In this document: in pieces, positions 1 through 64,000 of the stretch
How the letters are laid out: each line of letters starts with the position of its first letter
Position numbering within the stretch: the stretch's first letter is position 1
NCBI GenBank assembly: GCA_030704615.1
Contig: CM060732.1
Span: 17,980,001-18,044,000 of the forward strand
Direction: 5' to 3'
DNA: 64,000 nucleotides
Source of the DNA: Takakia lepidozioides
Taxonomy: Eukaryota > Plantae > Bryophyta
Notes under the pieces: generated by a model
What the model was told of the DNA's origin: nothing
What the model saw: the letters and a program-made list of their open reading frames with translations, nothing else
The model's database searches: none
Translations under genes and position numbers: made by a program

Positions 1-76
1 GCCTCTCCCTCTCTCTTTTTAACTTTTCTGCCCCCTCTCTCCCTCTCTGGGTTTTTTTTTTGTGAGCAGCACAAAA

Positions 77-254
77 AGAAAAAAGTATTACGCCTCCCGA
101 AGGGAGCGTAACTTATGGTGTCACTTCACCACAAGGGCTACTGCCTTCCAGCTGAAAGGTGGACACCTTCATGACACACCAGACCATGGTTTGAACCCAC
201 AACCACATCCAACGTGGTATGTGCCCATTACCACTGGGCTACATGTTGGTTGTC
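77..254 (-). mobile_element. tRNA-derived SINE
   Basis: The minus strand has a Pol III A-box (TAGCCCAGTGG), a B-box (GGTTCAAACC) and a T-rich 3' end. It is flanked by the direct repeat TGAGCAGCACAAAA at 63-76 and 255-268 (TSD). Related pieces occur at 5601-5680 and 6128-6200. Confidence 0.65.
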
Positions 255-2234
255 TGAGCAGCACAAAAGAGAGGGAGTACCCCTACGATTTCGTAGGCTT
301 CACAGAAGATGACAACAACACTCCTCTCTCCTTGTTTGCCGTACAGAGCAAATGTCATAGAGGGGACCATCAGACCACTTGCTATAGCCTTGTGGCCAAG
401 CCACCATGCTTGTTTCTGGATGAAGTAGAAAGTTGGGGTAAAGAGCCAAAAAGAGAGAAGGGAGACACTCGGTGTGGAGATTTAGGTCTCAATTGTTATG
501 CAGGCCCTGACCTGCATCTTCCTGGGCCTTCTTGGAGTGCACACACTCCAGGCAATCCAACTGCCCTTGCCCTCCGTAGTTTTACACTAGTGCACCTCAT
601 TCTGCTATCTAACTCCCACACACACTGTCGCTCACCCTTCCACATACTGAGCACTACGATATAGCAGCAGAAGTGCAACTCTCGCCTTGGATTACCCCAC
701 CAGGATTTCGAATGAATGGAGTATCCAGAGCAAGGTTGTCGGACGATGCCAATCTGATCCGAGGGATCAGAAGTACTGGAAAGCATGAAGCAGAACCTGC
801 TGGTACTGTAAAGAACTCTACCATGTGAGACACCTTACTGGGCCTGACATTGCCAGACAAACTGCTGGAATTTGACAGCATGTGTTCCTCTAACTAGCAC
901 AGACTCTCACCAAAAAGTTACCAATTCCAACCAGGTTACTATGCTGAAATTTGCTCCCCTCTGCAACAGTCCTGCATCCATGTTACCAGGATTCCTAACA
1001 CAAGACCATTTTTGCTGCCAGTCCAGCTGTGCTCGAATATACAAAATCAGACCTGTAACTATCTATGGAGTATTAAGTAAGCATACAAATATCCAATGTT
1101 GTTCGGATGCTTCAGACTGCACAATCTGATAAGAGCCAGTCTGAGATGAACTCTGTGCATATGCACTTTTGTTGTCCTGCCCTTATGCATGTTGCCAAGA
1201 TTCTCCATTCAAGCCCAAATAATTTGTTCAAGCTGGAAATCCAGGACAACAATCACTCCAAGCTCTCCTGGGACTGTCACTCTCTTACAAGGTTCACTTG
1301 CATAAGAGACCGCATGTGTGTGGAATTTCTAGTGACATATTCCGAATTCTCAGAGTGTCATAGGAAGTCACGGTCACATTTTTTGCCACCTTGTTACTAA
1401 GAGAATGATGCAACTGATCATCCACACTGTATAAGCCAGCCACCCATCCTCTAGTTGTTTCTGACGTACTGAGACTATCAATAGAGCTGCACCCAGGCTG
1501 AAAAATTGTGATTCAATGGAAACCAGAACTAACTTCAGTCAGGCGATGTTTGTAACATAATAGTTGATAAGGTTTATTTGACACCAAAAAATGTCGGGAT
1601 GTAGGAATCACTCGATGTCCTTGTAAAACGTTCCTCCAAATTATTGTCTGGAGGACAACTCAATTTGGACGACACTTTCCCGGAACTGCTATATGACGTC
1701 TCCCCATCCGAACCACCGATCTAAGACTTCGTAATTACACCAACGAGAACTCTAAAGCGAAAATTTAGCAACAGCACCTGGCTCAAATTGTGGCTTCATT
1801 GGAGAGGATTGACAGGTTACTTGGAAGATACAGAGCAAGATAGTAGAAAGTGGTAAGGAGCGCTAAAAATAATTAAGTCTGCCGTCGCAACAACATCATT
1901 TTTTTGCAGCGAATCAACTGGCAGGGAAGAAAACGTTAGGCAGGAGGTTCGTCCCCTCCATACAGTTATATATTCCTCCCTTTCTCCCAGGAACATTCAT
2001 AGCATCAGCCACACTAAACCCATACAGAGGGATGACAAGACTTGTGGATTATAAAGGGAAGTGGAAAACAAACGTTCAACTTGAGTGAACAAATGAATTC
2101 CATCTTTCACCATTTAAAGAAAAGTATCTGCAAACTGAAAGTAGTCGAATAAGCTTCCATTTTTTTGAAGTCTTGGAGCATGACATTGTCCAACTTTTCA
2201 CAAAATTGTAAACCTTCAACTGCAAAGCTGAATC

Positions 2235-2834
<600 letters not shown>

Positions 2835-4469
2835 TCACCAGATCGCCACTTCTCTCTGTGGCCTGCCCGTGCATCACATTTGGCGTGAAGCTCGAGGCAC
2901 ACGTGGATGGTCCACACATCATCGTGTGCTGCGCGTAACCATGCCATCGAGCGGTACCAGATTCGAGTATGTAGGATATTCGAATCACTAAGATCCGTTT
3001 GTCTTTTTCGTTAACCGCGTGAGTATTTCCATCCGCTGAGAACCAGTCATATTGTCATACTAGTGAAATCCAGGAATACTCTAAAATCTCTCTGGCGTAT
3101 GATACCCATGAATGGTCATGACATCGCCATACATGCATAAGGGTGCCACCCAACCGTCCCGATCATGGAGGGAACCCTAAATATCACTGGTATCATTCAT
3201 CCGTGATGCTGTACATCCATTGCAGTTGTGGCGCCATGTCATTTAGCATCGTACTCAAGTCCTGCAAGACAGGCTCACTGCTCTTTAACTTACTACCTTT
3301 CCGTCTGCTTCCATTTTTTGATTTCTTTAATTTCTTCTTCCATCCCCACACTATCACCCATCTTCCAACAACCAAACCAGTGTTGTACTGTTATTAAATT
3401 TTGATGATACCATGCGGGTCCTCATAGGAAGAATTAAGAACTTTGTGCTCCGGTATGTTCTCGAGTAGTAAAAAATTTATGGATTTTGCTACCAATGAGT
3501 ATCAATAACGCATGTTTACCTAGAAAATTTTCAATTCCGTAATCAACATTGGTATTGTAGAATGTAGAATGATGTATTGCATGTTATCAACAGTGGGTAG
3601 CAACATAGCGCACATTCAAAACATGTGAATCACATGCACAATGCAACAACATGTCTTTGAGCACATAGTCATTGACATCCAACTGAATGAGGGAAAACAC
3701 AACACATGTGCACATCGAAGTCCATAGTTCAAGACATAAATTACGTGCATGTACATCAGACACTCATACTAAGAAGCTCATACTAGGAGCAACAACAACG
3801 CACGAGGCGGCTAGTACCAACAATGAGCACCAAACCCTAACCCCAGTTGGGTACGGTTTCTTAGGAAAGACGGCTTTAGGAAAACCCGACATGTTGATTT
3901 TTGCGCCCGCCGCACCCATGGCCATATCCTATTCCAAAGTATGCAAGCATGTACAAAAATTCATGCCAAATTGCCAAACGATGCTATGCGCTCCTTTGTA
4001 TGTGTTCTTTGGGAGGTTGAGATATGGGCTAGACCATGGAGTTTCTAACATTGTCAGAAAGTGTACAGAAATCCAAGATTTTTTTCTATCCGAGCCGTGA
4101 GAGAATGAGTTCCTATTATCCTCATCAGAATGTCAATTTTTTTTGGGAATCCAATGGTGAATTTTCCAAAATTTGAGGCCTAAGTGGGGCCAAGTGTTTT
4201 GGAGCTAGCTGCTCCATGCACCAAAAGAAAGTTGCCACAGAGGTGGTCAACCCTGCCTGGCCCCTCTCCTTACCTAACCGAAGTGTTTTTGCAAAATTTT
4301 GCAAGTCAGGGTTTTACTCCAATATGCTTTCAATTCAATTTGTGGGTGGGGACCATGTTGTCGGCAAATTTATTGCTCATTTAGTTTCACTAAAATCTCA
4401 GCAAGATATCCCCATTTTTCTTACAGGTCGCAACCCGAATCGGGTCGCATAGGAAGTTAAGGGTTAAGG

Positions 4470-4925
4470 GTGACCACCAGTATTTTGCAGTTGTACCTAA
4501 TTATCAAAAATTAGGGGCAACCGTCAAAATCTGACGGTCACATATAAATTCAAATTAAATAGAAACTGGTGGTCATATGTAATAAAATAAAACAAAGAAT
4601 GATGTGACCGCCAGATATCAGCGGTTGTATGTATTAAAGAAAATAAAAGAAATGTGACCGCCAAAATTTGGCAGTCACATGTAATTAGAAAAAACTAAAA
4701 TATGTGCGGCCACTAGAAATTGGGGGTCGCACGTAATTTTATTTTTTTGAAACGGTGCGACCACCGGCCAAATGTAAAAACAAAACAGAAAAAAATAGGT
4801 ACGACCACCAGTAATCAGCGACCGCATGTAATTATATATATAAAAATAGGTGCGATCGCCAGAAATTGGTATTTGCATGTAATAATAATAATGATAATAA
4901 GTGCGACCATAAAAAATGGTCAGTC
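4470..4925. repeat. Degenerate AT-rich repeat array with short hairpin units (GTGACCGCCA...TGGCGGTCAC-like), probably a MITE remnant
   Basis: About 8 imperfect copies of a gcgacc/gtgacc...ggtc motif separated by A-rich spacers. Confidence 0.4.
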
Positions 4926-5600
4926 ATATGTTTTTTTTTTTTTTAAGGTACGAGTGTCTAATTTCCAAACTAACCCCTCGGCCAACGTTTGCTCGTCAGG
5001 GCATAACATTCCCATTTTCTCTTCCAAACAACCCTCGGCCATATGGGCTGAGTGGAAATTCCCTATGGTTGTAGACAGTTCGGAGTAGCTCCATACATTC
5101 AATGATCGTTTATTCGGCTCACTTGTTTGCTTTACTAGCTCTGGTCGCAACTTAATGGGCATGCACCGTTCTCATATTACTATCCCTATATATAAATCTG
5201 TAGGTGTCGATGGGGATTGCTTGATCAATCCGTGCCCTTTTTGGTGGATCACCACTATGACCTAGGGGCTGAAAATCCATAAGCATCGAGCAGTGAGCAA
5301 GTGAGCACGGACCTGTTTGCCGAACCACTTCCGAACCTATCTTTAGGTTCAGGGTAGGTTCCGTTTTAGAGATTCCGATTTTGCCTGCACCGTTCGGCGC
5401 CTAACCGTGCTATAGGCTCGGTAGTGGTCCGAACCTGCTATGTAGTTGCCATTTTCCGAAGCAACTTTGCTTCGGGGATTTTAAGAAAATAACTTTTTGG
5501 TTTGACATAGGCTCGGCGTAGGTTCGGAGACTTTTCGGTGGGGAATATTCTACTGAACATGGTATAATTCTTTTGTTCGGCAGCATCTGTTCATGGAAGA

Positions 5601-5680
5601 TGGACACCTTAGTGACACCAATCGGTAGATTGAACCCAGAATCACTTTTGAGGTGGTATGTGCCCATTACCAATGGGCTA
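5601..5680 (-). mobile_element. SINE 5' fragment (same family as 77-254)
   Basis: Shares tggacacctt...gtggtatgtgcccattacca.tgggcta with 160-241. A-box and B-box are recognisable on the minus strand. Confidence 0.6.
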
Positions 5681-6127
5681 AAACTATTAATAAAGTATTA
5701 CTAATACGCAACAGCTCTATAGGCTATTAAGCTATTTTAAAGATAAATAAATAATAAATATTTTTTTCCTACTAATATTTATGACGCATTAAGAGATAGG
5801 AGCTTCAAAGCTATTCATTATTGTAAAGACATTCCATATACATCTATGACCAAAGTTTAAAAGCTAGTATAGATAATGCAAAGCTCTAAATGACGAGGGT
5901 TTAGGGTTTGGGTTGAAGGCAGAACTTTAAAACTACAAATTAGACAAAGAAACAAATTTCTTATATATCTTTAATTTATCATTTAAACGTGTTGCTGAAA
6001 TTTTATTTTCTTAAAATGCTCAATTTTATTTTTAGTATTAGTTTTATTATTATGATGAAACAGTTGTACTTTGACCCTCAATAAATTTATATTACTTTCA
6101 GATGGTTGAAGAATTTAAAAAAAATAT

Positions 6128-6200
6128 GACGCCTCTCGAAGGAAGTATAAATTATGGTGTATCTTGATCTCGAAGGCTACTATCTTTTAAATTTTAAGGT
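6128..6200 (-). mobile_element. SINE 3' fragment (same family as 77-254)
   Basis: acgcctctcgaaggaagtataattatggtg...aaggctact matches 90-145. Confidence 0.5.
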
Positions 6201-7029
6201 CTTTAGTGTGTGTGTGGGCCCCGCCAGTATGGCCCATGGGGTCACCCCAAGTCAAAGGCCTGCACGCCCACGTCCGCATGTCCACTCGACAGTCCATTAG
6301 TGAGTCCACTAAATGGTCCGCTTAACCATCCAATCCACTGGATGGTCCGCGATATAGGTCGGTGGAGCGCCTGTCCGTTGGGTTCACTCTCTAAGTCCGC
6401 CGCGCTGCACCCGCCTGCGACATAGAAGAAATCAGGACTTAGAATGTTTTTGCAGAATAATGGATTCATAAAATATTTTATTATAAGTCAGACTCACGAC
6501 AGGGAAGCTACGCCATGAGCCTGCTCGCGTGAGCCTATGAGCCCCAAGCTCACGATTGACCCACTAAGCGTGAGCTTGGGCGTCACGCTTAGTGGTAGTG
6601 AGCGCAGAGTGGTGCGGTATTAGAAAGGGGGCCTATACCCGAGGATAAATGCAGACCTATTCCCACGAGAATACCAGCAGCGCCATTTGGAAAATTGGAA
6701 TCATATTGGTGCATTCATTATGTGCCTATAATCAGGTGTGAGGACTTATGTGGGCGTTGACAACCACATAATTCCTCACAAAGCAGTATGTTGGAATATG
6801 TTTCTGCAATATGTTTTTATTTTATTTTTCCAAAATAATTTGAGATTTTTTCTTTTTATTGTGTCATTGGAGGACTTGCGGGAGGTCCATGAATTATGTG
6901 GATGTCAACGCCCACATAAGTCCTCAAATTTTATATACCTGTTTTTTTTCTTGAAAATTTTGGGTTCTTTTTCTTTTTCTTTTTCTTTTGAGGACTTGCG
7001 GGAGGTCCACGAGTATGTGGGCGTCAACG

Positions 7030-7640
7030 CCCAAACTCAGCCTCTGGATCCCTTTTGATGTCTGCAAGCAATTTAGCCCATGCCTTCCTAGCCTCAATTT
7101 GAACCTCATAGAAGATTGTAGCTAAAAGAACAGATAGGCAACCTCTCTCTCCACTAAGAGACCATTTGCACCTTACCTTCCAGATATTCCACAAGGCTAT
7201 AGATCTGAAGGCTTCATAGACAGAGCATTGACAGTGTATATGATGAGATTCAACATCGTAGTTCAACAGTTGGTGAATCGCAGAGGGAGATCCAGGTTTC
7301 TAGATCTGCATCATTGATAGCAGGAGAGGCCAAGTTTTTGAGGGGATAGAGCACTGGAGGAGGCAATGTTCTATCGATTTTGCTAGGCCAAGGGTACAAC
7401 ATTTGCAAAGAAGTGCCTCCGAGAAGGATAACCAAGCCCCGACCTTGATCACTATGTTCGCCAGTTGCCATAAGAATGTTGCGACCTTCGCAGGTCTAAC
7501 TTTGTTCCATATTAAAGACCATATGAAATTCCACTTTGCTTGGGACAACCCATGCCTGGCCCATTTGGAGTTCCATTTTTGCAGAAAAGGTGTGGCTCGA
7601 GAAAGGAACGATAAGCAGCCTTGGCAGAGTAGTTGAAAAA
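7030..7640 (-). pseudogene. LINE ORF2 3' fragment (zf-RVT region)
   Basis: WSLIWNKVRPAKVATFLWQL...CKCC...SIEHCLLQC and IALWNIWKVRC are typical of the C-terminus of plant L1-type RT. Frameshifted. Confidence 0.75.
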
Positions 7641-7740
7641 CGATGGACGAGAGGGCTCAAAGTCCCAAGCAGTGTTGTGGTGCTGGCGGAGACCTCCTTG
7701 CACGGTTAGGCTTCTGGAGAGATGACGACTCTCCCCCAAA

Positions 7741-7782
<42 letters not shown>

Positions 7783-9059
7783 TTCTTTTTCTGTTTGTCT
7801 TGCTTCCCTGCTTTCTTTGGCATTCTCTGCGCTTAGATTGAAGTCTATTTGACCTCAATAGCAAGTGTGGAAGCCTGCTACTCACCTCGTGCATCCTCAC
7901 TAACTCACAATGCGTTGTGGTTGTTTTTGGGACGGGCACAGGTGAGGGCTTCCACTTAATATTCTAATGTGTAGGTGTTGTTGGATGCCAAGTGGGAATG
8001 CAGAACAGGGGAAGGAATCGCTTGCTAGGGACTCATCTTAAAATGTTGAAAAACTAAACTACTCTATGGTTTTTCTTGATCTTACCTCTTTCCTTCCTTT
8101 ATTTTTGAAGAACAAGTGTAATGCTTTCTACGATGGGCTATTTTCGGCCCAACCAGTGGAAGACCTCTGTTTTGTTGTGACAGCCGGGTTTATGATGGCT
8201 TGTGTGTAAGACACACATCTGTTTTCCAGGCCCTAGTTTGCTTTGCTTACCTTACGGTAGTTGGAAACAAGTTGAGAGGCTGCAAGAAACTGTTTGTTGC
8301 AGCTATTCGGGTATCCATGTTGGTCCCTGTTATGTTCCAACCCGGATGGCTTTGTTAGCTAGATGCTAGGCCAGGGTAAGTTGAAGATTCTGCCTGTGGA
8401 TATTCGGCTGACAATGAAATATGGCAACAATATATAACTGGTAACTGGTTTTTGAGGCAGCCAGGGTGGTCAAGTGGAAAATACCCCATGGACATGGTGT
8501 AATGACATGGTCAAATGTGGAATGATGTGAATAGGGTGTACTGACAGTATTATATACTGTCACATGATGTGTATGCAGTCCTTTATCTTTACCTTGCTGG
8601 GTCATGAACTTTGATTTTCAGCTTTAGCAAGAAATAAAAGTATAGGGGTATTCTGGAAAACTTACTAGACATATCCACCTCCCCTGTGGGGGCAAGCGCT
8701 TGGCAAGAGGCTTTGATTTAGGTAGCAGTGTTGTGGTGCTGGCGGCTCCAGCCAAGGAAGAAGATCCGAAAATGAGGAAGAATGGGGAAGGGTTTGATCC
8801 ATAATAAGAGACCAGCAACTGCAACTGTGAGGAGGAAGGAGCACCCAAGACATTTCATCATGGAGAGAGAGAGCTCGAACTGACTGAAACGAGATAAAAG
8901 AAAAAAGAAAATAAAAAATGACAATGGAGACTATGGAGTGCAGGGCGAATTACAGAGAGATGGAAAGGATGGAGGGGGGATTACACTAAAAGGGGAGCAG
9001 GTTTAGATGCCAGGGAGAGCAAGAGCGCAAAATAAGAAACATCTAGCAGCTCCAACATT

Positions 9060-9751
9060 CACAGGGTTGTTCCGACCTTATCATAGTGGGGAGTCAAAGG
9101 ACCACAAGTTCTGGTTCTGCCCAGACGATATGGCGTCAAGGGAACAGTTCGTCCTTCGGTGATAATGAAGCCCCCTCCCCCCGCAATTTGGCCTGTGAAA
9201 CTTGGGATGTCGCTGTCATCAACCGAGATAAGCATGCTGGAGGAGGGAGGGTTCTGTCTTGCACGGTCCCGGGTGGTGCCCTCATGCACTGTCGGCACAG
9301 ATGTGCCACATGCTCCAGCAATGCCTCCACCCGGTGCCAACTCCCACCCAACAAAAAGAGATGGAAAAACAGTGCGCCGTGTTGCTTCGGGTGCAGATCA
9401 CGAATGCAAGATGGAATCGGCTAGAATTTTGCAGGTTCGGGTGACTCGTATCACCAAAGTCCCTGCCCCGGGGTATGGACGGATTTACACAATGCTGTCT
9501 ATTGGCTCAGTTCTTCATGGCAAAGAATATCAGGTTACCGTGGGGAATTTCCCTACGTGCACTTGTCCGGATTTTGTAACGATGCGTGAGGGCGCTCTCG
9601 GCATGAGAGGGAAGTGAGTCCCCTACAAGCATCAATATTACATATACCTTGTAATTATGTGCTGCGACGGTAAGAGAGACCAATTCATTCACCAAGCCAC
9701 ACTAGGCTACGGAGAAGTAATCACCCTTCTACAGCGGGACACCTCACGTAG
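9060..9751 (+). pseudogene. MULE transposase C-terminal fragment with SWIM zinc finger
   Basis: HKFWFC..., IWPVKLG, YQVTVGNFPTCTCPDF. Premature stop at 9615-9617. Homologous to 10650-11303 and 28089-28750. Confidence 0.8.
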
Positions 9752-9983
9752 GGCTCCGCCAAATTCTCTTTGAACACATACGAGCCATGCCCGCTTCCCA
9801 TGCTGGTTTCCAGGTTACCGTGTAAAGACTTTGCATTTAGGACAAACACATACATTTCGTTCGCGGAACCAGGGCAAATGCACATGCCATTACTTGTAAG
9901 CGTCTATCTGTGAATTGAAATAAAGTGTGTTAATCATTCTGAGCTCAAATCTGCTATATTTTCATATTCCTCTTTTTGTGCAG

Positions 9984-11303
9984 GCATTGCAGACATGGTG
10001 CATGGTGGCCCCCTTTGTTTTGTCCACGGTAATAGGCCCTCTTCCTGCAATCCTCGCCTATAGGACCTGCTTCTCCAGCAGATTTGTGCCGCTCACGCTT
10101 TGCAGCTACAACGTGAGCTCAGCTCCCAGGCTCACGGGGCTGGGCTCACGCCGTAGCTACGTTGGCAAAATAGCGCGGGCAGTTAGCATATGTGCAGATG
10201 GCACCCCTCTCGTGGGAAGAGTTCCCTATCTGGAAGGCGAAGAGAGATTCGGGTCTTGCAAACGGAAATTGGATACCCCTCCCGGATCGGATGCAGATTC
10301 CCATAGGGCGGACCGGGTCAACTCTTCGACGCCACGTGTTCCCTTGGATCAGAGATGGAATTGCGGAACATCCACAGGTGAGGGCCATTCTGCCCCAGAC
10401 CGGACCCCTGCATCAAGCACTGTCACTGCAATGGTTGAAGACCAGAACGTGGTGCCGCATGTAATAGAGTCCATGTGCTTGGACGAGGTTTGGCATATAG
10501 AACGCACAAGTGCTGGATCGCGTGTGAAATGCGCGGCGATCAGGGCCACCAATCATGAAAAATGTACATCATTAATATCCAGAGGGAAAGAACGCACTGC
10601 AGCTCCTACATTCACTGGTTTGTTTCTCCCTTACGGCCAAGGAGAGGCAAAGAACCACAAGTTCTGGTTTTGCGCTGATGATTGCGGGAGATGTGTGCGT
10701 GGGATAGTGAGGCCCTCCGTGGTGAGGAAGCCTACTCCACCAACCGTGTGGCCTGTGAAGATGGGCACAGGTCTCAATCACCAAGAAATCGCAATGTTGT
10801 AAGAGGCGGGTTTCTCCCTAGCCAGACATTCCATTATACGTGAAGGTGCTTCAAGTACAAGCGGTTCACGGGTACCTCCGCCCGACGCTCACTTGTGGCC
10901 AACCAGACAGAATGGGAAGCTGGTTCGACGATTCCCTCCAACCGCAGAACACTATGGCAAAATCGAGTCCGCGAGAATGCTTCACGCTCGTGTTGCGGGA
11001 ACAATGGAAGTGCCTGATCCAGGGTATGGTCGGGTCTTCACCATGATCTCATCCGCATCCCTGCTGGAGGACAAGACGTACGACATCACTGTTTCCAATT
11101 TTCCCAATTGTACCTGTCCTGATTTTGTTGGTATGCTTTCAAGTAGTTTGGGAAAGAGAGGGAAGTTCATACCGTGCAAACACCTTTACTTCGTCTTCTT
11201 GAGAAGGATGGTTTGTGATCCAAAGCGAGACTTCTTCATTCACCAAGCCACTATGAGTTTCAACGAAGTCAACATACTTCTACAGCGGGATACAAGCCCA
11301 TAG
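9984..11303 (+). pseudogene. MULE transposase last-exon remnant with SWIM zinc finger
   Basis: ERFGSCKRKLDTPPGSD..HRADRVN, WHIER, FWFC and the SWIM motif CTCPDF...PCKHLY. In-frame stop at 10800-10802. Preceded by an acceptor-like ttgtgcag. Confidence 0.8.
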
Positions 11304-11502
11304 AAAGCATGCACTTGACACTCTGAAATCTTTGTTTTCCTTGACTACAACTTGTAATGGAATGACTATTCAAGTCCAGTGTCTCTCAATGTATGTCGTC
11401 TAACATCTTTGCTATGCGTGGGTCAATGCATTTGTCGCATTGGTTTGTCATTCTGTTTTAATTAGCAAGCACAAGAAACTACCTTCAGATAGACAGATGA
11501 TC

Positions 11503-11705
11503 AAATCAACCTCGTGTTAACACGAGGTTTACTTGGAGTTTTCCAAATCCCCCTTGTGCCGACACAAGGTTGATTTTAGTTCTAAGAAAACAACATTGTG
11601 TCAACACGAGGTTGATATGAAGTTCTCCAAATCAACCTCGTGTTGACACGATGTTGATTTTAGTTCCAGGAAAACAACCTCGTGTTAACACAACGTTCAT
11701 TTCAG
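11503..11705. repeat. Array of AACCTCGTGTTAACACGAGGTT palindromes
   Basis: 4-5 perfect or imperfect copies of the 22-bp palindrome, subterminal to the TIR at about 11994. Confidence 0.75.
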
Positions 11706-11994
11706 TTCTAGGAAATGAAGCTCCCGTTAATAGAAGGTTGAACTCCAGGAAAGCCCGAAACCCTTCATCCGTTTCACCTTCATGTGGTGAAATCAGCAGT
11801 TGGGGGCCCCACGGTTATAGGCCCACCTTCTTTGTGGTGACATGGCATGACCTGGACCAGGCTCACGCCACGTCAGCATCAGCGCTATGTCAGCTGCGTG
11901 AGCGTAGGCTCACGCCACGTCATCGTTGTGTGAGCGTACGCTCACACGCTCACGCGCCAGGCTCACGCGGTAGCGTCGTTGGATTAAGACTTAT

Positions 11995-12630
11995 CATATA
12001 GCAGGCTGGAGCCATGGTGTCCCTAGCCTGTTCTACGGTATATCACTACAACTTTGCATGTATCAAGCATCTACTGATCATCTCTCCTCCTTCACCGTGC
12101 TCTCCATCCTTGCTCCCGTTCCTGCTCTCCGCCTGATCTTCTCTCGTGAATGACCAAGAAGTGCTCTCCGTGAAGTGTCCTCCATGTCACTGCTCTGCTT
12201 AATTTATCTGCAAGCTGTTCTAACCGCCTAACTAACTAACTGTCACCCAAGAAATAAGTACGTTCCCTCTGCAGATGTCGTTCCCACACAGTCGTTCTCT
12301 GCCAATGATAACCGTTCCCTATGTACGCTGTGACGGGCTGTGCCAAGCTGTATCGGGCTGTGACTGTGCCGAGCTGTGACTGGCTGTGTCGGACTGTGTC
12401 GGCTGTGACTGGCTGTGTAAAGTTGTGTCGGGCTGTGACTGGCTGTGCGAAGCTGTGTCGGGCTGTGATAGACTGTGACTAACTATGATAGGCTGTGATT
12501 GACTGTACAACCTTGTGTACCTCCCCCTAAGTCTGTGTTGGTCTAAGTCTATCATCGTAAGTCTACGCAAAAATTAAGGGTACCCCACAGAACCCGTAAA
12601 AATGTCTAAGTCCCAGACAGCCCTCTAACA
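11995..12630 (-). repeat. Truncated LTR related to the LTRs of the 12942-26598 Gypsy element
   Basis: Aligns with about 13240-13947, including the 10-bp minisatellite and the terminal CCCTCTAACA, but is more diverged than the paired LTRs. Confidence 0.8.
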
Positions 12631-12699
12631 CACTGGTCGAGGTGTTGCCCTCGGCTCCCTGGCCCTGCCACCATCCTAAGGGCTGAACTCATGGCCATC

Positions 12700-12941
12700 T
12701 ACGATGCTTTCTCGTCCCCCTGGAGCCTTTGCATATTTTTGATTTGCATTTCTTGAAAGAGGGGTCCGAATTGCCATGCAAGCCACTCTAGATCCTGGTG
12801 GGGTGCGTTCTATATGCCACTCACTATCAATGCAATCAGATTCATGCACCATGGCCACCACCTCCTCCAATGGGATTCCTGCTGCTGTGCTTGCATGATC
12901 TGCACCTGTTCCACTGGAGGAGGACCCATCTGGGAAGGGGT
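12700..12941 (-). pseudogene. Old MULE transposase, downstream part split off by the Gypsy insertion
   Basis: Joining 26599 to 12936 across the TSD restores one frame: RPDRVNFSVLRVSPVQTKSCARP|FPDGSS...HESDCIDSEWHIERTPPGSRV, homologous to 10300-10550. Confidence 0.8.
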
Positions 12942-13947
12942 TGTCGGATGGCTTTTACTCACCCATCCCTTCGCTATCCGAGGTGGAAACTCCAAGATAG
13001 AAGAGTTGGATATCTCTAAGCACTCAGCCCGCTCAGAACAATCAGTCATGACCTGCAGCTAGTGAATCATGGTTGTGCTTCCTAATTGTATTCCTTCATG
13101 TTATCAATTTACCCTTCCGTGTATACTGAAGCATCAGATTGCTTCAGTATCTACTAAGTTCCAATTAATCATGCATTCATTCCACAACTTCACTCATATC
13201 TCTCTACACAGTGTGATTGTATCGAATAAGTATCAGATTATGATTTAGCAGGTCAGGCCAATGCCATGGTGACTCTAATCTGCCCTACAGTATCACTACA
13301 GCTTTGCATGTACAAGCATCTATTGTTCATCTCTCCTCCTTCTCCGTGCTCTCGTTCTTGCTCTCCGCCTGATCTCCTCTCATGCATGACCAAGAACCCC
13401 TCCCCATGAAGTGCTCTCTTCCTGTTGCCGCTCTCCTTAATCTACCCCCAAGCTGTTCTAACCACCTAACTAACTAACCGTCACCCCTGAAGTAACACGT
13501 TCCCCCTGCAGATGTCGTTCCCACACAGTCGTTCCCTGTCAATGATAACTGTTCCCCATGTACTGTGACAGGCTGTGTCAAGCTGTGCCGAGCTGTGACT
13601 GGCTGTGTAAAGTTGTGTCGGGCTGTGTCGGGCTGTGTACAGCTGTGCGAAGCTGTGGTGGCTGTGACTGACTGTGACGGGCTGTGTGAAGCTGTGCAAA
13701 ACTGTGGCGGGCTGTGACTGGCTGTGACGGGCTGTGTGAAGCTGTGCAAAACTGTGGCGGGCTATGACTAGCTGTGACGGGCTGTATGAAGTTGTGTGGA
13801 GCTGTGTCGGGCTGTGTCGGGCTGTGTAACCTCCCTAAAGCCTACTGCTGCCACCCCTAAGGCTCATGTTGGTCTCAGTCTGCACAAAAATTAAGGGTAC
13901 CCCACAGAACCCGTAAAAGCGTCTAAGTCCCAAGCAGCCCTCTAACA
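12942..13947 (-). repeat. 3' LTR (contains 10-bp GGCTGTGAC/GGCTGTGTC minisatellite)
   Basis: Near-identical to 25584-26598. On the element strand it is preceded by the [16 protein letters not shown] at 13952-13964. Confidence 0.95.
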
Positions 13948-14171
13948 TTAGCCCTCCCCCTCTCAAAAAATCGTGTCCTCGCGGTTTACTGTTTGGGATT
14001 AGCAAACCTTTGTGAGCGAGCACCCTTCTGACGGTGAGAGTCTCGTGAAGGACTTCGTGTGCGAGCCCGAGTCCTGTCAGTGGCGGATGGAGATGATTGA
14101 GCACTACCTGGAACTGTTTGACCCTCCTTTGGCTGATAACGAGGTAACCTCTTAGGCATAGGAGATCCCCG

Positions 14172-17100
14172 TCATTTCTTCTCTGCCATCTGAAGTGCAT
14201 AGTCCTCTGCCATGTCAAAAGAGTCCGCGGAAGAAACAGTAGTATCAGAATCCTCGTCCCCCCTTAGGTGTTTTAACGGCCGAACTTTAAGTGGAATCAT
14301 GTGTGGCATACAATGTGGTCCCACCATGTCTGGAAGTTTAAACTGTACAACTTGCTGTAAGCGTTTGCAAGCAAAATTAGTGAACGTCATGAACTCCTTA
14401 TCTGTATAGATAAGAGGTGTGCCAATGACTTTGGAACAGTGTAAGTATTTCCAGGCTTCATGCCCCTTAAAGAAAATATCCTCAGGGCCAAATTTATGTG
14501 TTGTCAAATTGTTCCAAGCCAAATGAAACCATGTACGAAGTTGGGAATCCTTCTGCATCATAACTTTTGCATCATGTAGGTACATATGAGGTGGCACTGA
14601 AGGTAAGACCCAATGATCCCCACTGGAATAACTCAAAAATCGGGATTGCGTCCTCTGCTACTCAATGTGATAACGTGCCAGAAAACAAGCAGCATAGTAT
14701 AATCCACAGCCCATGACAATACTTGATACCTCCTTGGTCTTGGTATAAATGTACCCATGTACAACTTGGAAGGCAATTAATTCCTTTAGCATGGTACCTG
14801 CTTCAGACCAGTACCTCGCAAAGTGATGATCCTCAATGGGTCGATTGTTCGGAAGAACCTTAGTCCGAGTTGCCACTGGCAACCAAATACGCATGATCTG
14901 GTAGTAATGTGCCAATGACTGCGGAGGACTAAATTCCTTCCAAGCCAAATCCAACACAATGGGAATTTGGTTGAAGGGCATAATCATAGCCCGACTGTAC
15001 TCCCGTGCAGCAGGAGTCTTAGCTGGGTTAAAAACAGCATCCCCCATACCTCAGGCTGTGGTGTCTGTGTCAGTCCAGTTATGCACGGCCACCTGCTGTG
15101 GTATTGGTACCACTGGCCCTTCTACCACTGGCATCTCCTGTACCGGTATCTCCTGCACCCCCTGCGAAGAAGATTGAAAAATTAGAGACCTGGCATGTAA
15201 ATAAGTAGTCATGAGCTGCTCCTCAGGAACAAAGACTCTCTTGTCAATATTTGAACTCAGGTCATCCACTTGAGTTTGCAGACTGTCCACGTCCTCCTGT
15301 AGCTCCGCTATCCTACTATAGACATTGTCTATAGTAGTTGTGGCAATGTTCTACACCTGCAATCTGAGCTCATTCATCTCGCCCTGAAAGATTCCCTTAA
15401 TTTTAATACCCGCCGGTTCTCAATAGTAGTATGATTTTCGATTTGTGGACGGGTATCAATAGGATGGGTATTCCAATCTAATACCAGCCGGTTATCAACC
15501 CGGGTATAAAAAATAATTAAAAAAAAAAACCCCCCACTAAATCATTAATATGTATTGAATTGAGAAGATTCAGTTGATTTCACAAAGAAATTAATTATTT
15601 CTGTTGCAAAATTATACATAATAACAACGTTGCAAATTTTAGTATCCAAATTGAAGCAAGCTTAGTTAAAAGAAGACTGATTGCAACCCTCATTGTCAAA
15701 TAAACCAGCATTTGCAATGAGGTCTTCATATTCATCAATCAAATTGTCTTCCGACAAAAAGAAATCCTTGATCCCGCCCGAAACCACCTTGTAAAAGCTT
15801 TTGTGGTGCTTTGCCTTCTACCGGCCCTTGTGCTAACTAGACCTGCATAAGGTGGTTATCCACCAAGTCGTGTGTGGCACCCCTGAGAGTCTGCTCCTCC
15901 GTGAGTCTGTACACATCTATCTGCTGTTGTAAAGCCTCCATGCGCTTCGCATGAGGTTCAACCAGACTCGCATAGGCAGCAGCCAGATTATTGGCTTCCT
16001 TCCGAGCCTTGTTAGCCACAGAAAGTTCATTTCTATTGACCATGACTGTTTGTTGCAACTCCAGGATGTACCTCTCATGGTCAGCCTCAATCTGTCTATA
16101 TTGTTTGAAAGTATTCTCATTGCGACAGATTGTATTCTTCATATCAACAATGAGTTTTGCTTGCTCTATTATCTCAGCTTCTGCCCTCATACATCTTTCC
16201 CCTTGTCTGTTAACTTCTGATGCAGTTTGCTCAAGAATAGTTGTGAGTGTAGCACATTGTATGGTCATCTTCTCATGTACTGCCTCCAACTCTGTATGTA
16301 GTACATTCACTTCTTGCAACTTGCCCTCATGCTTCACCTGCATTTGGTATAACTATTGCTTATGTGCTCATGCAACTGGTCCTGCTCGAGGCATGCTTCA
16401 ATCAAATGTCCCTTGGCCAACTACAAAGCAGCCTTTGTGTCCTCCAACTCCTGTTGTAACTTGAGATTGACCTCCTCATCTATCTTGTTAGCACACTCCG
16501 TGGCAATTCGAGCCTCAAACTCTTTCTTGAGTTCTTCCCTCAAAGCTGCCAATTGGGTAGATGGAACATGGGATTTCACATAAGTGCCCAACAAATTAAG
16601 TATCCTGCTAATGGAATTCATAAGCATGGCCTGTTGAGGGTCATCATGGTGAACTTGCTGTTGTTCTCCTTGATCCTCCACAGTGTGATGCCTCACCAAC
16701 CATTCAGGCCATTGTCCCACCAGATTCTCTTCCTGAACCACCTCATCCTCCACCGGTGTTGCAGTGTCCTTATTTTCTACCCCTGGTACCTCCGTCACAG
16801 GTGTGGATATTACATGCACAACAGGGTTTTACCTGGACAAGCGCTGCACCTCTGGAACAACTGATTCCCTTACCAAGCCAGAGTTTTCATAGAGAAGGTC
16901 ACCCTTCTCAATTTCGGCCACGACCTGCTCTGTAGTGGGAATGTCCAAGCCTTCTCCGTCCAGAGCAATTGGGGGTTGTGTCACAACATACTCTAACTGT
17001 GGAACCTCTAAAACAACTGAGTCAACTGGTTGTGGTGGCTGTGGTATCGAAGTGACTTCCTCTTCCCTCTCCGAAGGTCGTGCTTCCAATAATAACAGCT

Positions 17101-18235
17101 CTCTATGCTGCTGTGCCCCATCCTGCACAAAAGCTTGGGAAACATTATCTTGCGGTTTCCGTGAAGCCAGTGGATCGACCACTACAGTCATACCCCGCTT
17201 CTGTCTCTTAGACTGGTGTTGCCCTGCCAGTCCACCCTCACTATGTGAAGAGCCCTGCTCTTCAATTGCAGTGATTTTTGCCTCAAACACTCCCATCTCC
17301 TTACGTTCCCGAGTATCAAGTATGCAAGAATCAAGAATGATTTGGGCAATGACTAGACCAGACACAATGATCGGAGACTTAGCAGCAGTGCCCTGTAACC
17401 TCTTCATCTCGTCCACCAGACCATTGTGCATTAACTCCGCCCAAGCTACATCCTCTCCTCTCAAAGCTTTCAGGATCTCCTCTGTGAATGACCTGCTCAA
17501 ATATTGTTGGTTCTGTTTCATGGCAAACAGAACGTTCAATATTTGGCCAACTTCTCTGAGCCCTGGGTACTCGGCTTTGGTACAGGCGTAACCTTGAGTT
17601 TTAAAGAAACTCCCTTCTTGGAACAAATTCCCTATCTGTAATCTTGCCCTGTGCTCATCCACATCCACATGACCTGATGGCAAATCAAACAATTGTTGCA
17701 GGTACTGGGGAGTAATTTCTATATCTACTCCCCTCACCTGAGTAACTCCCGTCCGAGGCTCAAAGTTCTGAAGGAATTGAATCATATACTGCCGATGATG
17801 CAAGGACCAATCCTTGCGTAGCAGCCCCTCCAATCGCAACTCCCTTAGCAGCTGCACTACCTGCGGTGCTGCAATTGTTTGCTTCTGCAGTATCGTGGTG
17901 CTCTTCATCCTGATATCCTCCATTCCCCTCACTCTCTTCATTCTAGACAAACAAAAAGGCTTTGTTTGAAACAGCTGAAGGAAAGCTTGCAGGGCACAGA
18001 GCATGAAGGTATGGTTGGCACAAAATGGAACAGGTAAGTGCGTATAAGCCTGTGGGGCTTGCAAGTATTGAGTGAGAGAAAATGTACTCTCAATTCGTCC
18101 ATCCTGGCGCCACTGTGTGAGAAGTAAAGCGAGTGTATAATCCGTTACATCCGCCATAGCTACAAAGCTAGTGCTTTGATTGCCCCTCCCGTCGAGACAT
18201 TGGCTATTCAGAGCCACCCCGACTCTTCCGCTCAT
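14172..18235 (-). pseudogene. Extra ORF downstream of pol (plant-transposon-protein/Athila-ORF-like N-terminus, acidic linker, coiled coil), broken by stops and an insertion
   Basis: Collinear same-strand ORFs 18235-16829, 16819-16421, 16343-15837, 15290-15051, 15047-14658 and 14636-14172. Motif FLQNF...VRGVDIEITPQYLQQLFDLP. Confidence 0.65.
15384..15842 (-). mobile_element. 459-bp AT-rich insertion with GT...AG ends and CAGG direct repeat (TE fragment or intron)
   Basis: Removing it joins ...HLMQ|GEMNELRLQ in frame. It contains taatacc.gccggtt repeats. Confidence 0.55.
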
Positions 18236-18899
18236 AACACTTCCTATTTCTTGTTCTTATTTCTTGGAGGGAACCACCTGCATGTAATTCGCACTCCTGA
18301 TTGGCTGTGGCCTGCTTAGATAATTTCTTAATTCCACCCCCCTCCGTGGACATTCCCACCTGGAATGTCCAGTAGGATAGCACATGTGACATAGGTCCCT
18401 CTTTTCTGTACTCGGAAAGGGTTCCGTTACCCTTACTCTGAATGCATTAATGGGCCCACAATTAGTATTAGCTGTTGTACCGGGTAGGTACTTTGACGGC
18501 CCTATTTGTCCTCTTGCATGATGAAACCCACTTTTGCAATCGATGCAGTGCGGTATGCTTCGCCTTAGTGGCCACGTGTCTGTTTCTAGACACGCCCCCG
18601 ACTTCCCCGCTCCACGTGGCATATTCTCCAAGTTTGACTTCCAAACTTCTTCTTCACTTTATGGCCACTTTTCTAACGTTAACCCGCGTCCACCTGTCAC
18701 TGACCCTTTGGTCTGTGTAACATGCATGGGCTGTGTTGGGCTGTGACAGGCTGTGTGGCATTGTGGTGGGCTGTGATAGGTTGTGTGACATTGTGATGGG
18801 CTGTGATAGGCTGTGTCACGCTGTGATGGGTTATGATAGCTATGCGAACACCTGTACTTTCCGCCTTGGTCATATACGCTCGGCTTAGCGACAAGTGCT

Positions 18900-21800
18900 C
18901 CATACTCTGTTGGTATCACTGGCGCAGCCCGTGACTGTTTTTGCGTTTCAACATGCAAATCGTGCTGCAATGGTTTGTAATGGATACCACTGTACCCCTT
19001 CAACTTATTGGCATTGACTCTTCCCAGCATTTATTTGTTAATGGTTTGTAACATGGCGGTGTTATTATCATACATCTTCTGTATGACATAAGGTCATTTC
19101 CATGGTGATTTAAGCTTAGAAGCTTTAATTTTCCCCTTCTTCTGCAACCACAGAACCAAATCTCCCGTCTTAAAAGTCTTTAATTTACCTTCATCAAACT
19201 GATCCTTCCTCTTCATCTGAATTCTGGTCATGCTGCATCAGCACGTACTTCTTCCACATGGTATAATTCATGTTTCCTGACATTAATTGAATCTTCCAAT
19301 TCCATTCTCCTCCCCCATTCAGTTCTCATGGTAGGTAACAAGAATTCCACTGGAAGTAAAGCTTCCATATCATAAACTAATTGGAATGGTGTATACTTAG
19401 TGGTGACTTTATATGAAGTCCTGTATGACCACAAAGCTGTCAGCAGCTTTGTATCCCAATCTGTTCTATTTGCATTTACTATCTTAGCCAAGATAGTACA
19501 TAGTATTTTGTTGGTAGCCTCTGCCTGCCCATTACCTTGTGGGTAATAAGTTGTACTCTTCCTATGCACAATCATGAACTCTTTAGACAATAGTTCAATG
19601 GTCTCATTAATGAAGTGACTTCCCTGGTCACTGATAAATTCCAGGGGACAGTCAAATCGTGTAAGTATGTTCTCATATAGGAACCTTGCTGTGGACTTAG
19701 CTGTGTTGTCCCACAGAGCTTTAGCTTCCACCCACTTTGTAGTATAATCAGTGGCTGTGATTATATATTTGTTCTGTGTATTCTTGGCTGGTGGGTTAAT
19801 TGGTCCAACAAAGTCTAGTCCCCATTTCTGAAATGGTTCAGTAGGCATCGTAGGATACAAAGCCATCTTCCCAAATCTCTGCAATGGTCCTAGTCTCTGA
19901 CACTCATCACAACTCTGACAATACTTGTGTACATCTTTGAACAAAGTATGCCACCAGTAACGTGCAAGTAGTATCTTTCTACTGGTAGTCTCTTCTCCAA
20001 AATGACCTCCAGCCACTCCTTTATGAACTTCCTCCAAAACTTTATTTACTTCATGGTGGTACAAGCATCGTTTAAGTACTCCATCAGGTCCTAGCTTATA
20101 CATTCTACCCCCTACCATAATATAAGGTAAAGCCTTGATAGCGATTCTCTTCCTCTGCTCATTTCCATAACTAGGTGGACACTGACCATGAGTAAGGTAG
20201 TATCTGATTGGCCACTGCCAATCTAACCAGTCATCTGCACTTCCCTGCACCTCCACTGCAAATAAACTCGCAACAGGTAATTGGTCGTCTACTCCTGTGG
20301 CGGGCTCTCCTGTTGATAGGCGTGACAAGTGATCTGCCACAAGATGCAAACGGCCAGGCTTGTAAACAACTTCGAACTCAAACTCGTGCAAGATTATTAA
20401 CCACCTTGCTATCCTTCCACTTATCAAAGGTTTGTTCACCAGATATATCAGAGCCTGGTGATCCACGTAAAACATAAACTTTCTTCCCAATAGGTAATGC
20501 CTGAATTTCTTGACTGCATAAATCATTGCCAGTGCCCTCTTTCAATTGTGCTATAGTTCCTTTCAGCACTGTTCATGAACCTGCTAGCATAGTACACAGG
20601 TGAATCTCATGTAACATTTTGGGCTAACACTGCTCCCAACGTTTCTCCTGAGGCATCACAGTGAGCATGAAATACTACATGCCAGTGAGGGTTAATCAAC
20701 ACAGGTGTAGTTGTTACTGACAATGTAAGTTCCTCAAAAGCCTGTTGACATTCAGCTGTCCATGCAAACACTGCATCTTTCTTCAGAAGCTTGCTCAATG
20801 GTGCTGCTATCTGTGCATACCGTCTGACAAATCTTCTGTAATAACTAGTTTGTCCAAGGAATCTCCTTAGACTTTTAACATTTACTGGTGGTGGAGAGGC
20901 TTTAATGGCCTCTGTCTTTTTGGGATTCACAAGTAGTCCCTCATACACACAATGTGTCCCAAGAGCACCCCTGAGTTCACACAGAAAGTACACTTCTCTG
21001 GATTCAGGCACAGACCTCTCATCCTGCATCTGGCCAAACATAACTCCAATTTATGCAAGTGCTCATTCTTAGAGCTGTACACACTAAAATCATCCAAGAA
21101 CACCTGCATGAAATCATCCAGATACTCATGAAAAGATTCACTTATCACTCTCTGAAAGGTTGCTGGTGCATTACAAAGTCCAAAAGGCATGACTTTGTAT
21201 GCATAAGCACCCCAGTTTGTGATAAAAGCTGTTTTTCCTTGGTCTTCTTCTGCCACTTGCACTTGATTATAACCACTGAAGCCATCCATGAATGAGTACA
21301 TCTCATGGCCTGCCACAGTGTCCAATACCGCTACTGTGAATGGCAAAGGGAAATGATCTTTCTTCGTGCAAGCATTCAACTTCTTATAGTTCACACAAAC
21401 TCTCAGTTTACCATTCTTCTTGGGAACTATCACAATGGGTGACAACCAAGTTGTATACTCTATCGGGTATATAAACTTAGCCTCAACCAACATCTTGATC
21501 TCTTCTCCAACCTTCTGTGCATAGTTGGGATTCATTCTGTACCTTGCCTGTTTGATTGGTACTGACCCTGGTTCCAGTTCAATCTTATGCTAACAGATCT
21601 TAGGTGGTATCCCTTTTAGATCCTCATAGCTCCAAGCAAATACATCTTTGTATTTGATGAACAAACTCTTAGCTTCCTCAAAGAATTGTGGCTCCAAATC
21701 AGCCCCTACCTTCACCATCCTCGGTTCATCTTCAGTTCCCACATTCACTTCTCTCACCTGCTCATCAGCTGTGATTGTCCAACCAGTCACCACTTCATCC

Positions 21801-22615
21801 TGTAAACTCACAGTGGCTGGTTCCTCTAGGATTTCCATTTCTCCCTCTCTTTCTTCATAGAAATGTGGTGGGTAACTGCTTGTTTCACCCTCAATTGGTG
21901 TTGCTGTCACTACACCACAGCAGATACCTTTTAAACAACTTAGGCCTTCCAGCTGCATCTCTGCAACCTGCTCCCACTCTGGGTGTGCAGCGAACAGGGT
22001 AGCTTCCTGCTCCTCATCAAGTCTTCCCCTCCAGTCATACTCCCTGACCCCTCGAGGTCTTCTCGTAGCAGGTAATCTACTAGATTTCTTAGTGGTGATT
22101 TGTATCTTGTGCATCCCATCATGCACAGTTAGTAACTGGGAATTCCAGTCATGGAATACCCTGGCCTGTTTCAGCCACGGTCGTCCCAACAATAAGGAGT
22201 AAACTTCCATGACTTCATCCATTTTCAACACAGTTACTGTGATCATAAAGATCATCTTTTGAATCTATATCTTAACTCCTCTTATCAATCCCAATGGCTG
22301 TACACTTCTTTGATCTGCCATTGTTACTGTAAATGGGGCTGGTTTCATGTTACTTAGACCAAGCTTCTGCCTTAATTGGTCTGTCATGATATTCACTCCA
22401 GAGCCTCCATCAATCAGTACATCAGTTAGTTCTGTGCTTCCAATTCTCAATTGGATTATTGGCATAGAATCATCAAAGTCCATGACTGTTTCTCGCCCTT
22501 CCGGCTTCACATTATAACTAGTCACTTTGCTGTTCAGGTCTGTGTTCCCTGTCACATGGGCAATTCGATTGATTGCTTGATACAGCCTGTGTCTACAATA
22601 AGGTGCCACAGCCAA
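18900..22615 (-). pseudogene. pol (protease, RT, RNase H, integrase) of the Gypsy element
   Basis: VLIDGGSG; KDHFPLP...MDGFSGYNQV...FLDDF; HCDASG; integrase zinc-finger H..GH..C..C, WGLDF, SDQG, QAE. Stops and frameshifts present. Confidence 0.95.
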
Positions 22616-22618
22616 TAG

Positions 22619-25556
22619 CTATCCAATGGTAATCTCCGCTTTGGACTGGCATATTACTTCAGCCAAAGTCCCTTCATTACTCTGCATGTCTGCAGCTTCT
22701 TTCTTCCCTTCATCCTCACTCACTTCCTCTTCTCTTTCAGAATCAGAGGAATCTGCCATAGGAATATCAGTACTCTTCTGCATTTCCCTTATGGTATCTG
22801 CCACTTCCTTGTGCAGTTCCTTCTCATCTCTCCAAGCCTCATCATTTTCAGGCACATCACTGCCATCTTCATTATCATCATCTTCCTCATCTACTGGAGG
22901 TATTAATTTAGCTTTGCTTCTGGTTACTATCATCGTACTCACTTCTGGTGCAACACATGGCCTAACCATGTGAGCTGCCACCACTGGGCCCTCATTCACA
23001 TGAGCTCTCATCTCATTCTGGTGTCTAATCCAGAATGAACAGGCTGCCTTGCGATGTCCTGCCTGATTACAATAATAACACAATTCTTCACCATTGGGTC
23101 CTCGCCCTTGGTCTGTTCTAGGATTATTTCTGTAATCCTAATTTCCTGGCTGGTAATTCCCCCTTGGATTACCCTGATAGTTGCCCTTGGAATTTCCTTG
23201 GTAATTCCCTCTTGGATTACCTCTCCCTTCCATACCATTGTTATAACCACCAGGCCTACCATAGTGGTCCTGATCACTGTTTCTTCTTGGCTGGGGCTAC
23301 ACTTGATGCACCCTTACTTGCCTAGGTTCTCTCATAGCTGTCCTTCTGTTGTAGTAACAATTCTCAATAGAATGGTTATCCATTTTACAGATAGTACAAT
23401 GTTTCTCCTTCATGTGGCATTCAGTGGTGGTATGGCCTTCATTCTGGCACTTTGCACACCAAACACCCTTCCTCCAATCTGTTGCAGCCTCTGTGGCATA
23501 CTTCTTCAAGATTTCTTCTAATCTTTTCTCATAGTTATCCCTCTTCAACTTTTCCTTCCTCTTACTCTTCCTTTTCAACTCTTGCTCTTCTTCCTCATCT
23601 GACTCATCCTCAGAGTCCTCATCATCCCTTTTCTCTCTCCTGAGCATTCCCAATTGCTCAATTTTGTTTGCTGTTTCAAATGCCTCCTCCATTGTATTAT
23701 GGGGTAACATATCCACTTTCTTTTGCAACTCCGGTCTTAGTCCACTCACAAACCAAGTCTTCTGTAAACCTGGTGCTGGTACAGCAGCCAGCTTTTTCAT
23801 CATCAATTCCATCTTTTCCATATACTCCTCAACAGTTTCATGCTTCTTTTGCTTTAACTGTTGTAAACTTCCATATACTTCATCCTCAGTTTTACTTGTC
23901 CTGAACCTATTTCGGAATGCTGTATTCAAGCCATTCCAGGTTAGGAAATGATTATCAGGGAATCTTGCACACCATTCACTTGCTTTCTTTATAAGTGAAC
24001 AAGGAAACAGTCTCATCATGGCATCATCGCCATTCTCATTGTTCACAATACACATGTGCTCAAACTGGCTAATGTGTACATCAGGATCCCCTTTCCCTGA
24101 ATATATTGGAAAATGTGGTTTTGCCCGTGTTGGTTGTAACGCCATCTGTGGCCCTACCTTCTGTCCACTGACAGATGCTGGCCCCCTTGCTGGTGCTGGT
24201 CCTTGAGGACCTGTTGTAGTTGTGGTGGAACTTCCACCAAGTGCTGGCCCCTGAGCACTCCCTGCTACTGGCCCCACTATATTCACAGTATTCCCAACTC
24301 CAGTTGCACTACTTCCCACACTCCCTGTCCCCCTAGAGCAAGATCTAGGCTGCCCGCCTGATCCCCCTGAGCCGACACCTTCGTTGGCCTGTGATCCAAG
24401 TGCTCCACTTGATCCAGGTCCAACGGGTTGGGATGTCCTGGTTGTAGTCTCAACCTCAGCTATTGGGTCTACTTCTTCATACTCTTCCTCTTCCAATTTC
24501 TTCTCTCTGTTTTCATCCTCCAAGTTCTGCCCTTGGGTTTCTTCTTCACTCATGTAACTCAACTGCAATGGTGTTGGAGAGTCTGAACTCTCCGTTGGCT
24601 CTGCCACATCCTCTCCTCCTTGTTCGTCTTCCGTCTCAGAAACTGGAGTTCCTGCTTTTGGTGTTCCATGCCAACTCTTATCAAAGATTTCTGTCAAATC
24701 TTTTATCCAGGGATGTACCTCAGATCTTTCACCTCGTGGTTGATCTCCTTCCTGTACCAATTCCCTTAATCTTTCTTGCAAAAGAAAAAGAAGGAGTGAC
24801 ATCCAACTCTAGTTCTTCCGGTATGGGTGATGTGCTCTCTGATCTTAGTGGTGTGAGAGTCCAGATGATTCCCCTATGTCTATTCCTCTCTTCCAAAGAT
24901 ATGGATAATTAGCTTTCAGATAACTTTCTCTTTTTGCTGAATATCTCTGGAGTCTAGCTTCTCTTTCATCACTCATGTCCCATGTCTTTCATTTCTTTAA
25001 TGTGACAATAACCAAAACTCTCTTCTGTAGTATCTCTCGTATATGCCTGGGTTTCTTTCAAGCTTCAATGCACCCTTGGCTATACTAGAAGTCTCCGTTA
25101 CCATATAACCATATGGCAAACAAGTCTGGAAAGCTATTCTTGGTGTGAGTTTGATCCACAGAATATCCTTTGGAATCCAATTCTTTACCAGTACAAGCTC
25201 CTCATGCATATGAGTATAAACATTCACCTTCCTTTCCTCCCAGCCTTCAAACTCTACTCGCTTAATGGATAGCAATGCTATCACATAAACCAGTGTTGGT
25301 AACCAACGTGCTCTTCCTCTACAGGCACCTGATAAATCTTTATCACTCCTTTCTCCAGACCCCACTCAGGGTCAGCATCATGCACTCTCTTAAGAATGTT
25401 TTCTTTACAACCGTCTGGCAATTCCAAGAACCTCTGAAAAAATTGTTTGGACAATCTTTCCTTCTCAGTTTCACAGGGAATTTGATTCACATCAAATTCT
25501 TTAATTCTCCAACCACCATGATCCCACCAGATGCCTGTCACATCTGGTTGTTCATG
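22619..25556 (-). pseudogene. gag with long N-terminal extension and zinc knuckles
   Basis: FPIYSGKGDPDVHISQF...LFPCSL..KASEW, QKKHETVEEY and CCHC knuckles CAKCQNEGHTTTEC, CTICKMDNHSIENC, CYYCNQAGHRKAAC. Confidence 0.85.
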
Positions 25557-25563
25557 ACCCAGT

Positions 25564-25581
25564 TCCCGAGTATGGTCGCCA
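25564..25581 (-). promoter_or_regulatory. Primer-binding site TGGCGACCATACTCGGGA (probably tRNA-Arg-like)
   Basis: Starts with TGG, 2 nt after the 5' LTR end. The tRNA identity is an inference. Confidence 0.7.
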
Positions 25582-25583
25582 AA

Positions 25584-26598
25584 TGTCGGACGGCTTTACT
25601 CACCCATCCCTTCGCTATCCGAGGTGGAAACTCCAAGATAGAAGAGTTGGATATCTCTAAGCACTCAGCCCGCTCAGAACAATCAGTCATGACCTGCAAC
25701 TAGTGAATCATGGTTGTGCTTCTTATTTGTATTCCTTCTTGCCTTCATGTTATCAATTTACCCTTCCGTGTATACTGAAGCATCAGATTGCTTCAGTATC
25801 TACTAAGTTCCAATTAATCATGCATTCATTCCACAACTTCACTCATGTCTCTCTACACAGTGTGATTGTATCGAATAAGTATCAGATTATGATTTATCAG
25901 GTATCAGGCCAATGCCATGGTGACTCTAATCTGCCCTACAGTATCACTACAGCTTTGCATGTACAAGCATCTACTGTTCATCTCTCCTCCTTCTCCGTGC
26001 TCTCGTTCTTGCTCTCCGCCTGATCTCCTCTCATGCATGACCAAGAACCCCTCCCCGTGAAGTGCTCCCTTCCTGTTGCCGCTCTCCTTAATCTACCCCC
26101 AAGCTGTTATAACCACCTAACTAACTAACCGTCACCCCTGAAGTAACACGTTCCCCCTGCAGATGTCGTTCCCACACAGTCGTTCCCTGTTAATGATAAT
26201 TGTTCCCCATGTACTGTGACAGGCTGTGCCGAGCTGTGCCGAGCTGTGACTGGCTGTGTAAAGCTGTGTCGGGCTGTGACTGGCTGTGTTGGGCTGTGTC
26301 GGGCTGTGTACAGCTGTGCAAAGCTGTGGTGGCTGTGACTGGCTGTGACGGACTGTGTGAAGCTGTGCAAAACTGTGGCGGGCTGTGACTGGCTGTGACG
26401 GGCTGTGTGAAGCTGTGTGGAGCTGTGTCGGGCTGTGTACAGCTGTGCGAAGCTGTGTCGGGCTGTGTCGGGCTGTGTAACCCCCCTAAAGCCTGCTGCT
26501 GCCACCCCTAAGGCTCCTGTTGGTCTCAGTCTACGCAAAAATTAAGGGTACCCCACAGAACCCGTAAAAGCGTCTAAGTCCCAAGCAGCCCTCTAACA
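25584..26598 (-). repeat. 5' LTR
   Basis: Near-identical to 12942-13947; TG...CA ends. Confidence 0.95.
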
Positions 26599-27339
26599 GG
26601 GGCGGGCACACGACTTAGTCTGCACTGGAGATACCCTTAGTACAGAGAAATTGACCCTGTCCGGCCGATTGGAATCTCCATCCGACCCTGGAGGAGTGTT
26701 CAATTTCCTTTTGCATGATCCAAATCTTTCAAATGGGGGAGCCTGGATTGCAAAGGGGAGCCTTCAGTGCACCTGTTCAGAGCTCTGGCCATCTTCGATG
26801 GGTCTCCGGACCTACTCGCAGCCCTTAGCATCAACAAAGTTGTATCAGGGCCCTTGCCTTCGCCCCGTCCCATCAGAAAATTGCGGTACCTGGTTTGTTG
26901 TGTAAGTGCCCGCACCATGGCATCAGTAGTGGCCACATACAAGTCACGTCCTTCTTTGGTAGACTGCTGCATCCAGGCGTTGTGAACAGTCTCCGCCAAA
27001 TTACAGGATGGCATGTCGGCCAAGTTCTCCAAGGACATGTCCTGTAGGAGGCATTGCATGGAAATGTGAGGAACGAAAGGAAATGGAAGAGGTTCTACAA
27101 GTGACAATCCAACAACCCCAAATGAACAGGCATGATGCAAAGTGAAATTTGTGTTTCTGGGATTGAAGAGGCTTACCATCGTTATGAAAGCTCCCCACTG
27201 TCTGTACCTGAAGTGCCAGAAAACCAACCAGTCCTCCAACTCCTTCAGGTGGATACCAGTAGCAGCACCAGAGGAGAACCACCAAGCCCGGATTGCTTGG
27301 TAAGTGCTCTCAGCTTCTCCCATTGAGGTGGCATTTTTG
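26599..27339 (-). pseudogene. Old MULE transposase fragment (catalytic E region) with intron 27042-27176
   Basis: WLVFWHFRYRQWG..FITM|GTAAGC...TACAG|DMSLENLADMPSCNLAETVH. The intron is at the same position as in the 28089-31681 gene. Truncated by the TIR at 27340. Confidence 0.8.
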
Positions 27340-28088
27340 GAGGTTAGCTATTTCATGAGCATGAGCGGCATGAGCGGAGTAGTAAGACAATCGGTTTTCA
27401 TGAGCAGAAGTACAAATTTCGAAAATAAAAAACAATAAAAAACAATAATTTAATGCAATGTGTCAGGAAAAATAAATATATTATTCGGCCCCTTGAAGGG
27501 AAAATTGTAGTTTTGACAGTTGTGCTCATGATATTTCGTCTTCCGCTCATGCCAATTCCCAGCGACATGTGCAAATATGGCGCCGAATTTCGCGGTAATA
27601 GGGTCCGTAACCTGAAAAAACGGCGACGTATTTCGCGGTAATAGGTCTCTCTGGCGAAAAATGGTGCCAAATTCTGCGGCTATAGGTCCCCTCATGACAG
27701 TTAATTCGGCGCCATTTTTCCAGTGCATGTTCGGACTTAGCCAGTTTTCGGCGCAAAATAGGGAAATTCGGCGCCATTTTTCCAGACACGGTACCGGTGC
27801 ATGTTGGGACTTAGCCAGTTTTCGGCCCAAAAAAGAGAAATTCGGCGCCATTTTTCCAGACACGGTACCAGTGTATGATGGGACTTAGCCAGTTTTCGGC
27901 CCCAAAAAGAGAAATTCGGCGCCATTTTTCCAGAAATGGCCCCACAACTGCTTCTGTTGGATCTCAGTTTGAATGGAATATTGCCTCATTCCAGGAGTTT
28001 TGGGGTGCATTTCATTACACTGCAAAAAAAAGTCTGATACAACAAAATGCAATTGAAAATATCCATATGGAGGATTCCCTTTGCCCCA

Positions 28089-31000
28089 TCAATGATTTCT
28101 GGAATCCCTAAGGAGGAGTTTGTGCAGCTCGTTCACGCTCAACGCCGGTGCATGAATAAAGTCATCAATAGTCACGTTCATCCTCAACCTCTTCAGGTAA
28201 ATGTAATACAGATGCTTGCACGGATAATACTTCGAACCCTTCTTTGCTTCCATCAACGAGAAGTCCGTACAACTGCAAGTCGGCTCCACTCCAATCGTAA
28301 TTGTGTATACATCGTCGCGTACAACCGAGCCGGCCGTTGCCATCCGATACACACGCCCAAGGCCGGGTGGGGGTACGTCCACGGAGCTCTGAATAGTGCA
28401 AGCCATCCCAAGAGCATTGGCAATCCGAGTCTCATTCAACTTGTTGGGAGGGTGTCGTCTCTTCACTCTTCTGAATCGCATTGTGGGATGTGCAGAATTT
28501 TCCAATCCGTCTCTACTGGACCGAGCAGTCTGCGATGGCTGGGTCTGAGGAACCGGAAATGCGTGGGCCAGGATGTCTGTGCGTTGCACCATTCGAAATC
28601 CTGCTGCAGATAGAGCATCCGCCTCATTCTGAGAGAGGCTGCAACCCGGTGCAACAGGCCAGACGCCCGGAGGCTCCGGCATTCCCTGAATCCCGTACTT
28701 GGGCTTGCCAAATACATAGGTCATTATGTCGTGCCTACAGAACCAAAATGTCTGCGTTGTGGCGTGAGCAAATGTGGGAGTCAAAAATCTGTCGCTGAAA
28801 CAAGGTGCAGGTACAGCACCGTGTGGGTTCCTCCGAATCATCTCACCACAGTGTGCTCTCGTATCCACCCGGATGGCGCAGCACTTCCCTCGAAATGCCG
28901 GCAATGTCCTCGCAATTCTCCACTGTGACTCCGACACTCTTGTCTCCACAATGGGAATGTTGTACTGCTTTACTACAAATGGCTCGTTATGTTGCCGGGG
29001 CACGCGCCCTGTGCTCAAAGGAGATGGCGATCTTGAACGTGCAGGACTTGCGGTGCTCGACGAGACCTCCTCGGGCAACATCACCGGACCACGAGGGAGC
29101 GTGCGAATATTTTTGTCAGCTCGCCATGAATCCTCTTCTCGGCCAGGTGCCTCGTCAAGTCTTCGTCTCACTGGACGGGTATGAACATCTCCTTCCAAAT
29201 GTTGGCCTCTTCGCACCAATGGCGTGTCCCGAAGGCCCTCTCGCAAGGCCGCCGCCCACTTCCGAGGATTCTTCGATCTAGAGGCAGTCCGCATCAGCAT
29301 TTCCTGCCTGTCCGGCCCCAAGCCCCACTGTTTCCCTTTCAAGAACTCGTTGTACCTGCATTGCTGCATAATTGACCTCACAATGTCCTCCGTTGTGGCA
29401 GTGAGGATGTCCACCAGATGCACCGCAGAGGAGGCACGCCAGGAAGAGTGCACTGATTCGGCCATGTTTGTTGTGGGCATGTTGGTGTCGGAGTCGAGAC
29501 ACATTTCCTGCACAAGCACATGTTGAGGTTACAAGCAAGTTACAAATATGGCCAAGAATAATATTCAACGGGACGCGAATTCATGCAACTCACCTCCCGC
29601 ATATAGTCGCCGAACTGGAGGAAACGATAATGCCACCATGCTAGCCAACTGACCATTGCTCCCTCGTCTGATTTCCTTACAACACCTGACAATGTCCACC
29701 AAGCCCGTAGAAATGCAAACTGTGTCTCTGCATCATCCAAGGTGGGAGCGCGCTTCCACGCAAGGCACATGGAACGGTGCTCCTCTCTGAAATCTGGCGC
29801 CACGAGCCTGGTTGTGTACTGCGAAAGGCTCTGCAGAAAATGGAACCCACAAGATCTCTCCTTGCCTTCCATGGGAACATTGGGGTCTTGCCCGTACACC
29901 CTTCGGATGGCAGCCCAATTTGCTTGTGCGTTTCCCGCCATGAAACCACGGAAATTGGGAGGGGGCAATCCCGCCTTGGCCATCTGTTCGTTTATTCCCT
30001 GCCAAAGAAGCATCTCCGATTGTGTGTCATCTCCTTTCATCTCACAAATAGTAATTGTCATCAGCATCCTGCAGTGGGTGTCGTAGACATGTGCACCCAT
30101 TGTCACCCACTGGTGATTTGTAATTCGCTTGATATGGTCGAACATGACCCAACTGTTTGACAAGTCCCCACTCGTCATCCTGTCGACCAGTTCGACGCTG
30201 CTGCCAGGTCCACACGTGGACATTTTGAATACGAAACAACGATCTGCCTCAGTCCCTTGTCCTGGAAACCTACTTCCATGAATGTAGTCATATCCACATC
30301 GTCGCTTCACCTCCAGAATGGAGTGCATATCCGAGCCACGCCCAATTTTCTGTTTGCATGAGACAATGTGGTTTCGGACATTCGGTGAACATACGTGGGA
30401 CACCGACTCCAGCAATGCCTCCATTTCCTTCTCATCGAGAGGAACTCTATCGGAGCCGTCTTCCGACATAATTCCGGCCAATGCCATCTTATGGGCGGCT
30501 TGGAGCTGTATCTGTTTGGGTTTGGCACCCGGTCTCAACTTAACCTCCTCCTGAACGAGCTGCTCTGCCTCGTGGGCAGCCTCCCGCGAGTTCCCCCTCG
30601 CCAATTTGTGACAATGGGAACCAACGTGTATGCAAGCTCGGGTGAGGTCAGGGAAACGGTGCAACACATAGAACTGCTTGGCATTACAAACAGACATGCA
30701 GTGTGGTGGTTCTTTGCAATGCGCACACTTAAATGTGGAGTTCGGAACCTTCTCCTGAGCTCGAAATGGTTGATGAGTTGTGCCTGTCCAATCGGTCTCG
30801 TTCCTGTGACCTCTGGATTTAAAGTGGAAGCAAGTTGGGGAGAAACACCGCAACGCGCCCGCACAAACAACGTAGCGCACCCGCACACCATCGAGCATCT
30901 TCATGCTGGTGGTTTTGGTAACGCACCAAGGATGACCGTCGTGTTTTCTATCCATATCTGTCAACATTCCGGACGCCCTCCAGTAGTCCGCCCGAGGAGG

Positions 31001-31681
31001 GAACTCAAAGAAGATATTACCGTCGACGTCGGCGGGAAGGCATGTAACCGATTTAATTGCAAACTTGCTGTAGTCCAGCCCGGCCAGCTCCGACCGGTGT
31101 CCCTCCAGGTGAAGCCCTCGCAGAATTTCAAGAATAGATCGAACTGCGGTGCTCGTGCTGGGAATATGACTCCCTCCTCCACTGACGTCCATTGAGGACT
31201 TGCCTAATCTCCAAGACGACCTCAGAACTTCCATGACCTCGTCTGAGTTGGAAAGGTTGTGAACAACCCGGTTCTCGCTCGTCTTCATGGATGGGTTCGG
31301 CTCTGGATTTACTTCGTTGCGGACCTCTCTCTTTGAGGTAGCCACTCTCTGATTCGCGGATTGTTTCGTGGAAGGCGCCAGGATAGAAGGTGCATTTGGC
31401 GTGCAAATGAAGTCCCCAACAGCCCTGTATATGACGCTGTTCGATGGTGGAACTCGCCATTCCCTGCCATCGCTGAAATCATCGTGGAGCACAACAATAC
31501 TCTCAACAACAAGGCCGTTTGAGTCCTTCCTTTCCTCCTCCAAAAAAACCGACCCCGGTTTTAGGTGGTATCGAACGCACAGATATTTCTCCATCACCCG
31601 GCAGATGTCCCCTCTGCACGGAAATGAAGCTCTATGCTCGTGAGGAGGGCAGTACACTGAAGCGCTCGGGTTTTCCGCCAT
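28089..31681 (-). CDS. MULE-family transposase, GCM-like Zn domain + DDE + SWIM (exons 31681-29594 and 29507-28089, about 1168 aa)
   Basis: Phase-0 86-bp intron GAG|GTGAGT...GTGCAG|GAA joins the two ORFs in frame. Motifs: DGHPWC..VCAG.L.C (GCM-like), WVMFDH (D1), FMAGN (D2 position is G), SCGFH (CxxH), TTNMAESVH (E), SWIM CSCTDF...PCKH. Confidence 0.85.
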
Positions 31682-31899
31682 GGGAGATGTGCACACAAGA
31701 CTGCCAGGATGGCGTGCGGGGAAGCTCCCTGGTAGAAGGGGGATGCAGCGATTGGAAGGAATGCGGTGCCGATTTGTCCGAGCGACGAAGTCTGATCCAA
31801 ATCCAGGGAGCCAACTATATCAAAAATCCACAGTCAGAATGTTAATGAACCTTGTCTCCGGAATGCGGCCCCTTGTCTTTGCGCAATAACTACCAACGG

Positions 31900-32900
31900 T
31901 ATGCAGTCAGAAAGTGGGGGGCCGTCCGGATGATGTCGGCTGAAGGGGAGAAGCCGACACCGTGCCGTCACATTACTACCCCCGAATGGAAATTCGGCAC
32001 CCAATATCCAACAGGGGCCGCACGGATGAAGTCGTCTGGGGCAGAGATGCCGGCACCTGTCCGACAGAGAACATCCCCCGGATGGAAATTCAGCGCCGAA
32101 TTTCCATTCGGATCCCCCCAAAGGATCCATCTGGCCCTCACATTACAACCCCCGGACGGAAATTCGGCACCGAATATACAACAGGGGAAGCCCAGATGAA
32201 GTCGCCTCGGGCGCGGAGGCCGGCGCGTGTGCGACAGAGAACATCCCCTGGATGGAGATTTGGCGCCGAATTTCCATCCGGGCCCCCCCAAAGGAAGTCG
32301 TGTCGGGGGGTCAGGCCGAAAACTGGCCGACATAAAAACCTCCCCAGATGGAAAAACGGCGCCGAATTTCCATCCGGGGCGGTTCGGATGCAGTCGGGGA
32401 GGGGGGAGAGGCCGGCACCTGGCCGTCACATCTCAACCCCCGGACGGAAATTCGGCACCGAATATCCAACAGTGGACGTCCGGATGAAGTCGCCTCAGGC
32501 GTAGAGGCCGGCACGTGTTCGACAGAGAGCATCCCCTGGATGGAGATTCGGCGCCGAATTTCCATCCGGGCCCCCCCAAAGGAAGTCGTGTCGGGGGGTC
32601 AGGCCGAAAACTGGCCGACTAAAAACCTCCCCAGATGACCGAATTTCCTTCCGGGGCCGTTCCAATGCAGTCGGGGAGGGGGGAGAGGCCGGCACCTGGC
32701 CGTCATATTTCAACCCCCGGACGGAAATTCGGCACCGAATATCCAACAGAGCGGCGGAGAGGCCGGCACCTCTCCGACAGAGACCATCCCCCGGATGGAA
32801 ATTCGGCGCCGAATTTCCATCGGGGCCCCCTCAAAGGAAGTCGTCAAAACCTCCCAGAATGGAAAAACGGCGCCGAATTTCCGTCCGAGGTTGTTCCGAT
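31900..32900. repeat. About 288-bp GC-rich tandem repeat (about 3 copies) built on GGAAATTCGGCGCCGAATTTCC palindromes
   Basis: Recurrent units upstream of the transposase start; same array as 58760-59890. Confidence 0.85.
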
Positions 32901-33009
32901 TTGCCTCTAGCAGTCAAGGATTCCAAGAAAAACGTGTCTACAAATGCACTTCAGCCACAAAACAAACAGTTTAGTTTGTTTTTCTCCGAAAAATCAATCG
33001 GACACGCTC

Positions 33010-33650
33010 AGAATTACCTGCAGGAAGGTAATTCAGCGCTTCGAAATACCTGGCGAATGGAAATTCGGCGCCGAATATCCATACACCAGCGATCCGACTT
33101 ACCTGCTGGATGGAAATTCGGCGCCGGATTTCCATCCATCCGCCTCCGAATTACCTGCGTGAGGGAAATTTGGCGCGCCGCCCTACCTGCGCGGATGGAA
33201 ATCCGGCGCCGGATTTCCATCCATCCGCTTCGGAATTAAATGCGTGAGGGAAATTTGGCGCGCCGCTCTACCTGCGCGGATGGAAATCCGGCGCCGGATT
33301 TCCATTCATTACCTGCGTGAGGGAAATTTGGCGCGCCGCCCTACCTGCGCGGATGGAAATCCGGCGCCGGATTTCCATCCATCCGCTTCCGAATTACCTG
33401 CATGAGGGAAATTTGGCACGCCGCCCTACCTGCGTGGATGGAAATCCGGCGCCGGATTTCCATCCATCCGCTTCTGAATTACCTGCGTGAGGGAAATTTC
33501 GCGCGCCGCCCTACCTTGCATGATGGAAATTCGGCGCCGGATTTCCATCCTGCTGCGCTCCGAATTACCTGCAGGATGGAAATCCGGCGCCGGATTTCCA
33601 TCCTGCAGCGCTCCGAATTACCTCTACGTTGGAAATTCCGTGCCGAGTTC
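33010..33650. repeat. About 80-85-bp tandem repeat containing the 30-bp palindrome GGATGGAAATCCGGCGCCGGATTTCCATCC
   Basis: Multiple adjacent copies; same array as 60000-61015. Confidence 0.85.
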
Positions 33651-34269
33651 CGTTGTTTTTCATCCGACATGGAGGGCTTCATCCGACATTTAATTGCGCA
33701 GTTGGGCAATAAATGTCCACCGCCGTCCGTTTTCATTCGGGCTGGCGGCACATGGCTTTCTGGATACGTACCCTAAATCTGATGCTAATCTTGGCTTAAC
33801 ATGCTATTCGAGGCATGTACCCTAAAAACGGAGATCTTTTTCCATTTTGGCTGGGACTTATGTCGCCTGAAGGAGAGACCTCACATCCAGACCGCGGCGG
33901 AAGTTGAAAGCTCTGTACTACGGACGACGGCCAATCTCTCGTATGGCCAAACTGAAGCTCCAGCAGGAGATTCCAGTGTCTTGCTCACAACCCGCGCCAA
34001 CTGAAGCCGACTACTCTCAGGCAAGCCACTTCTGCTTTCGCTTTGTTCGATTTCGCTTTTGCTTTTGCTTTCGCTTTCGCTTTGTTGCCTCGCTTTGTTT
34101 TTGCATCTTCATCCTGGCTTCGCTGGATGAGTGAACTTTAGATAGTTGAGTGAACCTTAGATTGTTTGCAAATTCCTGGATGATGACGAATTGCAGGAGA
34201 TAACGAGTGTCATTCGGAAATTGAAAGCCCTCGCAGGGGTGCGTGGGTGCAAGAGCGAGCTGCGTTTTG

Positions 34270-34790
34270 TTGATTGGGAGTCTCTTCTGCTTCAGCAGAT
34301 TTCTAGCGATGTCCACACTATCCCTGCAACTTCCTTTGGACACAGGATGCTCGTGTGTAGCCATATGAATGCAGGCACGAGTCATTGTCTTGCATCGGTG
34401 TGCCACCTGGTACATACGGTGGCACACAGAAACACAAGACGGGGAAAGTTTGAACCTGCACACAAAAGTATTGGTCTTGGGAGGGGCAAGCCCTGGGGTG
34501 AAAGGATTCAGGGGCACACCTTCCCACTCACTTTCGTTTGGTTTAGCGCTGTTTCTCAGGCGAGGGCAAGAAATATTCACGCACTTACAATGCCCAACGC
34601 AGACTGACCTTTGAAATTTCAATCCAATGTCGTTGTGGATGTTCGACATTTTTGTCCTGCACCAAGGGTGTCCGTCATGTTTCTTGTCCATGCCCTGCAG
34701 AAGCCCAGGTAGTCCACTGGAAGACGTGGGAGGGTTGAGCTCAAACAAGATGTCCCCATCAAACTCTGCTGGCACGTATTGAACCCGTTC
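34270..34790 (-). pseudogene. Fragment of the GCM-like domain of a related MULE transposase, fused in frame to the MTase-like gene
   Basis: YVPAEFDGDILFEL...MDKKHDGHPWC...TRACIHMATHEH is homologous to, but diverged from, 30600-31050. Confidence 0.75.
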
Positions 34791-37700
34791 CTCGGCCTCG
34801 ATCCCAACTTTCTCCCCCTGCTCCTTCTCGGATTTTCCCTCATCCTCCGAGGATGCCTCTTCCTCTTTCGGTAGACGTTCAGCCGTTGCAAGTTCCGAGT
34901 TGTGGAGGGCAGTATCTGGCTCGAAGGCGAACACATGCCTGTCGGACAACGTCCCTGCCCACATTGAAGCACCTGAGGAACAAAGCGGGCGGTTAATAGC
35001 TTGCGGCATGCAATTGCAATCGGGCCAGGGGACAAACTGAGCACGTGAAGGCTTACCCATGCCGCATGTGAAGTCCAGAATCCGCCCTTGGACATCCGAG
35101 CACGTCTCCATGAGGGTTTGGATGAAAGCAGGGCTCCGGGTCCGGCTGTACCGCCACGGTTTGCCTGTCTTTGTGTCCTTCGGCATACTGGAGTGGGGCA
35201 CATAGTTGTAGAGGACATCGTAGGTTACAGGGTCCACAGCGGCATCAACAAGACGATCGTCGTTGCGGAATTTGAACGTAGACCCTGTCTTCACAAAGCA
35301 ATATGCCTCAAACACCAATGTCTGCACATCCAACAAAGAAGGGATCAACTCCAGGGTCTACTTAACATACACCACAATATGAAGTGAATGCAATAGATTG
35401 ATAACTTACACTTTGGCCCTTTGTTCGCAACCCCTGTGTACTGATGCAGAACCATTTTCTGAGGAGGACCGGGGTGACACTTTTCGGTGTCCACCTTGCC
35501 ACCGCATTCTCTGTGGTCTTCTTTTCTCATGGCAAGGACAACCACACATCCACCGTCATCCAGAAGCATCCCCGCCAGCCCAAACCCGGCTTTCCAGTAG
35601 TCCTCAGTAAACCTGTTCCAGGTGGGCACACCATCCAGGCCTTCCAGCAGCTCCCCATCTGGAATGTCGAGGAGAATCATGTCGCAAGCTCTCTCCACCT
35701 CAACCCCCCCCCCCCCCCCCCCCGAGTGCTCTTGCAATCCGTGCTCACAGCCGTGAAGAATTCCATCATGGCTTCAAAACCAAGGGTGTCTTTAGGCTCT
35801 GTACCACCAGCCCTCTTCTTGGCTTTCCCCTTCTGCTCCGCCAGAGACTTGCTGTGTGCCACCTTCTTCGCCCTGGCAGCGAGAGCGTCAAGGAAGCTCT
35901 CATTGACGCATTGGATGATGGTTGGAGGTTCTAGCTTTGGCCTGTGCGTAAACGTCACCGCCGAATACCGCCGTGTAGGCTCGCCCTCAAATGCCAACTT
36001 CTTGGCAGAGCCAGTCCCACTCCGAACTGACTTGGGAACCCGGACGACCGGTGACTGGGTAGGAGCAACAGCAGTCGCAGGACCTTGAACAAAGTCGTCG
36101 TCCGAGTCACTCTCTTGGGTCCCCTCCTGCGCCTCCTCCGATGCCCCGATGGTTTTCTTCTTTTTGGGTGTTACTGCACTCACCTGTTTCCTTGTCCTTT
36201 TCCTTTGGCCTTTACTCTTCTCATGCAATTTCTCCTGAATTCCTGCCTGAGCAAGCTCTGCCGCTTTCCTGGAGTTCGCAAGCGCTTTTGCCACCCAACG
36301 GAGGCAACGGAGCCCGGTTTCGTCGGAATTTAGCATCCAGCTTCAATTGAAACTTGGATGGGTCGAGCGAGCCGGGCGGAAGGTCCACATACCAAGGGCA
36401 ATCACGCAAATGTTCCAGATGCCACTCCTTCACAATATCGTCAGTGTACATGGAGTCAGCCCCAGGGTTCCTCTATGCCAGGAAGAATGGTGGCTCGAAA
36501 GACAGATGATCTTTCTCCAAAAGGGAGAACTTGCAGTACCTGCATTCATGAAAAACACAATGAGGTCCCTGAAATGCATATTCGGCACCATTTTCCCAGG
36601 TTGGGGCGGATGTGAGTGGGCCTAGAAATGGAAAAATGGCGCCAAATTTCGGTTTTCGGTGACTGCCACCCTAGGGACTTAGCCATCTTGGGAGCCCTGA
36701 ACTGGAAATTCGGCACCATTTTTCCCGGTTTGGCCCGAAGATGGCTAAGCCCCAGAACCGCAATAGGGCCTAGAACTGGAAAAATGGCGCCGAATTTCCA
36801 GTTCAGGGCCAGCCACCCTAGGGACTTAGCCCGAAAATGGCTACGTCCTTGAACGGCAATAGGGCCTAGAACTGGAAAATGGCGCCGAATTTCCACTTCA
36901 GGGCCAGCCACCCTAGGGACTGAGCCCGAAAATGGCTAAGTCCCTGAACGGCAATAGGGCCCGGAACTGGAAAATGGTGCCGAATTTCCAGTTCAGGGCC
37001 AGCCAGTCTAGGGACTTAGCCCGAAAATGGCCAAGTCCCTGAACGGCAATAGGGCCTAGAACTGGAAAATGGCGCCGAATTTCCAGTTCCGGGCCAGCCA
37101 GTCTAGGGACTTAGCCCGAAAATGGCCAAGTCCCTGAACGGCAATAGGGCCTAGAACTGGAAAATGGCGCCGAATTTCCAGTTCCGGGCCAGCCAGTCTA
37201 GGGACTTAGCCCGAAAATGGCCAAGTCCCTGAACGGCAATAGGGCCTAGAACTGGAAAATGACGCCGAATTTCCAGTTTAGGGCCAGCCAGTCTAGGGAC
37301 TTAGCCATTTTCGGAGCCCTGACTGGAAATTCGGCGCCATTTTCCCTAACACCACATGAGGCCTCTAACATCCTGAAATGCAAGGACTTGAAAGAAAGGC
37401 AGTGCGTATGTACCTGTACAGAAGGCGCATTGCTGCTTTGTCCGCGTTCGGCTGGTCGGTGAACTCGTGGCTCCGGCGAGCATCTGCTATCTCTCGAAAG
37501 AATAGGTTGGTTTTGTAGAGCAGAAAGTACCTCGTCACATAGTCGCGTAGGCTCTCTGCTGCAGGAGATATCTCCATCTTGAACTGATGTGCTTGTGTGT
37601 CCAGCTGCTCTTGCGCATTCGTCGTCACCTGTGGAGATTCTCCATCAGATCGCTTTCCTGAAAAAATACAATGAATCCACCCCCTACTAGAGTAGAAGCC

Positions 37701-40400
37701 CCAAACGAAGCGTGGGGAAGTACCTGAAACCACCATGTCATGCGGTTCATCCACATGTCGAATGTGGGTCAAAGAGTTTGTCCGGTTTGGGGAAGCTCCA
37801 CATGTCTCTGGTACTTTGGGAACCATTCCAGATTTGGAGCCACCGGGTCTGTCCAACCACCCAGCATATTCGTAAGCGCCAAACACCACAAAAAGGAGTT
37901 GTTGCCACCACAATTTGGTTAAGAATGTATCACCTTTTCTGTTGCATCCACATAGGATAAGGCTAGATGATGGAGCTTCTCCAATGTCATCGTGGGCTTC
38001 AGAGCGCGAGAGTAGTGCTTCCTCACCTCCACCAGAAAGTCGGCACCAAGGGCGGGATCAGCTATGGCCACGTACTTTACCATCCGCGACTTGTACTTTA
38101 TGCGGGCCCTCACCTCCGCAGCTTTGACATACGATTCGAGTGCCGGGAGGGTTGGATTCTTCTCCTCTGACTCCATGTAGAACCTCCGCGCATGTGCCAA
38201 ATCCTGCTGTATTTTGGTCTGTCAAGAATGCGCACATAAGATTAGAGATCCCGCTCAACACAATTTCTTCTATTGTGGGAGGAGATTAGAAATCACGGTG
38301 AAGACCTTTTCTTCTATTGGGGGAGGAGAGACAGATTAGCTCAACAAAACTGTCAGGAGCTTTACCCGAAATATGTAGTCCACCATGGCGTCGACGCTCA
38401 GCCTATACCAGGTTCTGTCTGCCTTTGCCTCCGACTTGCGCAGGAGGTCGGCACTGAGGGAATTGGCAAACTCTTGCACCCCCTGCTTCCCGACATCCTT
38501 CACTCGGAAGAGCATATGGGACAAGTTGGTGGCGATGAAGGCATTCTCAGTCACCCTGCAGTGCCACATTTCCATCAAACAATACTGAAATGGGAATTTT
38601 CATCATATATGAGGATTCGCAATGAAATGACTTCCAAATTCAAAGTCCAAAAGCGAGAGGCGTTGTAACTTACGAGTTGATGTCCGCCATTGCAGCTTTG
38701 AGAAGACTGCGACCTTTGGGCCCCGCAACCTTCAGCACGACACACTCCACGGCGAAATGCCAATCGAGGTCATTGGGGTGGGCTTGGGCAATGTGCTCCA
38801 TCCATGCCAGGAGGCGATGATTGCCGTCCCACACGTAGAACATCTTACCGGACAAGTGCTCGAAAAGAGGATCACTAGCAATCGATCTCTCGAACTCCTC
38901 ATTTCGCGTTTGCCAATGGGGACCCATTTGTCCACCTCATCGGAAGTGTGGGCACGGGAAGCTCCGTGGTCGTTCTCAATGGAAATGTAAAACGCGGCAG
39001 ACCCCATTCGATATCCATCCCGGAAAGAGAATTTCAGCTTGTCGATATCGCATGGAAGGGCAGGTCTCACCACCTGCAATGACACCAAGCGGCAAAGGGG
39101 AATTCGAAGCTTGGCCGGGTACACCATGCCCCCCAGCACCCCGCCAATGTTGCTGTGGGTTGCCTCCAATATCTTGGCAGTGGCCAACTTCATATCCGCC
39201 TCCGACATGACGTCTGCTGCAGAGGGGTTTTCCGGCAGCCCACCAGGACCGCCAAATCCAGTCTGTATGCTCCGGGTTTGGGGCCTGGGGATGTCCGGGA
39301 GGATGTCATCCTGGTCAGAAAGCTCCCTGTCGTCCTCCTCAACAGGGTCAGCCACCTGCGAAACCACCTCCAGCACTCTCCCCGTCTCTACTGCCCTCTC
39401 CCTGGCTTCACCTCGAACTTGCACAATCTGTGCTCTTTCTGGTGTTCTTTCCTCTCCTCCACTCTCCACCCGTATGGGTAATTGCAGGGGCTGCTCTTGC
39501 CCGCGATGGTCTAACCGGTGTAATGCTGCCTCTTTGTGGTGTCTTGGAGGGATCCACCGTCTCTATGCGTCCCTCACTTACATGGGAATCTGTCCGTTCG
39601 GAACCCCTGGCCTCTTCAGTGGCCTTTTCTCTTTCCTCCTGGCTAGCCTTGTGTCTTGCCTGTTCTTTTGCCATCTCTTTTTCCCTCTCACGGGCTCTCT
39701 GTTTCTTATTAGGGCTAGCAGCAGGGGAGCCCGGATGGACGACCACCTTTGAGGTAGGCGAACTGACACCCTCCGCGCGCACTGCGAACTCCCCCCTCCG
39801 CAGCCCGTGACGGCTCTCGCGCCGGGGATTACACGCGCTTGGCTTTCTTCTTCTTCTTTGCTTGGACGGGCCCTACTGCTTCTGCATCAACAACCTCCAT
39901 TGCCGGATCTGCTGTTCTCACTTCCTCACGCCCTTCACCTGCCATGAGGCCTGCACCAACCTCCCCAATGCCTATTCTGTCGTACTCTCGCTGCAGGTCC
40001 TCCCGTCCACCAAGAAAAGGTTGAAGTTTGCCCTCTCGCTCCAAGGTGGGCGGTTCAAACATGCGATGAGTTGCAGCAGTCGATGATACCACCAGCGTGC
40101 CGGGCTCGTCGTCACTCTGTCATTCCCAAAATCGTGAGAACCAACATCGGTGCCAAAACCAGCATCGCAACCACCATAGCAACAATCGTGTAACAAAATG
40201 AAAACATAACAAGTTTAGGAAGTATGGAGAGCCATGCAACAACAATAAAAACAAATGCAACCATTGCCTGAGAATGACATGCACAAACAGCCTTCTCCAA
40301 AGCTGCCGGATTTGCACACGCAGGAGTCTGGACTGGCGGAGGAATCTCAGAAACATCCTCCGAGGACGAGTCTGAAAGAGTCACGAATGTAGTGGATGTG
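34790..40400 (-). pseudogene. Multi-exon MULE second gene: acidic/basic N-terminus, ParB/Srx-like domain and beta-class N4C/N6A DNA methyltransferase-like domain (frameshifted, 5' end interrupted)
   Basis: IPLCRL...VRPAL..DIDKL..SF and FYVWDGNHRLLAW (ParB-like); CDMILLDIPDG (motif IV-like); KPWR...SPAFIQTLMETCSDVQGRILDFTCGMG|ASMWAGTLSDRHVFAFEPD (motif I). Frame-preserving GT-AG introns at 38556-38673, 38204-38365 and 34973-35056. Confidence 0.7.
36580..37345. repeat. 95-bp tandem repeat (GGAAAATGGCGCCGAATTTCCAG / GGGACTTAGCC), probably intronic
   Basis: AGGGCCTAGAACTGG-like anchors at 36861, 36956, 37051, 37146 and 37241. Lies between a minus-strand donor (about 37413) and acceptor (about 36570). 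Confidence 0.85.
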
Positions 40401-40423
40401 GTCACCTCTTGTTTCACATGAAC

Positions 40424-41151
40424 TGTCGCGGCCCTTTGCCTTGAGGGCAGGGGGTCGGGACACATGAGGGGCTGCCCCTGTGGTGGGGGCAGTGGCAGCG
40501 ATAGGTACGGGGGGCTGAAGCACCCTTGAGTGCCCAAGGCACTCAAGGAGCCGGAGGTGCTCACTAGGTGGAGCCCCGCACACCGGGATGCGGTGGGGGT
40601 GGCTTCACAAAGGGGTGGTGGTAGCTTAGCGGGACTTAGTGGGGGTGGCATAGGACTCACCTTGGGGCGGAGACCTCGTGGTGGGAGTCGTGGGGAGTCT
40701 TGGGACTCATCACGGTCCATAGGGGCCGTGGTGGGTGGGCCAAGACTCACCGCGACTCATCACCGGGAGTCGAGGGTTTTCGTGGTGGTTCGCCATAAAA
40801 TGGCATGGTTGTTTGTGAGACCCCCGCGGACAGCTACAAAAGTATATATAGGGAGTAGTAACCCCGAGAACGGTGCAAGCCCATTGGTGACCAAAAACTA
40901 GTGAGTAAGCGAGCGAGCCGGAAAGCGACCAAAGAGTGGGGAGCTGTTCCGGACTGCCAACTACCAAAGGGAATTTCCCGCTGGGCCCAAATCGGTGGAG
41001 GGTTCTTTGGGAGATCAAAGGGGGACCGTTATGCCCCGGTGAGCAGCCGAAGCTCCAAGTTGGCCCGGCGGCCAGGTTGGGAGTTAGGCGCGCGCATCAA
41101 AGCGAGTAACTATGACTTGAAGGGGAGCTTCCCGAAGTGAGGTGCGCGACA
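40424..41151 (+). repeat. Chromovirus 5' LTR
   Basis: TGTCGCG...CGCGACA inverted ends; the first 430 bp are near-identical to 56596-57026. Confidence 0.9.
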
Positions 41152-41153
41152 CT

Positions 41154-41165
41154 TGGTATCAGAGC
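41154..41165 (+). promoter_or_regulatory. PBS for initiator tRNA-Met
   Basis: TGGTATCAGAGC 2 nt after the LTR end. Confidence 0.9.
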
Positions 41166-41206
41166 TTAGAGTTCAGTACGTGATCGTCCTTGGGATTGGC
41201 CTCATC

Positions 41207-42977
41207 ATGGGGTTGGGCAAGCCAAAGCGAAAGCGGAACGGCCCAAAAGATGATGATCCTGGTGAGCCCGATGGGGGCGACGTGTCACCGAGGTGGCCGT
41301 TTGAGGAAGCGATGCATGTTTCCGAAAACGAGGCCGCTCAAGAGCGGGAGGAATCCAAGGAGTCGGAGCCCGAGGAATCCCTGAGAGCTCTGACCGACCA
41401 ACAGATGCCTCCCATGCCGGCAGCCTTTTGGGAAGGGTTGTTGGCGCAGTTTGGCGGGACGTTGAAAGACGTGTTGAAGGCGGCTAATGCCACTTCCACT
41501 AAGGCAAAGTTTAAGGTGAAGCCTAAGGAACCCGGCACCTTCGAGGGCGTCCGAAATCGGAAGGCACTCAACACCTGGCTCCTGGAGCTAGAGCAGTACT
41601 TCCGGGCGGCCAAGTTGAGTGCTCCAGTCTTGAAAATCCCGGAGTTCGATCGTCCGTTCGAGATTCATACGGATGCGTCGGACTTCGCGATTGGGGGTGT
41701 ACTTATGCAAGATGGACGTCCAGTGGCTTATGAAAATAAGAAACTAAATGAAATGGAGCGACGATGGCTGACGCACGAAAAAGAGATGAAGGCGGTGGTG
41801 CATTGCCTTGAGCTTTGGCGCCACTATGTTGGTTCTAACCCAGTGAAGGTGTTCACGGACAATGTTACGGTGAAGTATTTTGCCACATGACAATAACCAC
41901 AGGACTTAGCGACTTGCACAACAGTAAATTTTTCAGACAGGGGCAAGTCTCCTACGACTTGCCCCTGCACCAACAGGTTGCCCTCACCATACTGGGCACT
42001 TGTCATCACAAGCAACTGCCACATTACCTTTCCTGTGTCTCTCAACATACAATGGAAATCACCCCTGCTGCCCACCAGCTTTGCTATGAGTCTGATATGA
42101 TGTGTATCTTGTCTGAATTGTAGATGTATAAGGGTACTGTTTGCCCGGTGAACAGATATCATATTGTACTGTCTAAAGTGTGTCTATCGACACCGGTTAC
42201 AAATAAAAACATGCGGCCGTGGATCTACTGGCGGTTTGATATCTAAGTACCCCAAAACAACTTAGGTGACAAGATACTTTGGCAGTGTTTGACGTGGATA
42301 TCCAGTACAAACCGGGACGTGACAATATGGTAGCCGATGCTTTAAGTAGAAAGCAGCAGCTCCTGTTGGTGTACAGGGGCGAGACGGCGCTCCAAAGGAA
42401 GATCCGGAAGGCTTGCCGGAAGGATGAGCTGGCGAAGTCCGTGATGCAGGACTTGAGGAGGGGGGTTAAATCGCAGTTCCACTTGCAAAATGGACTGCTC
42501 CGGTATAAGCAAAAGCGTCTCTTGAGAGAATGCCATGATAGCCCGCTTGCGGGCCACGGCGGAGCCAAGCGCACTGCGGCACTCTTCATAGAAATTGGCG
42601 GCAGTACTTCATGCACGAAGATGAGTACTTCGAATATCTCCTGGGGGACCCGGAAAGAGTATTTTTGGCCCAAACTGAGGGAGGAGTCAGAGGAGTATGT
42701 CAAGACATGCACCACATGCCAACAAAACCGGAGCGAGTACAAAAAGCAAGCGGGGCTGTTACAACCCTTGCCGATTCCAGAGGGACTTGGGAAAGCGTCT
42801 CGATGGATTTCATGACTGCTATGCCGCTGTCAAAAGGATTCGATGCAATCATGGTGGTGGTGGATAGGTTCAGTAAAATGGGCCATTTCATCCCCACCAA
42901 GGAGACGGCAACGGCGCAGGAGACAGGGCGACTTTACTTCGCCCACGTCTTAAAGCATCATGGAGTCCCGAAGAATA
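41207..42977 (+). pseudogene. Chromovirus gag N-terminus fused directly to RNase H, then integrase N-terminus (PR and RT deleted)
   Basis: PGTFEGVR..LNTWLLELEQYF jumps at about 41620 to SAPVLKIPEFDRPFEIHTDASD. Integrase zinc finger and WESVSMDF...VDRFSK follow. Insertions at about 41888-42240 and 42587-42650. Confidence 0.85.
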
Positions 42978-43510
42978 TGTCGTGCGCATACATATCGCTA
43001 CACAACTACATCGCTGTCCAAACCACACCACACATATATGCACAATAAAGTAGTCTGCCACAATGATAAGAAAGCTAACAAATGACACTGCTCTCCACAC
43101 AAGAAACAATGTGAACTCCAAAACCATCACTCTTTAAAACAGTAGTCGAGCCAGGGGCACCCCAAGCTATGGGGACTCCACCCCACAACAACCTACACTC
43201 CCATCATGAGTAAACTCAGATCTAAACACACACAGGAGCTCGGTCGCGCAGGCTCAACTCGAGAAAGATGAGCCGCGCGACTGCCGCTCTCGTGAAGATA
43301 AGACGGACCAGGTGTCAAACTAAACTTGACACCTGATTTAACACTTGACCTAAATCCAAGTGTTAAATACAAATAACTAGTTTTATTCTAGCTGTTTTCA
43401 CACTGTGCTTATTTAACTTGACAGCTGTCGTGCGCATACATATCGCTACACAACTACATCGCTGTCCAAACCACACCACACATATATGCACAATAAAGTA
43501 GTCTGCCACA
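42978..43510 (-). repeat. 3' terminal repeat block A-B-A (85 + 360 + 85 bp)
   Basis: Two identical 85-bp TG...CA units flank a 360-bp TG...CA unit. The PPT (AGGGGGGCGA on the element strand) is at 43512-43522. Confidence 0.9.
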
Positions 43511-43768
43511 ATCGCCCCCCTAGCTGGTGGATAGGTCCCTCTACCTCCAGATAGCTACAAGATGTAATAGCCACAGCCGTACTAAGTCCTCTATCACTGT
43601 CCCTATTGTACTCAAACTCTATAGACCAAGAGGCCGGGTACAAGAGTAGCCCCATCGTTAGTCGCCGTCTTGCAATCTGTGAACTTGAGCCAGATCTCGT
43701 GTGTTCAAGGTCTCCTAGTAGCTGGGCTTGCGTTTCTTGTTAGCCTCCCATGGTTGTATCCACTCCCA

Positions 43769-46700
43769 CTATCCAATGCAATGTGGACATAACCAATCCC
43801 CATCCGGAACCATCTCAAGAGGTGGAGTCAAGCATCCCATATGCCAACCTCTAGAGCACCGATCACATACCAGCATGGTGGCTGCCCCTTTAGCAGACCC
43901 ACACAACATGCACCTCAAACCTGCAGATACCACTGCCAGGTTTGGGTCAATCCTGCCATCGACATTCGGAAGGTGACATGGCGCACAATTACGCACATGG
44001 TCCTTCCAAGTGATGCCATCCCGACCCTCCAAGACCAAGACGCCTGAGGGCAAGACCTCTCGAACCCTCAAAATAACACGTCCTGCAGTCACATCCAGGG
44101 TCGTAGGAGCAGTCTGCTGCAGATAGACATAGTCACCAGGGTTGAATCTCCGAACCCCAGGACGATAGCCCCCACCACGTATGGTAGCATACCTCAACGT
44201 ATCACGGTGTTGTGCAATGGCAAGGTTCTCGAAAGCCATAGGCATGACTCTCTTGAACAACTCTGCACGCTGCTCACATGCACGTGCCCACACGTCCGGA
44301 TCGTCAAGGTTAAGAACTGTAGCAGCTTCTCTGCGAATGGATGTAGGCAAATCCGGCTCTCGGCCAAAGAGAAGAAAGTATGGTGAGAAGAGGCAAGTGA
44401 TGCTTGCTTGCTGAACCTGTAGCCCATGGCTAACCAGGGTAACTGAAGGTCCCAATCTCCTAGGTGTCCCTTCTGCAAGCCATACTTGCGCAAACCCCTC
44501 TTTACTGTCTGAACAACTCTCTCTGCCAAGCCATCGGCTTCAGGATGATCCCGAGAAGTGGTGCGGTGGTCTATCAAGGCTTTGTCACACAAAGCCTGAA
44601 ACTCCCCCAAGAACTCTCTCCCTTGGTCCGTGAGTACCTCAGCTGGAGCACCGAATCGGCTAAGCACACAATCCAGGAATGCATACGCAGCTCCCTCACT
44701 AGCCTTATCAGGCAATGGAACCAATTCAATCCACTTGGAGAAGTGCTCCACCATCACCAACACGTACTTGTTGTGGCGCATGGTCAGTGGCAACGGCCCT
44801 GCGAAGTCAAGACTCCACCTGTAGCCCAATCCCATGATCGGAAGAGGGTGCAATTGTGGAGTAGGGGCGTTGAATGAAGCACGCACCCTGTCACACACCA
44901 TGCACCTAGCCACAAATTGTTGCACCTCTGTGTGCATACCACGCCACCAATACTGCCCCTGCAGTAGACTATGAGTGCGTCGCACCCCAAAATGCCCCAA
45001 CTCCTCATGGGCATGCCGCACTAACCGTGCCCGCTGTGTTGGGTGAGGCACAATCCTCACTCGACCATCCTCCCACACTCGGAGCAGGTGTGTCCCCTCC
45101 CACCTGAACCTCTTGGCTCGTTGTAGGATCCGATCCCTCTCCTTGGCAGTCATAGTGGCTGCCGTGTCTCCACTGCGGAGGTAGTCCAACACAACTGAAT
45201 CCTCATGTATATCTTTGGCGCCACCCTGCTCATTGCTGGCCTCAGGGTCCTCAGACACTTGATCTACAGTCATCCCTGTTGTAGGTCCAACCTGGCCTTC
45301 CGCTGCCAAGATACACAGAAATGCAGATGCATGCCATCCGGGCACCATCTCCTCGTCCGTCTCACCATGCCACCGAGCTCCAGTGTCATCCTGCTGGCTC
45401 GTGCATGGATTGCGACTCAACCCATCTGCATTTCGATTGACCAAACCCGGTCGATGCACCACCTGAAAGTCATACTCTTGAAGGATGAGTGCCCACCGTG
45501 CAAGCTTCCCCGTAAGCTTGTCTGACTCCATCAACCACTTGAGTGGTTGGTGATCCGTGACAAGGGTGAAGAGATTGCCGTATAGATAGCACCTGAAGTG
45601 TGCCACGGCCCACACTGCAGCTAAGCATTCTCCCTCATATGAGCTATACTTAGACTCTGCAGCATTGTTCGAGCGGCTAGCATAAGCCACTACGAACTCT
45701 CTTCCCTCATCATCCACCTGTGTGAGCACCGCTCCAAGCCCCAGCATGCTCCAATCTGTATGCAGCTGAAAAGGACGCCCCCTGATAGGTCGTCTCAAGA
45801 TGGGCGCCGAGGTCAACCTCGCCTTGAGCTCTTGAAAAGCTTGTTCTTGCTCATCTTCCCACTGCCACTCCTGGTCCACCTTGGTCAGCTTGGTTAGAGC
45901 CTTTGCAATGGCACTAAATCCCTTAACAAACCGTCTGTAATAGTTTGCTAACCCCATGAAAGCTCGAACTCGGCTCACATCCGTGGGGCGTGGAACCTGT
46001 GCAATGGACTCTACCTTAGTCTGCTGTACCCCCAATCCTCCAGGATATATCATGTGACCCAGATACTCAATCTGGTTGTGGAAAAACTTGCACTTGCCCG
46101 GATGTAACTTCAATCCGTGCGTCCTCAAGCGCTCAAATACCCCCTGAAGGTGTCTCTCATGCTCCTCCACCGTAGCACTAAAGATGATGATGTCATCTAT
46201 GTAGCACCGAGCAAACTCCACCCCTGCTAGAATCCTGTCCATGACTCTTTGAAACTCAGCGGGAGCGTTTTTAAGCCCAAATGGTAAGAACCGCCACTGG
46301 TATAGGCAATCCTTCCCGTGCTCATTGATCCCCCAGAATGCCGTCTTTTGCTTATCCGCCTCCTTGATCGGCAACTGGTGATATCCGGATCGTAAATCCA
46401 ACGTGCTAAAGACCTTGGAATGCCCAATGGCATCAAAGATCTCCTCTGGTGTTGGCATGGCATACCTATCGGACTTGGTCTGACGATTTACAGGCCGGTA
46501 ATCACCGCACATACGTCTCTCCGTCCAATTGCCATAGACATCCTTCTTAGCTGGCATCACTGTGGCTGAAGCATACTCTCCACCAGAGAGCTCCACCAAA
46601 CCTGCCTCCCAGAGATCTTGAGTCCTCATCTGAATCAAAGACCTCTCCATGTCACTGTATCTATAGGGTCTCCGAAAGATTGGCGTGTCAGTGGCCAACT

Positions 46701-46902
46701 CAATACGGATCTCTTGACCCTTCAGTGCTCCCAAGTCCTTCAAACTGAAGGCAAAGCAATTCCTGTAAGCCCTCAGGAACCGCCGTATACGTCGTCTCTC
46801 TCCTCCGGTGACAATGGGTCCAATATCAGGCTCCCAATTGTCCTCCGTAACTGCAACCTTAAGTCCAGTGGGCTTAGAGGTAGAGGACGCGTCCCGTGGT
46901 TG
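43769..46902 (-). CDS. RT - RNase H - integrase - PHD finger (one 1-nt frameshift near 44395)
   Basis: LDLRSGYHQ, YIDD, HTDWS, HEELGH..CMVC, SLDF/LTDQG/AER. C-terminal CMLC...CDRC..GWHMGCL.PPL..VP.GDWLCPHC is a C4HC3 PHD finger. Confidence 0.9.
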
Positions 46903-47199
46903 CTATGCTGCAACCTCTTGAGCAGTACCCCCTTCCTGCTCAGTCAATGACAAGGCCTCATCCTGCCCCATCATCTCATCATTGAGAACCTCCTCATCCC
47001 GAGAAGAATCCCCAACCTCATCCATCACAGCTGCCTTCGCTGCCAACTCCCTCTGAACCTCGAGCACCTCCCACATGTGCCATGGATGTCTACACCTCGT
47101 GGTCCTCACCGGCTCGCCCCCACTCGCTGCCTGTACCGTCTCGGTAGGCAGAGAGACCATCAAGGGAAGTGCACTCCGCACTCTACGTTGCTCAGCCAT

Positions 47200-48150
47200 A
47201 GCCAAGCTGACAATCCAGGTCAAGCAATTGAGATCCATTGCTTGCCCCAACACCTGACGACGTGATGCCTCAGAAAGAGAAGGCACCGCCGTGGTCCCAG
47301 TGGAAAACCCCATAGCCCGCTCTCGCTCGTCGGCATTAGGCTCCACTAACTGCTGCAACTGAGCATCCCACAGGAGGCCAGGTCCACCATCCCGAAAAGC
47401 ATGGGATCCTGGGAAGCTGAGCAGTGTAGGTAATGCTGCTCGTGGTTGACCCACCCTGTTGACCACTGCCAAAGGCGAACGGTCATCGTGTCTCACACGT
47501 TGAGACTGCCTTCCTGTGTCCAAAATGCCATCCACGGTGAGGTGTGCTGGCCGCTGCACCCCATCAAATGCACGCTTGAGCAGTGCGGGTGGCATCAAGT
47601 TAGTCCACCATAGTCGTGGACGATGAGCCCGTGACCCCACTGCAGCTGCATCCAGCAACACTGCTGACCCAAGCCACGACCGGACTTGATGCACACTGGC
47701 CATCACCCTGGCCCGAGAATCACCCATCAGTGGTACATTCTCCAAGATGTATGCTGGAGATACAGCTTGATGAAGCTGCAAGGCGCAAAATCCGCACCAT
47801 CTCCCAAAACAGACCCGTCCTCGAGTCTCGCAATCCATTGCCATGCCCGGCTGATGAATGCCCTTGGCAGGGCCAACCTGCCACTATCAGATCAATGGAG
47901 CCAACCTGCTCCAAATCTTGCGCCCCCAACAAGAAATGTCTGCTGGCAAGGCTTGTTGGTATCCACGAACTGCAGACACAGGCAACAAGTCAGGGTACTG
48001 CTGTACCAACTGAGCCACATGGCGCAGTGAGACGCGTCGTGCAGTCTCATCCCTCTCCACATACAGGTAACGCCTTACCCGCACACCTGCCTGTAGCACA
48101 GCAGCCAATCCGGTGCTGATCCCGCCAAACAAGTCCAGAAGGCAAATGCC
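47200..48150 (-). CDS. DNMT3-like C5-cytosine DNA methyltransferase domain (two 1-nt frameshifts at about 47935 and 47780)
   Basis: Motif I LLDLFGGISTG, II YVERD, IV DLIVAGWPCQG, VI ILENV, VIII AHRPRLWWTNL, IX ERERAMGF, X RRQVLGQAMDL, in non-permuted order. Confidence 0.9.
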
Positions 48151-48399
48151 TTCATCCGGCCGCTGCCACACAAGAGGTGTGGTGTCCAATGGCGACAACT
48201 GAGGTGGCCCTGGTGCAATCACCGCACTCTCCTCCTCTCCTGACGGTACAAAAGCTTCTACCCAAGCTTGTTGCACCCGTCCATCAGCAGCTTGCTGCAA
48301 ATCCTTGCTCGTACCCCACAACGGAGTGTGAGCAACCATGGCAGGCAACTCCGCCGTACCATGCATGTCATCCTGCTCTGCTGGAGGTGGCACATCCTC

Positions 48400-49000
48400 T
48401 GCATGGGCATTGCCTTCCAGCAACTCTCCAGGCCAACTAACTGCAGCTGTGAAGGCGGCTAGTGTTGGCATCTTGCCCCGCTGGGCAGCTGCAATACCCC
48501 CAATGAATGTCACAGGGAGCTGTGCACGGCGACCATCCCCTGACTGCCATCCAGGCCTGTAGGATGCTGACTCCTCCCAGAAATCCAGGGTGAAGCCCAT
48601 GGGGTATAACACTGCCCCACCAACGAGGACATCGTAAGAGACCGCGTCTGTCACAATGGCCTTGGCTCGCATCACTGAGCCATCTACAGGATGATCCGGC
48701 TGCAGTCTAATAGCCAACTGATGCCGTGTCATGCCGCGAGCCTGCTCTGATCCTCCCAGAGATGTCTGTATCTGGAAAGGACAAGGCTCCATATCCGCCT
48801 CCATGAGGCCCAAACCTGCAATAGCAGCTCTGCCCAACATCAGTGGCTGAGCTCCTGAGTCCAACAAGACCCGCAGTGGCCGGTACTTCTTGCCTGCCGG
48901 TCCACTCAAAGTGAAAATGCCTCCCTGGTTGTCTAACAAGACAACTCCAGGTGTCACCATGGCGCGCTCAATGGCTGGCCTAGCTGGCAGCTCCGTCAAC
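48400..49000 (-). CDS. Aspartic protease domain
   Basis: VLLDSGAQPLMLG ... YDVLVGG in ORF 47887-49206. Confidence 0.85.
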
Positions 49001-49175
49001 CTGGCAGCTGCAGCTTGCCAGGGCGCAGCCGTGGCAGTCTTGACCCTCAAATCCGAGGATCCCTCTGCCACTACACCTTCCACTAACTCCGCAGAAGATG
49101 AAGTGACCTCCCCACTCTCACAGAGTGTTGCTGCTAGTCTGAACACTGCAGCTGGTCTCACCCCCGGCGTCGCAA

Positions 49176-51105
49176 TCATGTTGCCGAGAACAGTGGGGCC
49201 TGACACACAGAGGTGGCTGCCCCCAATAACACACCGGCCGCACTAGCCTTGGCAGCAGGAGTCAATGCTGCACGTGTAGCTCTCCCCAATGGCATAGTAA
49301 CCTCCGCCTCGGTAACAGTCGGGCGAGAACTAGGTGCCATGGATGGCGTTGACACAGTCTCCGCCAATGTGAATGACTGAGGAAGCCTTGCCTGACGGCT
49401 TGCCTCCCCACGCTGTGGATCCAATTCCACCTCTGCACCTCGTGGCTCAGGAACTCGTGCTGCTCCTCGAGTCACGGCTGCAGCAGACTCCACCTGCTCT
49501 AGTGGTAGTGCTGCTCCGCACATAAATCCCATGCCTCCCATATCTCCTCCCTCAGGAGCAGGAGGTGGGCCATCCCGCCTGGGAGCCGGTACCGCCTGAG
49601 CTATAGCCATGGCAGCGAGCCTCTGCTCTAGCTGCTGAAGCCGATTGGCCATGCCTTGGTCAACACCCTGACCTCCGCGTCCTTGGCCATGTGGAGGTTG
49701 CCCTTGGCCTGCACCTCGTGCCCGACCACCTCGTCCTCTTTGGGCTGGTCCACCTCGCCCCCGGCCACCATTGTTCCCTTGGAACTGGCCTGGGCGCAAC
49801 TCAGGATGCAAGTCATAACACTGGGCATCTCCATGCCCATACTTGCCACAATGCCCACACTGCAACTGTGCAGGCTGTGCTTGTGCCGGCCTTCTGCCAC
49901 TCTCTGGGCAATCTCTCTTGACATGGGGTCCTCCACATGTCCAACATATCACCCCTGGTTGCTGTTGGCCTGCAAAAGATGCCACGGGCCTCTGCACCTG
50001 AGGTCCCCTGTAAGCTCCATGGAACTTGGGCTGGGCAACCTTGCCCCCTGACCACGCTGTTGGGCAGTCCCTTGTGCTTGTGGGCTGACAGCTGTGCCTC
50101 GTACAGGCATGTCCTTACCAAATCCAATTGTAACAACTCGCTCCTCCACCATGTTGAGCTCAATCCGCTCAGCCAGCAGAAACACATCTGCTAATGTGGG
50201 TTGGGCTGCTTGTAACAGGGTTGCATCTCGCACCCTTCTCTTGAGCTCCTTGTCCAGAATTCCATACCAAAACTGGATTGCCTGAGCTTCAGTAACCCCT
50301 TGGGTCACACTTATCAAGCGCCTCATACGAGTGTACGCCTCTCGCAGGCTCTCACTGGGTTTGCGCTGGAAGTCTTGCAAACTTTGCAGCTTCTCTGTCC
50401 GTACACCTTGGTAGTTCCTCCGCAACTCCTGGAAGAACTCCACCACCGGTTGAATCTAGGCACATGTGTTGTAGCTGTGGCAGGAGGAGTAGTAGCACCT
50501 TCTGAACTGGTACCACCTGCAGAAGTACCAGCACTACCTGCTCCACTACTAGTGCTGGCAGTGGGAGCTATTGTTACTGATGCAGCTACTGGTCGCGTCA
50601 TGCCTCGAGTAATGGAGATGTAGTCAGGTGACCAATACATCCTCCACTCCTCAATCTCTGCTTCATGTCCTCGCCTGAACTCGTGGTAATCGTCCATAGG
50701 CGGGCCTTCCAAATGCTGGAACAGTCCCTTCCACGCCATGAATGGGGTGAATAGATGTGGATTGCGCATCTGCTGCAAATCACACCAGCTGTCGAACTCC
50801 TGGATAAAGTCATCCAACTCGATTGTGCCCACAGCTCCAGAGTACCTACGAGGCCCCTTGGTAGCTCCATACATCTCCTCCATGTCGTCCCACAACAATG
50901 GCGAGTGAAAGTGCACACCTGTTGATGAAGCCTCCGAGCCTGTGTCTGACTCTACAGTAATTGAGGGTGGCGGTGAAGGTGGTCTGAACCAAATACCTCG
51001 TCTTGTGAACCCACTCTCACTGTTACTGCCTGTAGCCGTACTCCTCTCAAAACCCTTGGGTAACTCCGTAATGACACTCACAATGTGCACCTCCTCCAGT
51101 GACAC
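49176..51105 (-). CDS. gag with two zinc knuckles (1-nt frameshifts at about 50455, 50050 and 49178)
   Basis: PRRYSG...LDDFIQEF..WC, FQRKPSESLREAYTRM, CWTCGGPHVKRDC, CGHCGKYGHGDAQC. Confidence 0.85.
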
Positions 51106-51616
51106 TATAAGGCTCTAGTACTAATCTAATAGTGACACGGGTGGGCACCTGTTGCAGTCTAAGGGTCATATCCCAGTGGCTCAGGGCACCTGCACCTGCA
51201 TCCACCGCAAGAACTCCTATGGTTGGCTGGTCATCAACCCAGCCTCACCATAGAAGAAACACTGGTGGTCTTGCTGGTCATCACTCCAGCCTCACCACCG
51301 ACAGCATACTCTAGGATTGACCGGTGATCAAATCCGGCCTAATCCCTATGAAAGCAAGCGCCCACACAAAACCAACATGGCGCACAGTCAAGCATGCAGG
51401 TGTTGGGGGGGATCCAAACACAAGAAATCAAAACATCAACACCCCCACACCAAAATCCAGCTGCAATGCTGATCCTGCAAATATCCCAGCCCAAAACCCC
51501 GGACTGACTGGCCTCCACCAAGAGAGGCTTTGGCAACTACAAGTACAAGGTGATGAAAATAGTACAGAGATGGAGGGGAAGAATAGAAGCCCGACCAAGC
51601 AAGATCTAATCCTGAT

Positions 51617-52366
51617 CTATGCTATCAACTGCCAGACTTCTCTCAAAGTGCCTCGCTCTGCATGATGGTAAGGTGTAGGAGGTATATCTATGTCCAGAAA
51701 CCTGCCACTAACCTTGTCCCAAGCTACAGTAGCTCGCTCTAACCAACCCTCCTCCTCTTTCTGCCAGGTAGAGACAAAGCAATACTCCCCTATCTCCCGC
51801 TCACTGAACACTAAAGAAAACAAAGGTAGGGTCTGATAGTCTCTCAACTCGAAAGCTTTGAGACGGTTGCGGGTGTCCTCATTGCGAATGACTGCATCTC
51901 CTTCACGCACAACAAACATGTCATTGCTGATGAACCCCCGCTCGTGGTTGCCCTGTGCAGAGCGTATCCGGCTGCAATCATGTCTGATTGCACAAACTTG
52001 TGTAGCTCCTGCTCCTCTGCTCCAGTACACCACGGCCTTGTGACTGAACACCTTGGTCCCCGGGGCTGTCTTTGGCTGTGTTCCAAGCCTAGCTTTCACC
52101 CACTTTGGTATTTCACCTACAGCTGCAGAACTGCTGGCTCCAACAGAGTTCTGACTGTCCAAGGCGATATTGAGGCCCTCAATGCCAACTACAGCAGTCT
52201 GTTGTCTACTGCTAATGCCTGACTCCCAGTATGCAATCAACTCGTCCAACTGTTCTCCACTCAAATCAGTCTGAGTTCCTTGGGAAACATAAATCCTGTC
52301 CCCTTGTGTGCACAGACTAAGAGAAGAGACCTGCCCTTCAATTACGTCCTCATTTCCCCCAGCCAT
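51617..52366 (-). CDS. Unknown 249-aa ORF upstream of gag
   Basis: Intact ATG-to-stop ORF on the element strand with protein-like composition. No motif recognised. Confidence 0.5.
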   Translation of the reverse strand: MAGGNEDVIEGQVSSLSLCTQGDRIYVSQGTQTDLSGEQLDELIAYWESGISSRQQTAVVGIEGLNIALDSQNSVGASSSAAVGEIPKWVKARLGTQPKTAPGTKVFSHKAVVYWSRGAGATQVCAIRHDCSRIRSAQGNHERGFISNDMFVVREGDAVIRNEDTRNRLKAFELRDYQTLPLFSLVFSEREIGEYCFVSTWQKEEEGWLERATVAWDKVSGRFLDIDIPPTPYHHAERGTLREVWQLIA

Positions 52367-54422
52367 GCAAGGAGTACACCCACCAATTTGTCTCTCATAT
52401 AGACCAGCACAGGTTCTAGAGACAGGATTGTGGATCTTTCATGGCACACTCACACTCTAAAAATTCCATAGATTTTTAGCAGAGTCCCAAAAACAGAAAC
52501 CAGGTCTAGATAGGTAGATTTCCCCTTTCTGCAGATATCCCCTCAAAAACTGAGTCAAACGGAGCTCATTTGACAAAGATATGACCAACCAGGCTCTTTA
52601 AACATTTAAATTAGATCAAAAAAGGTTTTTTTTTTTTTTTTTTTTAACACCAAAACGCTTTTGCCATTACAACCTGTTCCCAGGTTATCTACGAGTTCCC
52701 GAGGTCGTTCCCCTCCAGGATCCTCCAGGCACCAAGAGCTCGTTAATTCCAACACTCGACCTCAGTTGGGTGGGGTATCACGATTTGCTTTCTCTGCGCG
52801 TGGGCCTGCCTCCTCGAGACCTAGAGACTACAAACCAGGAATTGGGCGATTTCAAGAGCAGATGCACTGCGCAGCACCTTCATGGCTTATGGACAGGCGG
52901 CCTGCTGTGATGTGGCCGTCTCTGCATGGAATCCAAAGCCAAGACCAGCTTGAAGTTCCATCAACTTGGTCTAATTCGCATCTCTCGCCAACGATTATTG
53001 TTGGCTTAGAATGGTTTCCGCCTTCCTGTTACTGCTCGTGTTTGCTTTTGTGTGCATTCTACAGGTCAGGGATCGGCGACAACAGGCACCAGATTGCCCC
53101 GTCACCACCCCCACAAGGCACAGACGACTTCACTGCCAGGAAAAAGAAAGTGAACCATGCTCAGCATGTAGACCCAAGGCCTGGGTCCATCTGCATCAGC
53201 TCCAGTATAAGAGAGACAATCATATAGTTATCAAGTCTCTACAGGAATTTGCGATTGCCTCAGTAAAGTGGAACTCAATCTGCAGCCTCCTTCCGCCGCC
53301 TCTCCATCAACCCTTGGAGGCTCTCGTCCGCTGGCCTCATCCGTCAGCATTGCTTCTCCTGCTACGAGTCTTCGCATTTCCTCCCCTGCTCGCCTGTGCA
53401 GAAGTAAGTACCCTTGACGCCGAAATGACAGTAGAGGCAAGTGATCAATTGGAAGTGTTCAATGATGAGACAAATAGAGCTGGAGCTCCCTTGACCTGTA
53501 TCGCCACAATCTTGGACTCGGGCAGTGTACTGAGTTGAAAGCTGGGTTGTGAACCACCATTCGACTTTCCACCAGTTTCCACATCAAAATGGTGGAACCA
53601 AGGTGCAAGGCAGCAACAGCTACTTGGCTTTGTACAAACCTGAAGCACTTAAAAAAACGAAAACGACTTTGCACCTTGCACTCTCCGAAATCAACAATGC
53701 CCCCAACAACCCTTTTTGTCAGAAAGTTGGTTGCTTATGCAGATAATCGACCAGGTGAAAGCAGCTTTCCCAGCCACAATCACAAGTAGCATGAAGCTTT
53801 GTGAGACTCCTGGTTTTGCAGTGTTGATGATATGCCAGCAATGGGCTCCCCGTTCTCCATCGCTTTGTGCTAGGCTTTCTCTCTCGGGCCCTGCACCTTC
53901 AACCAGCTCGCTGCGCCATGCTCTACCTGCCGGCGCTGCATTTACTGGAGGGAGCAGATTTACAGCTCCTCCTTCAACTGGCTCCGCTACACCAGCTCCA
54001 CCTGCTCTTCCGCTGCCTTTCCTGACCGCTTCTGGTCTGTCCTGGTTCTAATTTAACACTGGTCTGTGCACATCGAACTAAGGCGAGCAGCCCGGCCATC
54101 TCCAGGCACGGAAGTTCTACCCATCTGCTCGATCACAGGCTCCTCCTTTAAGTCTCGCACTTGGTCAGTTTCCCAATGGCCAATCGCTGCTACTCCACGA
54201 TGTCTCCTCACCGACCAAAACAAAGGCTGCTTCCATGCAGTGTAGCTCCATCATGCCCGGCGGCCTCATGCCAGAACCAACGCTGATCGAAACCTGCATA
54301 TTTTGTTTTGTTTTGTTTTTTTTTTTTTCTTCTAAGCTTCTAAAACTAAGCACTACTTACACACAGATAATCGTACAAGTGCTAACCCTCAACTCCTACC
54401 TTGCACTCACAGGTAAGAGGTG

Positions 54423-54434
54423 ATCTTTCTCGAG
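54423..54434 (-). promoter_or_regulatory. Putative self-priming site (replaces tRNA PBS)
   Basis: CTCGAGAAAGAT directly follows the 5' repeat and is the exact reverse complement of element-strand ATCTTTCTCGAG at 54640-54629. No TGG-starting PBS. Confidence 0.75.
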
Positions 54435-54794
54435 TGATAAGAAAGCTAACAAATGACACTGCTCTCCACACAAGAAACAATGTGAACTCCAAAACCATCA
54501 CTCTTTAAAACAGTAGTCGAGCCAGGGGCACCCCAAGCTATGGGGACTCCACCCCACAACAACCTACACTCCCATCATGAGTAAACTCAGATCTAAACAC
54601 ACACAGGAGCTCGGTCGCGCAGGCTCAACTCGAGAAAGATGAGCCGCGCGACTGCCGCTCTCGTGAAGATAAGACGGACCAGGTGTCAAACTAAACTTGA
54701 CACCTGATTTAACACTTGACCTAAATCCAAGTGTTAAATACAAATAACTAGTTTTATTCTAGCTGTTTTCACACTGTGCTTATTTAACTTGACA
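54435..54794 (-). repeat. 5' terminal repeat B (360 bp)
   Basis: No differences from 43064-43423 seen by eye. Confidence 0.95.
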
Positions 54795-55691
54795 AATATT
54801 GTCTCGGACCGCGATCCAAAGTTTACGAGTAAATTTTGGAGGACACTTTGGAAGAAGATGGGGACGAGGCTGAAGATGAGCACCGCCTTCCGACCTATGA
54901 CCGACGGCCAAACAGAAAGAGTGAATTCCGTAGTGAAGCAGATCTTGCGGAATTACGTGTCGGCAGACCAATCAGACTGGGTGGAACACTTAGACGCGGT
55001 AGAGTTCTGTTATAATAACACAAAACACTCCGCAACGGGAGTTTCCCCTTTCGTATTGGTCTATGGAAAAGCACCTCTGGTGCCGACAAGTTGGGCCGCC
55101 CAGGACGTTGAGGAACCGGCAGTAGCGGCGGTACTAGAAGAACGCGAGCGTTTGTTGAAGCTCGCAAAGTACAACATTGCCAAAGCTAGGAAACGGTATG
55201 AAAGGCAGGCGAATCGGAAGCGGAGGGAAGTGAAGTTTGAGGCAGGCACGAAGGTCTGGTTGAACATCAAGAATTTCCGACTACCTCTGGAAGTGAGTCC
55301 AAAGTTCGTACCTCCGTATGCGGGACCCTTTCGCATCCGGAAGGTTATGAATGAGGATGTGTATGAATTGGAGCTCCCGGCAAACAGCAAGGTGCATCAA
55401 GTATTCCACGTCTCCCTTTTGAAGCCTTACTTCAAAGATGAAGCGCGTCCGAATCGGCATCAAGTGTTGCGTCCGCCACCTGTGCTGTTGGATCATGAAA
55501 ATGAACCTGAGTACGAGGTGGAGGCAGTACTTAAGTCGAGGAGGTTCGAGAACCGAGAAACGGAGTATCTCGTCAAATGGAAGGGCTATCATTATGTGGA
55601 GGCATCTTGGGTGCGTGCCTCAGAAATGGGAAACGCATCCGAGGCGGTTGCAGTTTTCGAAGGGCGACCTCAAAAGCGGAAGAAGCGTTGA
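54795..55691 (+). pseudogene. Chromovirus integrase C-terminal half with GPY/F motif and chromodomain
   Basis: IVSDRDPKFTS, TDGQTERVN, YAGPFRI, YEVEAVLKSR...YLVKWKGY...ASW. Continues the frame interrupted at 42977. Confidence 0.92.
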
Positions 55692-56595
55692 TGGGGACAT
55701 CAACCTTGGAGCGTGGGGGAGGAAATGCATGCTTAGCCCGGCTTAGCTAGCTCAGGAATCCGATTGCAAAAACTTGTATTGTACAAAAATTTGTTATAAA
55801 GGAAATGGGTTCCAAATGTTGTGCGTCCTATTTTGTTTGGAATGGTGATGTATGGTGTGGTTGGTTAATGTGTAGAATGCATGTTAGCTTACAAAAGTGG
55901 GAGAGGTAAATTGGGTTAATCGTGTGTTTGCGCAGTGCCAAAATCGGGTGACTCCCTCAAAGGGCAAGGAAACATGTGCCTTCTTTGGGAGTTCAGGTGC
56001 TAGTGCGCACCTGGCGCGTGCGCGTACTATAACTGCGCTACCGAGGTGGTTGCCTTGTAGTGCGGGCTAACGCGGAAGCTACGTGCTTCCGTTCACGTAC
56101 TATAATCGTGTAGCCTCGGGACGAAGTTGTAGTGCGGCTTCGACGTGTTCCCGTACCTCAGGCCAACATTCCAAGACGGACCCAATTGTAGTGATTGGGG
56201 CGCACGGTTGGTTCAAGGTTATCTTCCTAGTCAAAGGGGGTTCGAGGTGAACCCTTGCGCAAGGTGATGCCAAAAGCGGCATCATGAGCGATCGCAAGCA
56301 ATGTTGTTGCAGTAAGGCGATTCGATCCTCGGGGAGGATCGTTCCTTGGCCTTGAAGTAGGCCAAGAAGAGTGCACTGGGAGGAGCTTGAGAGGCTCCAC
56401 CCCTGGCCGGGACTTGGAGGAAGTCGGCCGAACTAGCTAGTGGAGAGTAGAGTCAAGTGTGGGGTTTGGTTCTTTGCCATGGGACGCCATGGTACGGAAA
56501 CAAACTCCTTGATGTTGGACGCCACAACTTGGATGTTCGTTTCTACAAAATGGACAAGTCGATGAGGACATCGACTCCCTGTTGGTAGGGGTGTG

Positions 56596-57026
56596 TGTCG
56601 CGGCCGTTTGCCTTGAGGGCAGGGGGTCGGGATACATGAGGGGCTGCCCCTGTGGTGGGGGCAGTGGCAGCGATAGGTACGGGGGGCTGAAGCACCCTTG
56701 AGTGCCCAAGGCACTCAAGGAGCCGGAGGTGCTCACTAGGTGGAGCCCCGCACACCGGGATGCGGTGGGGGTGGCTTCACAAAGGGGTGGTGGTAGCTTA
56801 GCGGGACTTAGTGGGGGTGGCATAGGACTCACCTTGGGGCGGAGACCTCGTGGTGGGAGTCGTGGGGAGTCTTGGGACTCATCACGGTCCATAGGGGCCG
56901 TGGTGGTGGGCCAAGACTCACCGCGACTCATCACCGGGAGTCGAGGGTTTTCGTGGTGGTTCGCCATAAAATGGCATGGTTGTTTGTGAAACCCCCGCGG
57001 ACAGCTACAAAAGTATATATAGGGAG
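56596..57026 (+). repeat. Chromovirus 3' LTR, truncated
   Basis: Matches 40424-40855, then switches abruptly to the MULE terminus. Confidence 0.9.
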
Positions 57027-57664
57027 GAGGTTAGCTATTTCATGAGCATGAGCGGCATGAGCGGAGTAGCAAGACAATCGGTTTTCATGAGCAGAAGTAC
57101 AGATTTCGAAAACAAAAAACATTATAAAACATTAATTTAATGCAATGTGTCAGAAAAAACAAATATATTATTCGGCACCTTGAAGGGAAAATTGTAGTTT
57201 TGAGAGTTGTGCTCATGATATTTCGTCTTCCGCTCATGCCAATTCCCAGCGACATGTGCAAAAATGGCGCCAAATTTCGCGGTAATAGGGTCCGTAACCG
57301 GAAAAATCCGCGACGTGTTTCGCGGTAATAGGTCTCTCTGGCGAAAAATGGTGCCGAATTCCGCGGCTATCGGTCCCCTCATGACAGGTGTGTAAGCCCA
57401 AAATTTGGAAATGTGGCGCCGAATTTCGGTACATGGTGTGCCGGGGATTGCACAGATGTTGGGCAGTTCTGGGTCATGTAACTGGAAATTCGGCCCAAAA
57501 TAGAGAAATTCGGCGTTTTTTTTTCCAGAAATGGCCCCACAACTGTTTCTGTTGGATCTCAGTTTGAATGGAATATTTCCTCATTCCAGGAGTTTTGGGG
57601 TGCATTTCATTACACTGCAAAAAAAAGTTTGATACATGAAAATGCAATTGAAAATATCCATATG

Positions 57665-58489
57665 GAGGATTCCCTTTGCCCCATCAATGATTTCTGGAAT
57701 CCCTAAGGAGGAGTTTGTGCAGCTCGTTCACGCTCAACGCATCGGCTGTTGGCCTCTTCGAAGCAATGGCGTGTCCCGAAGGCCCTCTCGCAAGGCCGCC
57801 CGAGGAGGGAACTCAAAGAAGATATTACCGTCGACGTCTACGGGAAAGCATGTAACCGATTTAAATGCGAACTTGCTGTAGTCCAGCCCGGCCAGCTCCG
57901 AGCGGTGTCCCTCCATGTGAAGCCCTCGCAGAATTTCAAGAATGGATCGAACTGCGGTGCTCGTGCTGGGAATATGACTCCCTCGTCTACTGACATCCAT
58001 TGAGGACTTGCCTGATCTCCAGGACGATCTCGGAACTTCCATGACCTCGTCTGAGTCGGACAGGTTGTGAATAACCTGGTTCTCGCTCGTCTTCATTGAT
58101 GGGTTTGGCTCTGGATTTACTTCGTTGCGGACTTCTCTCTTTGAGGTACCCACACACTGATTCGTGGATTGTTTCGTGGAAGGCGCCAGGATAGAAGGTG
58201 CATTTGGCGGGCAAATGAAGTCCCCAACAGCCCTGTATATGACACTGTCCGATGGTGGAACTCATCATTCCCTGCCATCGCCGAAATCATCGTGGAGCAC
58301 AACAATACTCTCGACAACAACGCCGTTTGAGTCCTTCTTTTCCTCCTCCAAAAAAACCAACCCCGGTTTCAGGTGGTATCGAACGCACAGATATTTCTCC
58401 ATCACACGGCAGATGTCCCCTCTGCACGGAAATGAAGCTCTATGCTCGTGAGGAGGGCAGTACACTGAAGCGCTCGGGTTTTCCGCCAT
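57665..58489 (-). pseudogene. Deleted copy of the MULE transposase
   Basis: Matches 28089-28147, 29200-29257 and 30988-31681. One junction has CCGCCC microhomology (about 57796-57801). Confidence 0.85.
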
Positions 58490-58759
58490 GGGAGATGTGC
58501 ACACAAGACAGCCAGGATGACGTGCGGGCAAGCTCCCTGGTAGAAGGGGGATGCAGCGATGGGAAGGAATGCGGTGCCGATTTGTCCGTGCGACGAAGCC
58601 TGATCCAAATCCAAGGAGCCAACTATCTCAAAAATCCACAATCAGAGTGTTAATGAACCTTGTCTCCGGAATGCGGCCCCTGGTCTTTGCGCAATAACTG
58701 CCAACGGTATGCAGTAAGAAAGTGGCGGGCCGTCCGGATGATGTCGGCTGAAGGGGAGA

Positions 58760-59890
58760 AGCCGGCACCGGGCCGTCACATTACTACCCCCGGATGGAAA
58801 TTCGGCACCGAATATCCAATAGGGGCCGCCCGGTTGAAGTCGCCTCGGGCAGAGAGGCCGGCACCTGTTCGACAGAGGACATCCCCCGGATGGAAATTCA
58901 GAGCCGAATTTCCATCCGGGCCCCCGAAAGGAAGTCCTGTCGGGGGGTTAGGCCGAAAACTGGCCGACATAAAAACCTCCCCGGATGGAAAAACGGCACC
59001 GAATTTCCATCCGGGGCCGTTCGGATGCAGTCGGCCCGGGGGAAGAGGCCGGCACCTGGCCGTCACATTACAACCCCCGGACGGAAAATTGGCACCGAAT
59101 ATCCAACAGGGGACGCCCGGATGAAGTCGCCTCGGGCGGAGAGGCCGGCACCTGTCCGACAGAGAGCATCCCCCGGATGGAAATTCGGCGCCGAATTTCC
59201 GTCCGGGCCCCCCCAAAGGAAGTCCTGTCGGGGGGTCAGGCCGAAAACTGGCAGACATAAAAACCTCCCTGAATGGAAAAACAACGCCGAATTTCCATCC
59301 GGGGCCGTTCGGATGCAGTCAGCTCGGGGGGAGAGGTCGGCACCTGGCCGTCACATTACAACCCCTGGACGGAAACTCGGCACCGAATATCCAACAGGGG
59401 ACGCCCGGATGAAGTCGCCTCGGGCGGAGAGGCCAGCACCTGTCCGACAGAGAGCATCTCCCGGATGGAAATTTGGCACCGAATTTCCATCTGGGCCCCC
59501 ACAAAGGAAGTCTTGTCGGGGGGTCAGGCCAAAAAGTGGCCGACATAAAAACCTCCCCGGATGGAAAAACGGCGCCGAATTTCCATCCGGGGCTGTTCGG
59601 ATGCAGTCGGCTCGGGGGGAGAGGGCGGCACCTGGCCGTCAAATTACAACCCCCGGACGGAAATTCGGCACCGAATTTCCAACAGAGGACGCCCGGATGA
59701 AGTCGCTTCGGGCGGAGAGGCCGGCACCTGTCCGACAGAGAACATCCCCCGAATGGAAATTCGGCGCCGAATTTCCATCCGGGCCCCCCCAATGGAAGTC
59801 GTGTCAGGGGGTCTGGCTGAAAACAGGCCGACATAAAAACCTCCCTGGAAGGAAAAACGGCGCCGAATTTCCGTCCGGGGCCGTTCGGAT
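58760..59890. repeat. 288-bp tandem repeat (about 4 copies)
   Basis: Equivalent ORF starts at 58985, 59273 and 59561 give a period of 288. Confidence 0.9.
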
Positions 59891-59999
59891 TTCCCCCTAG
59901 CAGTCGAGAATTCCCTGAAAAACGTATCTAAAAGTGGACTTCAGCCAAAAAAAACTAAAGGTTTAGTGTCTTTTTAGACCAAAAACCTAGCGGCCACGC

Positions 60000-61015
60000 T
60001 CAGAATTACCTGCAGGATGGTAATTCGGCGCTTCGACTTACCTGGCGGATAGAAATTCGGCGCCAAATTTCCATCCAGCAGCGATCCAAGGTACCTGCTG
60101 GATGGAAATTTGGCGTCGGATTTCCGTCCATCTGGGCTCCAAATTACTTGCAGGATGGAAATTCGGCACCGGATTTCCATCCATCCGCTCTCCGAATTAC
60201 CTGCATGACGGAAATTCGGCGCTCCGAGTTACTTGCAGGATGGAAATTCGGTGCCGGATTTCCATCCATCCGCCCTCCGAATTACCTGCCTGACGGAAAT
60301 TCGGCGCTCCGAGTTACCTACAGGATGGAAATTCGGCGCCGGATTTCCATCCGGCCGCGCTCCGACTTAGCTGGCGGATGGAAATCCGGCGCCGGATTTC
60401 CATCCATCCGCTCTTCGAATTACCTGCATGACGGAAATTTGCAGCACCGACTTACCTGGAGGATGGAAATCCGGCGCCGGATTTCCATCCATCCGCGCTC
60501 CGAATTACTTGCACGATGGAAATTTTGCGCGCCGACCTTCCTGGCGGATGGAAATCCGGCGCCGGATTTCCATCCATCCGCTCTTCGAATTACCTGCATG
60601 ACGGAAATTTTGCGCGCCGACTTAGCTGGCGGATGGAAATCCGGCGCCCGATTTCCATCCATCCGCTCTTCGAATTACCTGCATGATGGAAATTTTGCGC
60701 GCCGACTTACTTGGAGGATGGAAATCCGTCGCCGGATTTCCATCCATCCGCGTTCCGAATTACCTGCATAACGGAAATTTTGTACCTGGCGGATGGAAAT
60801 CATGCGCCGGATTTCCATCCATCCGCTCACAAGTAACCTGCATGACAGAAATTTGCAGCGCCGACTTACCTGGAGGATGGAAATCCGGCGCCGGATTTCC
60901 ATCCATCCGCTCTACGAATTACCTACATGACGGAAATTTTGCGCGCCGACTTATCTGGCGGATGGAAATCCGGCGTCGGATTTCCATCCATCCGCTCTGT
61001 GAATTACCTGCATGA
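60000..61015. repeat. About 84-bp tandem repeat with 30-bp palindrome
   Basis: GGATGGAAATCCGGCGCCGGATTTCCATCC recurs about every 84 bp. Confidence 0.9.
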
Positions 61016-62470
61016 CTGGAAAAATGGCGCCGAATTTCCGATTTTGGTGCTAGTCAGATCTGGGACTTAGCCATTTTCGGCCCCGAAATGGAAAAATGGC
61101 GCCAGAAAAAAAAAACAAAAACAAAAAAAACGCCATTTTTCCAGTTCGGGGTCGAAAACGGCTAAGTCCTAGATCTGACTGGCACCAAAATCGGAAATTT
61201 GGCGCCATTTTTCCAGTTCTGGGCCCAGTCATATCTGGGACTTAGCCATTTTCGGCCACCAAATGGAAAAATGGCGCCATTTTTCCAGTTCAGGGCCTCG
61301 AAAATGGCTAAGTCCCTACGGTGGCTGGAACCGCAACTGGAAATTCGGCACCATTTTTCCAGTTCCGCGCCCTATCAGATCTAGGACTTAGCCATTTTCG
61401 GCCCAAAACTGGAAAAATGGCGCCGAAAAAAAAAACAAAAAAAAAAAAAAAACGCCATTTTCCCAGTTTGGAGCCGAAAATGGCTAAGTCCCAGATCTGA
61501 CTGGCACCAAAATCGGAAATTCGGCATCATTTTTCTAGTTCCGGGCCAAGTCAGATCTGGGACTTAGCCATTTTCGGCCCCGAAATGGAAAAATGGCGCC
61601 ATTTTTCCAGTTTAAGGCCCCGAAAATGGCTAAGTCCCTAGGGTGGCTGGAACCGCAACCGGAAATTCGGCGCCATTTTTCCAGTTCCGCGCCCTGTCAG
61701 AGCTGGGACTTAGCCATTTTTGGCCCCGAACTGGAAAAATGGCGTCATTTTTCCAGTTCGGGGCCAAAAATGGCTAAGTCCTTAGGGTGGCTGGCAGCAA
61801 AATCGGAAATTCGTCGCCATTTTTTCAGTTCCGGGCCCAATCAGATCTGGGACTTAGCCATTTTCGGCCCCGAAATGGAAAAATGGCGCCGAAAAAAAAA
61901 ACAAAAAAAAAAAAACGCCATTTTTCCTGTTCGGGGCCTAAAATGGCTAAGTCCCAGATCTGACTGGCACCAAAATCGGGAATTCGGCGCCATTTTTCCA
62001 GTTCCGGGCCCAGTCAGATCTGGGACTTAGCCATTTTCGGCCCCGAAATGGAAAAATGGCGCCATTTTTCCAGTTCAAGGCCCCGAAAATGGCTAAGTCC
62101 CTAGGGTGGCTGGAACCGCAACCGGAAATTCGGCGCCATTTTTCCAGTTCCGCGCCCTGTCAGATCTGGGACTTAGCCATTTTTGGCCCCGAACTGGAAA
62201 AATGGCTAAGTCCTTAGGGTGGCTGGCAGCAAAATCGGAAATTCGGCGCCATTTTTCCGGTTCCGGGCCCAGTCAGATCTGGGACTTAGCCATTTTCAGC
62301 CCCGAAATGGAAAAATGGTGCCATTTTTCCAGTTCAGGGCCCTGAAAATGGCTAAGTCCCTAGGGTGGCTGGAACCGCAACCGTAAATTCGGCGCCATTT
62401 TTCTAGTTCCGCGCCCAGTCAGTTCTGGTACCTAGCCATTTTCGGGCCCAACCTAGGAAAATGGTGCCGA
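61016..62470. repeat. Complex tandem/inverted array of GGAAAAATGGCGCCATTTTTCC and GGGACTTAGCCATTTT units
   Basis: Related to the arrays at 27700-27935 and 36580-37345. Confidence 0.85.
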
Positions 62471-62577
62471 AAATGGTTTACGAGTGAGTGGTCGCATTGT
62501 AAGTTGTCTCCTGATTTTGTGAGGCACCTCCCTCGCTCTTTTATTTCATTGAAAGACCGTTTCTGCTTCTGCTGGTA

Positions 62578-63069
62578 TTGACATTCTTCAAGTGGATTTG
62601 TTCTTACTGTAGGATGCCAAGTACTGTAGGAGAGACGTCTACACCGCAGTTCATGGGCAGGAGGAATGTGCATTTTTTTGCCAGAGGGGATTTCATGCCT
62701 AGTCCAGAAAGGGACTACATCCTTCCTACTTATGTTGCCCGGCTTGCTTTGGTGTCCATTAGGAGGTGTTCCGAACCTAGTCGTGTACAACAGATTTTAG
62801 ACGAGGCAAGCCTCAAGAAAATGAAGATGAGGGAGGAGGCAGCAGCTATTAGAGCCCGTCAGGCTCGTAGATTTGTCTTGGATTCAGCTGAGGAAAGTGG
62901 GGGAGAAGATGCAGAAGATTCCCAGGAGGTGAGGTGGACAGTCCCCCAAGAGGACGGGATTTTTGAGAGGCATAGTGGAACTGATGCATCACAGAGCTCG
63001 GAGGATGAGGGGGATGAGGGGGATGAGGAAGAAGGTGGGGCAAGTTCCTCGGAGGGTGTAGGAGAGTAG
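62578..63069 (+). other. Probable last exon of a further MULE-borne gene (acidic C-terminus)
   Basis: Open frame of 163 aa with a CxxC, a helical segment and an E/D-rich tail, ending 220 bp before the right TIR. Confidence 0.4.
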
Positions 63070-63329
63070 TGCCCATTCCGGCTATGACAGTTAGAACACA
63101 CTTGTATAGACGTGGCTTGCCACAAAATTTGCAATAAAATGTTGCATTTCAAGTCCACTAGTGCCACATTCCAACTTCATATGACCCTATTTTCGTGCCT
63201 CCTAACCCTATTTCCATGGACACACAATGGTCTGCTCATGCTTTTTTTTTCCGCTCATGCTCATGCCGCTCATGAAATAGCAGCCCACGAAAATTGTCCG
63301 ATGAAAATGAAGTTAGGAAGAAAACTTCC

Positions 63330-63620
63330 CTGAACCTGTTTCCAGTCTGTGATATGGGGGATGACATCATGGATGCGCTCAAGGGTCTACCCCACTCTTG
63401 GCACCAGACTGAAATTTAAACTCAGGGCAGGAAGCCTACCTTTGAACAGTAAACTGAAGCAGAGAGGAAAGGGAGAGTGTAATTGCCCGTTGTGTGGGCA
63501 ATTTGAAGACAATATTCATTTCTGATGTACGGGGTTCTCTCACCAAAGAGATGCTCTCTTAAAATCTATCAAGGGAATTGTGCATGTACCTCTGTTTACC
63601 AACTTTAAGAGTCTTGAGGC
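63330..63620 (+). pseudogene. LINE ORF2 C-terminal zinc-binding fragment
   Basis: Manual translation gives RLKFKLRAGSLPLNSKLKQRGKGECNCPLCGQFEDNIHF*C. Confidence 0.6.
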
Positions 63621-63692
63621 TGAGCCAAAAGCCCAGCCCCTTCTGCTCAGTAACTCCCCCCCCAACCTTTTTTTGTTTTGTTTCGTCATCTC

Positions 63693-63731
<39 letters not shown>

Positions 63732-63741
63732 TTTGATGTGC

Positions 63742-64000
63742 CTTTTGGGAACGGTTGTTGGCGCAGTTTGGCGGGACGTTGAAAGACGTGTTGAAGGCGG
63801 CTAATGCCACTTCCACTAAGGCAAAGTTTAAGGTGAAGCCTAAGGAACCCGACACCTTTGAGGGCGTCCGAAATTGGAAGGCACTCAACACCTGGCTCTT
63901 GGAGCTAGAGCAGTACTTCCGGGCGGCCAAGTTGAGTGACGAGGATCGGGTGGAAGTGGTTCCCACCTATTTGAGGGGCTATGCTCAACAATGGTGGCAG
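63742..64000 (+). pseudogene. gag fragment of the same chromovirus family (undeleted at the 41620 junction)
   Basis: Near-identical to 41424-41620, then continues KLSDEDRVEVVPTYLRGYAQQWWQ. Confidence 0.85.

Follow-up and report, generated by a model that had tools for sequence, protein, structure and literature searches.

In this study we describe a Ty3/Gypsy element on the minus strand of a 64-kb window of the Takakia lepidozioides genome (the window being the whole stretch of DNA analysed), located at 42974..54798 including its target site duplications (TSDs), which was probably inserted by a route in which the ends made by reverse transcription are first joined to each other and the DDE integrase then cuts a palindrome in the upstream LTR. 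The repeat layout has been noted once before, without explanation, in KnitGypsy-Dnmt3, and the insertion route was not found in the literature searched. All steps of the proposed mechanism are deduced by comparing the sequences of inserted copies. The window copy is a young, recently inserted and broken member of a Ty3/Gypsy clade with Dnmt3 and PHD domains, and it sits in a chromodomain Gypsy element on the plus strand (40424..57029), which has ordinary LTRs that are 99% identical and whose integrase gene it interrupts.

On the element strand, to which all strand-specific features below refer, the order is B1 - internal region - polypurine tract (PPT) - A1 - GC - B2 - A2. The element opens with the TGTC half-site of B1 (54436..54794) and closes with the GACA half-site of the terminal copy A2 (42978..43064). 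Both repeats are identical within the copy, A1 (43426-43512) and A2 over 87 nt and the two B copies (43064-43423 and 54435-54794) over 360 nt if base 43064/54435 is counted. Since this base is part of A and of the primer site but lies outside B, the complete reverse-transcription LTR A1-GC-B2 (43065..43512) measures 448 bp, which is also the A-to-A period, and the B-A joint at 43064..43065 is blunt; the layout of the original prediction thus stands, but its 447-bp LTR and the spare T at the joint do not. The limits of this LTR are given by the PPT directly before A1 (43513..43521) and by the primer-binding site (PBS), the latter by homology to B1, and its ends are not of the TG...CA type. At the joint, a U5-type end (the PBS boundary) is fused to a U3-type end (the PPT boundary). 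The central GC (43424-43425) forms the middle of the palindrome GACA-GC-TGTC (GACAGCTGTC, 43420..43429), which is uncut in the window copy, is the only occurrence of GACAnnTGTC in the 64 kb and is a putative integrase att site. AATA flanks the element on the left (42974..42977) and, as a matching copy, on the right (54795..54798). The uninterrupted host site is present in the public runs X1, X4 and X5, with loose ends at 42978 in at least 12, at least 29 and at least one contigs, respectively, and the AATA duplication proposed before is a genuine TSD. The ends could be shifted by one base (TSD ATAT), and it is the sister copies that fix them at TGTC/GACA.

The coding regions follow the Ty3/Gypsy order, gag and then protease-RT-RNase H-integrase, with the protease recognised by motif only. 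Gag is spread over three frames (49176..51114; weak PF03732), each piece of which is matched by 13-14 loci. The adjoining region (46903..49242) contains a protease-like part (DSG motif, by eye) and a Dnmt3-like cytosine methyltransferase, is broken by stops and frame changes and has its PCQ motif in one frame and its ENV motif in another; the homologs P0016, P0048 and P0065, which align to it, carry PF00145. RT, RNase H, integrase zinc finger and DDE core (44194..46902; PF00078, PF17917/17919, PF17921, PF00665) are followed by the integrase C-terminal part and a PHD finger (43769..44539; PF00628, E 4.8e-11), and compared with intact homologs the C-terminal part is out of frame with the core in the window copy. 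The rve and H2C2 domains identify the integrase as DDE type, in agreement with the original prediction. Its translation reads D(34)E, a spacing found in 71 of the 77 homologs with a pattern match (120 examined), while six outgroup proteins have D(35)E. In the element frames and homologs scanned, the integrase lacks the chromodomain PF00385 and has the PHD finger instead, and neither the 14 scanned element frames of at least 100 aa nor six homologs gave a Pfam match to a tyrosine recombinase. A stop-free leader frame of 273 codons (51617..52438) was rejected as a hidden recombinase, with no Pfam match, no counterpart in any of the 80 loci and no usable Atlas match, and its status as a gene is equally unsupported.

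Copies outside the window were read from public-run contigs and from metagenome loci. We compared 80 related metagenome loci, 36 of which had no match to the LTR query, and 17 loci, mostly from the latter, were searched by motif. Where the same insertion was represented more than once (10 pairs were confirmed, and L048 and L044 were recognised by their common flanks), the extra views were excluded from the end counts. Also excluded were L026, in which A is truncated, L074, whose contig stops in A, L019 (its A belongs to another insertion on the opposite strand) and L003, L005, L006 and L033, which are other families outside the query set. A search of IMG/VR gave no relative (0 of 84 pattern matches). 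Run X6, presumed by guess to be RNA, contributed one contig.

Half-sites of GACA-GC-TGTC mark each of the 27 distinct 3' ends that could be classified and each of the 15 distinct 5' ends in the metagenome set (28/28 and 16/16 with the window), so that termination at the internal palindrome with loss of its centre, as first read from the window copy, holds throughout. Sister copies also behave as expected at the outset: with the window counted, all 16 5' ends begin at B, 15 of the 28 3' ends are A-B-A, and the 14 insertions with both ends, including the window, comprise ten with an exact 4-bp TSD, three with one mismatch and one with none, a matching TSD being absent in L052. In run X2, which contains the window DNA, at least 52 contigs (41 + 11) exit A at the palindrome into unrelated flanks. 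For the B1 TGTC half-site there is one flank contig, in run X5, the sole B-side flank among the matches listed. A G-tract precedes A1 in 27 of the 28 listed cases (L017 is without it). The palindrome is conserved in families 2 and 3 and, by motif search, after the PPT in L003, L006 and L033. The families that retain it have 44-75% pol identity to the window. L005, from the same motif-searched set, terminates at a GACA half-site by eye. The centre of the palindrome is GC, GT, AC or AT in nearly all copies (AA once, in L062), a series which would fit the decay of a methylated CHG site. An observation that speaks against the favoured mechanism is that two of the loci outside the query set, L003 and L033, read PPT-A-palindrome-B without a second A, L003 continuing into the PBS and leader; they may be collapsed assemblies, tandems or circles.

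Sister copies with ordinary A+B...A+B LTRs, which would have made the window copy a single event, were not seen: complete terminal LTRs at the reverse-transcription ends occur at 0 of 28 3' ends and 0 of 16 5' ends, and the arrangement is family- and clade-wide. The public-run contig ends, taken from the listed 24 of 679 loose ends and, in a second set, the listed 18 of 77, likewise include no ordinary LTR ends, which is weak evidence. A one-off rearrangement or an assembly artefact of an ordinary LTR element could be argued from the window's A-B-A block, which no single contig spans in the public runs examined. However, run X2 contains at least 14 contigs with an A-to-B joint, and metagenome assemblies, which are independent, add 14 distinct A-B-A insertions in support of the block; layout, palindrome and 4-bp TSD also recur there in divergent families. 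With this recurrence and the X2 flank contigs, the explanation is refuted and we give it practically no weight.

The joint between PBS- and PPT-defined ends, predicted from the window copy, recurs as a blunt joint in families 2 and 3. Eleven of 16 joints are precise at these boundaries, four carry deletions and one a 19-nt filler, 11 nt of which are copied from nearby B, a combination expected of a joint that is made anew. It is also conceivable, though unlikely, that the joint is inherited through an RNA-templated cycle resembling that of PAT or Ngaro, in which the transcript runs through B2-A2, the internal A-B splints the circle and joint and A2 are passed on; that the DDE integrase merely opens the product of such a cycle is similarly doubtful. 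The repeat order is that of PAT-type DIRS elements (PMC5890265), such a cycle would give polarity, and A1 is one unit shorter than A2 in L050, L052 and L075. In family 3, a 15-bp unit beside the palindrome is missing from 3 of 10 internal A1 copies and from none of 14 terminal A copies (p=0.06), which is not predicted if one template is copied into both A1 and A2. L011 has A2 without PPT or A1. Against an inherited joint, the window copy has identical A1/A2 and B1/B2 despite the variability of the family, private variants are common to A1 and A2 within elements, and, when A1 copies are ranked by similarity to A2, the one from the same element comes first in 8 of 13 cases and first or second in 11 of 13 (about two first ranks expected by chance). 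Moreover, the joint falls exactly on the PPT/PBS boundaries in three families, with private lesions in 5 of 16.

The priming site is consistent with reverse transcription that starts on the element's own RNA. The PBS (54423..54435) is complementary to the predicted 5' end of the transcript, and self-priming from this end is predicted with 13 pairs, equalled in 1 of 200 shuffles; nine of the 13 are present in the MFE structure (z -4.3 for the whole fold). The predicted self-primer and transcription start lie inside B1 at B positions 155-167 (54628..54640). The position is the same in families 2 and 3, the site falling at B 155-180 across the three families with 9 of 15 5' ends, which are not independent, at shuffle p<=0.05, and it is also found in L003. 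A TATA-like box is present about 30 nt upstream of the predicted start in L016, L049, L056, L059 and L003, and is degenerate inside B in the window copy.

The ends of the copies show a polarity. In addition to the A-B-A blocks, 11 of 28 3' ends have a single A, which may reflect either integration or later recombination. The mirror form B-A-B is found at none of 16 5' ends (Fisher p=1.9e-4 against the A-B-A 3' ends) and is likewise missing from the eight three-block elements for which both ends are available (binomial p=0.008). Random opening by integrase of either palindrome in a free 2-LTR circle, closed covalently by end-joining, would account for B...A-B-A, the lost GC and the joint lesions of end-joining type, and has a precedent in foamy virus (PMC1180852), but the two palindromes of such a circle share an identical local context, so B-A-B...A and B...A-B-A are expected equally. 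A further observation against the circle is L020, which ends in B, a PBS copy and then inverted B up to GACA. Such an end can be read as that of a plus strand extended through a copy of the self-primer; the cut then fell on the outermost half-site of a molecule other than a simple circle and left the inner palindrome untouched. L020 and L011 are each single cases from short-read assemblies. We therefore regard the free circle as improbable. Of the original proposal that the element circularises and then integrates, an end-joined intermediate is still likely, although it would have to be polar, while a free symmetric circle is not borne out. Polarity would also follow if the cutter were something other than the plain integrase core, such as a host nuclease or recombinase, or if the choice were set by a mark, the element's own Dnmt3 protecting or licensing one palindrome. 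The clade has Dnmt3-like and PHD domains, and CHG and CG sites lie in the palindrome and its flanks. Yet a 4-bp TSD with two central bases lost is the outcome of DDE chemistry, the frames and homologs scanned gave no recombinase domain and methylase action on cDNA is purely hypothetical, so we consider this reading improbable as well.

We favour the reading in which the joined ends precede cutting. The transcript would begin about 155 nt inside B1 and prime on the PBS with its own 5' end, in a Tf1-like manner. Ordinary LTR-type reverse transcription would then give a linear A-GC-B-internal-A-GC-B molecule whose ends are not TG...CA. The B end, the last to be finished by the plus strand, would be joined to the start of A by an end-to-end jump of RT or by host end-joining. 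In the upstream LTR, the first to be finished, integrase would nick each strand of the palindrome behind its CA, leaving 2-nt GC overhangs; their removal by repair and insertion with a 4-bp stagger would produce B...A-GC-B-A. Order of completion in reverse transcription is textbook knowledge, and the timing argument for polarity depends on that order. B...A copies would arise if the downstream palindrome served as the right end, or if A1 and A2 recombined later, and would be dead in the absence of a 3' R region. An integrase cutting a palindrome at LTR-LTR junctions is known from foamy virus (PMC1180852).

In an RT-RNase H tree (FastTree, 31 sequences, midpoint root, L039 dropped), the window element, families 2 and 3 and Klebsormidium nitens, Closterium, liverwort and chlorophyte proteins form one clade (support 0.987), the K. 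nitens proteins being database entries and maybe other copies than those of PMC5890265. On balance, we lean towards extending the mechanism to this green-lineage clade, from chlorophytes to liverworts, in which the att site would have relocated into an internal palindrome, away from the cDNA ends, and an obligate polar end-to-end join, possibly made by RT, would precede the cut by a D(34)E integrase. Among the closest described elements is KnitGypsy-Dnmt3 of K. nitens, the repeats of which are given as DIRS-like and the domains as Gypsy (de Mendoza et al. 2018, PMC5890265, Fig. 4c legend). It equals the window element in combining a Gypsy pol and a Dnmt3-like domain (broken in the window copy) with DIRS-like repeat order; in the text examined, neither a TSD, a palindrome or a primer site is described for it, nor any polarity or mechanism. 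Beyond this legend, the literature searched, the scope of which excluded subscription journals, Repbase reports and theses, describes no DDE LTR retrotransposon with a permuted LTR or with an att site in its interior; a 2026 preprint on adenine-methylase LTR elements has, in the part available, nothing on either. Finders that rely on paired terminal LTRs (PMC6317226) are likely to misplace the limits of such elements or to overlook them, and the elements are therefore probably under-annotated in bryophyte and algal genomes.

Tf1/Sushi and Tcn1 are self-priming Ty3/Gypsy elements (PMC6317226), and the likeness to them, a PBS complementary to the own LTR and not to a tRNA, exists here at the sequence level. 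Both are chromoviruses with paired ordinary LTRs, whereas in the window clade PHD replaces the chromodomain, the reverse-transcription ends lack TG...CA and the insertion ends are internal. Split direct repeats in the order X-coding-Y-X-Y belong to PAT, Ngaro and VIPER, which are tyrosine-recombinase retroelements, and a fixed-length TSD is not known from DIRS, PAT or Ngaro. SymbioDIRS, of the same kind, has this order too (PMC5890265). The window element shares these split repeats, in contrast to all four with a DDE integrase, PPT, PBS, 4-bp TSD and a lost central dinucleotide.

In the textbook view, LTR elements and retroviruses insert linear cDNA through its two processed ends, and forms with joined ends lead nowhere. 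Whether the latter can be productive has been debated for retroviruses (PMC1180852, PMC5314604). In the present case, a joined-end form seems to be the regular route of an entire clade, and the substrate is 10 bp long. As for foamy-virus and HIV-1 integrase (PMC1180852, PMC1905944), a DDE enzyme would cut a palindrome internal to a duplex. There, the palindrome is created by joining the reverse-transcription ends, whereas here it is LTR-encoded, 87-180 nt from the U3 end, and the joint itself remains uncut in the inserted copy. If true, this DDE integrase would be able to locate an internal palindrome, open it and distinguish two identical sites, and the clade would represent a third life cycle of LTR elements, intermediate between end integration of the retrovirus type and circle recombination of the DIRS type.

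On the minus strand of the window, the permuted Gypsy element opens with B1 (54794-54436), next to which lies a primer-binding site (PBS), then continues through leader, gag and pol to a polypurine tract (PPT, 43521-43513) directly before A1 (43512-43426), which is followed by GC, B2 (43423-43065) and the terminal block A2 (43064-42978). AATA is present on both sides, and since the uninterrupted host sequence was found in contigs of the sequencing runs X1, X4 and X5, this target site duplication (TSD) is real, confirming the original prediction of a permuted element within a 4-bp duplication. It sits within the integrase gene of another Gypsy element, a chromodomain type of ordinary build with 99% identity between its LTRs. 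Across 447 nt, A1 matches A2 and B1 matches B2 without a single difference, which marks the insertion as young. The LTR (A-GC-B) had been predicted at 447 bp, with a spare T at the joint of B to A; however, self-primer pairing includes base 54435 and A starts immediately 3' of the PPT, which gives an LTR of 448 bp with a blunt joint. Sister subfamilies differ most in the U5-type end of B (43070-43130), where depth drops and several loose-end variants occur, yet these are still joined to A.

Pfam matches of the element comprise reverse transcriptase (RT), RNase H, an integrase zinc finger, the rve core and a C-terminal PHD, and a Dnmt3-like region (PCQ and ENV motifs; PF00145 in aligned homologs) precedes RT. 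Stops and frame changes break gag, methylase and the integrase tail, which, given the identical repeats, points to either mobilisation in trans or errors of assembly. The closest named relatives are liverwort proteins (77-78% identity), followed by Closterium, Klebsormidium and Tetraselmis proteins (about 40-53%), and in a tree built from the RT-RNase H region of 31 sequences all of these form a single clade with the window element (support 0.987), separate from other Gypsy elements. The usual retroviral spacing from the second D to E of integrase is 35 residues. It is 34 in 71 of 77 homologs with a pattern match (120 examined) and 35 in six outgroup proteins; the D(34)E spacing (window 44194-46902; proteins P0001-P0118) is clade-wide, and outgroup Gypsy proteins have one residue more, as does the integrase of the window's other Gypsy element (19231-20541). 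This second element (12942-26598, minus strand) is ordinary, with LTRs of about 1 kb (92% identity), TG...CA ends and a 5-bp TSD with one mismatch; its 475-codon frame 3' of integrase has no Pfam match. Tandem repeats also abound in two stretches akin to each other (27339-37350 and 57026-62470, 86-95% alike in parts), one of which adjoins the right LTR of the host element; the stretch at 27339-37350 contains a frame with a weak SWIM-finger match (28089-29528) and a 759-codon frame (29540-31819) lacking a Pfam match.

Among 80 metagenome loci with pol 44-78% identical to the window, 44 matched the LTR queries. With duplicate views merged, the window added and the ambiguous L003 and L033 left out, all 28 classifiable 3' ends terminate at GACA or deaminated GACA, comprising 15 A-B-A, 11 single A, one with half of B and then A (L011) and one with A-B followed by inverted B (L020), while all 16 5' ends begin at TGTC or its deaminated form, none with A upstream. 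The 14 insertions with both ends, two of them stitched from duplicate views, are eight B...A-B-A and six B...A; the TSD is an exact 4 bp in ten, has one mismatch in three (L044, L049, L059/L060) and is absent in L052. The expectation that most copies begin at B, end with A-B-A and carry 4-bp TSDs held for starts and TSDs, and A-B-A accounts for 15 of 28 ends. The internal palindrome GACA-GC-TGTC recurs in the related families 2 and 3, L003, L006 and L033, and the RT-defined ends in three families are AT...TC, AG...TC and AT...AT, none being TG...CA. In L003 (8545-9317) and L033 (3619-4791), PPT-A-palindrome-B runs on without a second A, reaching PBS and leader in L003; this may reflect a collapsed assembly, a tandem or a circle.

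Sister copies were also found in contigs of sequencing runs containing this DNA, compared over window 43372-43535, with counts taken from 18 of 77 matches and referring to contigs rather than copies. In X2, which may be the sample behind the window assembly, at least 41 contigs have long flanks that begin exactly at 43426 (agreement 0.36) and at least 11 at 43425 (0.42), the flanks differing from contig to contig, and at least 14 pass from A into B-type sequence at 43512; X2 record 2 reads flank-A-PPT, i.e., a single-A end. X5, another sample, has at least two flank contigs at 43426 and at least one at 43423. The arrangement is not a one-off but real and clade-wide across metagenome loci and X2, and an artefact has almost no probability.

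We infer the cycle from inserted copies at every step. Probably, cDNA would be joined end-to-end in a polar way, integrase would cut the upstream palindrome, and the opened molecule would insert; that this cutting is gated by methylation or done by a host enzyme is improbable. The original prediction of 2-LTR circle integration stands for the internal half-site ends and 4-bp TSDs, but not for a symmetric circle. In a closed 2-LTR circle the two palindromes lie in the same surroundings, 87 or more nt to one side and about 290-360 nt to the other, which predicts that B-A-B...A is as frequent as B...A-B-A, yet B-A-B was found at 0 of 16 5' ends versus 15 of 28 A-B-A 3' ends (p=1.9e-4), and none of the 8 three-block elements for which both ends are present reads B-A-B...A (p=0.008), which makes a free symmetric circle quite unlikely. 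Short-read assembly bias could produce such polarity, although the same data did assemble A-B-A blocks and distant B pairs. The simplest account is the timing of reverse transcription: from its order, the upstream LTR would be double-stranded first and open to integrase binding, and only the last-finished plus-strand end would find a ready acceptor. An RT end-to-end jump fits this without extra assumptions, and a ligated circle fits provided integrase is pre-bound.

The B|A joints are precise in 11 of 16 cases; four have lost between 1 and about 150 nt (L050, L071, L078, L056), and L009 (10838-10856) has a 19-nt filler, 11 nt of which match B about 30 nt upstream. Because PBS or PPT bases are retained at none of the 16 joints and, in 8 of 13 elements, the A1 that A2 resembles most is that of the same element, we favor a reading of these sequences in which joint and A2 would be made anew every cycle. 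The same observations, with the five imperfect joints, argue against RNA-templated, PAT-like closure, which we consider unlikely, if somewhat less so than the symmetric circle. In its favor, and against remaking each cycle, A1 lacks one 15-bp tandem unit by the palindrome in three of ten family-3 elements, with A2 retaining it (L050 13043-13203, L052 13638-13798, L075 13097-13260), and the terminal A in 0 of 14 (p=0.06).

A G-tract lies immediately upstream of A1 in 27 of 28 cases; in L017 (about 4577-4607) A follows PHD-coding sequence directly, with no PPT. In three families and L003, 12-13 nt 3' of B1 complement B positions 155-180 (shuffle p<=0.05 in 9 of 15 5' ends, the other six having no significant match), a TATA-like box stands about 30 nt upstream of the self-primer site in the five loci displayed, and the first 9 nt of the RNA predicted for the window element are paired with the PBS in its minimum-energy fold. 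The 3' end of L020 (3244-3876) reads PPT-A-GC-B, a 12-nt PBS copy, inverted B from 180 back to 1, GACA and flank. Such an end would be left by a plus strand that had copied through the primer, and it is likely a fossil of self-priming and of a cut at the outermost half-site; roughly half of Tf1 cDNA retains a PBS copy, according to a passage of PMC11042837. In L011 (3290-3602) the internal region meets B near position 177-181, where strong-stop DNA is predicted to end, and the locus, without PPT, A1 or palindrome, nevertheless ends B|A-GACA; a first strand transfer to the wrong place, complemented by the other LTR in trans, would fit, as would a later deletion.

The Klebsormidium nitens element KnitGypsy-Dnmt3 combines DIRS-like repeats with Gypsy domains, as given in the Fig. 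4c legend of De Mendoza et al. 2018 (PMC5890265), whose section 9, further passages and supplement-file terms mention neither its ends nor a mechanism. Beyond that legend, literature searches outside subscription journals and Repbase found no further description, and the passages of PMC9977147 have no relevant content. The repeat layout has appeared in print once, without explanation; the clade represents a Ty3/Gypsy variant whose integration route is likely non-canonical. In Neumann et al. 2019 (PMC6317226), the plant elements classified had been detected by their paired LTRs, and the main text uses neither 'PHD' nor 'methyltransferase'. The clade's PBS-to-B complementarity matches the self-priming type of Tf1, as described in a passage of PMC6317226, and foamy-virus integrase cleaves the palindrome at the circle junction, as reported by Delelis et al. 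2005 (PMC1180852).

Follow-up and report, generated by a model that had tools for sequence, protein, structure and literature searches.

A single in-frame TAG interrupts the coding region of a retrotransposon in the moss Takakia lepidozioides. Does this codon mark the decay of one copy, or is it a programmed signal shared by a whole lineage of elements? The locus was analysed in a window of 64,000 nucleotides of contig CM060732.1 (assembly GCA_030704615.1), to which all coordinates refer. A preliminary description, made from the letters of the window alone, had read the codon as a leaky stop of the tobamovirus type situated after a protease and a methyltransferase, and had named a sense codon such as CAG in other copies as the mark of a private mutation.

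Coding organization of the element

The element is of the Ty3/Gypsy type and spans 54794-42978 on the minus strand, with Gag, protease (PR) and DNMT3 before the stop and RT, RNase H (RH), integrase (INT) and a PHD finger after it. The Gag region (50100-51015, minus strand), disrupted by frame slips in the window copy, was recognized from a Retrotrans_gag match (E 5.8e-4, below the Pfam cut-off) and by tblastn with intact relatives. The aspartic protease (48560-48890, minus strand, bounds approximate), with the motif LLDSG, was placed by translation and alignment, Asp_protease_2 matching the relatives below its cut-off. It is followed by a DNMT3-like C5 cytosine methyltransferase (47230-48150, minus strand), in which alignment reveals the catalytic motifs PCQ and ENV. 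The relative P0093 matches DNA_methylase (E 3.7e-10), with DNMT3A (E 6e-9) and DNMT3B as the best PDB matches. The methyltransferase domain is complete about 115 codons upstream of the stop, and thus ORF1 alone encodes the whole enzyme. ORF2 (43772-46902, minus strand) encodes RT (46518-46048), RNase H, integrase and the PHD finger (43912-43778), supported by matches to RVT_1 (1.7e-32), RT_RNaseH (6.2e-36), rve (5.4e-14) and PHD (4.8e-11).

The junction reads GCA GCA TAG CAA CCA CGG on the minus strand, the letters up to CCA being those that had been given for the end of the methyltransferase frame. TAG (46903-46905) ends ORF1 (Gag-PR-DNMT3) and is followed by CAA (46902-46900), CCA (46899-46897) and CGG, a CAR-YYA-xxG context of the tobamovirus type (46894-46902). 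An open frame extends over 326 codons upstream (47883-46906) and 902 codons downstream (46902-44197), and TAG is the sole stop in the gag-pol coding path. The remaining breaks are, as described previously, changes of frame, six in all (near 50480, 50080, 49200, 47925, 47782 and 44450). Those near 47925 and 47782 lie inside the methyltransferase, so that the window copy, as assembled, is untranslatable up to the stop; with six frame changes in this copy, the readthrough reading concerns the family. The 360-nt repeats of the element are nevertheless identical (360/360) and several slips lie beside homopolymer runs, as might result from assembly error or from a young defective copy.

The downstream frame had been described as an RT ORF of 849 aa. 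It is indeed open, but that ORF begins at TTG (46743), and the first in-frame ATG after the stop is found only at codon +85 (46650), 3' of conserved N-terminal RT-region sequence. In two relatives, L033 and L046, the first in-frame ATG is codon +117. The conserved segment upstream of the first ATG, W..G..L....R...F...CFAF, is also encoded by relatives in which DNMT and RT are fused; a search with the ORF2 N-terminus gave four matches.

Repeats and neighbouring sequences

Repeat A (54435-54794, minus strand, 360 nt) forms the left end of the element, starts with TG next to a TATT flank and is identical to 43423-43064. The opposite end (42978-43521, minus strand) comprises a polypurine tract (PPT) and 3' repeats arranged B-GC-A-T-B, ending in CA with TATT again at the flank. 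The split repeats are DIRS-like (A-internal-B-A-B) in both the window and the relative L038, which also has the same 3' layout. No tRNA-type primer site was found in the window element. A predicted primer-binding site of 12 nt (54423-54434, minus strand; 16 nt in L038) is complementary to 54640-54629 in repeat A, which suggests Tf1-like self-priming with transcription starting near 54640.

The B|A repeat junction is a 10-nt palindrome, GACA-GC-TGTC, in all families listed (window 43420-43429; L002:12307, L037:8235, L038:10347, L047:5080 and L088:7051). The integrated ends are the two halves of this palindrome, with 4-bp duplications of TATT in the window and AAGG in L038. The A-internal-PPT-B-A-B layout resembles the product of inserting a two-LTR circle, with B-GC-A as the LTR, via an internal site and not via the LTR ends; integration through an internal palindrome would not be usual behaviour for a DDE integrase. 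Identity with Troyka was considered and rejected, as TG..CA ends and 4-bp duplications differ from the CG..CG ends and 3-bp target duplication of that element (PMC12440569).

Another Ty3/Gypsy element in the window (16829-24808, minus strand) is disrupted and not related to the first; it comprises Gag, RT, RNase H and integrase (identity about 30%), together with tandem arrays of 10-nt units and repeats at 13253 and 25904. Its CpG observed/expected ratio is 0.29, compared with 0.50 in the DNMT element. Two further regions (27339-33600 and 57026-62470) contain long ORFs, a SWIM finger (28089-31819, minus strand) and arrays whose units measure 96, 85, 95 and 72-74 nt; they are duplicated in part, some 27-30 kb apart, and are possibly Mutator-like elements.

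Conservation of the stop in related elements

A search with the methyltransferase and the linker after it returned 54 proteins of 675-2151 aa plus 18 longer ones, the closest named relatives being Calypogeia, Marchantia and Sphagnum proteins (53-73% identity). Many relatives are Gag-PR-DNMT proteins without RT that end 77-163 aa past the last methyltransferase motif (GQAMD), with the C-termini EVVV, EQVS, EVAV and EGVA; the window has EVAA. They include database proteins of additional families, whose ends lie at the corresponding position. Representative proteins that end 40-260 aa past DNMT, 34 in number, are for the most part fragments and were left out of the count of stops.

A metagenome scan gave 71 loci, the 53 strongest of which were examined with the window (54 sequences; L054-L071 lie outside the count). 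The junction was locatable in 41 of the 54; the junctions of L024 and L025 lie behind a slip and were left out of the 41, as were weak methyltransferase loci in viral contigs (16) and in GTDB (five besides L088). The codon is TAG in 33 junctions, TAA in seven and TAC in one, always in frame with RT, so that 40 of the 41 have a stop at this homologous position. L088 likewise has the stop. No CAG occurs, and TAC, the sole sense codon, belongs to a decayed copy. The junctions represent seven families, between which local nucleotide identity is about 80% or below: the window family, L007, a moss-like family (33 loci) whose linker matches the Sphagnum protein P0014, L031, L028/L033, L037/L052 and L046. 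Alignment of the families, which the preliminary description had suggested as a check, showed that the stop, its frame and CAR-YYN are kept at the nucleotide level across all seven. In L033, which is intact (1369 aa-TAG-1047 aa), the stop is the sole interruption, and L088, a member of the L046 family from a genome bin, is otherwise intact too (at least 1162 aa-TAG-1047 aa). The bin is labelled as a cyanobacterium; an intact eukaryotic retrotransposon contig in it likely reflects bin contamination.

Private decay of a dead copy, by CAG-to-TAG or TGG-to-TAG change, would agree with the six slips in the window copy and with C-to-T/G-to-A being the commonest differences between copies (among 40 of 212 variants). 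It is refuted by the 40 stops in seven families and by the two otherwise intact elements, and the window sequence across 46300-47277 recurs unchanged in a contig of a different study; the probability of private decay is close to nil. None of the same 40 variants falls at 46897-46905. The window family is very large, with 14,260 contigs on 46300-47500 in the richest run (four of 18 listed runs compared). In one contig of organism C, as a single copy, an extra nucleotide is inserted about 60 nt upstream of the stop. The stop is therefore confirmed as real and conserved lineage-wide, and not a private mutation.

Nucleotide context of the stop

CAR-YYA directly follows the stop at six of six positions in five families and at five of six in the other two; among 5,716 in-frame hexamers of the elements, 0.28% have this form. 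The codons are CAA CCA in the window and L007, CAG TTA in L033, and CAA TCA in L037 and L046. The exceptions are the largest family, the moss-like one, with CAA CCC, and L031, which reads TAG-TAG-CCA. Codon +2 is thus CCA, CCC, TTA or TCA, encoding Pro, Leu or Ser, and this variation indicates that the constraint acts on the nucleotides (YYN) and not on the residue. Elsewhere in these elements, YYA follows an in-frame Gln codon in 5.8% of 275 occurrences. G at +9 (the xxG of codon +3), a feature added here to the preliminary description together with the predicted stem considered below, is present in all seven families against a background of 30%. A at -1 (xxA before the stop) is found in three families including that of the window, whose sequence is a full match to xxA-UAG-CAR-YYA-xxG. 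The retroelements RIRE2 and SIRE1 are also reported to carry CARYYA. The seven families fall in two clades and are therefore not seven independent trials.

The same codons bear on a second explanation, namely that free Pol is made by termination-reinitiation or internal initiation at an ATG or GTG just past the TAG. Such a codon is present at +3 or +5 in six of the seven families (chance 0.005 for seven independent families, 0.036 for five lineages), and 32 of the 33 moss-like loci have ATG at +3. Moreover, the junction of Tca2 has a weak promoter (PMC2194720). However, the window family has neither ATG nor GTG there (CGG and GCG), its nearest near-cognate codon being ACG at +19, and elsewhere both the position and the codon vary between families. 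Each position can be accounted for otherwise, the G of codon +3 belonging to the tobamovirus motif and codon +5 to the base of the stem, and reinitiation needs no leaky CAR-YYA context. Free Pol also requires a packaging route of its own. Initiation past the stop is thus considered unlikely.

Structure predicted 3' of the stop

In the window, the sequence at +11 to +26 after the stop (46877-46892, minus strand) is predicted to form the 5' arm of a long-range stem of 15 pairs (probability 0.73-1.0), with +98 to +114 (46789-46805, minus strand), in ORF2 codons G-G-E-R-R, as the 3' arm and the best partner among 389 windows. A stem of 10-17 bp is predicted in seven of eight representatives, where +11 to +29 pairs with a partner 60-90 nt further in codons G[AG]E[RA]R; it starts 11-15 nt after the stop across families. 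Pair probabilities are mostly above 0.8 in six of the eight and 0.4-0.8 in L016, and the stem is lost in L028. The partner ranks first among all windows in four of the eight only.

The arms, which were picked after inspecting folds, pair more strongly than synonymous-randomised sequence in seven of seven families (p 0.0015-0.017; 0.009-0.050 with a free partner), and three of 35 control sites fell below 0.05 in this test. Pairing energies are -9 to -25 kcal/mol within a clade compared with -5 to -13 kcal/mol across clades, between which the register is shifted by about two bases. Paired bases co-vary at synonymous positions (AGA/AGG, GAA/GAG and ACA/ACT/ACC). Whole-window folding z-scores are mixed, with +1 to +120 below -2 in four of seven families, and the signal of a codon-shuffle folding scan was not specific to the stop site; the arm-pairing tests alone discriminate. 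Short hairpins are also predicted at -60 to -1 of the stop, with z from -1.2 to -3.5 in six of seven families and 0.06 in the window.

The 5' arm is relevant to a third explanation, in which partial splicing of the Ogre type removes the stop, or the TAG itself is a 3' splice acceptor. Ogre has an intron between GAG-PROT and RT (PMC6317226), four annotated plant gene models (P0005, P0006, P0012 and P0014) join DNMT to RT and skip the junction, and a pyrimidine run ending in AG follows the stop in three families. On inspection, no two of the four gene models cut at the same place. The pyrimidine run is missing from the second clade, ends in varying phases and coincides with the 5' arm of the stem; U content upstream of the TAG is 6-12 of 35, not above that of ordinary YAG sites, and the spacer consists of one stop codon within an open frame and not of a 270-nt non-coding stretch. 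To our knowledge, CAR-YYA-xxG plays no part in splicing. The TAA copies failed as a test against splicing: they make up six of the 23 dereplicated loci, occur at scattered points of the tree and are compatible with G-to-A decay. Overall, removal of the stop by splicing appears very improbable.

Comparison with known recoding sites

Programmed readthrough at the TAG is the best reading of these sequences, and very probably the correct one. Most ribosomes would terminate at the TAG and release Gag-PR-DNMT3, and a smaller fraction would incorporate a residue there and go on to Gag-PR-DNMT-RT-RH-INT-PHD. Both CAR-YYA-xxG and the predicted stem would stimulate this event. In plants, the tobacco mosaic virus context gives 6-10% readthrough in stable lines with insertion of tyrosine (PMC2754532). 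As a caution, the plausible-looking junction of Tca2 failed to direct readthrough in a reporter (PMC2194720).

Type I sites of tobamoviruses, benyviruses and pomoviruses share with these elements UAG-CAR-YYA, xxG at codon +3 and a polymerase downstream (PMC3159437, PMC3542737, PMC2754532), and xxA-UAG-CAA-UUA-xxG does not vary among 105 tobamovirus sequences (Firth et al., 2011; PMC3159437). In contrast to these viruses, the host of the site is here an LTR retrotransposon with a predicted long-range stem; tobamoviruses are described as lacking extended conservation, and the local hairpin predicted in benyviruses, the only structure described for them, is a partial precedent for motif plus hairpin. 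Type I is defined by local context alone, with no extended 3' structure, unlike the present site, where a conserved stem is predicted. That stem resembles the alphavirus type (PMC3159437) in its 10-15 bp, in arms lying 60-90 nt apart, in its nearness to the stop and in its compensatory changes. Type II alphavirus sites differ in having UGA-CUA/CGG and a spacer of 8-9 nt, compared with UAG/UAA-CAR and 10-14 nt before the predicted stem here.

Among retroelements, one in-frame stop setting the ratio of structural to enzymatic protein has been described after gag in MuLV, Tj1 (PMC4600332), Tca2 (PMC2194720) and VdLTRE5 (PMC3441728), and after pol in SIRE1 (PMC2194720). Transposition of Tj1 requires its stop (PMC4600332), and rice RIRE2 was named as a readthrough candidate (PMC2754532). 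As these sources describe them, none of the six has a protease and a methyltransferase upstream of the stop, in contrast to the present elements. A stop after PR and the methyltransferase had been called unusual; its position is as stated, but it is less unusual than was supposed because plant Ogre already has GAG-PROT split from RT-RH-INT (PMC6317226). Ogre differs in that a spacer of about 274 nt is spliced out; here, the two parts are separated by one codon in an open frame with no U-rich acceptor.

A Gypsy element with DNMT3 and DIRS-like repeats, KnitGypsy-Dnmt3, has been reported from Klebsormidium (de Mendoza et al., 2018; PMC5890265). Compared by description, it shares the Gypsy order with a DDE integrase, the DNMT3-like methyltransferase and the DIRS-like split repeats. 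Its methyltransferase is placed in the Pol polyprotein ORF, and the text available names no stop or readthrough, whereas DNMT ends ORF1 here and the closest named proteins are those of liverworts and Sphagnum.

Origin of the stop

A quick RT tree with 45 rows unites nine stop-bearing rows and two Marchantia models in one clade (SH-aLRT 95), with the fused DNMT-RT proteins P0051 and P0056 outside it and 30 elements of the order RT-RH-DNMT-INT in a separate clade. Similarly, a DNMT tree of 144 rows contains a 13-row clade (support 0.87) with 11 stop-ended ORF1s and no fused member; fused proteins, including P0056, P0051/P0094, P0101 and others, are outside relatives. A profile search gave, among its 150 best representatives, seven fused DNMT-RT proteins and 74 with the RT-RH-DNMT-INT order. 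On these trees, rooted by midpoint only, the simplest reading is that the stop would have been gained once from a fused ancestor. In the large sister group (P0029-P0047 and P0057-P0072, with the 74 representatives just named), a single ORF carries a related DNMT after RNase H and before integrase, and the domain has therefore moved within Pol.

Implications for retrotransposon-borne methyltransferases

Retroelement readthrough and Gypsy-DNMT3 elements are each known. Their combination was not found in the literature searched, which did not include the recoding survey of Gao et al. (2003) or Repbase and gave no description of this stop; as far as their accessible text goes, a 2026 EpiLTR preprint, PMC12344493 and PMC9940879 contain no such stop. 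Prior notice is possible. Annotation pipelines miss the site, as plant gene models use predicted introns to skip the stop or split the element. Verified cases of plant readthrough were all viral as of 2009 (PMC2754532), and the present site, if the reading is true, would extend programmed readthrough, as a natural and conserved case, to nuclear elements of land plants.

Readthrough at this position would keep output of the methyltransferase at the level of Gag, far above RT, and the Gag-fused enzyme would enter particles at high copy. A fuller proposal, which we put forward tentatively and regard as somewhat doubtful, is that this bryophyte-centred Gypsy lineage uses a hybrid cassette of tobamovirus motif and long-range stem to make DNMT3 at capsid stoichiometry, load it into particles and methylate its own cDNA before integration; the packaging of DNMT and its action on cDNA are speculation. 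An excess of enzyme over RT, with the signal kept across diverged families, would point to a role of the methyltransferase in the particle or on the cDNA, and may thus bear on the purpose of retrotransposon-borne methyltransferases.

Follow-up and report, generated by a model that had tools for sequence, protein, structure and literature searches.

A DNMT3-like cytosine methyltransferase within a Ty3/gypsy retrotransposon with split terminal repeats in Takakia lepidozioides

The window analysed (the whole stretch of 64,000 nucleotides of Takakia lepidozioides DNA) contained a young, recently inserted Ty3/gypsy retrotransposon on its minus strand (42978-54794). Gag, aspartic protease (PR), a cytosine methyltransferase (DNMT), reverse transcriptase (RT), RNase H (RH), integrase (INT) and a PHD finger were arranged in the order gag-PR-DNMT-RT-RH-INT-PHD, with an in-frame stop between DNMT and RT. 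The features of the locus, in window positions, were as follows:

42974..42977 (left) and 54795-54798 (right): 4-bp target-site duplication, lying in the integrase gene of a gypsy element with a chromodomain
42978..43063, minus strand: repeat A2 (86 bp), the 3' end of the element, terminating in CACGACA; 100% identical to A1
43064..43423, minus strand: repeat B2 (360 bp), putative distal U3-R-U5 of the 3' LTR; 100% identical to B1
43420..43429, no strand: palindromic internal junction GACA-GC-TGTC, linking A1 to B2; putative integrase attachment site
43426..43511, minus strand: repeat A1 (86 bp), beginning immediately past the polypurine tract
43512..43520, minus strand: polypurine tract (PPT), GGGGGGCGA on the minus strand
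43772..43930, minus strand: PHD finger at the integrase C-terminus (PF00628, E=4.8e-11)
44197..46902, minus strand: ORF2, with RT, RNase H and integrase (zinc finger and core), by profile matches
46897..46905, minus strand: in-frame TAG (46905-46903) with CAA CCA directly after it; predicted signal for read-through at the DNMT/RT border
47200..48150, minus strand: DNMT3-like C5 cytosine methyltransferase, motifs I-X in order, with two compensating frame breaks
48592..48894, minus strand: aspartic protease, LLDSGA at about 48880; weak Pfam matches (E=0.02-0.04), alignable to homologues
49200..51100, minus strand: Gag with two CCHC-type knuckles (Retrotrans_gag, E=5.8e-4) and several single-base frame breaks
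52570..54300, no strand: low-depth leader segment with A/T-rich tracts at both sides; absent from most family copies
54423..54434, minus strand: primer-binding site (PBS) directly past B1, not of tRNA type; complementary to a motif within B
54435..54794, minus strand: repeat B1 (360 bp), the 5' end of the element, beginning with TGTCA
54629..54640, minus strand: predicted 12-nt self-primer in B1, with a second copy in B2 (43258-43269)

Profile matches gave the order PR-RT-RH-INT, a DDE integrase and an upstream Gag, all characteristic of Ty3/gypsy elements, as were the TG...CA termini (TGTC...GACA) and a target duplication (4 bp) within the 4-6 bp range. Two complete direct terminal LTRs were not found; the repeats were laid out as B...A-GC-B-A. 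A frame break near 44389 cut off the integrase tail and the PHD finger from ORF2. The insertion target was a plus-strand chromodomain-bearing gypsy element (window 41141-43045 and 54738-55688), whose ORFs matched RT-RH/INT and rve/SH3/Chromo and which was itself multi-copy, as shown by empty-site joints among contigs. Membership of the DIRS/Ngaro/PAT group was rejected, an rve integrase being present and no tyrosine recombinase match being found, and Troyka was rejected on its CG...CG termini, 3-bp duplication and restriction to animals (vs. TGTC...GACA and 4 bp here).

Elsewhere in the window there were a second, unrelated gypsy element lacking a DNMT (19231-24808), with CpG strongly depleted (0.18), and an intronless plastid ferredoxin gene with a transit peptide (2238-2687). 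Arrays of 96-, 85-, 95- and 72/74-bp repeats with SWIM-finger ORFs (31900-33640, 36600-37400 and 58700-62470; 9087-11300 and 28092-31819) were suggestive of DNA transposons with subterminal repeats. In a comparison of CpG and CHG ratios, the CpG observed/expected value of the DNMT-bearing element (0.5) fell inside the range of the window's other elements (0.18-1.08), and the ratios were uninformative.

The methyltransferase had been described in an initial annotation, made from the sequence alone, as a DNMT3-like enzyme with motifs I, II, IV, VI, VIII, IX and X lying between protease and RT in non-permuted order, unlike DRM. All of these motifs were located, in that order, on the minus strand: I, LDLFGGI (48138-48118); II, YVERD (48063-48049); IV, AGWPCQG (47881-47861); VI, ENV (47742-47734); VIII, RAHRPRLWWTN (47631-47599); IX, ERERAMGF (47328-47305); and X, RRQVLGQAMD (47262-47233). 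Motif IV was in a different frame than the neighbouring motifs, with two compensating breaks near 47932 and 47781. The motif-IV piece alone matched PF00145 (E=4.3e-11, 43 bits for a cut-off of 22), as expected of a C5-methyltransferase; the motif I-III and motif VI-X pieces, searched each alone against Pfam, gave no PF00145 match.

The resemblance to DNMT3 was borne out at three levels. P0002, an unbroken close homologue among the stored proteins (P numbers), 66% identical to the window copy across both breaks, had DNMT3A as its best PDB match (E 6e-12), followed by DNMT3B/C, DRM and bacterial enzymes. A 30-sequence family profile scored 105 bits for DNMT3A, 69 bits or less for DRM, and 40 bits or less for bacterial enzymes as well as for M.HhaI and DNMT2. 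The top folds listed for the predicted P0002 structure (pLDDT 88.9) were solely DNMT3A/B/C, with target TM up to 0.86. The canonical motif order with PC, ENV and RxR, and the proximity to DNMT3 by profile and fold, are those of a DNMT3-type enzyme, whereas the circularly permuted order of DRM was not observed; the domain is almost certainly a DNMT3-like, non-permuted C5-methyltransferase. Host plant DNMT3 (PpDNMT3a/b) is described as carrying DUF3444 (PMC6453930); the window domain shares the DNMT3-type catalytic domain, but is intronless and located in a retroelement, and the Pfam search gave no DUF3444 match in it.

The domain was present in all 80 metagenome loci kept (L numbers; out of 430 confirmed), and the order gag-PR-DNMT-RT-RH-INT-PHD was repeated wherever the contig was long enough. 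Contigs bearing the same species label, and others from a second organism, also covered it; a 5,009-base contig of run X9 (another organism) read through it in frame with 57 substitutions relative to the window, 30 of the 39 listed differences being synonymous. Only 6 of the 80 loci passed a filter requiring all three DNMT pieces to be free of stops, and most loci are decayed copies. Omega was 0.12 for the pairs L059/L062 and L058/L059; between the window and those 6 loci it was 0.22 or less, with silent sites saturated in 3 of the comparisons. The motif IV Cys, the motif VI Glu and both motif VIII Arg were invariant in the 30-sequence alignment, and the catalytic Cys was found in 39 of 39 sequences, a count biased by the inclusion of WPCQ in one search pattern. 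These values indicate purifying selection (omega about 0.1) with retention of the catalytic Cys. Thus neither a lack of PF00145 match, nor absence from sister copies, nor neutral evolution with Cys loss, the outcomes named in the initial annotation as contradicting it, was observed.

The window copy had two small frame breaks in the DNMT, through which other copies read, and ten single-base gaps between 43692 and 52843 relative to contigs of other copies, 8 of them shortened one-letter runs. At the gap at 52843, which lies within the low-depth segment, the extra base was present in all of the X1 and X6 depth. Although the copy carried about ten such gaps, both repeat pairs (A1/A2 and B1/B2) were 100% identical, and many of the frame breaks may therefore be long-read assembly errors. 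The breaks might be taken as signs of a host DNMT3 fragment carried passively by a decaying element, or of an assembly chimera; this is highly improbable given the same architecture across many species and loci, the purifying selection on the domain, and the contig of the other organism spanning it in frame.

Contig depth summed over the element exceeded that over the low-depth leader segment several hundredfold, a ratio which does not represent a copy number. X5, a run guessed to be RNA, covered gag, PR, RT-RH and integrase, and hardly the DNMT. Pieces of this 1.7-kb segment (52570-54300) matched X5 contigs that continued elsewhere, and the segment had no similarity to related loci; it is possibly a captured host transcript or a nested element.

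The methyltransferase had also been presented as embedded in a polyprotein. It does share its frame with RT, but the in-frame TAG (46905-46903) precedes RT, so the domain closes ORF1 (Gag-PR-DNMT) and is not located within an uninterrupted Pol. Among 59 elements examined, 52 had TAG or TAA as the nearest stop upstream of RT, with CAR immediately after it. Six of these, including the window, had the strict CARYYA context, which is the plant-virus read-through motif of tobacco mosaic virus type; the literature search gave no report of CARYYA in retrotransposons. The other 46 were mostly CAA-CCC/CTC. No stop separated DNMT and RT in L072, P0089, P0265 and P0299. Predicted proteins from metagenomes were single Gag-PR-DNMT frames ending soon after the DNMT. 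On the sequence context, the stop is likely read through, placing the DNMT on the abundant Gag-PR protein; low-rate read-through would keep RT/integrase scarce and Gag-PR-DNMT plentiful, and the protease would free the DNMT inside the particle. Re-initiation of ORF2 is possible in the CAA-CCC/CTC family, because an ATG follows the stop there; in the window there was no Met shortly past the stop.

Named relatives 65-77% identical were found in Marchantia polymorpha and Calypogeia fissa, and further ones in Sphagnum, Riccia, M. paleacea, Closterium, Mesostigma, Haematococcus, Chromochloris, Cymbomonas and Hariotina; none of the rows listed bore the name Klebsormidium. DNMT and RT were 73-82% identical to liverwort and peat-moss-type copies. 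Among 125 stored proteins with DNMT plus RT or RNase H, the DNMT was before RT in 22 and after RNase H in 103; all named chlorophyte proteins were of the latter type, with the DNMT between RNase H and integrase (e.g. P0243, P0266, P0267, P0182 and P0236). In a quick-search RT-RH tree of 49 rows, with 28 unnamed after-RNase-H proteins sampled at random, both position types fell on opposite sides of one branch (support 98), and the rows nearest to the window were L027 and the Marchantia copies. In a DNMT tree (FastTree), whose outside rows were phage/viral enzymes and one Symbiodinium protein only, both types grouped together vs. 9 viral enzymes, and the after-RNase-H type formed one clade (99). 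These trees suggest that the domain was relocated within elements, or captured twice; a single ancient capture with later relocation may account for them.

Motif IV read GW/F-E-CQ instead of -P-CQ in 92 of 263 readable stored homologues, including Mesostigma. Viral contigs contained distant methyltransferases only (26-43% identical, best E 4e-20), and one of them, L081, had no RT match. The viral methyltransferases L081-L083 and L092 grouped closer to retrotransposon DNMTs than other phage enzymes did.

The layout B...PPT-A-GC-B-A was also observed in L013, L035, L040, L065, L076 and L005, the last being truncated where its contig stops. The window and 8 loci, three families overall, carried the junction GACA-GC-TGTC or transition-decayed forms of it. 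Target duplications of 4 bp were exact in 6 of 7 complete elements, with one mismatch in the seventh.

No tRNA-type site was found directly past B1, and tRNA and Rfam scans gave no match; the sequence there was complementary instead to the central part of B, so that LTR sequence was complementary to a site just past the 5' LTR, as in self-priming elements. The match was 12 nt long in the window (0 of 200 controls) and 9-16 nt in 11 of 19 loci, the other 8 being no better than control. L059 had at the same place a 15-16 nt match of unrelated sequence, 26 nt below TATAAT (shuffled maximum 11), and in two families a TATA box was located 26-35 nt upstream of the primer motif. The self-priming site covaried across three families, and folding paired primer and primer-binding site in both cases tried (z about -2.5). 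From this covariation we infer that the RNA 5' end would fold back onto the site past B1 and prime reverse transcription, the plus strand would start at the polypurine tract, and a linear cDNA with an A-GC-B LTR at both ends would result.

The primer site and the polypurine tract define, in sequence terms, the true LTR as A-GC-B, and the inserted ends are predicted to lie inside it, at the palindrome. On this definition, the integrated element would represent the two-LTR product in circularly permuted form. In five elements (the window copy, L013, L040, L065 and L076), the boundaries of PBS and PPT coincided with the B/A joint. Two others, L035 and L042, had extra letters there, those of L042 being a fragment of the primer-binding site, as would be expected of joined cDNA ends. 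DDE integrases use recessed CA ends. In the proposed route, the B/A joint would form when the two cDNA ends are linked, either prior to insertion or shortly afterwards; at the upstream GACA-GC-TGTC palindrome, integrase would cut each strand past GACA, and this stagger would leave recessed CA ends; and insertion of the cut ends with a 4-bp duplication would yield B...A-GC-B-A. Integration through such a cut inside the LTR is regarded as the probable route.

Internal inversions with a primer-site remnant at the B/A joint were observed in L042 (12674-13570), L043, L008 (6332-6444) and L010; these inverted copies are perhaps aberrant or auto-integration products. Short forms ending past the first A represented 13 of 20 3' ends, some of them duplicated between samples. 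Their interpretation as one-LTR-circle insertions was dropped, since L024 (short) and L076 (long) showed both forms at one site; as the two share one flank, a short form can result from a subsequent deletion or from collapse during assembly.

Random cutting of closed two-LTR circles would be expected to give a form starting B-A-GC-B, but none of 20 5' ends showed this mirror form (B-A-GC-B...A), though short-read assembly could collapse it. Its absence also fits Ngaro/PAT-like replication, in which the RNA would run from B1 to A2, the internal junction would repair the single-stranded cDNA ends into a circle, and A2 would come from the parent. The layout does equal that of split-direct-repeat elements, as noted for Klebsormidium nitens (PMC5890265). 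Such replication is rather unlikely here. Three families share the fold-back primer site directly past B1 and the polypurine tract directly before A1, an arrangement indicative of ordinary reverse transcription from two primers, which has no means of copying A2 from the end of the RNA; both primer boundaries also fall at the B/A joint. The cut inside the LTR is retained as the preferred route.

The parallel with retrotransposon-borne methyltransferases of a charophyte alga, drawn in the initial annotation, proved correct. KnitGypsy-Dnmt3 of K. nitens is described as having gypsy domains, an intronless non-permuted Dnmt3 under purifying selection, and DIRS-like split repeats (de Mendoza et al. 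2018, PMC5890265), and the window element has the same kind of Dnmt3 in a gypsy element, likewise under purifying selection, with similar split repeats. The two differ in that the K. nitens DNMT is reported in one ORF with RT and RNase H, whereas here an in-frame stop lies between them; in that its capture is regarded there as confined to the K. nitens lineage, whereas the relatives found here span bryophytes, streptophyte algae and chlorophytes (PMC5890265 for both descriptions); and in that target duplication, priming and junction were resolved for the window element, the K. nitens copies being compared by description only. SymbioDIRS-Dnmt3 is a dinoflagellate tyrosine-recombinase element, and Symbiodinium enzymes are reported to methylate CG de novo in yeast (PMC5890265); it also carries a retrotransposon-borne Dnmt3, but the window element has a DDE integrase and 4-bp duplications. 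Gypsy-7a_cRei of Chlamydomonas shares with the window element a PHD finger in a green-lineage gypsy element, but DNMT is not among the domains listed for it (PMC9940879). Left-LTR sequence complementary to the region just downstream is the mark of self-priming LTR elements (PMC5006619).

The window element showed the same complementarity, with no tRNA-type TGG. Tf1 of fission yeast is the model self-priming LTR retrotransposon, and elements of this kind keep two complete terminal LTRs, whereas the inserted ends of the window element appear to be internal to the LTR.

For the function of the enzyme, the explanation considered probable overall combines an abundant, packaged DNMT methylating the element's own new cDNA with an integrase cutting inside the LTR, giving the split ends. 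The DNMT would act on naked cDNA, so the new copy would arrive pre-marked; that the element's own cDNA is the substrate is held with modest confidence. The closest solved relatives of the PHD finger were CHD4, PHF12, KDM5A/B PHD1, PHF21A, BAZ2, UHRF1 and AIRE, known readers of the unmodified H3 tail. The ADD domain guides animal DNMT3A to chromatin with unmethylated H3K4, and the PHD finger may, ADD-like, steer the complex toward such chromatin.

The DNMT could also act in trans, on host chromatin or resident copies rather than on particle cDNA, either as self-limiting silencing or by marking the insertion site through the PHD-bearing integrase complex. The abundant ORF1 placement would also yield free nuclear enzyme, the PHD finger resembles readers of unmodified H3, and insertion-site and host-benefit roles are among those listed by de Mendoza et al. 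(PMC5890265). The position of the DNMT in chlorophyte relatives, between RNase H and integrase (the majority type), fits instead an activity on cDNA or within the integration complex, and action in trans is considered unlikely, at about the level given to Ngaro/PAT-like replication. Less likely still is retention of the domain for DNA/RNA binding (e.g. holding cDNA ends or the internal junction together), with catalysis secondary. The K. nitens KnitGypsy DNMT is reported to have shown no activity in yeast, in a test which its authors called inconclusive (PMC5890265), and E replaces P before the Cys in about a third of readable homologues (above); a binding role would nevertheless not need the invariant Cys, Glu and Arg residues of motifs IV, VI and VIII.

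Returning to the preferred explanation, its broadest version is put forward tentatively: an ancient, green-plant-wide gypsy lineage would package many DNMT3 copies to pre-methylate its cDNA, and its DDE integrase would ignore the cDNA ends, open the palindromic junction inside the LTR, and insert a two-LTR product in circularly permuted form, by a route that has not been described for LTR retrotransposons.

Elements of this kind, including the DIRS-like repeats, have already been published from K. nitens (PMC5890265). The literature search gave no description of them in bryophytes or chlorophytes, though two later papers cite “streptophytes” and their supplementary trees may include bryophyte copies, and no split repeats with a DDE integrase other than those of PMC5890265. 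New here are the relatives in liverworts, Sphagnum, Closterium, Mesostigma and chlorophytes, with the DNMT after RNase H in chlorophytes; the conserved in-frame stop plus CAR between DNMT and RT; and the B...A-GC-B-A ends with 4-bp target duplications.

The retrotransposon-borne DNMT3 of Klebsormidium had been reported from a single charophyte and viewed as locally captured. The end structure reported here suggests integration through an internal LTR junction, and elements without paired terminal LTRs likely escape standard LTR finders. The genomes of bryophytes and green algae contain numerous unannotated DNMT3-like genes, which could affect methylome studies, and the presence of the element in Marchantia polymorpha, a genetic model, makes the role of the enzyme directly testable.
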